26,540 bases of DNA from the IMG/VR virus record IMGVR_UViG_3300025584_000018, one strand, 5' to 3'. A program made the position numbers and the translations under genes. This document shows, piece after piece, positions 1 through 26,540 of the stretch; position 1 is the first letter of the stretch, and each line of letters begins with the position of its first letter. Under the pieces are notes generated by a model, which was given only the letters and a program-made list of their open reading frames with translations, had not been told where the DNA came from and made no database searches. The stretch is from a virus.

Positions 1-144
1 GAATTCTTTTTCTGTTTCTTCAGACCAAGTATGTTTAAAGAACCAATTATCTTCTTGCATATCAATATCATTATAATTTACTCCTGCAAATAAACACATT
101 GTGTTTAAAATAATATTGAGATGTGTACCATATTCTTTTTTCAT
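1..144 (-). CDS. Hypothetical protein, 5' part (runs off window start)
   Basis: ATG at 144 overlaps the upstream TAA (TAATG); reads MKKEYGTHLNIILNTMCLFAGVNYNDIDMQEDNWFFKHTWSEETEKEF with no stop. Confidence 0.75.
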   Translation of the reverse strand, partial: MKKEYGTHLNIILNTMCLFAGVNYNDIDMQEDNWFFKHTWSEETEKEF

Positions 145-470
145 TACAGCCCCCATACTCTATTTTTATCATAGATGAATTCAACTCCATCATAATCATA
201 TATATCCCAATCAACATCATCAGGTATTTCTAACACATCTAATGCTGAATAACGTCCGTTAGCATCTTCACCCAACTTTTCAACTACTTTTACTAAATTT
301 TCATCATCACGGTTCAAATCCCACACAAAAAATGTATACTTACCAACACCAAACTTATCATCTTTAGCGGTCAACTCTAATTCTATACCAGACAAATCAG
401 CATATTTTTCAATAGCCAAATCCGACAATCCAAATCCACCAAAACATCTGTTTATTACTATTTTTTTCAT
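144..470 (-). CDS. Conserved phage hypothetical protein (108 aa)
   Basis: KIVINRCFGGFGLS...RDDENLVKVVEKLG...LEIPDDVDWDIYDYDGVE pattern recognised from a widespread phage family of unknown function. Confidence 0.85.
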   Translation of the reverse strand: MKKIVINRCFGGFGLSDLAIEKYADLSGIELELTAKDDKFGVGKYTFFVWDLNRDDENLVKVVEKLGEDANGRYSALDVLEIPDDVDWDIYDYDGVEFIYDKNRVWGL

Positions 471-640
471 TATATCAAACTCCTAATTAATGTGAATAAT
501 CCAACTAATCCAAGTCCAGAGAATATACCAAAGTAAAATCCTTTACGTTGGAATGTTTCTGCTACTGCTATCAAATCCCACTGTGATACTGATACTTCTT
601 TATCCATATCTTCTGTATTATTTATTTCCGGGAAATTCAT
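470..640 (-). CDS. Small putative membrane protein (56 aa, not in ORF track)
   Basis: ATG 640 overlaps upstream TGA; MNFPEINNTEDMDKEVSVSQWDLIAVAETFQRKGFYFGIFSGLGLVGLFTLIRSLI; hydrophobic C-terminus; stop overlaps next ATG. Confidence 0.7.
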   Translation of the reverse strand: MNFPEINNTEDMDKEVSVSQWDLIAVAETFQRKGFYFGIFSGLGLVGLFTLIRSLI

Positions 641-999
641 TTTACCACCTCTAATTTTGCTAATTCAGTTTTTCCAAATTGTGTAACGTGAGAACTAACC
701 ACGTGTTCGTTTCTATCGAAATTCTCTAGCCATTGTTGATGACGCAACACTTGATGTAAATCATACGCTAATTCACTATCTTCAGTATGTCCAAACATTT
801 GATTGTAATCATAATCAGAATCTAACGTTTTTAATAATTCACGTTGTTTATCATTTAACTTTTCTAATGATTTATCATCCCATGTAATATCATCCAATGC
901 ATATTTTAACTGACCAACTAACTGTCTCATTAATGAGTGAGTTGCTCGATTTAAAATATCGAGTTGTTTTTCATTTATTGTTAATGTGTATTTTTTCAT
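637..999 (-). CDS. Hypothetical protein (120 aa)
   Basis: ORF track; downstream of promoter 1026-1054. Confidence 0.8.
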   Translation of the reverse strand: MKKYTLTINEKQLDILNRATHSLMRQLVGQLKYALDDITWDDKSLEKLNDKQRELLKTLDSDYDYNQMFGHTEDSELAYDLHQVLRHQQWLENFDRNEHVVSSHVTQFGKTELAKLEVVK

Positions 1000-1025
1000 T
1001 TGTAGCCTTTATTTAGTCACCCTAT

Positions 1026-1054
1026 AATATACAACATATTTTTGTTAAAATCAA
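1026..1054 (-). promoter_or_regulatory. sigma70-like promoter TTGATT-N17-TATATT
   Basis: -35 at 1054-1049, -10 at 1031-1026, 17-bp spacer, just upstream of the ORF starting at 999. Confidence 0.7.
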
Positions 1055-1329
1055 GTAGTTTTTTTCATTTGTTTGTGAAATTTATTTAATTGTGCGGCTA
1101 ATAATTTAGTTTGTTGCTTATTTAACAGAATACTATCTGCACTTAACTCACCGTGCCATAGTGCTCTCCAAATATAAGATACTCGTTGTCTCAAAGTTGA
1201 GCTTCCCCAATTACTATATCTCATCATTGAGATTTCTATATCGTCAGTCCAATCTTTCCAAAGGGTTATTCTTATAGTTGAACAGCCACATTCACAATCA
1301 ACATAGTATTTTTCTTTATCATTTTTCAT
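1051..1329 (-). CDS. Hypothetical protein with CxCxC motif (92 aa)
   Basis: ORF track; YYVDCECGCS. Confidence 0.8.
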   Translation of the reverse strand: MKNDKEKYYVDCECGCSTIRITLWKDWTDDIEISMMRYSNWGSSTLRQRVSYIWRALWHGELSADSILLNKQQTKLLAAQLNKFHKQMKKTT

Positions 1330-1463
1330 TAGTCCACCAACGTTTTTTTAATATTAACTTCTGAGCCCATTCGAATTACAATCTTCTTAAACCAGATAGA
1401 GTTCATAACTTTATCAAATTCAACTTTTGGATTATATCTTTTGTTTGTTTTTTTATCTCTCAT
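1329..1463 (-). CDS. Small hypothetical protein (44 aa, not in ORF track)
   Basis: MRDKKTNKRYNPKVEFDKVMNSIWFKKIVIRMGSEVNIKKTLVD; AGGTG RBS; TAATG coupling to next gene. Confidence 0.65.
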   Translation of the reverse strand: MRDKKTNKRYNPKVEFDKVMNSIWFKKIVIRMGSEVNIKKTLVD

Positions 1464-1471
1464 AACACCTA

Positions 1472-1500
1472 AATCTACACATAATAAACGACAAAGTAAA
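1472..1500 (-). promoter_or_regulatory. Weaker sigma70-like promoter TTTACT-N17-TAGATT
   Basis: Same spacing and position as the other class members; two mismatches to the local consensus. Confidence 0.45.
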
Positions 1501-1503
1501 GGA

Positions 1504-1761
1504 TTATTTTGAATATTTTTTCCAAAGTCTATTACATTCTATCATATCTCTTTCTCTAATTTGTGTAGTTGGATAACATCCAATCATAGACTTAACCCGA
1601 AGAATATCACTTCGTTCAACTAGTGTTTGAGACGAAGAAGTAGTGAATATAATTCTTCGTAATAACTTATCTAATTTCTCTGTTATAGTATTTTGTTTAA
1701 ACATAGTATATACCCAATTATCATTAAATGATGGAGTTGATAATATAATTACCTTACTCAT
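1504..1761 (-). CDS. Hypothetical protein ending in CNRLWKKY motif (85 aa; probable start MSKVII)
   Basis: ORF track, start moved to the ATG overlapping the end of the upstream gene. Confidence 0.75.
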   Translation of the reverse strand: MSKVIILSTPSFNDNWVYTMFKQNTITEKLDKLLRRIIFTTSSSQTLVERSDILRVKSMIGCYPTTQIRERDMIECNRLWKKYSK

Positions 1762-2182
1762 CTTTGTATTTTTTCCATAATTCATTACACCGTAACATTT
1801 CAGAGCGACTTATCTCTCCATCATTTATTAGTCTATTCATTATATTATAGATTTCAAGCGTATGGTCTTCACTCCAATATGCCGCTCCGCAATTAATGAT
1901 AGCATTACTTAACTTTTTCAATTTATTTTTTACTTTGTAGAAAAAACCTTTATGATTATCATCTTCATTCATGTTAAAATCTACAATTATTCGTGCGTAT
2001 AATTCACTTGCACTTAATTTAGAAAGTTCATCGGCATTATAAATTTTATGTTTAATTCCTGGGATTTGTAAGTCTCCAAATACAGTATAGGAATCAGTGT
2101 TCGTATAATACTTAAACTTTTTAATTACACCTATACACTTTAGTAAATCTAATCCCTTATCTACGTGAGTGTATTTTGGCAT
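1754..2182 (-). CDS. Hypothetical protein ending in CNELWKKY motif (142 aa)
   Basis: ORF track; abuts the metallophosphoesterase stop. Confidence 0.8.
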   Translation of the reverse strand: MPKYTHVDKGLDLLKCIGVIKKFKYYTNTDSYTVFGDLQIPGIKHKIYNADELSKLSASELYARIIVDFNMNEDDNHKGFFYKVKNKLKKLSNAIINCGAAYWSEDHTLEIYNIMNRLINDGEISRSEMLRCNELWKKYKDE

Positions 2183-2857
2183 CTATATCTCTATAATGGT
2201 TACTGGATTTGTTAGTTTATATTGCTCGTTCATCACAGAAACGTTAAAACATTCAGTCACACTATCATCATTCCATTTGATTGTTTCTTTCATTCCACCC
2301 GAACCGTGGATATGGCCGAACATTGCAACTTTAGGTTTAACTCGTTCTAAATAATTTTTAAAGTGAATACAACCTAATGGTCTTTCGTGTTTATATTCTG
2401 GTGTAACTGAATCTAAAACTTTATATGGGGGGCCATGACAAACTACAACATCAGCTTCTGGTGCATTCTCCCAAAATATTTTTGATTGTCTTTCTGTAAG
2501 ATTGAATGCCCAATTATTAAATTCGGGTGTGAAGTTACTACCGAAGAATTTAAGTCCTTCTATCTCTACTACTGTATCGTGTATGTACATAGAATCACAT
2601 TCATTATCTATGACTTCTGCGTTATACGGAAAATCTTCAATCCCTAAGGAGTGATTTCCAGCAATCCAAAGTTTATAGTCAAACTGTGTTTGGCCTTTCA
2701 TCCAATATATGAAATCTTGAAGTTCAGTTGGTTTATCTGTGTATGTTGCATCACCTGCATGTACTAGCACCGAAGTAACATCATCTGAAATTTCAGGTAC
2801 ATCAAATGAATAATCACAATGATTATCCGATACTGCTATTATTTGTATTTTCTTCAT
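2183..2857 (-). CDS. Calcineurin-like metallophosphoesterase
   Basis: All five motifs in order: SDNH, HAGD, GNH, HGPP, GHIH. Confidence 0.9.
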   Translation of the reverse strand: MKKIQIIAVSDNHCDYSFDVPEISDDVTSVLVHAGDATYTDKPTELQDFIYWMKGQTQFDYKLWIAGNHSLGIEDFPYNAEVIDNECDSMYIHDTVVEIEGLKFFGSNFTPEFNNWAFNLTERQSKIFWENAPEADVVVCHGPPYKVLDSVTPEYKHERPLGCIHFKNYLERVKPKVAMFGHIHGSGGMKETIKWNDDSVTECFNVSVMNEQYKLTNPVTIIEI

Positions 2858-2865
2858 AACCTTTT

Positions 2866-2894
2866 AATATACGACTTTATTGTGTTAAAGTCAA
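2866..2894 (-). promoter_or_regulatory. sigma70-like promoter TTGACT-N17-TATATT
   Basis: -35 at 2894-2889, -10 at 2871-2866; GACTTT-N8-AAAGTC inverted repeat (2873-2892) overlaps the -35. Confidence 0.75.
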
Positions 2895-2991
2895 GTCTTT
2901 TTAATGGAATAAATATACTCCACGTGATAATATTATAGTTATTATCGCGCTTGTTTTAATCCTTTCATTATATTATCAAGTTCACTTCTTT

Positions 2992-3180
2992 CTATATATA
3001 TAACTTTTCATTTCTTTTAAAATTTCTTAAAAAGAATCCATCTTCACCTTTGATATACTGTTTTTCATCTGTGTCCGATACGCTATCTTCATCCGCTTCA
3101 TTGAGTTCCTGCAGGATGTAGATTATTATTCCTATTTGCCACACCAGTAGTGAGCAGAATAAAAATTCCTTAATTGCCAC
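2992..3180 (-). CDS. Small membrane-anchored hypothetical protein (62 aa)
   Basis: N-terminal hydrophobic helix FLFCSLLVWQIGIIIYIL followed by an acidic tail. Confidence 0.65.
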   Translation of the reverse strand: MAIKEFLFCSLLVWQIGIIIYILQELNEADEDSVSDTDEKQYIKGEDGFFLRNFKRNEKLYI

Positions 3181-3466
3181 TCATATCCTTCTTGAGTCCC
3201 CCTAAATAATTTAATATTCTTGCTATTTTTCCACTCTCAACTCTATATGCAGTTTTATCAATTTGTTTTTTATCTTTCATCATTTCTACAGTTTTTGATT
3301 CTTTTTCCCAATGCTTGATGAGTTCATCAGTATTCATCTTAGAAAGTGCTTTAGCTTCATTTACAGATTCTTTAAATGATGTTTTAAATTCCTGACTCAT
3401 GGACTTACTCTGTGCTTGGATTTCCTCTCTAATCATTTCTCTTAATTGTGTTTTAGTTATTTTCAT
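3170..3466 (-). CDS. MKITK-leader protein A (98 aa), possible virion-internal protein
   Basis: First 16 aa identical to 3596..3973; AGGA RBS; ATATTTAT upstream; function inferred only. Confidence 0.8.
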   Translation of the reverse strand: MKITKTQLREMIREEIQAQSKSMSQEFKTSFKESVNEAKALSKMNTDELIKHWEKESKTVEMMKDKKQIDKTAYRVESGKIARILNYLGGLKKDMSGN

Positions 3467-3540
3467 TTTATTTATATCCTATAGTTATATGATTATAAAT
3501 ATACAAAACTTTTTTTTAATCCCATAAACTGAAAAAGTAT
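3420..3540. repeat. 121-bp direct repeat, copy 1 (copy 2 at 3927-4048)
   Basis: Identical except T8 versus T9; contains the 3' end of the 4024..4599 gene, ATATTTAT, an RBS and the first 16 codons of the MKITK genes. Confidence 0.97.
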
Positions 3541-3552
3541 AAGCTTTATCAT
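3493..3552 (-). pseudogene. 19-codon stub ORF MIKLILFQFMGLKKSFVYL behind a strong RBS
   Basis: AGGAGAAATATT-ATG at 3564-3550; after 4 codons it reads into repeat copy 1, consistent with a captured gene start. Confidence 0.45.
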
Positions 3553-3595
3553 AATATTTCTCCTAATAATAAAAAGCTATGTTTAGTTTCAGTTC

Positions 3596-3973
3596 TTACA
3601 ATATGTACGTACTTTTGACTTTATAGTTAATTTTCTTTTTACCATCTTCATCTATATACTCTATGTCAAAATCAAAGCTAGGAACTGACCCAAAATAATA
3701 AAATCTCACATCTACAATTTTACCCTTAGTAGCAGGAATTTTTTTCGTTTTCCCATGAGCAGTAACAACCTTATACCTATCATAGGTTACATTACTTCCT
3801 TTGAGTTTATTAATCGCAGACTTTATTAACTTATCCTCAGTAGTATCTCTAGCCTTTTCAGCACCATCTGCTATACCATTTCCAAGAGCATTAATTTGCT
3901 TTGAAGATACCGTGCCTTCATTCAATATTTCCTCTCTAATCATTTCTCTTAATTGTGTTTTAGTTATTTTCAT
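3596..3973 (-). CDS. MKITK-leader protein B (125 aa), possible virion-internal protein
   Basis: MKITKTQLREMIREEILNE followed by an unrelated Lys-rich body; function inferred only. Confidence 0.82.
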   Translation of the reverse strand: MKITKTQLREMIREEILNEGTVSSKQINALGNGIADGAEKARDTTEDKLIKSAINKLKGSNVTYDRYKVVTAHGKTKKIPATKGKIVDVRFYYFGSVPSFDFDIEYIDEDGKKKINYKVKSTYIL

Positions 3974-4048
3974 TTTATTTATATCCTATAGTTATATGAT
4001 TATAAATATACAAAACTTTTTTTTTAATCCCATAAACTGAAAAAGTAT
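3927..4048. repeat. 122-bp direct repeat, copy 2
   Basis: Direct comparison with 3420-3540. Confidence 0.97.
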
Positions 4049-4599
4049 TCTCCAATCAATTCAAAGGAACGTTTTACAGAACTATTCAATTTTTCATACT
4101 CACCGTCTTTTTTGTAATCGTAGTCAGCATCATGGATTAGTTTGGCACACTTGAGCCCGTAAATGATTTCCCCATACACATTCTGCATACGTTGTTCTGC
4201 TTTCTCACTCGCTTCATCTGTTGGATTTCCATCTTCATCAACTCCATCTTTTTCATCGTAGAAAGCCATTGAAACACCTACGTGGTCTTTTTTCAAGCTC
4301 TCAAACATTGGAATTAGAATTGTGACTAAATGGTAATCAATCCCCCAAGTATCCTGGTAAGAGTAGCCTTGTTTTGCTCGTTGGTAGTAATGCTTCAAAG
4401 CCCCTGGTCGAATTTTATCCCACCAGTCGTTTAAAACTTTTTGGTGAAATGGAAAATAAATCCAGTCTTCCCATTTTGCTATAAACCAATTTCGTTGTGA
4501 GTCGCGATAATCCATCATTTCTCTTAAGTCTGTGAAACATACATCTCCACCATCAGTGGATATACATCCTTCGCAAGTTTCTTCATTGTGTTTTTTCAT
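4024..4599 (-). CDS. Conserved phage hypothetical protein (191 aa)
   Basis: QRAKQGYSYQDTWGIDYHL...ELIGEYFFSLWD pattern recognised from a common phage family ending in LWD. Confidence 0.85.
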   Translation of the reverse strand: MKKHNEETCEGCISTDGGDVCFTDLREMMDYRDSQRNWFIAKWEDWIYFPFHQKVLNDWWDKIRPGALKHYYQRAKQGYSYQDTWGIDYHLVTILIPMFESLKKDHVGVSMAFYDEKDGVDEDGNPTDEASEKAEQRMQNVYGEIIYGLKCAKLIHDADYDYKKDGEYEKLNSSVKRSFELIGEYFFSLWD

Positions 4600-4838
4600 T
4601 TTACCTCTTCCATTTTTATTGATTTATTATTAACTTCTACATCGTAGTAAATAGTTTTCGGTTTTGGCTTATTCATATTGTTTACATCTAATCGTATTCT
4701 ATTTCTAGCATGCGACGGATCTCCAGATGCATGTCCTTCTAATGATGTGTATAATCCATACCATCTTTTTTTATATGGTTCATGAACTGTAATTCCCAAA
4801 TCATTTTTCCACGATTTTATTTTATATTTGTATTTCAT
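4596..4838 (-). CDS. Hypothetical protein (80 aa)
   Basis: ORF track; ATGA overlaps at both ends. Confidence 0.75.
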   Translation of the reverse strand: MKYKYKIKSWKNDLGITVHEPYKKRWYGLYTSLEGHASGDPSHARNRIRLDVNNMNKPKPKTIYYDVEVNNKSIKMEEVK

Positions 4839-4939
4839 TTGTTTCTAATATCCTCTAAAATTTCTATTATATTCTGTAGTCCTTCTTTTATCATGTTAAA
4901 TAAAAATCCTACTACTACTAATATAGCAAGTTCTATCAT
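4835..4939 (-). CDS. Small single-TM peptide (34 aa, not in ORF track)
   Basis: MIELAILVVVGFLFNMIKEGLQNIIEILEDIRNK; ATGA overlaps at both ends fill the gap exactly. Confidence 0.7.
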   Translation of the reverse strand: MIELAILVVVGFLFNMIKEGLQNIIEILEDIRNK

Positions 4940-5382
4940 ATTAATCCCCGCCGTCTCATATCATCTTGAATCACATCGCAATACTCTTTACTCGTTTTGA
5001 GTGATGGAGCATCACCTGTTAGTTTTTCCATTTCACTACGATAATGTTTTATACCATCCAACTTTCTATCCTGTTTTATAAAATCTTCTATATCAAAATC
5101 TATAGTGAGTTTGTTGCTTGACCCTGCACCATTCTTGATTTTGTTTCGTATTCTCCATATTTTATTTGCCGCTTTCATTGTTTCAGCTAACGTTTCCCGT
5201 TCTGTATCAGCATCTGGCATTTTTTTACCTGTATGAAAATCTCTTACTACATTCATCATAACACTTGCAGATATTAAATGGTCGTCAAATAATTCATTGT
5301 CAGTAACTTCATCTGATTCAGTTTCTTCTACTAATTCAATTAGCAACTGTAACTTATCTAAAGTTTTAGTGTATTTAGTCAT
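4936..5382 (-). CDS. Hypothetical protein with ribosomal protein L7/L12 C-terminal-like domain (148 aa)
   Basis: KLDGIKHYR...TGDAPSLKTSKEYCD resembles the bL12 CTD pattern KIxxIKxxRxxTGxxLKEAKxxVE, with an insertion. Confidence 0.5.
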   Translation of the reverse strand: MTKYTKTLDKLQLLIELVEETESDEVTDNELFDDHLISASVMMNVVRDFHTGKKMPDADTERETLAETMKAANKIWRIRNKIKNGAGSSNKLTIDFDIEDFIKQDRKLDGIKHYRSEMEKLTGDAPSLKTSKEYCDVIQDDMRRRGLI

Positions 5383-5388
5383 ATTGTG

Positions 5389-5673
5389 TTAGGCTACCAC
5401 CATGGGGAATAAAGTTACTTCTTTGCCGTTAGCAAGTTTCTTTGTTATATCTTTATTTTCAAACCAATGCATTACTAAATCTTTTAAGAGTTCTAAGTCA
5501 ATTACTTTTGTAGGTTGAACTACAGTTGGTTCACTATTACCTATATCACAGTAAAGAAAATCTACAACATAGTATTCATCTGGACAATGTTTATTTAACT
5601 TATGTCGCATTTCTTTTATGCTATCTGGAATTGATAGTTCCAATGGTTCTAATTCGGGGCTAATTACTTTCAT
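5389..5673 (-). CDS. Hypothetical protein (94 aa)
   Basis: ORF track. Confidence 0.75.
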   Translation of the reverse strand: MKVISPELEPLELSIPDSIKEMRHKLNKHCPDEYYVVDFLYCDIGNSEPTVVQPTKVIDLELLKDLVMHWFENKDITKKLANGKEVTLFPMVVA

Positions 5674-5830
5674 CTATAATCACCGTATTTTCGCTAATAT
5701 CAGTTTCAAATAGTATAGTATCATCGGGAATATCATTTTGAATATGCATCCAAACTTCATTCCCATTAATTAATAGTGGAAATTCAGCTGAATATGTTTT
5801 TATAAATTTAATTAATTTGGCTTCAGACAT
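5660..5830 (-). CDS. Hypothetical acidic protein (56 aa, not in ORF track)
   Basis: MSEAKLIKFIKTYSAEFPLLINGNEVWMHIQNDIPDDTILFETDISENTVIIDESN; ATG follows the upstream TAA after 2 nt. Confidence 0.6.
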   Translation of the reverse strand: MSEAKLIKFIKTYSAEFPLLINGNEVWMHIQNDIPDDTILFETDISENTVIIDESN

Positions 5831-5832
5831 AC

Positions 5833-5889
5833 TTAAATCTTCATACCCACCATTGGGAATAAATTTACTAACTTATTATAATTTTTCAT
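5833..5889 (-). CDS. 18-aa micro-ORF or frameshifted start of the 5660..5830 gene
   Basis: AGGATAAATAAA-ATG RBS like neighbouring genes; MKNYNKLVNLFPMVGMKI. Confidence 0.4.
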   Translation of the reverse strand: MKNYNKLVNLFPMVGMKI

Positions 5890-5905
5890 TTTATTTATCC
5901 TATAT

Positions 5906-6160
5906 TTATTCTGTATTATAGATATGTCCAGAAAAGCGTTCATCTTTTTCTTGCGTTAAGTTTCTTAATGTGAATCCAGTATCATCAAATACGTCACCTA
6001 ACATTTCTGTCTCGTCGAATTCGATAATGTCGCCAGGCAACCAATTTAACTTATCTGTAAGATCGTCTGGTAAAACTATGTATAGTTCACCGTCAGTATC
6101 TTTTTGTACTTTTGTGCTCCATGTTGTTGATGGTTCACCTCGTTTTGGACTGTTATTCAT
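5906..6160 (-). CDS. AbrB/MazE/SpoVT-like DNA-binding protein (84 aa)
   Basis: VQKDTDGELYIVLPDDLTDKLNWLPGDIIEF matches the swapped-hairpin pattern GxxxIxLPxxxxxxLxWxxGDxL/I. Confidence 0.6.
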   Translation of the reverse strand: MNNSPKRGEPSTTWSTKVQKDTDGELYIVLPDDLTDKLNWLPGDIIEFDETEMLGDVFDDTGFTLRNLTQEKDERFSGHIYNTE

Positions 6161-6339
6161 TTTGTAACTCCGTTTTGTTTATAAAAATCATCTAATTCAT
6201 CTGCACCTAACATCTCAAATTCTATCACATCAAATGGGTGTCCCTCTAATGGTCTGTATAAGTGAGTTATTCCATCTTCATCCATCCCCAAGAATAACCA
6301 GCCTTGTCCATTCCACCATACATAATCATTGTTTTTCAT
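6157..6339 (-). CDS. Hypothetical protein (60 aa)
   Basis: ORF track; ATGA overlap. Confidence 0.7.
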   Translation of the reverse strand: MKNNDYVWWNGQGWLFLGMDEDGITHLYRPLEGHPFDVIEFEMLGADELDDFYKQNGVTK

Positions 6340-6340
6340 T

Positions 6341-6598
6341 TTATTGATGCCATTGAACTGTAGCTTGGTTTAAATGTTTGCGCATTTGTTCTTCTACGAT
6401 ATCCCAATCAAAACTACGTCTCCATTTAGAAATATTAGTATGTTCGATATAATCTTTGATAACATCTCCCAATTTTGCACTATGTAATTTTAATTTCATT
6501 GTGCTCATTTTTGATTTTTCATACTGACTATACATTTCTACTGGGACATCGTCTATTTTGTCTGTGCCGTACTTTTCGGTTAATTGTTCGTATTTCAT
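6341..6598 (-). CDS. Hypothetical protein (85 aa)
   Basis: AAGGAGAAATAAA-ATG RBS. Confidence 0.8.
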   Translation of the reverse strand: MKYEQLTEKYGTDKIDDVPVEMYSQYEKSKMSTMKLKLHSAKLGDVIKDYIEHTNISKWRRSFDWDIVEEQMRKHLNQATVQWHQ

Positions 6599-6623
6599 TT
6601 TATTTCTCCTTAAAATAATCTTT
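6596..6623 (-). repeat. 28-bp gene-junction module AAAGATTATTTTAAGGAGAAATAAAATG, copy A
   Basis: Other copies at 7288-7315 (ATG>ACG), 8064-8091 (identical), 9140-9167 (1 mismatch); encodes RLF-stop fused to RBS and start codon. Confidence 0.95.
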
Positions 6624-7290
6624 CTTGTGTAGTATGTTTTTCGATTCTTTCTTCTGCAATGTTGAAATATGTTTCATCAATCTCAATACCTATAAAATCT
6701 CTATTAGTTTGTTTACAAGCAACTCCTGTTGAACCTGAACCCATAAAAGGGTCTAAAATAATTTGTGTTTCATCTGTATTATTTTTTACAAATATTTCAA
6801 GCATATCCACATTTTTTTCAGTAGGGTGTAATAATTTACTACTTGAAATTTTAGGAAATTCCATAACATCGGACAATCTTTTTTCTCTAAACAAACTTCT
6901 TCCTTTATGTGCATAAATTATAAATTCGTGTTTCGGTGCGTATGATGCCTTTAAATCTCCAGAGCCATGATTATTTTTAACCCAGACAATAATATTTTTT
7001 ATTTTGAAATATTTTTCAATAGATTGTTTAAATTTATCAACATTATGCCAACTACAAAAAATATATAAAGATGAATTATTATTAAGAATTTTATCTGATT
7101 TTATTAAAAAATCTTCAAGCCAAATTAAATTTGAATCATTTTTTATTTTATCAAATTTTTCTTTCACAACTCTTCTATTACTTTGAAAAGACATTCCATA
7201 AGGTGGGTCTGTAATTATAGCATCGACCTTAATCCCATCTTCAATCATTCTATCCATTGCTATTAAGCAATCTTCATTATAGAGTTTCGT
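6610..7290 (-). CDS. Orphan DNA methyltransferase 1, beta class, DPPY (probably m6A); apparent ACG start, 226 aa
   Basis: DPPY precedes DPFMGSGSTG; RBS then ACG-AAA-CTC-TAT-AAT-GAA-GAT-TGC (xKLYNEDC) in frame 11 codons above the track start, matching MTase 2 MKLYNEDC. Confidence 0.9.
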   Translation of the reverse strand, partial: TKLYNEDCLIAMDRMIEDGIKVDAIITDPPYGMSFQSNRRVVKEKFDKIKNDSNLIWLEDFLIKSDKILNNNSSLYIFCSWHNVDKFKQSIEKYFKIKNIIVWVKNNHGSGDLKASYAPKHEFIIYAHKGRSLFREKRLSDVMEFPKISSSKLLHPTEKNVDMLEIFVKNNTDETQIILDPFMGSGSTGVACKQTNRDFIGIEIDETYFNIAEERIEKHTTQERLF

Positions 7291-7315
7291 TTTATTTCTC
7301 CTTAAAATAATCTTT
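7288..7315 (-). repeat. 28-bp junction module, copy B (ATG replaced by ACG)
   Basis: Direct comparison with copies A and C. Confidence 0.95.
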
Positions 7316-8066
7316 GTTGTGTTTCTTTTATTCTTTTCTCTGCTATATCACAATACTCACTACTCATCTCACTACCTATCCAATTTCTATTATTTAAAAT
7401 AGCCATCTTTGCTGTTGTTCCACTTCCCATAAAAGGGTCGTAAACAATATCATTTTCATTACTCCAACTTATTATGTGGTCATTCGCTAATTGTTCTGGG
7501 AATTGAGCAACGTGATTAGCTGTATTATAACCGCCAGTGTTATACTTCCAAACATTACCTTTCTGTTTTTTATCTTTGGTTTTTAAAGATGTTTGTGTTT
7601 CTCTTAATCCTATACCAATTTCATTAGTTTTCCTGCTTCTTTTTATTGTTTTGCCAGCGTGAATACAATCAATCATTAAAGGATTAAAAGACTTTGGTTT
7701 TTCTTTACTGAAAACGAACATATATTCAAACTCTTGCTCATATCTTTTATGTGTTAGTGGTATAAAATTTGCTTTTTGGTAAATCATAGTGTCATTCAGC
7801 CTAAATCCACATTCTTTTAAAAATAATGCTTGTTTAAAAGATGTTCCTGTCTCACTTCCTTTTATTGTTGCATCTCCAACAATCCAAACTACTACACCGC
7901 CTTCTTTAGTTACTCTATACAATTCTTTAGCTATGCTTTCAAAATCAAAACTATAACCATTGTACGTCCTTAAATTGTCATAAGGTGGAGATGTTACTGT
8001 TAAGTCAATAAAGTTATCTTCCATTCTTGCCATTGTATCAAGGCAGTCTTCATTATAGAGTTTCAT
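7302..8066 (-). CDS. Orphan DNA methyltransferase 2, beta class, SPPY (probably m4C), 254 aa
   Basis: TSPPY catalytic motif; H..QFPE; DPFMGSGTTA SAM motif. Confidence 0.92.
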   Translation of the reverse strand: MKLYNEDCLDTMARMEDNFIDLTVTSPPYDNLRTYNGYSFDFESIAKELYRVTKEGGVVVWIVGDATIKGSETGTSFKQALFLKECGFRLNDTMIYQKANFIPLTHKRYEQEFEYMFVFSKEKPKSFNPLMIDCIHAGKTIKRSRKTNEIGIGLRETQTSLKTKDKKQKGNVWKYNTGGYNTANHVAQFPEQLANDHIISWSNENDIVYDPFMGSGTTAKMAILNNRNWIGSEMSSEYCDIAEKRIKETQQRLF

Positions 8067-8091
8067 TTTATTTCTCCTTAAAATAATCTTT
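8064..8091 (-). repeat. 28-bp junction module, copy C
   Basis: Identical to copy A. Confidence 0.95.
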
Positions 8092-9031
8092 GTTGTGTAG
8101 TATGTTTTTCAATTCGCTTTTTAGCTATCTCAAAATAATCTTTGTCTATTTCAATCCCTATAAAGTCTCTATTCAAGTTTTTACAAGCTACTCCTGTTGT
8201 TCCACTTCCCATTGTTAAATCAACTACTGAATCATTTTCATTGCTAAAAGTCTTCATCAAATCTTCAAGCAACAATACAGGCTTTTGCGTTGGATGGTAA
8301 CCGTCATAATCCTTTTTGTATTTTAAAATATTTGATTTGTATTTTTTACCTTCCCATAGGTTAAAGGTGCTTGCGAACCTTTTAAAACAATTAAAATGTA
8401 TTTCCTTTAACTCTTGGTATTCCCTATTAAAAAAACCAGTTACTTCTCTTAATTTTAAATAATGTTTTTCAGGTATCATTGATGGTTGCAATGAACTACA
8501 CCAATGGTAAGCGGCTCCACCGTGTCCTTTTGTATTTAATCCACAAACACCACACATTTCATCAAGTGTTAGTTTTGCTTTTTTACGTTCTATATTTAAG
8601 TATTCTCTATAACTATCATCTTCACCATAAGTTCCGTGAGAGCCTTTGCTAAAAACTAAAACATCTTCATAATAATTTAAAGGTGCTTTTTTAGCTGTTA
8701 AAGCATTTGCAAAATGGTCTTTCTCCCATATCATACTATAATTAAATGGTAAGTTTGGCAGTGCTTTATTTATTAATTCATTTGTAAATGGTTGCTGTGC
8801 TGTTAATATCATTTTGCCGTTTTTTCTTAAAATACGATTTGCGATTTCCATTATTTTATTAATATCAATAACACTATCCCATTCAGTTTTCCCTTTCATT
8901 CCATGATTTATGCTTTCACTATTTCCTAACCCTTTAACAGTTCCATAAGGTAAATCAGTCAATATTAAATCAACACTTCCATCTTTTATATGCTTGTGTT
9001 GTTCTAAACAGTCACCTTTATAGAGTTTCAT
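8078..9031 (-). CDS. Orphan DNA methyltransferase 3, beta class, DLPY, 317 aa
   Basis: TDLPY, HPTQKP, DLTMGSGTTG, FIGIE; central insert of about 90 aa. Confidence 0.92.
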   Translation of the reverse strand: MKLYKGDCLEQHKHIKDGSVDLILTDLPYGTVKGLGNSESINHGMKGKTEWDSVIDINKIMEIANRILRKNGKMILTAQQPFTNELINKALPNLPFNYSMIWEKDHFANALTAKKAPLNYYEDVLVFSKGSHGTYGEDDSYREYLNIERKKAKLTLDEMCGVCGLNTKGHGGAAYHWCSSLQPSMIPEKHYLKLREVTGFFNREYQELKEIHFNCFKRFASTFNLWEGKKYKSNILKYKKDYDGYHPTQKPVLLLEDLMKTFSNENDSVVDLTMGSGTTGVACKNLNRDFIGIEIDKDYFEIAKKRIEKHTTQQRLF

Positions 9032-9046
9032 TTTATTTCTCCTTTG

Positions 9047-9142
9047 TTAAATTGTTCCGTAAACAATACTAACAACAATTATTACCGTGATTGCTATTAA
9101 TCCAAAAACAAATACTATATTATCATCAAGTTCAATCTTCAT
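9047..9142 (-). CDS. 31-aa single-TM peptide inside the MTase array (not in ORF track)
   Basis: Junction copy D supplies RBS and ATG; MKIELDDNIVFVFGLIAITVIIVVSIVYGTI. Confidence 0.7.
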   Translation of the reverse strand: MKIELDDNIVFVFGLIAITVIIVVSIVYGTI

Positions 9143-9167
9143 TTTATTTTTCCTTAAAATAATCTTT
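9140..9167 (-). repeat. 28-bp junction module, copy D
   Basis: One mismatch (AAGGAA versus AAGGAG). Confidence 0.93.
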
Positions 9168-10086
9168 CTTGTTTAGTATGTTTTTCAATTCTTTCTTCTG
9201 CAATTTTAAAATAGTTTTCATCTAATTCAATACCTATAAAATCACGATTTGTATTCATACAAGCAACTCCTGTACTTCCACTACCCATTGTTAAATCAAC
9301 TACTAAATCGTTTTCATTACTAAATGTCTTAATCAAATCTTCAAGCAACAATACAGGCTTTTGCGTTGGATGGTAACCGTCATAATCCTTTTTGTATTTT
9401 AGTATATTGCTTTTGTATTTGTTGCCTTCCCATAAGTTAAATGTACTTGTATGTCTTTCATTTATCTTTTCAAGCTCACTGTAATTTAAAAATCCATCCA
9501 TATTATTAATTCGGTATTCTGTAATTAAAGCTAAGTATGTTTCTTTTTTGCAAAGTTCAAATTGTGAGCTTTTTATTCTAAAAACGTGGTCAGCTCTTTG
9601 TCCTATTGCCTCAATTACATTTTTCTTTTTAAGTCCAATAAAAGAAAGCACGTTACCAAAATACGTTCTAAGTGGGTGCAAGTTTTCAACATCATACTTT
9701 TTGCTAAAAACTAAAACATCTTCAATATAACTTACAGGTGCTTTATTTGACACTAAACAATTTGCAAAGTGCATTTTATCCCAGTACATATTATAGCTAT
9801 GAGGTAAGTTAGGAATAGCTTTTGATATTAATTCAGTTGTAAAAGGTTGGTTAGCTGTTAAAATCATCTTGCCATTTTTTCTTAATATCCTATTGGCTAT
9901 CTGCATGACTTGATCGGTATCAATAGTAATATCCCACTCAGAAACATTATATTTTTTTTCTTTTGCTACCCTGCTATTACCCAACCCTTTAACCGTTCCA
10001 TAAGGCAAGTCCGTAAGCACCAAATCTACACTTCCATCTTTTATATGCTTGTGTTGTTCTAAACAGTCACCTTTATAGAGTTTCAT
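9154..10086 (-). CDS. Orphan DNA methyltransferase 4, beta class, DLPY, 310 aa; paralog of MTase 3
   Basis: Start corrected to MKLYKGDC (AAGGA RBS); near-identical N- and C-terminal blocks to MTase 3 with an unrelated central insert. Confidence 0.92.
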   Translation of the reverse strand: MKLYKGDCLEQHKHIKDGSVDLVLTDLPYGTVKGLGNSRVAKEKKYNVSEWDITIDTDQVMQIANRILRKNGKMILTANQPFTTELISKAIPNLPHSYNMYWDKMHFANCLVSNKAPVSYIEDVLVFSKKYDVENLHPLRTYFGNVLSFIGLKKKNVIEAIGQRADHVFRIKSSQFELCKKETYLALITEYRINNMDGFLNYSELEKINERHTSTFNLWEGNKYKSNILKYKKDYDGYHPTQKPVLLLEDLIKTFSNENDLVVDLTMGSGSTGVACMNTNRDFIGIELDENYFKIAEERIEKHTKQERLF

Positions 10087-10087
10087 T

Positions 10088-10273
10088 TTATTTTTCCTTA
10101 AATGTTTTAAGTTTTCCATTTTGAGCTGAATACCATTTGTTCATATACCTAAATTCAAATCCTTTATCTCTCATACAAATAGCAATTTCTTCACCATGTT
10201 TAGTTTTTAAAACAACTCCGTTATAAATCTCTTGCAGGATTATTGTGCCTTTTTTGTCTGTTGTTACTTTCAT
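10088..10273 (-). CDS. Hypothetical protein (61 aa; start MKVTTDKK)
   Basis: GGAGAAATAAA-ATG at 10273. Confidence 0.75.
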   Translation of the reverse strand: MKVTTDKKGTIILQEIYNGVVLKTKHGEEIAICMRDKGFEFRYMNKWYSAQNGKLKTFKEK

Positions 10274-10398
10274 TTTATTTCTCCAAACTTTTCTTCTAAC
10301 CACATTGTACATTCTGGACAGTAGTATGAATCGTGTTTTTCATTATACCACGACACTTTGTGCTCTTTACATAAATTTATATTGTGTTTATGTTTCAT
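10270..10398 (-). CDS. Small Cys/His protein (42 aa, not in ORF track)
   Basis: MKHKHNINLCKEHKVSWYNEKHDSYYCPECTMWLEEKFGEIK; CxxH...CxxC; coupled at both ends. Confidence 0.65.
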   Translation of the reverse strand: MKHKHNINLCKEHKVSWYNEKHDSYYCPECTMWLEEKFGEIK

Positions 10399-10923
10399 TT
10401 ACATAAACCTCTGCTGTGTTTCTCTTTTTCTATTATACTCTTTATACATTCCATTACAATCTTCTAAGTTGTTTTTTGTTGGTGGACAATTACGAATTGA
10501 ATCAGTATATTCTTGAGTTGTGTATTTTCTCGGGTATAATTGATGACGGATATGATGCCTCATATTATCCACGAACTCTTTTTGCCTATTCTTTCTCTCG
10601 GAATCTGTAACTGATGTTTCTTTGATTAGTTTCCATAACTTATTTAATTTTCTTCCTATTGGATGCCTCTCTAAATCTGGCATATCACCGTCCATTAGAT
10701 AAATCAATTCATTCTTTACATCAAGCTTAGTTTCAAGACTTTCTAATTTACTTAGTTCTATTAAACCAGATCGTGTACGTCTATCGTTAGTTTTCTGTCG
10801 CGTCAGGCGAACCATATTTGTATCATCAATATTAGTGTAGTGAGCATAGTTATCAAAAAAATTACTCTTTTCTAATTCTTCTAACGCGTCGTGGACAAAT
10901 GGTTGCATATAAACATCACTCAT
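10399..10923 (-). CDS. Hypothetical protein (174 aa) ending TQQRFM
   Basis: ORF track. Confidence 0.8.
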   Translation of the reverse strand: MSDVYMQPFVHDALEELEKSNFFDNYAHYTNIDDTNMVRLTRQKTNDRRTRSGLIELSKLESLETKLDVKNELIYLMDGDMPDLERHPIGRKLNKLWKLIKETSVTDSERKNRQKEFVDNMRHHIRHQLYPRKYTTQEYTDSIRNCPPTKNNLEDCNGMYKEYNRKRETQQRFM

Positions 10924-11338
10924 ATTTTTTACGATTTTCTATCCATTGTTCTAAATTCATAACCGGTTCGTCAGTATTCCATAAAGATTCTGATATCAAT
11001 TCTTTTACTGGTCTATTTTCGTTACCAAATCTTGCGGACATTTCATCATTTACATATAATGTAGTATCTAAACATTCTGCAATTTCCTTTAGAGTATCAC
11101 CATCAATAGTAATCGAAACGTCGCCATGCCACACTTTCCCATATTCTGGCATCACTACATTTGCATTAAACACAATTAAGTCTACTGGATGCTCTTGATG
11201 ATAGTGTGATTTAGAACCTCCAATCATTCGACCATAGAAGAAGTTATGTGCTTCAAATATCTTTTGAATATCTTGAATAGTTGTAGGTGGTTTCCAATCA
11301 CTTGGATAAAGTCCTGGGTCTTTTTTGATGTTAGTCAT
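10916..11338 (-). CDS. Conserved phage hypothetical protein (140 aa)
   Basis: GRMIGGSKS.Y...VFNANV...KVWHGD...LYV.DE..ARF pattern recognised from a phage family of unknown function. Confidence 0.8.
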   Translation of the reverse strand: MTNIKKDPGLYPSDWKPPTTIQDIQKIFEAHNFFYGRMIGGSKSHYHQEHPVDLIVFNANVVMPEYGKVWHGDVSITIDGDTLKEIAECLDTTLYVNDEMSARFGNENRPVKELISESLWNTDEPVMNLEQWIENRKKYE

Positions 11339-11495
11339 TACTTAGCACGTCACTATCAGGAACATTAAAAGTAACAAAACGATTTGAAATTCCATCTTGT
11401 CTTGTCAGTGATACAGTATAACTATTTTTTACTAATGCTATAATCAAAGCATCCATAGTACTTTCATCTACTATTTGTATATTAATTGTTTTCAT
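11331..11495 (-). CDS. Hypothetical protein (54 aa, not in ORF track)
   Basis: GGGAG RBS; MKTINIQIVDESTMDALIIALVKNSYTVSLTRQDGISNRFVTFNVPDSDVLSND. Confidence 0.7.
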   Translation of the reverse strand: MKTINIQIVDESTMDALIIALVKNSYTVSLTRQDGISNRFVTFNVPDSDVLSND

Positions 11496-11516
11496 TTAAA
11501 ACTCCCTTGTTGTATA

Positions 11517-11951
11517 TTAACTGTTTTCATTTAATACTTCCTTGACTTCCATGAAGAAATCATTGTCATCGTTTTTAACTAACCACACATTCTCAAATAA
11601 ATAGAGATAGTCCCCCCATGACTTATCAAAATAATCTAACATTGTTTCCAAGTTAGAAAATTCATTTATTTCTAAATCATCACCTCTGTCTCTATGATAT
11701 GCCATTGTAACATCTTTCAATTCAATTTCATTTCCTCTTATTGGGAATGTTTTAAAATTATTTTGTGTTTCAATGTCGTCTCGTAAGTATGATAATGATC
11801 CGAGTTTAAGTAACTTATCTACTTTATTTTCATCAGTAAAACTATCTACTAATGTTTGTCCAACCCCTTCTGGATACCCGTCGAAATGACAATATACTGC
11901 CTTGAATGTTTCGTCTGGTTGTTTCTTTGCTATATATGACCGAGTGCTCAT
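11517..11951 (-). CDS. Conserved phage hypothetical protein (144 aa)
   Basis: MSTRSYI...VYCHFDGYPEGVGQTL...KVDKLLKLGSLSYL pattern recognised from a widespread phage family. Confidence 0.85.
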   Translation of the reverse strand: MSTRSYIAKKQPDETFKAVYCHFDGYPEGVGQTLVDSFTDENKVDKLLKLGSLSYLRDDIETQNNFKTFPIRGNEIELKDVTMAYHRDRGDDLEINEFSNLETMLDYFDKSWGDYLYLFENVWLVKNDDNDFFMEVKEVLNENS

Positions 11952-12015
11952 TTTTTATTCCTCATTTGTTGCCTTAATATACTACGAAAAATCGTAAAAG
12001 TCAAGCTTTATTTTT
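11952..12015 (-). repeat. 64-bp promoter/RBS cassette, copy 1 (identical copy at 26224-26287)
   Basis: Contains TTGACT-N17-TATATT (12004-11976), TACGA-N4-TCGTA inverted repeat in the spacer, and GAGGA RBS. Confidence 0.97.
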
Positions 12016-12017
12016 AA

Positions 12018-12278
12018 TTAAATTCTATTGTGATTATTACAACATTCAACATCACAATAATTATATAGTTGTATTTTACTTTTACCCTTTAAGTCCGACC
12101 TATCTATTTTAATATCAGACTTTCTATATATTGGCATTTCTTCAAATGATCCAAGAGGTGGAACTACGTGGCATACTAATGGATTAGTTGCCATCTTTCC
12201 ACAATTATGACATTTTCGTTTTATTGGTGATTTTATTTTCTTCTTCAAGTGATTGGACCTCCAGTATAAATTTCCCAT
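12018..12278 (-). CDS. Small Zn-binding hypothetical protein (86 aa)
   Basis: CHNC...YCDVECC. Confidence 0.7.
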   Translation of the reverse strand: MGNLYWRSNHLKKKIKSPIKRKCHNCGKMATNPLVCHVVPPLGSFEEMPIYRKSDIKIDRSDLKGKSKIQLYNYCDVECCNNHNRI

Positions 12279-12308
12279 TTTCCACTATCTATAAGCGGTT
12301 TAGCTTTT

Positions 12309-13244
12309 TTAATATTTTTCAAACGTCAAATCTCTTTCTCTAATTCTATAAAAATCACAATTTAATACTTCTTTTATTTCATTCATACGCTCAATATCTT
12401 TTTTCTTTAACTTGCCATTAAAATAATGGTTATCTTCATCCCATTCTATCACTATATTATATATCGATTCATAATAATCCACAAAATATCCAGCTACCTT
12501 TTTCTCTCCGCCATTCATTGCATGTTGTCCATTCCATCCATTATATTTATTTAACCAATCAAAGTACTCGCAAGCAACTTTATTAAAACCAATAATGCTT
12601 CCGGTTAATCCAATTCTTTCAATAACAGCTTCTCGTTTATTTAACCTATTTAATTTACCTTCGTCAGTTTGATAAAATTTAAGTAATGATTTTCTTATTT
12701 TATCTTTAACATCTTTTCTACAAGATGGATTTTTATATCCTGCAAATCTTCCTTTATTGGCATTGCTAATTTTTTCACAGGTTTCTTCTGTTACTTCTCT
12801 ATTAGAATTTCCATCAGCAGTTAATTGTGAATATTCACTACAAACAACCGGCGCGTTTGGAAATTTATTTTTATATTCTTGAAATGTTATATTGTGAGTA
12901 TCTAAATGTCTAAAATGTATTTGTCTTAGTTTTTTCCCACATATTTGACATTTCATATAATCAATATTTTCAATACCTGATAGAAGTTTCCATTTTCTTT
13001 TGTCTAAATTTCTATTATCTATACCACGACACTTAATAGAACAATAATATTTATATCCAGTTCCTATATTTTTAAATTGAGTTTTATTACTACATTCGTC
13101 TCTACTACATAATATTTCATTATCATTTTCTGCCATGAAATTTTGATAATAAGTCTCGTGAGATATATTAGGGTGATTTTTTGATAGATGTCGTGATAAC
13201 CACATCATTGTTTTAAAACTTTTATTACAAATTTGACATTTCAT
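12309..13244 (-). mobile_element. Free-standing homing-endonuclease-like gene (311 aa): Zn-finger repeats, NUMOD3-like segment, Vsr/EDxHD-like nuclease
   Basis: Start at AAGGAGAAATAAA-ATG (MKCQIC); two CQICxK...H..H fingers; ETCEKISNANKG; YFVDYY...IVIEWDEDNHY...KDIER...CDFYRIRE. Confidence 0.75.
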
Positions 13245-13272
13245 TTTATTTCTCCTTAGTAGATTATTAATG

Positions 13273-13344
13273 TTATAGAACAAGTAATCCTTACTTACTA
13301 AGGTTTCGGGAAACGGTAGCAACTCCGCTGTCCTTGTCCTATAA
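13273..13344 (-). ncRNA. Candidate structured 5' leader (three-way junction) of the endonuclease gene
   Basis: 12-bp closing stem UUAUAGGACAAG/CUUGUUCUAUAA (one G-U) enclosing two hairpins; GC-rich island in AT-rich context; folded by hand. Confidence 0.55.
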
Positions 13345-13354
13345 TAAATATCAT

Positions 13355-13993
13355 TTAATTTAAAATTGTCCATTTTTTGTCATTACCTAAATCATTCATA
13401 ACCTTTTTATATTTTAAATTTTTAATTTCTCCTGTTATATTATTTTTTACTTTTACTTTATCATTTCTTTCGTACATTTTATCATTTTTAAACGGAACTA
13501 TTTTTTTCTCATAATCAAATATTGTTTTTCCGTTAAGATGTGAAATTTCATGTTGTACAGCGATTGCTTCAAGTAACCGTAAATCTTTATCATCTGCATT
13601 TTCTTTTTCCCAAATTCCTTTACCACTGTTTGTTGAAACTCCACTAAAATACCAATTACTTTCTTCTTGTTCTGTATGTACTATAATATTCTTATATCGT
13701 TTGGTGTGTACACCTTTCTTTGGATATGAGAGACATCCCTCATAAAAATCTATTTCGTCCCATTTTTCAATTACTGTTGGGTTGATTAGTATAAGTGGTT
13801 CTCTAACATTTACTACTGCTACTTGAGCGTCTATATTGCACTGTGGGGCTGCCAATCCGATTCCCGATTTATTTTTACTTAAAATCTGGAATAATTCTGT
13901 TGCTATTTTTAACCCATCTTCAACTGAAACTTTTTTGAGTTTCTTATTTATAACCGGATTATGTTCTTTGTTGCAATTAATTATTTTTCGCAT
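13355..13993 (-). CDS. def: Peptide deformylase (212 aa)
   Basis: GIGLAAPQ, EGCLS and QHEISHL (HExxH) motifs. Confidence 0.95.
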   Translation of the reverse strand: MRKIINCNKEHNPVINKKLKKVSVEDGLKIATELFQILSKNKSGIGLAAPQCNIDAQVAVVNVREPLILINPTVIEKWDEIDFYEGCLSYPKKGVHTKRYKNIIVHTEQEESNWYFSGVSTNSGKGIWEKENADDKDLRLLEAIAVQHEISHLNGKTIFDYEKKIVPFKNDKMYERNDKVKVKNNITGEIKNLKYKKVMNDLGNDKKWTILN

Positions 13994-14246
13994 AAACCAT
14001 CCTGTATACCTTATATAATCTGTTACAGTATTTAAAATCTAACTCACTTATATAACCGTCATCCATATAACCATATTCAAGTTTAGTAACATATTTAAAA
14101 TCACTACTCCAATCTCTATCTGTACAATTCAATTCCTTACCTGGTGGTATTTTATACTCACCACCATTAACACGTTTTTTATTGTAGTCCGCCCATTGAA
14201 TCATAGTTGACCGTAAATGTTTAAGTTTTTTTAATACAGTATTCAT
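13977..14246 (-). CDS. Hypothetical protein with CNRLYKVY motif (89 aa)
   Basis: ATG at 14246 overlaps upstream TGA. Confidence 0.75.
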   Translation of the reverse strand: MNTVLKKLKHLRSTMIQWADYNKKRVNGGEYKIPPGKELNCTDRDWSSDFKYVTKLEYGYMDDGYISELDFKYCNRLYKVYRMVYAKNN

Positions 14247-14524
14247 CCCCACGTTTTCTTATTATACAACACTACTTGATATTCCAACAGTCTCCCACAT
14301 TCATCACAGAAAATTGGAGTGATTGATTCAAAATTACTATATTGATTCAATACACGTTCACAATGATTTTCAACTTGTTCCCACTCTTCTGGTACGTTCT
14401 TATTTAGAGTGTGTTGTTCAACACTTTCATCACAACATTTAGTTCGAAATGCATATAGTTCCGCATCGGGATTCTCTTTGGACTTAAAATAATTTCTATC
14501 CATTATTGTAAGTTCGGACATCAT
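14243..14524 (-). CDS. Cys-containing hypothetical protein (93 aa)
   Basis: TKCC...FCDECG. Confidence 0.75.
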   Translation of the reverse strand: MMSELTIMDRNYFKSKENPDAELYAFRTKCCDESVEQHTLNKNVPEEWEQVENHCERVLNQYSNFESITPIFCDECGRLLEYQVVLYNKKTWG

Positions 14525-14769
14525 TTGTCTAATGCCGTTGAATTACCATCTATCACCCAAACTCCACGGAGATATTCTTTAAGTAACCCACTTTCTGCAT
14601 TACGACGTAAAACAAAATCTTCGTGGGTTTCGTTATCTAATCGCTTAGGACCTTTTAATCCTGCAGAGATTTGGTATCGTTCTTCCAGAAATACTTCCTG
14701 ACTCATATACTTTTGACGTGGTGTTCCTTCTCCTGGTTTTGTTATTGGCTTCATTGGTTTTAATGTCAT
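14521..14769 (-). CDS. Hypothetical protein (82 aa)
   Basis: GGAGAAATAAA-ATG. Confidence 0.8.
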   Translation of the reverse strand: MTLKPMKPITKPGEGTPRQKYMSQEVFLEERYQISAGLKGPKRLDNETHEDFVLRRNAESGLLKEYLRGVWVIDGNSTALDK

Positions 14770-14909
14770 TTTATTTCTCCCATCTTTTTTCTGTAAAGTT
14801 CAGCGTCAGGATCATCTTTTGCCCAGAATTTAGTTCCATCCTTTAACTCATACTGTTTATAATTATGAGCTATATGAAACGGTGTATCTTTTTTCTTTTT
14901 TCTTGCCAT
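14766..14909 (-). CDS. Small basic protein (47 aa, not in ORF track)
   Basis: MARKKKKDTPFHIAHNYKQYELKDGTKFWAKDDPDAELYRKKMGEIK; TAATG and ATGA coupling. Confidence 0.7.
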   Translation of the reverse strand: MARKKKKDTPFHIAHNYKQYELKDGTKFWAKDDPDAELYRKKMGEIK

Positions 14910-15133
14910 TATTTTATTGCCTCTGTTAATTTAATACCTGCATTAAAACCCATATTATAAGCATTATCTATTTTAGATTCTATACCAGTATCTATTATAT
15001 TCCACCATAACATTGCTGATACTATCCACATCCACGTTGATATTTTTAATCCAAACATAGTACTGGACATCTGTTCATTCATCCACATTGTAACAGTATT
15101 AAATGGTTTTATAACCCAATTCATTAATTCCAT
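14909..15133 (-). CDS. Putative membrane protein (74 aa)
   Basis: Hydrophobic FGLKISTWMWIVSAMLWWNII. Confidence 0.7.
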   Translation of the reverse strand: MELMNWVIKPFNTVTMWMNEQMSSTMFGLKISTWMWIVSAMLWWNIIDTGIESKIDNAYNMGFNAGIKLTEAIK

Positions 15134-15135
15134 AT

Positions 15136-15570
15136 TTATTCTTCTCCGAGTTTGTGATTTAAAAAATCTTTTTGTTTTTTGATTGCTTTCTTTAACGCTA
15201 CTTTCCGTTCCTTATCCATAGCAAGTAACATCTGTTGTTTAGTTCTACGTTTCGTTTTCTTCTTGGATGGTATAACTTTCGTAGGTTTTAATGTACCTTT
15301 GAGTTTAGGTTGTTCTTTACCCTTATGAAAAACATTACCATCCACATCAACAAATTCTGACATCCAATGCCATCCAACTGGACGACCGGTTGGACTATAT
15401 GCTGATTTTGATTTTTCAACTGGGTAGTCTCGTGCCATAACCATATTAACACACATACTACACTTTACGGATACCGCTTCATCTCCTACACTTTTAACTT
15501 CACGTCCACATGAACATTCCATATAACGAATTCCATCTACTTCATATGAGTTACTTACTTTTTGTTTCAT
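15136..15570 (-). CDS. Zn-ribbon-containing hypothetical protein (144 aa)
   Basis: CSCG...CSMC; GRPVGWHWMSEFVDVDGNVFHKGKEQ; basic C-terminus. Confidence 0.8.
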   Translation of the reverse strand: MKQKVSNSYEVDGIRYMECSCGREVKSVGDEAVSVKCSMCVNMVMARDYPVEKSKSAYSPTGRPVGWHWMSEFVDVDGNVFHKGKEQPKLKGTLKPTKVIPSKKKTKRRTKQQMLLAMDKERKVALKKAIKKQKDFLNHKLGEE

Positions 15571-15585
15571 TTTGTTTTCCTTTGT

Positions 15586-15921
15586 TTATGCGACACCAAT
15601 GTCGCCTGTTTGTATTGCGTCATTAATTTTTTCTTCTAATACATCATCTAGTATGTCATCAAATGTTTTACCACTATTCCAATTATGTTTACTATCCATA
15701 AATAATACTGGTTGTCCATGCTCTACTTTTAAATTTTCATATGTAGCGTCCTTATCAACTTCAATCAAATGTAAAATCATATGGTCATTCATATCTTGAA
15801 ATAAATCCATCATTTCTACCATTTCATCTTCTGTCTTACCGTGGTATATTGTTTTAATGTCATTTGAGTTTATGCCTATGTCATCATCCGACATTACAAG
15901 TAACCAACTTTTAGTATGCAT
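15586..15921 (-). CDS. Acidic hypothetical protein (111 aa)
   Basis: ORF track. Confidence 0.75.
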   Translation of the reverse strand: MHTKSWLLVMSDDDIGINSNDIKTIYHGKTEDEMVEMMDLFQDMNDHMILHLIEVDKDATYENLKVEHGQPVLFMDSKHNWNSGKTFDDILDDVLEEKINDAIQTGDIGVA

Positions 15922-16243
15922 CTTCAGATCCTTTATATTCTATAAATGGGATATTATTATCAAATTTAACATTACCTTCAACATCAGTATCTTCAAATAA
16001 AACATTCATTCTATTTCCAATGGATTTTTTCAATCTTTCCGCTTTATCCATTAATTGCCAACGACTATATTTTTCTGACCAAACTGGAAAATTCTTTGGG
16101 ACCGTTTTAATAGTAACAGATATTGTATTTTTCCAATAAGTGTTGCTAGAAGTTATCGAAGCATTAAATCCCATTTTCTTTAACATCGGAATTAACTCTT
16201 TACGATATTTACCTGCTAATTTTTTTACTTCATTATATACCAT
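15911..16243 (-). CDS. Hypothetical protein (110 aa)
   Basis: ORF track; first gene after promoter 16271-16299. Confidence 0.8.
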   Translation of the reverse strand: MVYNEVKKLAGKYRKELIPMLKKMGFNASITSSNTYWKNTISVTIKTVPKNFPVWSEKYSRWQLMDKAERLKKSIGNRMNVLFEDTDVEGNVKFDNNIPFIEYKGSEDAY

Positions 16244-16270
16244 ATGATTTTGTCCTTTTAGTTTCCTTTG

Positions 16271-16299
16271 ATCTTACAACAAAAAAATGAGAAAGTCAA
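16271..16299 (-). promoter_or_regulatory. sigma70-like promoter TTGACT-N17-TAAGAT
   Basis: Shares 18 bp AAAAATAACACTTGACTT (16293-16310) with the promoter at 16796-16813. Confidence 0.7.
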
Positions 16300-16309
16300 G
16301 TGTTATTTT

Positions 16310-16546
16310 TTATAATTCTGGGTGTGATTTGTCAAACCAAAAATCTTCATCATTAACATATTCCATATCTATATAGTCCATAATTTCGCCAGCAAGATTT
16401 TCATTAAATTTCCAAAAATCATCGCCAGACATTTCATTAATTTTTGTTATGTGAACTTCATCACTCGTTACATTCCACGATACATTATAATAAATATTAG
16501 TATCTTCATCAAAATACTCAAACTCTTCATCAAAAAACCAAGTCAT
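16310..16546 (-). CDS. Highly acidic small protein (78 aa)
   Basis: 22 D/E versus 3 K/R; aromatic-rich. Confidence 0.8.
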   Translation of the reverse strand: MTWFFDEEFEYFDEDTNIYYNVSWNVTSDEVHITKINEMSGDDFWKFNENLAGEIMDYIDMEYVNDEDFWFDKSHPEL

Positions 16547-16747
16547 TTATCTATCTCCTAAATATTCTGGTTCTGATATCATATTTAATACTTCATCATC
16601 ATAAAGTTCTATTCCAACATTTTCTTCATATGCTCTCATAGGCATTTCTTCATTATATTCCAATTCAATATCATATAACTCACCAACATCAGGACCGTCA
16701 TATCTATCATCTATGAAATTTAATTCTGTATCATTTGTCGAGTTCAT
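16547..16747 (-). CDS. Highly acidic small protein (66 aa; probable start MNSTND)
   Basis: GGAG RBS precedes ATG 16747; 21 D/E versus 3 K/R. Confidence 0.75.
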   Translation of the reverse strand: MNSTNDTELNFIDDRYDGPDVGELYDIELEYNEEMPMRAYEENVGIELYDDEVLNMISEPEYLGDR

Positions 16748-16773
16748 TAGTTTCTCCATTTAATTTCTATTAG

Positions 16774-16802
16774 AATATACGGAAAAGATCAATACAAGTC
16801 AA
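16774..16802 (-). promoter_or_regulatory. sigma70-like promoter TTGACT-N17-TATATT
   Basis: -35 at 16802-16797, -10 at 16779-16774. Confidence 0.75.
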
Positions 16803-16815
16803 GTGTTATTTTTGT

Positions 16816-17757
16816 TTATTTATTTTTATTTTCTACGACTGGATAGTGTATTCCACGATCTTGTGGGACTGTTGGAGTTTCCTTTATAACTTTTGTTTCT
16901 TCTATAACCTTATCTAACTTTTTTTCAGTAATATCCGGTTCTATTGTTTCTTTAACAAGTTTCTCAAATAATGGTTTATCTTCACCATATAGTTTCCACC
17001 ACTTTTTTCGTTTCTTTGGTTCTGTATTTTCTGGTGGAGTGTGATGTTCTGCTCTATGAACCATTGCTATGTTATATGCAATAACTAATACGACAGCCAT
17101 TGGGTCAAACACGAAAATGAGGATGAATATAAAAAACTTAACTACTGTATCTATATCGGTTTTGAATGTTCTGGCAAGATAGATAGCTGGACCTACATCA
17201 ACACCGGTTTCAATTAATACTGTTTTTAAATCTCCAATATCTTCTTTAATATCTAATATTTGTTCATTTAGGTTTAAAATTTTTGGGTTGTAATCTTCAC
17301 GGAGTTTTCGTCTGGCTGTAATATAGTTGTCCGGTAATAATGCTACAGATTGTTCTAATTCACTTTTTAGATATACCTTATCTTCTTCTAACTGTTCTAA
17401 TCTATCTTCTTTGTAAATCAGTTTTGTAGATTGTTTCTCAAACTCTACTGTGGCCCCTTGATAGGCATTGGATAAGAATCCGAATATACCTGCTGATGTA
17501 ATTCCAACTAAAGTTATTGTTCCAACCAATAGATAAGTTTTCATAAACCCATTTATTTTAGTCCAATACCGATATAAGAATGATGCTGTTACTAACTTTG
17601 CAAACTCTAATGATCCTGCCATTATCACTACTGCTAATGCTGCTCCGGCGAATAATTTTGATAATCCATATACTGAATAGAATGCCGCACTACCCGCTAC
17701 GAGTAGTGCTGCTAATCCTACTAAATATGGAAATGTTTTACTATTTTGCGTCTCCAC
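16816..17757 (-). CDS. Multi-TM plus coiled-coil phage membrane protein (313 aa, GTG start)
   Basis: About three N-terminal TM helices (AAFYSVYGL, SLEFAKLV, ITSAGIFGFLS), coiled coil, TM with FDPMAV; family recognised from large myophages, function unknown. Confidence 0.8.
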   Translation of the reverse strand: METQNSKTFPYLVGLAALLVAGSAAFYSVYGLSKLFAGAALAVVIMAGSLEFAKLVTASFLYRYWTKINGFMKTYLLVGTITLVGITSAGIFGFLSNAYQGATVEFEKQSTKLIYKEDRLEQLEEDKVYLKSELEQSVALLPDNYITARRKLREDYNPKILNLNEQILDIKEDIGDLKTVLIETGVDVGPAIYLARTFKTDIDTVVKFFIFILIFVFDPMAVVLVIAYNIAMVHRAEHHTPPENTEPKKRKKWWKLYGEDKPLFEKLVKETIEPDITEKKLDKVIEETKVIKETPTVPQDRGIHYPVVENKNK

Positions 17758-17778
17758 ATGATCTCTCCAATTACTTTG

Positions 17779-17964
17779 TTATTCATCTTCTAACTCGATG
17801 AGATTTAAAATAATAGATATTTTATCTTCCATTATTTCTAATCTACCAGCGAGTTCTTTTACTGGAATAACCTTTCCTTCGGCGTCGAATAAGTTTGACC
17901 TTAATCTCTCCATCGAAAGTTGTAACTGTTCAATATGTTCTAATATTCTATTTTTTCTTAACAT
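17779..17964 (-). CDS. Small coiled-coil hypothetical protein (61 aa)
   Basis: Heptad Leu/Ile pattern; ATATTTAT at 17992-17985 upstream. Confidence 0.75.
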   Translation of the reverse strand: MLRKNRILEHIEQLQLSMERLRSNLFDAEGKVIPVKELAGRLEIMEDKISIILNLIELEDE

Positions 17965-18004
17965 TTAATGTATCCTTAATAGTAATAAATATAATATATA
18001 TTAA

Positions 18005-18190
18005 CTATTGTTTAGATTCTTCTACTGATGCTTTTCTATATCCGGTAACTAATTTCTTCAATTCACCGAGAGCTTTTCGTGCTCTACCACCTGCTGCTTT
18101 GTTACCCTTTTCAGAATATATTTCATGGTTTTCTGAAAATTCAGTGTATAGTTTAGTAATCTGTTCGTTTAGTTCATTTAATTTACTCAT
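18005..18190 (-). CDS. Histone H1-like protein, Hc1 family (61 aa)
   Basis: EKGNKAAGGRARKALGELKKLVTGYRKASVEESK matches the Hc1 core GNKAAxxRxRKxxxELxKLxxxYRKxS. Confidence 0.8.
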   Translation of the reverse strand: MSKLNELNEQITKLYTEFSENHEIYSEKGNKAAGGRARKALGELKKLVTGYRKASVEESKQ

Positions 18191-18767
18191 CGTTTTTCTC
18201 CTCGTTAATGTTTAGTCCGAGAGATTTTAACATTCCCTCTTTCACTATTTCTTTATTTTCTTCTGGGGTATCTTTCCATTGCCAAGCGTAAGTTCCTTTG
18301 AGTTCATGTATCTTCTCTGTAAGTTTCTTTACACTTTCTTCTAAATACTTACTATCATCTTTTTTAATTTTAGAAATGTCAATTCCTAATTCCATTGCTA
18401 TTTCCATCACTCTTGACCAATCTTTATTCTTTACTGATCCTAATGCTTCTTTGTATAAATCTACTAATTTATTATGCCTAACTTGAGAAATATTTTTGTT
18501 TTCAAGTTTATCAGGATGAGTTTTTTGAGCTATCTTTTTAAATACTATATTCACATCCTTTTCTGGAATATCATATTCAATAGGATCCGTAGCTACTCTT
18601 TTAGCATCTTTAGAAGTTTTTTTCTTTCTAAAATACTCACCAAATTCCTTTTCAAACTCAACTAAACTATCATTAAAAATAAATGTAGTTTCTTCAAGTT
18701 CAGTTTTTAAATATAGGATTTGATGTTGTAACTTTTTTCTTTTTAATTCTAATAACTTATCATTCAC
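18183..18767 (-). CDS. J-domain (HPD) co-chaperone-like protein (194 aa)
   Basis: VFKKIAQKTHPDKL...LVDLYKEA matches J-domain helix II-HPD-helix III; flanked by coiled coils. Confidence 0.7.
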   Translation of the reverse strand: MNDKLLELKRKKLQHQILYLKTELEETTFIFNDSLVEFEKEFGEYFRKKKTSKDAKRVATDPIEYDIPEKDVNIVFKKIAQKTHPDKLENKNISQVRHNKLVDLYKEALGSVKNKDWSRVMEIAMELGIDISKIKKDDSKYLEESVKKLTEKIHELKGTYAWQWKDTPEENKEIVKEGMLKSLGLNINEEKNDE

Positions 18768-18994
18768 TACGACTGTGGCATATTATATCTATTCAACCAA
18801 ATGTATAAAGCTTCTTTTTCATCTTTACTCAACAACTCAAATATTTCTGGTTGGACTGGGAGTTCTATTAAATCTATTCTATCTTCACCGTCACCATAAA
18901 CTCTTTTACCATCACCTTCTCCTGGATCAATTCCAAGTTCTTTTAATCTACGTATTAAAATTTTAAAGTTGACCATTTCCTGTTTATTGGACAT
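18767..18994 (-). CDS. Hypothetical protein (75 aa)
   Basis: AGGAG RBS; ATATTTAT at 19023-19016. Confidence 0.75.
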   Translation of the reverse strand: MSNKQEMVNFKILIRRLKELGIDPGEGDGKRVYGDGEDRIDLIELPVQPEIFELLSKDEKEALYIWLNRYNMPQS

Positions 18995-19032
18995 AATATA
19001 CTTCTCCTGTTGGTAATAAATATAGATTTTAC

Positions 19033-19215
19033 CTAAATATCATCAAATTCTGCGTCTATTATAGTCATACAGAAATAGAACTTATTACCATTGCGAAGTA
19101 CTGCGTCTGCACCGTATTTATCTTTCCAGTAATCTGTTCCCTTTTCATTTGTTTTATCTACATCCATTTTACCTAATACTTGATATAAAGTATCTTTTAC
19201 ATTTATTATATCCAT
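19033..19215 (-). CDS. Hypothetical protein (60 aa)
   Basis: ORF track. Confidence 0.75.
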   Translation of the reverse strand: MDIINVKDTLYQVLGKMDVDKTNEKGTDYWKDKYGADAVLRNGNKFYFCMTIIDAEFDDI

Positions 19216-19230
19216 TTATAATATCCATAA

Positions 19231-19259
19231 TAGTGGGACCACTTATTGTGATCCCACTA
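19231..19259 (-). terminator. Hairpin after groEL (probable terminator or processing site)
   Basis: UAGUGGGAUCAC-AAUAA-GUGGUCCCACUA, 12-bp stem with one U-G; only a short U tract follows. Confidence 0.55.
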
Positions 19260-19270
19260 CCAATGTGGAT

Positions 19271-20902
19271 TTACATCATGCCTGGCATTCCACCCATTCC
19301 GCCTGGTGGCATCATAGGTGATGTGTCGTCACTTGGAATTTCCGTAATAACGGCCTCCGTTGTGAGTAACATACCAGCGATTGAACTTGCGTTCTCTACT
19401 GCTACACGTGTAACCTTAGCTGGATCAATAATGCCAGCCTTGAACATATCTACATATTCTCCACTACGAGCATCAAACCCAGTTCCATTTTTACTATTAA
19501 GAACTTCACGTGCTACGACGGAAGATTCTTCACCAGCATTTTCACAGATTTGACGAAGTGGTGCTTGAAGTGCTTTTCTCATGATATTCACTCCAACCAT
19601 TTGTTCATCATCTACTGATACATCGTCAAGAGCTGAAATAGCACGAAGTAGAGTAACACCACCACCAGCGACGATACCTTCTTCAACTGCTGCTCGGGTT
19701 GCGTGTAACGCATCTTCCACACGAGCTTTCTTCTCTTTCATTTCAACTTCAGTTGGTGCTCCAACATTTAGTACTGCAACTCCACCACTTAGTTTAGCAA
19801 GTCGCTCTTGTAACTTCTCAATATCATAATCGGAAGTGGATTTTTCAATCTGAACTTTGATTTCATTAATACGAGATTTAATTGTATCTACATCACCACT
19901 ACCACCAACGACGGTTGTATTGTCTTTGTCGGATACAACACGTGAACAGGTTCCCATAAAATCAAGAGTTGTGTTCTCTAATTTATGACCAGCTTCTTCA
20001 GAAATTACGGTTGCTCCGGTGAGTGCCGCAATATCTTCTAACATTGATTTACGTCTGTCTCCAAATCCTGGTGCCTTCACTGCAAGAACTTTGAATGTTC
20101 CACGGAGTTTATTCACTACGAGTGCCGCGAGTGCTTCACCATCTACATCTTCAGCTACTATGACGATTGGTTTTCCTGTCTGAACTACTTTCTCCAAAAT
20201 AGGTAGAACGTCTTTCACATTGGAAATCTTCTTGTCATGTAATAAGATATATGGATCTTCAAGAACTGCTTCCATATTATCAGAATCGGTTACGAAGTAT
20301 GGTGAAAGATAACCACGATCAAATTGCATTCCTTCTACGAAATCCAAATATGTTTCAGCTGTCTTACTTTCTTCTACAGTAATAACACCGTCTTTACCAA
20401 CTTTTTCCATTGCCTCAGCAATCTTTCCACCAATCTCACTATCATCATTTGCTGAGATTGTAGCTACTTGAGCAATTTGATTTGAATCTGGAAGGTCTTT
20501 AGCTGCGTTACGGATGGACTCTACAACTTTACTTGATGCAAAATCAATCCCACGTTTAATGGACATTGGATTTGCACCCGCTGTAACATTCTTCACTCCT
20601 TCGTTTATGATGGCCTGTGCGAGAACCGTGGCGGTAGTTGTACCATCACCAGCTATATCAGATGTTCTTGACGCAACTTCTTTCAATAACTCTGCCCCTA
20701 CACTTTCAAACTTATCTTCAAGTTCAATTTCCTTTGCTACTGTAACCCCATCTTTGGTTATGAGCGGAGAACCGAACTTCTTTTCAATAACTACATTCCT
20801 ACCCTTTGGACCTAATGTAACCTTAACCGCGTTTGCAAGTTGGTCTACACCAGACATCAAAGCTGAGTGGGATTGAGCATTGTATTTTATTTCTTTAGCC
20901 AT
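19271..20902 (-). CDS. groEL: Chaperonin GroEL (543 aa)
   Basis: [57 protein letters not shown] tail. Confidence 0.99.
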
Positions 20903-20911
20903 TTCATTCTC

Positions 20912-21202
20912 CTATAACTTAGCCATTATGTCATTCTCACGAACAATTAATAAATCACTTCCATCAATATTGATTTCAGTTCCACTATATTTTCCATATA
21001 GGACTTCATCATTTACACTAACGGATGGACTTACTAATGTTCCACTATCAGTTGTCCTGCCTGGACCAACTGCTACTACTTTACCGCGTTGCGGTTTTTC
21101 TTGTGCCGTATCGGGAAGAATAATTCCACCGGTGGAAACTTCATCAGCTTCTGCGGCTTCTATAACTACTCTATCCGATAACGGATTGATACTATAACTC
21201 AT
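20912..21202 (-). CDS. groES: Co-chaperonin GroES (96 aa)
   Basis: [44 protein letters not shown]. Confidence 0.98.
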
Positions 21203-21239
21203 TTTACTTTCTCCTGTATTTATTAGTTATATTATTTTG

Positions 21240-21319
21240 ATATAATAAAAGTGGGCTCGGTTGTTTTTAAGTTTGTTTATAATGGAAACTAAAAATTGGT
21301 TGAACCCACTCTATTATAT
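21240..21319. other. Long interrupted hairpin between hsp20 and groES
   Basis: ATATAATA/TATTATAT, AGTGGGCTC/GAACCCACT and TTTTTAAGTTT/AAACTAAAAA arms. Confidence 0.65.
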
Positions 21320-21338
21320 AATAGTAATAATTTCTATT

Positions 21339-21812
21339 TTATGAAATTTTTACTATATTAACCATCGGAATTTCTGGTTCTATTTTGGGAAGTTCTATAG
21401 ATAATATACCATCTTCAAATTTAGCTGATATATTTTCTCCATCAAGTAATTCACCTAATTCAAATGAACGTTTGAATGAAGATTGCTTCAACTCTCTACG
21501 AAGTACTTTAGCACCGTCAACGTCAAATGTATTATGTTTATTACCTGAAATAGTTAAGATACCATCTTCAACTTGAATGTTCAAATCCTTCTTACGAAGT
21601 CCTGGAATTTCTGCGATGATGCCAACTTTATCATCCCATTCATAAACATTTATTTTTGGATACGATGAACCTTTATACGGATTCACCCCAACCGTCTTTG
21701 CTATGTCTGGAAATTGTGTGTTTACCACTTGGTCAAATAATGCGTCAAATGGTGTTAAGAATGTATCTCTATCGAAAAAAGGGATACCTGTGTGAAGTGC
21801 AACTTTAGTCAT
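21339..21812 (-). CDS. hsp20: Small heat-shock protein, Hsp20 / alpha-crystallin family (157 aa; start MTKVAL)
   Basis: YPKINVYE, IAEIPGLRKKDLNIQVEDGILTISG, RELKQSSFKRSF, ISAKFEDGILSIELPK; AGGAG RBS at the corrected start. Confidence 0.95.
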   Translation of the reverse strand: MTKVALHTGIPFFDRDTFLTPFDALFDQVVNTQFPDIAKTVGVNPYKGSSYPKINVYEWDDKVGIIAEIPGLRKKDLNIQVEDGILTISGNKHNTFDVDGAKVLRRELKQSSFKRSFELGELLDGENISAKFEDGILSIELPKIEPEIPMVNIVKIS

Positions 21813-21848
21813 GTTATTTCTCCTGTTAGTTACGTTAGTCAACTATGA

Positions 21849-21908
21849 ACATCAATCTCTTTTGAGCCTTGACATTCGGTTATGTTATTGTCCTCTATTG
21901 AGCGACAA
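21849..21908 (-). promoter_or_regulatory. Two tandem hairpins with GCUC-AAWA-GAG apices in the hsp20 5' UTR
   Basis: UUGUC-G-CUC-AAUA-GAG-GACAA (21908-21888) and AUGUCAA-GG-CUC-AAAA-GAG-A-UUGAUGU (21875-21849). Confidence 0.55.
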
Positions 21909-21943
21909 ATTTTTATACTCATCTATATATATCACGTAATTTT

Positions 21944-22441
21944 TCAAAACGTCTTTTTATTTTTAAAATCAAAAAATTCGCCGGACTTATTTTCAGCATA
22001 ACTATTAGTTGGATGAGTGTCATCAAATCTATAATGATATGTTAATGCATCTGCACACACTATATTCTTGTCTAATATATCTAATATTTCTTGTGTAGGA
22101 TTTGGACCTGCCAATCTTTCTTTACATAACTGAACATTATCTTCCATCAGTTCTACACCATAGGTAGTGGATAATGCCTGTTCTAATGTACAATTACTTT
22201 GTTCCATTTTTCTTATTACTACTTCTGAAAGGAATTGGCCATCTCCACAAGATGGTTCTAAAAATGTTTTATTTGAATTTAAAAATAACTCCGGATCTTC
22301 TTTTTCAAGTATATCTAATTTTTCTTGTATATCTTTAGTAGGTGTAAATACTTCTGAAGTTTCTTTAACTCTAAGTTTATCTCGTTCAATTCCACTCATA
22401 TAACTAAAATGACGACTATGTTTAATAAACTCCTTTATCAT
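21944..22441 (-). CDS. SAM-binding half of an N6-adenine methyltransferase, no NPPY motif (165 aa; start MIKEFI)
   Basis: EVFTP, FLEPSCGDGQFL, YGVELMEDN, NIVCADAL, then ends; ATG overlaps the stop of the large gene (TAATG). Confidence 0.8.
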   Translation of the reverse strand: MIKEFIKHSRHFSYMSGIERDKLRVKETSEVFTPTKDIQEKLDILEKEDPELFLNSNKTFLEPSCGDGQFLSEVVIRKMEQSNCTLEQALSTTYGVELMEDNVQLCKERLAGPNPTQEILDILDKNIVCADALTYHYRFDDTHPTNSYAENKSGEFFDFKNKKTF

Positions 22442-25400
22442 TATATAAATTCTCTCCAAAAATCCTTTTTAAATAATGATATAACTTTATAATTAATCTG
22501 ATTTTGAGTAACTGCACAAGACATCATTAAACTTCTAAACTCTTCTGAATCAAAAGCCTTCTTAATAAGTGGTAAATTTTCTGGTGTATCGACAATAGCA
22601 TATGAATATTGTGTTAATCCATATTTACCAGTATCGTCTACATAACTACCAATTGAAGTAATTCGCCCATTACTCCAAATGAGTTTTGGGATTCCAAAAT
22701 GTCCCTTTTTAATACTCGAATACCAAGGTCTATTCTCTCCATTACCATTTGTAAGAATACCTTCATTGTTTATCGTATAACTACAAGGATATTCAGATAC
22801 ATTTTCTCGCGACATATGGGGTTTATCTGTTCCGTACATAGAACGATCATATGAGACTTCAACCCGTTCTTCATTTCCACTTGCTAACTGAGAATTATAT
22901 TTTTCATAATCATAATTTGGTAAAAATTCTAAGTTAGTAGTATAAATATGAGCAACACTACCATCTTGAAATTTAATTTCTGTTTTAAGATTTTTGGTTT
23001 TACTATTTTTCCATAATGCCCAATCAAATCGTGTCTCTTTTCCAAAGGTATCAAGTCCACCACTTTCATCATACATTTCAAGATATAGTAAATCCATCTC
23101 CTTAAATATCTTTCGTTGAATATCTTTCTGATTTCCATCTACATTTCTCCAACCAGAGGGTGCTATTCTTAAAACATATTTAGTATTTATTTTATTTTTA
23201 TCTAAAACTAACCTATCAAATTTATCCCATATTTTGTTGTTTTTATTTCCAAATGGCCAGTTACCAAGTGTTACATCAAATCCTTTCATAAGAATCTCCT
23301 TAAATTTTTGAGATGGATTAAATACATCTTCATTAAAAATATTTTCTTCTGGAATACCCAACTTGTATTCTTTATTGATTTTTTTAAAAAATTCTACCCA
23401 TGTAGGATCTATATCATTATAATAAATATTCTTTGGAAGTATGTTAAAATTATATTTTTTAGCTAAAATTAAAATTGCAATTAAAAATGATCCACGCCCG
23501 GCACATATATCACCGAATGTTGTATTCTCAAAATCAACTCCATCATCCACCATTACATTTAATAACTTTTCAATAATAGTTTTGACAAAATTAATTGGTT
23601 CTGCAACAAAATTTGTTCTAGAATCTGCTACCCGAATGTAACAAAAAGATTCTAATAAATCTTCTACTAAACCCGTTTCCAATATATCAAGAAAGTGTGT
23701 TCTAACTTTTGCTAAACTTCTATTTACAGAAAAAGAACTTACACAATCTTTATCTATCGCGTCTTGTATTTCTGAAAAGGATAATGATGTACCACATACT
23801 TCTTCTAATGTCTTATCTATACCATTAAAAGATATTGTAGGATTTTTTAGTATACTATCTAATGTATATAAATCAGTATGTATTACTGCATATGATAATT
23901 TTCCTATACTTTCCGACAAACTTTTTCTATACTCATTATTCCATTTACTTATTTCATTCTTATTTAATTTTTTCTTACGTACAATTTTATTTTTTCCTTG
24001 AGATGCTATTGTATTAGAAAGTTTTTGACTAGCACTTCTCGACACTTTTCCGGCGTTTATTACTCCTACTAAATCTATAGGACATTCTGCGTTAGGATTT
24101 ATATGTCGGTAACTAAATAATCCTCTGGTACCAATAGGATCATTATCATTAATATGTTTTACTATGTCTGGTACTTCAGCCTTTTCCCACCTTTCACTTC
24201 CCTCTAACCAATAAGTTGCAACTTTTGATACTTTCTGTGCTGTTTCTATAGTAGTACCTGGATTATCAGATATTGCTTCAATTGGATCTATTGTAATAGC
24301 AAATGCGGTATTAGGATTATCAAAAAATATATAAACATCTGTCTTACCCAATAATTTTCTAACAAATCTACCACATCCTTGATTAGCTCTAACTACACTA
24401 TTTATGTTAAGACTAAACCATCCCCAGTTAATATGTTTATTGTTTTTACCAGTCATATCTTTATCGTGTGTAATATACACACAATCTTCATCGGTATTAT
24501 TACAAAAGTTCAAAAAATCATCATATGCAGTTCTGGATTCATGTGCTGAAAAAACTTTAATACCGACTTCTTCTTTGATAATTTTCTTGAGATGAAAACC
24601 TTTTTCTTTAATGTTACCTGACTCTATACATACAATACCTACCTTCCTTGAATACTTTGCAAGTCCACTGCCTGTTCCCCAAAAACACCTTGAACTACCA
24701 GCGTAAACACCAACCCCAAAACGAATTTTAATCAATTCTCTGACTGCTGTTTCGTGAGTAAACAACTTATTTACTGTATCCCAACTCCATTGTTTCTTTA
24801 ATGTATGTAATTCATCATCTTCTAAGTTTAAGATTCTAGCAACTTCTAATTGTGCACCTTCGAAATCATTTATCATAATATTTCTCCAAGGAACATCTAT
24901 AAAATCAGGATCACCTTCTTTTTTAGCTATATAAACATCATTCATCAAAAACAAATGTCTATTTTCTTCTGTAAATTCAGAATACTCTAATACAAATTGT
25001 TCAGGAGTACCAGTCATATAAACTGCCAATCCCCATGTAAGATATTTCTCTACATTCGTAGCAAACTTACTAAATTCACCTTGATTAGTATGAACTTCAT
25101 CCTTACCATACACACCATACTTAAACTGTTCAAGAATATCCTTATACTTTTCACCTTCTTCACCTCTGGCATCTTGAACACCCAATGAAATAACATGATT
25201 GTTATCTGGTAAATTATGTATATCTTTAATCTGACTAAATGGTCTTACCCGTTCTTTCAACAAATACACCAAATCTTTATAGTGTTTATCTGGAACCCAC
25301 ACAATAATATTTTGAAAAGGTTTCCCATCTCTTACATCTCTACACAAATCTTTTCTGGTATCTGGCATTGAAGTAACACACAAATGTACATTGTGTTTTG

Positions 25401-26220
25401 TAAGTTTCATCCACAACTGACACCCAAACAGAAAGTCTGCTGTTTTTCCCACTCCTGTTGCAACTCCATACAAATATTTCGCCATTGGAAATATTACTGG
25501 TCTAGTAACTTTTATAATTTTTCTAATATGTTTGAGTAAAAACTTTGTAGTTTTCTCTCTTGGTTCAAAAATTCTTGGATTCGATATCCCAAATAAATAT
25601 TCGTTTACCAATTCAAAAGCATCTTTTATAGTCTTTCCTGGAGGTAACTTATGAACTTCTGTACCCTGTGGGCGATTAATAGAATACCCACCAGTAGTTA
25701 ATACTTTTCTGAGAATAGTATTTTCTACGGTTGTTTGAATACTTTTATGTAATTCTTGTGAACTTCTCTTTTTGCCTTTATTATTAATTTTATTTTTCTC
25801 AAATAAAATATAATTATCTTCAACCCAATCTGTTACTTCAATTGGCCACAATGTAATATTTTGCCAGTCAAAAGTTTTCTTATTTCCTTGTTTAAGTCGC
25901 CTTCTGCAAATTTGGTCGTCTGTTAAATTCTTGTTATTTTTTAAATCAAGTTTGTATTCACCCGCAGACTCAAAAACAAAATGTCCGTCTTGATTTTCCC
26001 AAAAGAACACAAATTTTCTTTGTACTCTTTTCGATACTGATGGTATATTATATTTCGTCATAACTTTTTTCATAGTCTTTTTAATTTTCTTCTCTCGGTA
26101 TTTTCTTACCTGACTACTTTTAAATAATTGAGATTCTATGGCCTTTATTTTAACAGGATCCATTTTATCAGGATATTCTGCAAAACTTTCAATTGTAAGT
26201 TCTTTTATTAATTCATTCAT
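22441..26220 (-). CDS. SF2 helicase/ATPase - N6-methyltransferase fusion (Type ISP/IIG-like), possible N-terminal GIY-YIG/T5orf172-like domain (1259 aa)
   Basis: TGVGKT, DEVH, MTGTP, QGCGRFVR helicase motifs; DICAGRGSFL SAM motif; GNWPF at the NPPY/F position; LRIAPSGW and FGKETRFDW typical of the region after motif IV in gamma-class MTases. Confidence 0.8.
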   Translation of the reverse strand: MNELIKELTIESFAEYPDKMDPVKIKAIESQLFKSSQVRKYREKKIKKTMKKVMTKYNIPSVSKRVQRKFVFFWENQDGHFVFESAGEYKLDLKNNKNLTDDQICRRRLKQGNKKTFDWQNITLWPIEVTDWVEDNYILFEKNKINNKGKKRSSQELHKSIQTTVENTILRKVLTTGGYSINRPQGTEVHKLPPGKTIKDAFELVNEYLFGISNPRIFEPREKTTKFLLKHIRKIIKVTRPVIFPMAKYLYGVATGVGKTADFLFGCQLWMKLTKHNVHLCVTSMPDTRKDLCRDVRDGKPFQNIIVWVPDKHYKDLVYLLKERVRPFSQIKDIHNLPDNNHVISLGVQDARGEEGEKYKDILEQFKYGVYGKDEVHTNQGEFSKFATNVEKYLTWGLAVYMTGTPEQFVLEYSEFTEENRHLFLMNDVYIAKKEGDPDFIDVPWRNIMINDFEGAQLEVARILNLEDDELHTLKKQWSWDTVNKLFTHETAVRELIKIRFGVGVYAGSSRCFWGTGSGLAKYSRKVGIVCIESGNIKEKGFHLKKIIKEEVGIKVFSAHESRTAYDDFLNFCNNTDEDCVYITHDKDMTGKNNKHINWGWFSLNINSVVRANQGCGRFVRKLLGKTDVYIFFDNPNTAFAITIDPIEAISDNPGTTIETAQKVSKVATYWLEGSERWEKAEVPDIVKHINDNDPIGTRGLFSYRHINPNAECPIDLVGVINAGKVSRSASQKLSNTIASQGKNKIVRKKKLNKNEISKWNNEYRKSLSESIGKLSYAVIHTDLYTLDSILKNPTISFNGIDKTLEEVCGTSLSFSEIQDAIDKDCVSSFSVNRSLAKVRTHFLDILETGLVEDLLESFCYIRVADSRTNFVAEPINFVKTIIEKLLNVMVDDGVDFENTTFGDICAGRGSFLIAILILAKKYNFNILPKNIYYNDIDPTWVEFFKKINKEYKLGIPEENIFNEDVFNPSQKFKEILMKGFDVTLGNWPFGNKNNKIWDKFDRLVLDKNKINTKYVLRIAPSGWRNVDGNQKDIQRKIFKEMDLLYLEMYDESGGLDTFGKETRFDWALWKNSKTKNLKTEIKFQDGSVAHIYTTNLEFLPNYDYEKYNSQLASGNEERVEVSYDRSMYGTDKPHMSRENVSEYPCSYTINNEGILTNGNGENRPWYSSIKKGHFGIPKLIWSNGRITSIGSYVDDTGKYGLTQYSYAIVDTPENLPLIKKAFDSEEFRSLMMSCAVTQNQINYKVISLFKKDFWREFI

Positions 26221-26223
26221 AAC

Positions 26224-26287
26224 TTTTTATTCCTCATTTGTTGCCTTAATATACTACGAAAAATCGTAAAAGTCAAGCTTTATTTTT
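26224..26287 (-). repeat. 64-bp promoter/RBS cassette, copy 2
   Basis: Identical to 11952-12015; promoter at 26276-26248 directly precedes the 1259-aa gene. Confidence 0.97.
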
Positions 26288-26449
26288 TATTTTTAAATTA
26301 TCCTTTGGAACAAACCATATTCGACCCATAGTATCTTTTACGCGAAGATGGCCTTTCAAAGTAGAATTACCATCTTCTTTAACTAACTCATTCTTATATA
26401 GAATACCGTTAGAAGTTGGGTAATCTTTTATAACCTTATACTTATTCAT
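26273..26449 (-). CDS. Small beta-rich hypothetical protein (58 aa, not in ORF track)
   Basis: GGAGGA RBS; MNKYKVIKDYPTSNGILYKNELVKEDGNSTLKGHLRVKDTMGRIWFVPKDNLKIKNKA; SH3-like spacing. Confidence 0.75.
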   Translation of the reverse strand: MNKYKVIKDYPTSNGILYKNELVKEDGNSTLKGHLRVKDTMGRIWFVPKDNLKIKNKA

Positions 26450-26454
26450 TTATA

Positions 26455-26540
26455 TTATCCTCCCGAGATTATAAAATACATATATAATCCGGCAACTATT
26501 AAAGCTAATCCACACTTTATAATAATCCATTTTGTTTCTG
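26455..26540 (-). CDS. 3' end of a small membrane protein (truncated by window end)
   Basis: ...ETKWIIIKCGLALIVAGLYMYFIISGG-stop. Confidence 0.55.
   Translation of the reverse strand, partial: ETKWIIIKCGLALIVAGLYMYFIISGG

Follow-up and report, generated by a model that had tools for sequence, protein, structure and literature searches.

In bacteriophage T4, the internal proteins IPI, IPII and IPIII (and Alt) carry a short N-terminal capsid-targeting sequence (CTS), which is removed by the prohead protease gp21 (work of Mullaney and Black; for reviews see PMC9026906 and PMC3012670). The CTS corresponds to the first ten residues of IPIII, and through it the internal proteins, diverse in the rest of their sequences, are loaded into the scaffolding core (PMC9026906, PMC3012670), while gp21 cuts after Glu in the motif L/I-x-E (PMC9026906). 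A gp21-related protease also cuts many head proteins after Glu in the phiKZ-like giant phages 201phi2-1, phiKZ and SPN3US (PMC9026906, PMC5694885). In the T4 genome (NC_000866), ipII and ipIII both start with MKTYQEFIAEA and do not differ over about 50 nt of DNA, which comprise the RBS and the CTS. Hyperplastic internal-protein loci of the T-even phages were reportedly described by Repoila, Tetart, Bouet and Krisch in 1994, and Arbiol, Comeau, Kutateladze, Adamia and Krisch are said to have described in 2010 the PeSLs (promoter-early stem-loops), which serve T4-type phages as mobile regulatory cassettes. Replacement of the Glu at the cleavage site by Asp is reported to abolish processing in T4 while leaving targeting intact.

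Here we describe a locus with a similar arrangement in a 26,540-nt stretch of viral DNA (IMG/VR record IMGVR_UViG_3300025584_000018), to which we refer as the window. Two adjacent ORFs, encoding proteins of 125 aa and 98 aa, begin with the same 16 residues, MKITKTQLREMIREEI (the leader), and then diverge, the post-leader parts being unrelated (BLASTP E = 29). Both ORFs lie on the minus strand, and their coordinates agree with the original prediction for this region, as do the continuations quoted there, EEILNE-GT (residues 14–21 of the 125-aa protein) and ESVNE-AK (residues 33–39 of the 98-aa protein). The features of the region, in descending order of position, are as follows (in this list and below, a slash marks a candidate cut):

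4024..4599, minus strand: upstream neighbour gene of 191 aa, whose 3' end lies within the DNA repeat
3927..4048, minus strand: cassette copy A, which comprises the end of the 191-aa gene (8 codons and the stop), a promoter-like element (TATATTTAT/TATAAT), the RBS and leader codons 1–16
4002..4010, minus strand: late-promoter-like motif TATATTTAT, 37 nt upstream of the 125-aa ORF
3984–3987, minus strand: AGGA RBS of copy A, 11–14 nt before the ATG
3973..3596, minus strand: 125-aa leader ORF (leader at residues 1–16, then L-N-E at 17–19, then G)
3541..3617, minus strand: 3' end of the 125-aa gene and intergenic stretch, 95% identical to contigs L002–L004
3420..3540, minus strand: cassette copy B, which differs from copy A by a single T within a T-run
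about 3516–3540, minus strand: non-coding stub (25 nt) of the 3' end of the 191-aa gene, in copy B
3495..3503, minus strand: late-promoter-like motif TATATTTAT, 37 nt upstream of the 98-aa ORF
3466..3170, minus strand: 98-aa leader ORF (leader at residues 1–16, a spacer, then the junction K-E-S-V-N-E/A-K at 32–39)

The best explanation of this arrangement is that the leader is probably a capsid-loading propeptide, removed by a head protease. The leader would dock the nascent protein onto the prohead scaffolding core, and a head protease of the gp21 type (Peptidase_S77) would cut after Glu, either in the invariant I-(R/K)-E at residues 12–14 or in the (L/I/V)-x-E that follows, i.e. L-N-E/G in the 125-aa protein and V-N-E/A in the 98-aa protein. 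The basic mature part would then stay in the head with the DNA and would probably enter the host together with it. Comparison with T4 reveals several common features. Like the CTS, the leader is a short N-terminal peptide common to otherwise unrelated small and mostly basic proteins; both leaders contain I-x-E, the cleavage motif of gp21; and a gp21-type S77 protease is encoded by T4 and by several relatives of the window. As in ipII and ipIII, adjacent genes carry identical DNA over the RBS and leader (121 nt in the window, about 50 nt in T4), and the locus resembles the T4 internal-protein locus in being hyperplastic, with cargo swapped between strains. In contrast to these similarities, the peptides themselves, MKITKTQLRxIIREE[IL] and MKTYQEFIAE, have only M-K and I-x-E in common, and the leader is longer, with 16 residues, a spacer of 0–4 residues and a second (L/I/V)-x-E. 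It is also used on a far larger scale than the CTS (up to 10–16 genes per 10–14-kb locus, and >10,000 clusters), occurs in addition internally in polyproteins, and coexists with a second class of leader, MIKLKDLLxE. Thus, the leader is an apparent analogue of the T4 CTS and not a homologue demonstrable by sequence. The predicted Glu cuts at short motifs recall also the phiKZ-like phages, the propeptides of which have several redundant sites; however, the motif in those phages is S/A-x-E, and their propeptides do not start from one common leader sequence, while the present ones have the T4-like order of head genes: portal, protease, scaffold, capsid.

IMG/VR scans with both window proteins identified 48 loci, most of which matched residues 1–20 only, and a regular-expression scan revealed many ORFs headed by the leader, with a maximum of ten in a single 13.8-kb locus. 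De-duplication of the fetched viral contigs left 68 distinct leader proteins of 45–316 aa (median 98), whose post-leader parts form 58 unrelated BLAST groups; the cargos are mostly basic (median pI 9.2), as is the mature part of the 125-aa protein (pI 9.5). A profile of 30 positions (A1), built from the MAFFT alignment of 58 N-termini, produced 10,299 matches at E<=1e-3, 141 of them at E<=1e-10, among 1.84 billion cluster representatives defined at 50% identity. With these 10,299 clusters and 68 ORFs in 58 cargo groups, the leader is not confined to the duplicated pair. The top A1 matches are polyproteins with two to four leaders, and 134/150 start with a leader. The internal copies often follow E-N-K, which the RBS region GAGAATAAA encodes when read in frame, and some copies lack the Met, which indicates that the leader polyproteins are real fusions of tandem leader genes. 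It is nearly certain at the level of sequence that the leader is a portable N-terminal module, conserved as a peptide and widespread among T4-related phages; we consider it quite probable that it is a CTS-like portable peptide, found in a large clade of T4-related myoviruses that are uncultured and mostly of marine or aquatic origin.

Among 185,579 prokaryote species genomes (one each), only one leader locus was confirmed: a 'Halobacteriovorax' MAG includes a 101-kb contig on which a 10-kb stretch carries 16 or more leader ORFs. Contig L088 was considered as the carrier of the protease of its MAG and rejected, because the protease is encoded on another contig of the bin. The second leader class, MIKLKDLLxE, coexists in the same phages and is represented by 21 distinct ORFs in the examined loci. 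The tblastn searches of GenBank phages with the 25-aa leader and with a conserved 126-aa leader protein of the head module revealed no match, possibly due to low-complexity filtering. Literature searches with MKITK in this sense and with five leader heptapeptides found no relevant paper.

The built-in I-x-E is nearly perfectly conserved among the leaders (I12 in 66/68, E14 in 67/68), and both window proteins exhibit I-R-E at residues 12–14. A second (L/I/V)-x-E is aligned by MAFFT 0–4 residues past the leader: [LIVM]-x-E ending at residue 18–22 is present in 49/61 leader ORFs (80%) vs 72/426 other ORFs from the same loci (17%; Fisher p = 7e-23), and if G, A or S must follow, in 43% of the leader ORFs vs 2.8% of the others. 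Thus, the predicted gp21-type (L/I/V)-x-E in and after the leader is indeed far commoner than in other ORFs, and at the sequence level the leader exhibits the combination of (L/I)-x-E and a small residue typical of a CTS of the T4 type. In the 125-aa protein the candidate site is L-N-E/G at residues 17–20. The 98-aa protein is an outlier, in which the next site, V-N-E/A, is found only at residues 35–38. Residues 33–95 of this protein correspond to a module that is also present, with 95% identity, inside a leader-headed polyprotein from contig L029, where it is flanked by ESINE/AK and KESVNE/AK, with a third junction, KESVVDE/G, further upstream; these junctions support V-N-E/A as a candidate site.

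The window itself holds no head gene, and the link to the gp21-type protease runs through the relatives only. Six of the ten long contigs with leaders, almost all of which are fragmentary, encode PF03420 (Peptidase_S77, gp21 type), often adjoining leader genes. Two of these loci (G006 and G010) have leader ORFs between the portal and the protease, i.e. in the position of T4 genes 67/68, while in another one (G003) a 146-aa leader ORF begins 13 nt past the protease gene and is followed by a scaffold-like gene and by a gene whose N-terminus resembles that of the annotated capsid protein of Mel-JY01. Among cultured phages, the closest proteases come from Microcystis phage Mel-JY01 (61%) and Flavobacterium phage vB_FspM_immuto (47%). 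Two ORFs of the latter carry MKKSQLRxIIKE, a shortened form of the leader, and others carry weaker relatives, including MKKSQIVKAVQEVLEE at the start of a 73-aa ORF between the portal and the protease. The exact leader is missing from the head module of Mel-JY01, and a profile search of the whole record revealed weak matches only (E-values of at least 0.019); HTVC008M and S-PRM1, cultured marine T4-like phages with this protease family, gave no match to the leader profile.

Alternatively, the leader might be a helix that serves for oligomerisation or for docking to some other common partner (a phage or host hub protein, a chaperone such as the GroEL encoded in the window, or DNA), and would then be neither cleaved nor involved in capsid loading. 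The single-sequence AlphaFold2 model of the 125-aa protein has a helix at residues 5–19, but it is of such low confidence (pLDDT 43) that it is unusable, and the Eisenberg hydrophobic moment of leader residues 1–19 is equal to that of shuffles, which leaves the description of the leader as an amphipathic helix in the original prediction unsubstantiated. The (L/I/V)-x-E followed by Gly or Ala could be where a helix terminates and not a site of cleavage, with L-x-E-G as a helix cap; moreover, the window encodes GroEL and HSP20, and its leader genes lie among non-structural genes. On the other hand, leader genes adjoin the prohead protease in several lineages and are preceded by a late-gene motif, the match to the specificity of gp21 is strong and extends to the small residue after Glu, and the modules of polyproteins are repeatedly flanked by Glu-Ala/Gly junctions. 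On balance, we regard this alternative as unlikely.

It is comparably unlikely, in our estimation, that the leader does target the prohead, while the proteins it carries are not injected effectors or anti-defence cargo but scaffold or core components, or DNA-counterion peptides, which are degraded or expelled at maturation. The position of leader ORFs at that of the T4 core genes 67/68 would agree with such a role, as would the very small size and basic character of many cargos, and a Pfam domain was matched by none of the cargos tested (searches of Pfam and PHROGs with both window proteins and ten larger cargos revealed no informative family). However, some cargos reach 270–316 aa, their diversity is extreme, with >10,000 clusters, and they are rapidly swapped between near-identical strains; such a combination of diversity and swapping is the signature of arms-race accessory genes like the T-even internal proteins (PMC3012670).

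The conservation of the leader concerns the peptide rather than the DNA. Synonymous codons are used freely (five for L8, six for R13, four for leader residue T4, three for I12), and the mean pairwise nucleotide identity over codons 2–16 is 0.88 at second positions vs 0.57 at third positions. Amino acids are thus kept while the codons vary, which argues that selection acts on the peptide. The leader-bearing contigs span 31–44% GC, and nothing beyond the RBS is conserved in the DNA upstream of the leader genes. The idea that the conserved start is a nucleic-acid feature (an initiation enhancer, an RNA element or a gene-converted recombination site) encoding a functionless peptide is largely refuted by this pattern of codons, and given also the range of GC content, the lack of structure in the cassette RNA (less structured than shuffles, z = +1.38) and the persistence of internal leaders, some without Met, in polyproteins, we regard it as highly improbable, even though the window copies are 100% identical over 121 nt including the non-coding part, the A-rich first codons favour initiation, and recombination breakpoints map to the leader.

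The original prediction placed a late promoter, ATATTTAT, upstream of both ORFs of the window; it is present there as TATATTTAT, 37 nt before each ATG. In 250 kb of sequence (low-GC relatives and the window), TATATTTAT has 33 matches on the gene strand, 25 of which are located 15–80 nt upstream of ORF starts, a zone that comprises 9% of the sequence (p = 9e-20). On the opposite strand only 2/21 matches fall in the -80..-15 windows, i.e. without bias, and composition-matched shuffled 9-mers average 2.1 matches there. The motif precedes the tail sheath and tube genes of contig L009 and, in six contigs, the post-portal operon with the protease; L007 and L013 have it before the scaffold/capsid operon (L022 at a distance of 138 nt). 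It lacks a -35 partner and differs from the early-type promoters of the window, CTTGACTT-N17-TATATT, which head the 1259-aa gene and others. The guess of a late promoter is thereby supported on comparative grounds, by the strand-specific occurrence of TATATTTAT before head and tail operons of the relatives, and we regard the motif as a good late-promoter candidate. Nevertheless, TATATTTAT overlaps a TATAAT hexamer, and as a promoter scanner reads TTAAAA-N16/17-TATAAT at this site, the cassette may also be a sigma-70-like promoter, so that late timing is putative; in other respects the region has the appearance of an early one, with its sigma-70-like CTTGACTT promoters, DNA methyltransferases and chaperones. 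The octamer TATAAATA was rejected as a T4-type late promoter, since it ends 2 nt before each ATG and cannot drive the genes.

Most leader genes elsewhere are arranged in operon-like arrays without a promoter of their own and have the RBS alone in common, which suggests that the portable unit is the RBS with the leader and not the promoter, RBS and leader together. As a general mobile unit, the proposed cassette of promoter, RBS and tag is not supported; in the window, where the identity extends over 121 nt, its presence in two copies is a matter of local duplication. Like a PeSL, the cassette is a regulatory block that recurs next to small accessory ORFs and coincides with points of recombination; unlike a PeSL, it has neither a stem-loop nor the CTTGACTT type of early promoter, it extends into the coding sequence, and its motif precedes late structural operons in the relatives. 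Identity with a PeSL cassette was rejected, because no terminator-like hairpin was found in the cassette, its fold is weaker than that of shuffles, and CTTGACTT is absent; the weak fold led us to reject RNA structure in the cassette as well.

The 47-nt leader DNA occurs in exactly two copies in the window, vs 0 expected from 100 shuffles, and the repeat is longer than the peptide: positions 3420–3540 match 3927–4048 (121 vs 122 nt, with one indel in a T-run), i.e. 74–75 nt upstream and 47 nt of coding sequence. This 100% DNA identity is the result of a recent local duplication or gene conversion. Copy B carries the end of the 191-aa gene as a non-coding stub and must therefore be derived from copy A. 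The stretch 3541..3617 ends in an RBS and an ATG at 3552 (M-I-K-L), which is the start of a leader gene of the MIKLKDLLxE type; in contigs L002–L004 the matching segment of 76 nt (95% identical) precedes a complete MIKLKYLLTEN... gene, while in the window copy B interrupts this second-class gene after its first codons. Thus, the alignments demonstrate the copying of a 121-nt block, with the late-type promoter-like element, the RBS and the leader, from a position before the 125-aa gene to one before the 98-aa gene. The outcome would be two tagged genes with predicted independent transcription, in the layout of T4 ipII/ipIII. The exact 47-nt leader DNA has no match in IMG/VR or in JGI metagenome contigs, and the DNA of the region none in GenBank phages.

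The sibling contig L009 is 99.5% identical to the window over positions 1568–3483. In the same orientation, it has genes for a partial tail fibre, the tail sheath (E 2.6e-73) and the tail tube (E 1.5e-31), two leader genes, one encoding 88 aa and the other identical to the 98-aa gene, and the metallophosphoesterase gene of the window, so that sheath and tube genes are located just upstream of the 98-aa gene. The homology with the window stops 17 nt upstream of the ATG, which reveals a mosaic junction at the leader. The only close homologue of the 125-aa protein is P0001 (98% identical), with a tandem double leader. Together with the stub and the truncated leader gene at copy B, the break in L009 and the tandem leader of P0001 are traces of cargo swapping, and they identify the leader DNA as a recombination point at which cargo genes are exchanged. 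The T-even hyperplastic loci provide a parallel, with diverse cargo ORFs behind a conserved leader, where recombination at the leader or at regulatory sequence, both conserved, explains the shuffling of genes; the present locus differs in that the evidence comes from metagenomic siblings (L009, L014 and P0001) and that the promoter has been duplicated along with a captured stub of the neighbouring gene.

In a broader reading, which we propose tentatively and hold to be a little short of an even bet, the tag (MKITKxQLxxIIxEE, and as a second class MIKLKDLLxE) would mark >10,000 families, including polyproteins cut at (V/I/L)-x-E, as head-packaged and co-injected cargo, with the tag DNA as the site of cargo exchange, so that the arsenal of these phages could be listed from sequence. 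Should the leader indeed load capsids, the genomes of a very abundant group of ocean phages would reveal directly which proteins are packaged and probably injected, among them thousands of families with no assigned function that are likely to hold anti-defence and host-takeover factors. The CTS principle of T4 would then be general and scaled up, with polyproteins, two classes of tags and exchange of cargo at the tag, and the delivery of proteins with phage capsids would gain new natural tags. As the cultured phage vB_FspM_immuto has the tag in a shorter form, the idea is testable now.

The relatives of the window are T4-like myoviruses of roughly 100–200 kb, which does not agree with the megaphage setting assumed originally. 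An origin from a megaphage or a giant virus was rejected: one contig with 99% identity is labelled GVMAG, but the gene content and the relatives are those of a T4-like myovirus. We infer that the window comes from a T4-related myovirus, an assignment that depends on the relatives only. Its accessory genes encode four DNA methyltransferases, a peptide deformylase, a Ros/MucR-like protein, HSP20, GroEL and the 1259-aa protein. Homologues of GroEL and HSP20 are also encoded by the T4-like contig G003, and two further genes of the window have weakly similar counterparts in G010.

A second class of leader, ten residues long (MIKLK[DEK][LI][LI]xE), starts 21 further distinct ORFs, and the contigs on which it is found, L002, L012, L017, L018 and L056 (G006 6833-11223), also carry the 16-residue MKITK leader. 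One gene of this class is truncated in the window, where its relic lies at 3541-3552. Leader-like N-terminal helices (e.g. IRKIVRELIKQELGE|A) are also present on conserved small proteins encoded between portal and scaffold in two long leader-bearing contigs, G006 and G003, and in the cultured Flavobacterium phage vB_FspM_immuto:

G006 25173-25748, small protein between portal and scaffold
G003 64286-64669, small protein between portal and scaffold
immuto 123311-123532, small protein between portal and scaffold

This resemblance hints that the portable leader mimics how a core protein resident in the prohead begins at its N-terminus.

Five independent contigs (L052, L080, L081, L082 and L083) match the window at 96–99% from the gene of the 1259-aa protein, and in all five the match breaks at exactly position 22021, below which they diverge; the HSP20/GroEL segment below this point is, judged by the common breakpoint, a variable island. 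In L081 its place is taken by a sulfotransferase. Positions 1-9680 of this sibling contig, upstream of the window's high end, encode a MoxR/CbbQ-type AAA ATPase, SAM-lyase-like and staphylococcal-nuclease-like proteins and a 744-aa unknown protein; this neighbourhood appears to serve anti-restriction or host takeover. L052 (IMGVR_UViG_GVMAG-S-3300000325-26_000001; 99.3% identity to window 22021-26457) has a record that places it among giant-virus MAGs; both the genes it carries and its relatives point to a T4-like phage, and therefore the binning is probably wrong. L088 (PBIO01000025.1), a 101-kb contig in a MAG labelled Halobacteriovorax, carries at least 16 leader ORFs of the MKITKRQLKRIIKEE type within 10 kb. 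A gp21-type protease is encoded on a different contig of its bin. L088 probably comes from a phage and ended up in the bacterial bin.

The 1259-aa gene is also among the ORFs that start 43–57 nt downstream of a near-consensus sigma-70 promoter (CTTGACTT, 17 nt, TATATT) contained in a 68-nt repeat block:

11952-12019 and 26224-26291, minus strand, two copies 99% identical
about 1448-1515, 16247-16314 and 16796-16820, minus strand, further sites of the block

This promoter probably represents the early promoter class of the phage.

Repeats are also found in two other regions of the window:

6554-10119, minus strand, four DNA methyltransferase paralogues in a row (215, 254, 317 and 321 aa)
11475-11544, 35-nt tandem duplication in perfect register, 91% identical

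The four paralogues have in common internal repeats 76–90% identical, and their RBS/upstream block is likewise repeated (families D1-D4 and D8). The tandem duplication extends over a region where a gene starts, between ORFs 11331-11495 and 11517-11951.

Follow-up and report, generated by a model that had tools for sequence, protein, structure and literature searches.

C-Terminal Q-x-R-L-F peptides of a four-gene phage methyltransferase array as candidate sliding-clamp tethers

Results

The methyltransferase array

Four neighbouring DNA methyltransferase (MTase) genes of a marine phage lie on the minus strand of the window, by which the whole stretch of 26,540 nucleotides analysed here is meant (IMG/VR virus record IMGVR_UViG_3300025584_000018). 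MTase 1 (6610..7257) is a beta-class N6_N4 methyltransferase with a DPPY motif and 215 aa as called. MTase 2 (7302..8066; 254 aa) is a beta-class SPPY N6_N4 enzyme, the nearest solved structure to which is M.MboIIA (1g60). MTase 3 (8078..9031; 317 aa) is a beta-class N6_N4 methyltransferase of the DPPY type, and MTase 4 (9154..10086) has 310 aa counted from an MKLYKGDC start. All four lie above the cut-off of the Pfam profile PF01555 (26.7 bits) and match it over positions 1-221 of 221, with E values of 1.6e-36, 6.3e-46, 6.8e-33 and 1.4e-30, respectively. The motif order seen in the translations is permuted throughout: the catalytic motif (DPPY, SPPY or DLPY, near residues 17-30) is N-terminal and the SAM-binding motif ((F/T)MGSG(S/T)T, ca. 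45 residues before the C-terminus) is C-terminal.

The ancestral frame of MTase 1 has 226 aa and extends to 7290, where the ATG is now ACG (7288-7290). Upstream of the called start the sequence reads, in frame, ACG AAA CTC TAT, and the variant contig L106 has the intact 226-aa form with ATG. The open reading frame of MTase 4 spans 9154-10119 (321 aa); its true start is probably at 10086, and a gene of 310 aa was called in contig L104. MTases 3 and 4 are paralogues that differ in their central insert (repeats D1, D3 and D5 of the repeat search). The array is a variable region, which is missing from contig L105 and present as a read-through variant in L106.

C-Terminal tails and the repeated junction

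The preliminary description of this DNA had given the C-termini of the four enzymes as TQERLF, TQQRLF, TQQRLF and KQERLF, the SPPY enzyme included, and the translations agree. The tail codons are located on the minus strand at 6613..6630 (MTase 1, TQERLF, with QERLF as the candidate clamp-binding motif), 7305..7322 (MTase 2, TQQRLF), 8081..8098 (MTase 3, TQQRLF) and 9157..9174 (MTase 4, KQERLF). Among the 48 minus-strand open reading frames of at least 60 aa in the window, these four alone have an LF C-terminus. The bacterial beta-clamp consensus is QL[S/D]LF, or QxxLF, with positions 1, 4 and 5 critical (PMC12309361). The pentapeptides QERLF, QQRLF, QQRLF and QERLF match these three positions; as Q-[QE]-R-L-F, they lack the L of position 2 and the S/D of position 3. 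The motif of B. subtilis DnaE fits QxxLF yet binds very weakly (KD ~78 uM; PMC12309361).

The tails belong to a repeated junction of ca. 40 nt, which comprises the tail codons, the stop codon, the RBS and an ATG (repeat family D4, block identities). The copy at 8059..8098 (minus strand) consists of the tail codons, TAA, AGGAGAAATAAA and ATGAAA; further copies lie on the same strand near 6591-6630, 7283-7322 and 9135-9174. The SPPY gene has ca. 30% DNA identity with the other three up to the last ~20 nt of its coding sequence, and from there on 93-100% identity, through the stop codon and the RBS to the next ATG; the tail codons are the sole part of this gene with DNA common to the others. An early caveat, that RLF falls within a duplicated junction and might be a by-product of DNA copying, was well placed, as this step in identity confirms the repeat. 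Codon bias was considered as the cause of the identical tail DNA and found insufficient: from codon usage alone, identity at all seven codons of TQQRLF* has P = 0.007, and the RBS string GGAGAAATAAAATG is seldom seen elsewhere in the window, where it stands upstream of just 4 of 47 genes. The four tails are copies of one DNA junction and therefore count as one observation; peptide-level selection is not required to account for their identity. A search of IMG/VR for the exact 40-nt junction gave no match.

The 174-aa protein

A protein of 174 aa, w​ithout a Pfam or PHROG match, is encoded at 10399..10923 on the minus strand and ends TQQRFM. The preliminary description had noted correctly that this end is written with different codons (CAG CAG AGG), and had read it as a hint of peptide-level selection. 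That reading is contradicted by the homologues (61-64% identity), which end ...ET(K/M)DRING(L/F); T169 and R172 are the only residues of the TQQRFM end that are conserved in the family. The protein was rejected as independent support because QQRF(M) is absent from the homologue ends. The DNA match of its gene to the 3' end of the SPPY gene (repeat D10; 70% over 47 nt) is weak. As far as the evidence goes, the 174-aa protein is not part of the tail system.

Tails in homologues and other phages

Whether MTases outside the array keep QxxLF with divergent codons had been set beforehand as a test of the tether proposal. The motif was found to be kept, and its codons, its variable positions and the DNA downstream differ. 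Of 117 MTase 3 homologues at 60-100% identity, 28 had Q..[LMI]F in the tail (0.5 in shuffles) and 37 ended in [LMI]F (1.0 in shuffles). For the SPPY enzyme, 18 of 120 representatives of 50% clusters had Q..[LMI]F tails, as against 0.5 by shuffling (shuffle maximum 4), which is ~35-fold over chance; [LMI]F within the last 8 residues was found in 36 of 120 (5.8 by shuffling). The plurality residues over 39 distinct tail instances are Q-L-S-L-F, the canonical beta-clamp motif. In these homologues the motif is preceded by a linker of ~0 to 23 residues, which is the behaviour of a short linear motif, and is followed by at most ~13 residues. Roughly half of the close homologues are without any tail, so the tail is dispensable for catalysis.

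Phage relatives in IMG/VR were counted after dereplication, with the other same-strand open reading frames of the same contigs as the control. [LMI]F occurred in the last 10 residues of 43 of 79 MTases and of 14 of 220 control proteins (Fisher p = 2e-18). The tails (EYKLF, QQIRMF, QQTKLF and similar) are written in several synonymous codon sets and have unrelated DNA downstream. In contigs with at least two MTases, tails were jointly present or jointly absent (12 concordant, 2 discordant), and tails that occur together in one contig can differ in sequence (e.g., QQIRMF plus EYKLF). AT-rich composition was rejected as the cause of LF ends on account of the tail shuffles, the control open reading frames and GC-rich examples (...HDDLPLFAG, ...RADMPLFPATA). 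Close variants of the array tails (TTQQRLF, TTQERLF, TKQERLF) keep Q, L and F and vary at positions 2 and -1, and read-through variants retain the motif internally (QQRLFTGAIK). In a second phage (L018), two MTases have in common a different junction of 24 nt, CAAACTAAACTATTTTAAAATGAA.

Besides the beta-class PF01555 enzymes, the tail is found on an unrelated class of MTase, in an alpha-class Dam family. In this family, gp023 of Cellulophaga phage phi10:1 has the C-terminus RQISLF; its IMG/VR relatives show 56 distinct tails, of which 50 contain [LMI]F and 28 contain Q..[LMI]F. The beta-class gp028 of phi10:1 ends EDLDLFSNGKNNN. A chromosomal MTase of Polaribacter has the C-terminus KQSLLF.

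Structure models and clamp docking

AF2 modelled MTase 3 with pLDDT below 50 at residues 312-317, so that the tail is a low-confidence segment at the extreme C-terminus. A complex of the Polaribacter DnaN dimer with the last 30 residues of MTase 3 was modelled together with three controls. The Polaribacter protein was used as a stand-in from a plausible host family. The runs gave ipSAE values of 0.62, 0.62 and 0.61, with 0.00 for the best control, values in which the predictor may be recalling solved clamp-peptide complexes; of 80 solved complexes 58 attain the ipSAE mark, as do 2 of 110 mismatched pairs. At least 92% of the contacts were common to the runs, and the partner pLDDT was at least 64.

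Contacts were predicted between DnaN residues 172, 174-177, 242, 247, 321, 345, 347, 365 and 367-370 and MTase residues 312-317, that is, the TQQRLF tail. They match what we take to be the cleft of the E. coli clamp (T172, G174, H175, R176, L177, P242, V247, N320, M362-M364). Docking of the tail in the canonical cleft between DnaN domains II and III is a prediction only. Since many clamp-peptide complexes have been solved, the score shows that the tail resembles a clamp-binding motif and may reflect structures that the predictor has already seen. MutS of the Polaribacter genome has QLSFF near its C-terminus, and the canonical motif is thus in use in that host family; a search of this genome for DinB gave no PF00817 match.

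Host clamp or phage clamp

The genes that flank the window encode a ligase, AAA+ ATPases, a SAM lyase, PhoH and baseplate proteins. We looked through the ~66 kb read in this region (10-20 kb each way from the window) for a clamp, a polymerase and a replication module and found none of them. A search with a 1259-aa protein retrieved only an 8-kb twin and one relative with 43% identity. In phi10:1 and in one 100%-complete IMG/VR relative, both with tailed MTases, neither a DnaN-type clamp nor PolA or PolB was found, so the host clamp is the available partner there. The clamp partner of the array enzymes would most likely be the DnaN of a Flavobacteriaceae host; we infer a host rather than a phage clamp.

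The tails might instead be docking peptides for a phage-encoded clamp or another hub of the phage replisome. The phage is large: it also has GroEL/GroES and a deformylase, several of its AAA+ ATPases give weak clamp-loader-like matches, and the ~66 kb read showed no replication module. Those matches are generic, however, with E values of 1e-5 to 1e-12 to many ATPase families, and the family-wide consensus is the bacterial motif QLSLF. A partner of phage origin would also have to be reconciled with the two complete relatives and with the QSLLF of the Polaribacter chromosomal enzyme. We consider it unlikely.

Discussion

The preliminary description had proposed that the QxxLF tail is a clamp tether. 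The proposal passed its test on homologues outside the array, which retain the motif, but two of its supports failed: the window tails shrank to one observation, and the TQQRFM of the 174-aa protein turned out not to be conserved in its family. On balance, the Q-x-R-L-F ends of the four MTases are reasonably likely to be clamp-binding motifs that act as a tether for replication-coupled methylation, most likely on host DnaN.

A second alternative starts from the DNA. QxRLF in the window would be a by-product of a repeated junction that multiplied through tandem duplication and the recombination of cassettes, and it would be functionless here as a peptide. The step from ~30 to 93-100% identity falls exactly at the SPPY tail codons and continues through the RBS; the identical codons are not expected from codon usage, the junction shared by two MTases of L018 is a parallel case, and the array is variable. 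Such a by-product leaves unexplained why a QxxLF peptide marks the exact start of the copied unit. In other phages, QxxLF-type ends are also encoded by unrelated junctions, and tails elsewhere have varied codons and unrelated downstream DNA. The close variants, in which Q, L and F are kept while their neighbours change, and the read-through variants, in which the motif persists internally, also argue against a functionless peptide, which we regard as rather improbable.

The C-terminal hydrophobic dipeptide could, lastly, serve a non-clamp role: it might help the permuted Rossmann domain to fold or oligomerise, mark the enzyme for degradation or contact a further DNA-bound protein, e.g., SSB. 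Owing to circular permutation, the C-terminus of beta-class MTases adjoins the N-terminal strand, and terminal hydrophobic residues serve several other recognition systems; this is nevertheless very unlikely in view of the variable spacing on both sides of the motif, the low confidence of the tail in the AF2 model, its absence from about half of the homologues, its occurrence on the alpha-class fold with a different C-terminal topology, its polar or basic character as opposed to the acidic SSB tip, and a consensus that equals the clamp motif residue for residue.

Under the clamp tether that we favour, the tail would be a short flexible segment that directly follows the catalytic domain's last helix. 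Its Leu-Phe would enter subsite 1, and its Gln subsite 2, of the hydrophobic cleft between beta-clamp domains II and III. The tether would concentrate the MTases on fresh phage DNA, on which clamps are loaded and then remain, and all four target sequences would be methylated soon after synthesis, ahead of host restriction. As the tail recurs on related and unrelated phage MTases, phage DNA is probably methylated while it is being copied. Within this phage, the tail probably moves together with the stop codon and the next gene's RBS as a single piece of DNA, so that MTase cassettes recombining at the junction would inherit the tether. That the enzymes bind a clamp in the cell, methylate at the fork and thereby protect the phage DNA faster is what we infer from these data.

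Escape of phages from restriction by fast methylation is usually credited to the amount and timing of the enzyme. A clamp tether, if real, would be a direct mechanism for fast methylation of phage DNA, and DNA methyltransferases would join the clamp clients that compete at the fork. The portable junction of tail, stop codon and RBS would let specificity cassettes be swapped with the tether kept, and would explain the assembly of MTase arrays with different specificities. In genome annotation, methyltransferases that end in QxxLF could be flagged as replication-coupled orphan enzymes. The proposal is readily testable with phi10:1 and its host Cellulophaga baltica, both of which are in culture, since both MTases of this phage are tailed. 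There is about an even chance that DNA MTases of at least two unrelated classes (beta-class PF01555 and alpha-class PF02086 of the Dam type), encoded by phages and by some bacterial chromosomes, constitute a widespread and undescribed class of beta-clamp clients.

Comparison with known systems

Known clients with clamp-binding motifs include Pol II, Pol IV, Pol V UmuC, the alpha and delta subunits of Pol III, MutS, MutL, Hda and ligase. The motif is also used by IS transposases (PMC4549789) and by MuC of phage Mu (PMC12867686). The array MTases resemble these clients as DNA-acting enzymes with a flexible terminal tail and a pentapeptide that has Q first and L-F as its fourth and fifth residues. 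They differ in that the client is a DNA methyltransferase and in that positions 2-3 are Q/E-R rather than L-S/D. No report of a DNA methyltransferase as a beta-clamp partner was found in the open literature.

The array enzymes share motif IV, (D/S)PPY, in the N-terminal part and FxGxG in the C-terminal part with the orphan beta-class MTases of PF01555 from phages, which have M.MboIIA (1g60), M.RsrI (1eg2) and CcrM (6pbd) as solved relatives. A clamp-binding tail was not found in the descriptions of the orphan enzymes, and the Pfam model ends before the tail. Among phage systems, gp43, gp33 and gp55 ride the T4-type sliding clamp gp45 by C-terminal peptides (PMC9690074). The likeness lies in non-polymerase phage proteins with a terminal clamp peptide and in a DNA transaction coupled to replication, as is proposed here. 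The T4 clamp, however, is phage-encoded and trimeric, whereas the array motif is of the bacterial beta type and the ~66 kb read yielded no phage clamp.

A parallel in function, from maintenance methylation in eukaryotes, is DNMT1, a DNA methyltransferase that is held on the sliding clamp PCNA by a short peptide and methylates nascent DNA (PMC9690074). PCNA is a trimer and the beta clamp a dimer, and DNMT1 modifies C5 of cytosine whereas the phage enzymes are N6/N4 amino MTases. DNMT1 uses a PIP box, Qxx[LIM]xx[FY][FY], that lies close to its N-terminal region; the array tails differ from it, as they stop at L-F with no aromatic pair to follow. The purpose differs too, epigenetic inheritance in the one case and, as proposed, restriction evasion in the other. 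The likeness is one of functional analogy, not of homology, motif or family, and the phage tether, if borne out, would be a convergent equivalent of DNMT1-PCNA and the first one from bacteria or phages.

The methyltransferase array

The window is phage-like in composition (about 30% G+C, all genes on the minus strand), and GroEL, a peptide deformylase and a metallophosphoesterase are among its gene products. The only DNA-level relatives found in the phage collection were Cellulophaga and Polaribacter phages (81–92% identity over short stretches of methyltransferase genes), so a host from the Flavobacteriaceae is likely.

Four consecutive minus-strand genes encode PF01555 N6_N4 methyltransferases (E-values 1e-30 to 6e-46): MTase 1 (6610–7257; 215 aa, C-terminus TQERLF), MTase 2, the SPPY enzyme (7302–8066; 254 aa, TQQRLF), MTase 3 (8078–9031; 317 aa, TQQRLF) and MTase 4 (9154–10119; 321 aa as an ORF, KQERLF), the true start of which is probably 10086, giving 310 aa. 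The Q-x-R-L-F ends reported for all four enzymes in the preliminary description were read correctly from the genes. Among the 48 minus-strand ORFs of at least 60 aa in the window, only these four end in LF.

Upstream of MTase 1, ACG is found at 7288–7290 (minus) where an ATG start is expected. The ORF as called consequently starts from an internal Met and lacks the N-terminal strand and GDC-type motif; the first 11 codons (xKLYNEDCLIA) remain in frame upstream of it. Among variant contigs of this phage, the start is intact in L106 (ATG; 226-aa protein), and L104 shares the ACG of the window. The window copy of MTase 1 may lack part of its N-terminus or be translated inefficiently.

A 390-aa protein of the same phage (L101:8208–9380), matching S-AdoMet_lyase (PF23780) and adjoining an SNase-like nuclease, is encoded about 0.6 kb past the high-coordinate window end, upstream of a 1259-aa gene. 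The presence of a SAM-degrading anti-restriction enzyme and at least four SAM-dependent MTases in one genome calls for temporal or spatial separation.

The repeated junction

MTases 1, 3 and 4 are paralogues across the last ~150 nt (79–86% identity), so that their tails share a common inheritance. At the DNA level, the SPPY gene shows no relationship to the other three (27–40% identity in 15-nt blocks aligned at the stop codon) until identity climbs to 93–100% in the last ~20 nt of the coding sequence; this high identity extends across TAA, AGGAGAAATAAA and the following ATGAAA. The chance of seven identical codons for TQQRLF and its stop from codon usage alone is 0.007, and the string GGAGAAATAAAATG was found before only 4 of the 47 window genes. 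Given this step in identity, the codon probability and the rare string, the earlier caveat that tail sharing could be a DNA by-product holds within the window, where the four tails form one repeated junction and count as a single observation.

The array is a recombining, variable region among variant contigs of the same phage. It is the same in L104 as in the window; L106 has lost the SPPY stop codon, so that the protein runs on to ...QQRLFTGAIK and overlaps the next start; in L105 the whole array is absent, and a carbamoyltransferase, an intein-like Hint fragment and other genes occupy its place. The junction (tail, stop, RBS) behaves like a portable linker through which cassettes are exchanged, and DNA-level and functional explanations of the tails are therefore compatible.

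The same junction/RBS precedes a 31-codon ORF between MTases 4 and 3 (9047–9142, minus), which encodes the hydrophobic peptide MKIELDDNIVFVFGLIAITVIIVVSIVYGTI and is letter-identical in L104 and L106. Upstream of MTase 4, a 74-aa ORF (10088–10312, minus) has its 3' end in junction-like DNA, ACATTTAAGGAAAAATAAAATGAAACTC, one T shorter, so that the junction TAA is read through and the protein ends ...TFKEK; with this end included, the junction sequence occurs at five places in a row.

The 174-aa ORF at 10399–10923, to which no family was assigned, ends in TQQRFM and had been put forward as independent support. Its four homologues (61–64% identity) end ...ET(K/M)DRING(L/F), only the T and R of TQQRFM being kept across the family, and this support is withdrawn.

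Tails in homologues and other phages

MTase 3 relatives whose C-terminus is complete (n=117, 60–100% identity) carried Q..[LMI]F in the tail past the last domain helix in 28 cases, against 0.5 in 1000 composition-preserving shuffles, and ended exactly in [LMI]F in 37, against 1.0. The SPPY-related set, 120 representatives of 50%-identity clusters, is far more diverse and includes G+C-rich organisms; here Q..[LMI]F occurred in 18 (0.5 expected, shuffle maximum 4) and [LMI]F in the last 8 residues in 36 (5.8 in shuffles). When 39 distinct instances were aligned on Phe, the commonest residues were Q (17), L (8), S (7), L (30) and F, that is, QLSLF; the beta-clamp-binding pentapeptide consensus is QL[S/D]LF, broadly QxxLF, with positions 1, 4 and 5 critical (PMC12309361). 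The motif lies about 0 to 23 residues past the domain end and is followed by 0 to ~13 residues. Such spacing is expected of a short linear motif carried on a flexible tail, not of a fold element.

From 80 IMG/VR phage contigs with MTase 3 relatives, ORFs of at least 150 aa were called, MTases were picked by using profile HMMs and the set was dereplicated. [LMI]F was present in the last 10 residues of 43/79 MTases versus 14/220 other same-strand ORFs (Fisher p = 2e-18), and as the exact end in 34/79 versus 5/220. The tails vary (EYKLF, QQIRMF, QQTKLF, PQKELF, QLRMF, PPLLF, RTLFS and others), the same tail peptide is spelled by different synonymous codons (gaatataaattgttt, gaatacaaactattt and gaatataagttattc among them), and past the stop the DNA of one contig bears no relation to that of another. 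The expectation that other phages' MTases would keep the motif with divergent codons was thus borne out. Contigs with two to three MTases carry tails, of differing sequence, on all of them or on none (12 concordant and 2 discordant, a count inflated by contig kinship).

At L018:3361–4942, two dissimilar beta-class MTases lie side by side and both end in QTKLF through a common 24-nt junction, CAAACTAAACTATTTTAAAATGAA, different from that of the window; the adjoining C5 MTase (PF00145) ends ...IDNLIHLL, without the motif. On a Polaribacter sp. chromosome (OZ253439; L006:2281–3255), a PF01555-type MTase that resembles the window enzymes in the C-terminal SAM-binding region only ends ...DKQSLLF.

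Cellulophaga phage phi10:1, a cultured siphovirus with a Flavobacteriaceae host, carries tails in two classes: beta-class gp028 ends ...KEDLDLFSNGKNNN and alpha-class, Dam-type gp023 (L113:9442–10203; PF02086 by annotation) ends ...NRQISLF. IMG/VR relatives of gp023 supply 56 distinct C-termini, of which 50 carry [LMI]F terminally or close to the terminus and 28 match Q..[LMI]F (QTSLF, QQSLF, QIKLF, QLELF, QLNLF, QKELF and others), with varying codons. The end ...TNY-x(2-4)-Q-x-[SKE]-L-F is near-universal in this marine-phage alpha-class family (gp023 and loci L114–L186), which makes phi10:1 and its cultured host a ready experimental system.

Structure prediction and docking

In the AF2 model of MTase 3 (mean pLDDT 71), residues 312–317 fall below 50, and the tail is therefore not confidently packed on the domain. 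The last 30 residues, cut from a 62-relative alignment, were modelled with two copies of DnaN from a Polaribacter genome (373 aa, alignment of 25 relatives). ipSAE values of 0.62, 0.62 and 0.61 were obtained, versus 0.00 for the best of three controls; when the tool was calibrated, 58 of 80 solved complexes attained the ipSAE mark, as did 2 of 110 mismatched pairs. At least 92% of contacts were common to the runs, with a partner pLDDT of at least 64. Confident predicted contacts join T312–F317 to DnaN residues 172, 174–177, 242, 247, 321, 345, 347, 365 and 367–370, which we take to be the counterpart of the canonical cleft of the E. coli clamp. In that clamp, subsite 1 comprises T172, G174, H175, R176, L177, P242 and V247, and subsite 2 N320 and M362–M364.

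Dozens of clamp–peptide complexes have been solved, so the docking pass may stem from memorisation by the model; it indicates that the predictor reads the tail as clamp-binding and is no measure of affinity. In MutS from the Polaribacter genome that supplied DnaN, QLSFF lies near the C-terminus, so this host family does use the canonical motif.

Proposed role of the tails

We consider it fairly probable that the window tails are a functional beta-type clamp tether, as the preliminary description had proposed, with host DnaN the most likely partner. The tail would tether each MTase to beta clamps on freshly replicated phage DNA and raise the local enzyme concentration where unmethylated strands arise, so that all four specificities could be written ahead of restriction enzyme action; the four MTases, sharing one tether type, would compete with one another and with host clamp clients. 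Because Q-[QE]-R-L-F is off the optimum at positions 2–3, its affinity may be modest; a QxxLF-fitting peptide can bind as weakly as ~78 uM (PMC12309361).

A phage-encoded hub as the partner is unlikely. The ~66 kb read around the window encode an ATP-dependent ligase, generic AAA+ ATPases, the SAM lyase, PhoH and baseplate genes, with no recognisable polymerase or clamp, and the genome is evidently larger, which leaves room for such a hub. However, neither a DnaN-type clamp nor a family A or B polymerase was found in two complete relatives with tailed MTases, phi10:1 (53.7 kb) and a 59-kb IMG/VR relative rated 100% complete; these must therefore use the host replisome, which offers the host beta clamp as a partner. 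That the tails are a junction by-product without function here would fit four copies of one DNA junction, but is quite unlikely in view of the varied codons and unrelated downstream DNA of tails in other phages. Some other role is very improbable, given the 0–23-residue spacing and a consensus, QLSLF, that is the beta-clamp pentapeptide.

Comparison with known systems

The clamp motif is used by mobile elements (IS transposases; PMC4549789) and by a phage (MuC of phage Mu; PMC12867686), and the MTase tails share both the motif and the predicted binding mode with established beta-clamp clients. In the openly available full-text literature searched, no account was found of a DNA methyltransferase from bacteria or phages acting as a beta-clamp client; the tails would represent a known docking motif on a class of clients so far without description there. 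Clamp-coupled methylation is documented for DNMT1–PCNA (PMC9690074), from which the phage MTases differ in clamp, motif and enzyme class.

Follow-up and report, generated by a model that had tools for sequence, protein, structure and literature searches.

The window analysed in this study was a whole 26,540-nt stretch of viral DNA (IMG/VR record IMGVR_UViG_3300025584_000018). A free-standing homing-endonuclease gene (12309–13244, 311 aa) follows def in the window and is preceded by a structured leader RNA (13344–13273), recognized by its fold and by alignment with relatives; all features described below lie on the minus strand. Comparison with a nuclease-free allele (L210) placed the leader within a 1.09-kb cassette that has inserted into the 3' end of def. 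The cassette consists of a substitute def tail, the promoter-like ATATTTAT, the leader and the nuclease gene, and the original def end is stranded behind the nuclease. The substitute C-terminal tail (13355–13402) comprises 15 codons and the stop TAA 13357–13355, and the BLASTP alignment with L210 def extends up to this tail. The left junction falls after the def codons K-Y-K-K, whose AAG ends at 13403, and L210 is not matched again until 12310. The stranded def 3' end (P0034, 21 codons and a stop, 12245–12310) shares 17/21 residues with the C-terminus of the uninterrupted L210 def, the DNA aligns as well, and the start of the next gene, ATG 12278, also lies within it. The cassette was present in the window, L001 and L004 and absent from L210–L212, in which def is uninterrupted. 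The locus thus shows the presence/absence polymorphism, the fixed site and the conserved host gene of a free-standing homing endonuclease. The leader lies within the segment that the nuclease-free def allele lacks, in agreement with an earlier suggestion that it travels with the nuclease gene.

The nuclease starts at ATG 13244 and is predicted to consist of zinc fingers, a NUMOD3-like linker and a C-terminal PD-(D/E)xK domain. A preliminary description of the locus had assigned to it Zn fingers, a NUMOD3-like segment and a Vsr/EDxHD-like nuclease. A Ros/MucR zinc finger scored above the Pfam cut-off and a C2H2 finger scored below it. NUMOD3 was detected in homologues only, which carry DUF559, MTES_1575 and NUMOD3. 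Residues 219–311 were predicted to adopt a PD-(D/E)xK nuclease fold (model pLDDT >90). VIA gave Z 7.4 to Vsr 1cw0 (rmsd 2.8, 87 aligned) and Z 7.3 to I-Bth0305I 3r3p (rmsd 3.9, 79 aligned), scores that tie with Hjc, Cas4 and splicing endonucleases and are equalled or exceeded by many PD-(D/E)xK nucleases. It was structural re-alignment alone that gave such values (Z 7–9 to PD-(D/E)xK nucleases); Foldseek with the nuclease model returned no match at E <= 0.001, and direct sequence searches against PDB and NCBIfam returned no nuclease match and none to 3r3p or Vsr. The profile search yielded just a weak match to PvuRts1I (E = 0.2). The fold class is therefore predicted to be PD-(D/E)xK, with the specific family left among the tied matches.

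Like I-Bth0305I and the Vsr-like enzymes, the window nuclease is free-standing and combines modular DNA-binding repeats at its N-terminus with a C-terminal domain of (predicted) PD-(D/E)xK fold. The named motif of those enzymes is EDxHD, whereas the invariant residues of the window nuclease, E267, D269, E270 and H273, form E-x-D-E-x-x-H in a W-D-E-x-x-H context, which is similar but not identical.

The element ATATTTAT (13351–13344) resembles a promoter (-10 type) and belongs to this phage group. Of 10 copies on the sense strand, six fall in intergenic DNA, which makes up 13% of the window (p = 6e-4), and the copies mostly lie 21–51 nt upstream of start codons. In the relative L015, ATATTTAT is also found upstream of a second endonuclease gene. 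Leaders of the family usually stand directly behind a promoter element; in other members TATAAT or TATAAATA occurs 1–9 nt upstream of P1. Members such as L010, L020 and L143 have putative sigma-70 promoters. These candidate promoters lie upstream of P1, and both strands of the pseudoknot described below lie downstream of them.

The window RNA upstream of the nuclease gene is a three-way junction and a member of a conserved phage RNA family. It is composed of a variable closing stem P1, a 5-bp P2, a P3 with an internal loop, and an 8-nt anti-SD terminal loop. The 76-nt core had a folding energy of -21.4 kcal/mol (z = -3.4), which none of 200 shuffled sequences equalled. The 12-bp P1 previously read from the sequence was recovered, its 5' arm (13344–13333) pairing with its 3' arm (13284–13273) by fold and covariation. 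Likewise, the element starts at ATATTTAT, as proposed, and P1 ends 15 nt before the SD AAGGAG (13257–13252). Across relatives, two-sided changes were found in 7–8 pairs of P1, and its G13333-C13284 pair is invariant. The window P1 is long for the family, in which 4–6 bp is typical and the stem begins where transcription would begin.

The junction strand J1/2, G-A-C (13332–13330), is invariant in alignments A1, A2, A4 and A5, an invariance partly imposed by the search patterns. The P2 hairpin (13329–13312) is formed by AGCGG (13329–13325) with CCGUU (13316–13312) and is closed by loop L2 (13324–13317). A bulged P2 of 7 bp had been drawn earlier; its 5-bp core holds, and the nucleotides of its outer pairs, U13311 and C13310, are assigned to P3. 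Covariation is seen at three P2 pairs; at the second pair, A.C twice takes the place of G.U. The 5' strand of P3 (13311–13308) forms the pairs U13311-A13288, C13310-G13289 and C13309-G13290, followed by the mismatch C13308.A13291. Among relatives, P3 takes forms such as CUUG/CAAG, UCGG/CCGA and CUGA/UCAG.

The strand GAAA (13307–13304) faces AGUA (13295–13292) in an internal loop. The block formed by AGUA, the P3 3' strand (13291–13288) and J3/1, UUA (13287–13285), spans 13295–13285, and its columns are invariant or covarying in A2 and A5. GAAA and AGUA were invariant in 60/60 parsed members, a figure partly imposed by a parsing regex that demanded both and by the second scan pattern, which contained them too; AGUA was also invariant in 23/23 members from the first scan, whose pattern left it out. 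With a covarying flanking pair (alignment pair 41-58), the sequence fits loop E, for which we take AGUA/GAA flanked by Watson–Crick pairs to be the bulged-G (sarcin-ricin) consensus. Two matches of the family model R1 (L208, L209) have no GAAA/AGUA loop and form a subclass. L2 is self-complementary in most relatives. Palindromes of at least 6 nt occurred in 13 of its 27 unique versions; 5000 shuffles gave a mean of 2.0 and never more than 8. The family thus has the feature of a kissing-loop homodimer of the HIV-1 DIS type, namely a self-complementary hexamer within a hairpin loop of 7–9 nt, whereas L2 of the window copy is not self-complementary (longest palindrome 2 nt).

The terminal loop L3, CCUUAGUA (13303–13296), is a perfect complement of 13261–13254. 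The strand UACUAAGG at these positions overlaps the SD, so that the pseudoknot strand and SD together cover 13261–13252, as indicated by complementarity and covariation. It is separated from P1 by an A/U-rich linker of 11 nt (13272–13262); in the family the linker measures 5–17 nt (median 11, 83% A/U) and holds no conserved promoter. The 8-bp complementarity of the window corresponds to a duplex of about -8.6 kcal/mol, and the family mean is -8.1 kcal/mol. The loop and the SD region can form 6–8 contiguous pairs in 57/57 members with downstream sequence able to pair, and a loop averages 7.7 pairs with its own partner versus 5.2 with swapped partners. Across relatives, 6/8 pairs of the pseudoknot changed on both sides. 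After the pseudoknot, the spacing from SD to start is mostly 8–9 nt in the family. A few members lack a pairing partner or a gene downstream (L193; a truncated copy in L149). Pairing of all 8 loop nucleotides together is sterically demanding, and the full helix may not form.

These comparisons also changed the earlier picture of P3 and of the SD. P3 had been drawn as CCUUA/UAAGG; in 60 relatives the CCU stretch (13303–13296) pairs instead with the SD region, and AGG (13290–13289) pairs with CC (13310–13309). The SD had been considered free, unlike that under the hairpins of the T4 I-TevI type. Because the loop–SD pseudoknot covaries along with P1, P2 and P3, the leader is concluded to occlude the SD.

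Covariation, proposed earlier as a check together with the fold, was evaluated on homologous leaders. In alignment A2, which includes the pseudoknot, 91% of cells were paired and 17 pairs had changed on both sides. The covariation score of A2 was 0.551 versus 0.191 for shuffled alignments; 0/500 shuffles reached the observed value, and slid controls gave 0.09–0.14. Alignment A5 (36 members; P1, P2 and P3) was 93% paired and scored 0.584 versus 0.209 when shuffled. P1, P2, P3 and the loop–SD pseudoknot are all kept by compensatory changes.

A plain def terminator, or a coding N-terminal extension of the nuclease with its frame open back to ATG 13373, is hardly credible as an account of the leader. 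The stem does start 10 nt past the def stop, but it has no U-tract, and the terminator scan of 11900–14100 found no terminator-like site. A 354-aa ORF is open in the window and its extended form is called as a gene in L001, whereas the leader of L004 contains an in-frame stop, most members follow promoters rather than ORFs, and the changes compensate RNA pairing and are not synonymous. Both versions are contradicted by the comparative data.

Pattern scans collected 60 distinct members of the family, so that it numbers at least 60, with a core of about 20 fixed nucleotides common to the 60; part of this invariance is imposed by the search patterns and the parsing regex. The metagenome scan with the first pattern returned mostly chance matches in GC-rich DNA, with at least about 10 new members among the matches listed. 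The covariance model R1 was built from the 36 uniform-length members of A5 because MAFFT had misaligned the members with a 4-nt P3 (alignment A4). R1 scored the window copy at 77.7 bits (E = 2e-17), the sole copy within the window; seven leader copies were found in one 224-kb phage record.

No Rfam 15 family, HEARO and riboswitch models included, matched the window at the gathering score, as expected for the undescribed RNA that had been suspected. Nothing relevant appeared in Rfam at E up to 10 (families checked include int-alpA RF02996, freshwater-2 RF02980 and Glutamine-II RF01704). The only overlapping sub-threshold match was freshwater-2 (23.7 vs 49.9 bits), lying mostly on the SD. Eleven other members had no match on the leader motif at E up to 5, and a blastn search of 50,697 GenBank phages with the locus and two leaders as queries found nothing that was a true match. 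A scan of genome contigs of 185,579 species gave a single match, in a Flavobacteriaceae MAG, so that the motif is all but restricted to viral and metagenome contigs. No description of it turned up in the literature searched; it may be present, without a name, in a 2023 catalogue that lists more than 10,000 candidate viral RNAs (PMC10690425). Judged from these searches, the leader appears to be an uncatalogued family, widespread in many uncultured phages.

The genes behind family leaders include LEM-3/GIY-YIG, SegE, NUMOD1/3/4, HNH, HNH_3, I-HmuI-like and DUF723 genes. The identical leader type, with the identical invariant junction, heads at least five unrelated nuclease architectures, among them GIY-YIG, HNH/NUMOD4, DUF723 and PD-(D/E)xK. 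The preliminary description had proposed the leader to be an RNA cofactor or autoregulatory binding site of the window nuclease, as in a HEARO/IscB-like module. Leader and nuclease do adjoin and move together, and the protein has several predicted nucleic-acid-binding zinc fingers. However, in a related phage the def locus carries a near-identical leader that is followed by a GIY-YIG pseudogene in place of this nuclease, and close homologues of the window nuclease (50% identity, L005–L007) have no leader. The variable leader parts covary with the SD and with nothing in the protein. Because the same leader precedes GIY-YIG, HNH and PD-(D/E)xK nucleases, a nuclease-specific cofactor or operator is in effect ruled out, and the proposal must be regarded as extremely improbable.

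The leader is very probably regulatory. It is likely the 5' leader of a portable homing-endonuclease cassette, made up of promoter element, leader, SD and ORF, in which masking of the SD represses translation. The anti-SD loop pairs with the SD and 5 nt upstream of it to form a pseudoknot of about -8 kcal/mol, and this pairing would hide the SD from the 30S subunit. A potentially harmful nuclease would then be translated weakly, or under some condition only.

Timing of the T4 type would restrict the block to def read-through transcripts, with a promoter inside or beside the structure giving shorter, translatable transcripts. I-TevI, segB and mobE are the established examples of such control (PMC2988022). 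In the window, a start about 6–8 nt after ATATTTAT would strip the outer half of P1, and TATAAATA lies 0–6 nt upstream of P1 in about 11 members. Such timing is nevertheless unlikely here. The anti-SD loop is downstream of every candidate promoter, so that own-promoter transcripts keep both pseudoknot strands; the typical P1 of just 4–6 bp begins where transcription would start; and the 5–17-nt linker offers no conserved promoter. The escape route of T4, late transcripts without the inhibitory arm, is not obviously applicable, since the promoter elements lie upstream of the whole fold.

Masking of the SD could also be adjustable. With its invariant junction, its conserved G.U wobble and L2 loops that are mostly self-complementary, the fold looks like more than a passive clamp; it may sense a factor shared by many hosts, or two copies of the RNA may pair. 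A genuine switch, as a sub-case of SD masking in which the junction binds a small molecule, an ion or a widely conserved protein, or two leaders pair via L2 and so set the loop–SD hold, is proposed tentatively. It is favoured by the invariant GAC and UUA, the G.U kept or swapped for isosteric A.C, the loop-E-like motif, the narrow range of pseudoknot energies around -8 kcal/mol, the significant excess of 6-nt palindromes in L2, and the riboswitch-like location at the very 5' end of its own transcript, as judged from promoter-element position. Against it, the controlled genes are selfish nucleases of no metabolic pathway and suggest no ligand, the window L2 is non-palindromic, and two members do without loop E. 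In addition, an alternative 'parking' helix of the anti-SD with the AGG of P3 is possible in 41/60 members but is no better than swapped controls (4.7 vs 4.3 pairs). More speculatively, and with considerable doubt, the leader might represent a new sensor RNA class for selfish nucleases, in which the junction binds a universal cellular or phage signal or docking of two copies through the palindromic L2 reads transcript or genome copy number. The SD would then be freed only when the time is right, such as late in infection or while a co-infection supplies an uncut target genome.

A catalytic role is conceivable by analogy with the GIR1 ribozyme of eukaryotic endonuclease mRNAs. In twin-ribozyme introns, the GIR1 lariat-capping ribozyme stands ahead of endonuclease ORFs. 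An endonuclease mRNA with a ribozyme of its own thus has a precedent (PMC2219692), and the compact, highly conserved junction with its ~20 fixed nucleotides would suit a self-cleaving or processing RNA, or an RNase site separating the nuclease mRNA from the def mRNA. However, Rfam ribozyme families gave no match at E up to 10, no known catalytic core was recognized, and the strongest covariation is with the SD. This role is very unlikely, and SD masking is the preferred reading.

Among the selfish genes of large phages, homing endonucleases are the most common, and the carrier must be kept from harm by their expression. To our knowledge, the controls known until now were gene-by-gene hairpins in T-even phages. 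One conserved, elaborate leader reused by unrelated nucleases would represent a common portable control module, probably with a common signal. For RNA biology it provides a new motif with four covarying helices, a loop-E-like element, a loop–SD pseudoknot and a palindromic loop. For annotation, the leader marks the 5' boundary of endonuclease cassettes, as at the def insertion.

Structures sequestering the ribosome-binding site have been reviewed for the T-even endonuclease genes I-TevI, I-TevII, I-TevIII and segB and for Aeh1 mobE, and the hairpins are relieved by a late promoter inside the structure (PMC2988022). In both systems the leader RNA of an endonuclease gene pairs with the SD, a promoter element is adjacent, and a limit on nuclease synthesis is presumed. 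The T-even hairpins are simple, gene-specific and without shared sequence, whereas the present leader is one family with a three-way junction, a loop-E-like motif, a pseudoknot and a palindromic second loop. The T-even late promoter lies within the structure, whereas the candidate promoters here lie upstream of the whole fold. The T-even arrangement occurs gene by gene, whereas this leader is common to unrelated nuclease genes in many phages.

For free-standing Vsr-like endonuclease genes lying in 'fractured genes' of marine phage metagenomes, hairpins and two MEME motifs have been reported from the 5' UTRs (Dassa et al. 2009, PMC2677866). The nucleases are of the same free-standing kind as in the def cassette, for which Vsr is one of several tied fold matches. 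Common to both is the idea that an invading cassette supplies its own control region together with a stop codon for the gene upstream, as is seen here for def. The hairpins described there are simple and contain TATAAATA, and the present family was compared with them by description. The fractured-IMPDH endonuclease gene in L015 has ATATTTAT and gave no match to the R1 model.

The leader shares with the glutamine-II, preQ1 and SAM-II riboswitches a conserved aptamer-like fold at the transcript 5' end, covariation, and capture of the SD in a pseudoknot. At the sequence level, it has the conserved structured aptamer-like fold with an expression platform overlapping the SD that is expected of a riboswitch. 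It differs in that no Rfam riboswitch model matches it and its genes are selfish nucleases, not those of one pathway; their spread over several homing-endonuclease families speaks against a metabolic ligand. HEARO is the long guide RNA of one nuclease family, IscB (RuvC + HNH). The HEARO/IscB omega-RNA and the leader are both structured RNAs adjoining a mobile nuclease gene, whereas the leader is 70 nt long, is found ahead of many nuclease families and base-pairs with the SD of the mRNA that carries it.

All genes of the window lie on the minus strand. The nuclease gene (311 aa, 12309-13244) follows def, the peptide deformylase gene (13993-13355; Pfam E = 1.7e-21), after a 110-nt spacer, and its start codon, ATG 13244, is preceded by a strong SD, AAGGAG, at 13257-13252. 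The frame is open back as far as ATG 13373. This coding extension was judged accidental, because the homologous leader of L004 holds an in-frame stop and most relatives of the leader follow promoters, not ORFs. A sub-threshold Glutamine-II riboswitch match inside an IMPDH-like gene of L004 (2058-2109, plus strand; 17.9 vs 33 bits, E = 2.4) is probably due to chance.

For the 76-nt core of the leader the folding energy was -21.4 kcal/mol (z = -3.4), a value that 0 of 200 shuffled sequences matched. The interior cannot be assigned from a single-sequence fold, as the minimum-energy and centroid structures differ there. The family consensus on the minus strand was as follows. P1 (13344-13333 with 13284-13273) has 12 bp in the window, as drawn in the preliminary description, and typically 4–6 bp of variable sequence in the family. 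It is followed by a G-A-C junction (13332-13330) and P2 (13329-13325 with 13316-13312), whose second pair is an invariant G.U, replaced by an isosteric A.C in two cases; its loop L2 has 6–8 nt. P3 begins directly after P2 with U13311-A13288 and 2–5 covarying pairs, and continues through an internal loop, GAAA (13307-13304) opposite AGUA (13295-13292), which we take to fit the loop-E/bulged-G consensus. The terminal loop L3 (13303-13296) has 7–8 nt in the family. A U-U-A junction (13287-13285), the P1 3' arm and an A/U-rich linker of 5–17 nt complete the structure. Only the core of the P2 drawn earlier was retained. The earlier P3, pairing the anti-SD with a neighbouring AAGG, found no support; it is impossible in about one-fifth of the members and did not exceed swapped controls. 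The SD had also been described as free, which was wrong: L3 is the exact complement of 13261-13254, which ends in the AGG of the SD.

The leader is retained at the loci of two nuclease homologues, P0002 (75% identity) and P0003 (63%), also directly after def, with double compensatory changes in P1. With a first search pattern, which encoded the conserved core, 11 true copies were recovered from IMG/VR and at least about 10 additional ones from metagenomes; a second, with P2 unconstrained, found 65 viral loci. Sixty distinct members were parsed, and the covariance model R1 was built from 36 of them. R1 scored the window leader at 77.7 bits and found no second copy in the window. A scan of 185,579 prokaryote genomes gave one match, and the motif is essentially missing from these and, at blastn sensitivity, from cultured-phage records.

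Across these upstream regions, P1, P2 and P3 covaried, as did the pseudoknot of L3 with the SD region. Alignment A2 covers the pseudoknot as well; in it, 91% of the cells paired and 17 pairs were altered on both sides; the covariation score was 0.551, against 0.191 for shuffled alignments (0/500 reached the observed value) and 0.09–0.14 for slid partners. In A5, an alignment of the three nested helices, 93% were paired, with a score of 0.584 against 0.209. L3 occurred in 43 different sequences (20 among the first 23 members), each with its own matching downstream partner, and formed 7.7 contiguous pairs with that partner vs 5.2 with swapped ones. The pseudoknot duplex averaged -8.1 kcal/mol, and the start codon was mostly 8–9 nt further on.

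Variant copies were also observed. A 224-kb phage record, G001, gave seven leader matches. In two of them, L208 (60573-60639) and L209 (159838-159901), the GAAA/AGUA loop is replaced by Watson-Crick pairs, and the junction, palindromic L2 and anti-SD loop are retained. A weak R1 match in L165 (9684-9756, plus strand; 23 bits), 3' of a TATAAATA element, has the same junction nucleotides and a plain P3 hairpin; neither an SD partner nor a gene downstream is obvious, and the match may represent a separate, related motif. L149 carries a truncated copy (110-199, plus strand), in which the first 49 nt of a leader lying 8.6 kb away are duplicated. L193 carries a full copy (1314-1381, plus strand) followed by neither a gene nor a complementary SD. 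Lost cassettes probably left both copies behind.

Perfect palindromes of at least 6 nt were found in 13 of 27 distinct L2 loops (shuffled mean 2.0), and of at least 4 nt in 20 (shuffled mean 10.4); the observed counts were never reached in 5000 shuffle trials. The L2 of the window is non-palindromic. Since these loops are too short for self-folding, the natural reading is that they would mediate loop-loop pairing between two RNA copies.

A promoter element was very often located directly 5' of P1. About 12 members have a perfect TATAAT 1–9 nt upstream, in some cases accompanied by TTGACA; in about 11, TATAAATA, the T4 late consensus, is located 0–6 nt upstream. The counterpart in the window is ATATTTAT, of which 6 of 10 sense copies are intergenic (p = 6e-4), usually 21–51 nt ahead of start codons. 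Given this position of the promoter elements, the leader is predicted to form the 5' end of a transcript that belongs to the nuclease gene itself. In L015, ATATTTAT is found ahead of a second endonuclease gene as well. At that locus, a "fractured" IMPDH-like gene (774-2631, minus strand), the N-part of which terminates in a segment resembling a split intein, is followed by a gene for a 292-aa Vsr-like endonuclease (TIGR00632, E = 8e-7); R1 found no leader at this gene, although ATATTTAT lies upstream. Other repeats were present in the window. A 68-nt promoter/RBS cassette containing TTGACT-17-TATATT occurs at 11952-12019 and 26224-26291 (99% identical, 14.3 kb apart), with weaker copies at 1448-1515 and 16247-16314; the nuclease cassette is followed by a small gene, with one of the copies just 3' of it. 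Two paralogous small genes share an exact 98-nt direct repeat (3420-3517 and 3927-4024) that takes in a ATATTTAT element, the RBS and their first codons. At 6610-10119 (minus strand), four paralogous DNA methyltransferase genes (phrog_67) stand in tandem, each with a 77-nt repeated segment upstream, and a phage GroEL gene is located at 19271-20902.

In the phages of L210-L212, def is 58% identical, uninterrupted and runs into the next gene, and R1 found no match. In the window, the original def 3' end (P0034, 12310-12245, minus strand) is stranded immediately 3' of the nuclease stop codon. It corresponds to the last 21 codons of uninterrupted def, with 17 of 21 residues identical, and the next gene still takes its start codon, ATG 12278, from this stretch. 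The insert was therefore assigned to 13402-12311 (minus strand, 1.09 kb), beginning after the def codons K-Y-K-K at 13403, with P0034 marking its right edge. It comprises a substitute def tail with stop, ATATTTAT, the leader and the nuclease ORF, in agreement with the proposal that the leader travels with the nuclease. The same arrangement has been proposed for invading free-standing endonuclease genes (Dassa et al. 2009, PMC2677866). L015 and L018 share with the window the def tail, the promoter element and a near-identical leader; the match extends as far as the start codon, beyond which a frame-shifted GIY-YIG gene unrelated to the nuclease takes over. In L015 (2936-3668, minus strand) this GIY-YIG/NUMOD3-type gene is broken into three frames, as a decaying homing endonuclease. 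Homologues 50% identical to the nuclease (L005-L007) have a small ORF in place of the leader. Judged from these loci, the leader is not tied to this nuclease.

Among 41 downstream ORFs of at least 60 aa, Pfam recognised LEM-3/GIY-YIG, GIY-YIG, SegE, NUMOD1, NUMOD3, NUMOD4, HNH, HNH_3, I-HmuI-like, DUF723, DUF7487 and Ros/MucR fingers, and a few HTH_36 proteins. Truncation was seen in many other downstream ORFs, which fits the expected decay of homing-endonuclease genes.

The nuclease contains a Ros/MucR-type zinc finger (residues 95–140, above the Pfam cut-off) and a sub-threshold C2H2 finger (residues 2–24); NUMOD3, like DUF559 and MTES_1575, is carried by homologues. Conservation is concentrated in the C-terminal domain, where E267, D269, E270 and H273 are invariant. 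Sequence searches of the PDB gave no match. The AlphaFold model had a mean pLDDT of 79 and >90 over this domain, and residues 219–311 aligned with the PD-(D/E)xK nucleases Cas4 (Z 9.0), Hjc (7.9), ngo0050 (7.8), Vsr (7.4) and I-Bth0305I (7.3); Foldseek E-values were weak. The Vsr/EDxHD-like assignment is plausible for the modelled fold, on which other PD-(D/E)xK nucleases score equally well or higher.

On comparative evidence, the leader fold is conserved, its loop-SD complementarity is kept by compensation, and it is promoter-proximal; the same comparisons place it in a mobile cassette and show that its occurrence is independent of nuclease family. The pseudoknot would hide the SD and keep nuclease synthesis low. 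In T4, escape depends on a late promoter located within the structure (PMC2988022). Such a route does not fit the leader, because both pseudoknot strands lie downstream of every candidate promoter. The fixed junction, conserved wobble pair, narrow pseudoknot energy and palindromic L2 suggest a regulated device, which could respond to a ligand, a common protein or RNA-RNA docking. No Rfam 15 family matched the leader, and full-text literature searches found no published description of it. The known systems that come closest to it are the hairpins of T-even phages and those described by Dassa et al., "hairpins with two conserved motifs".
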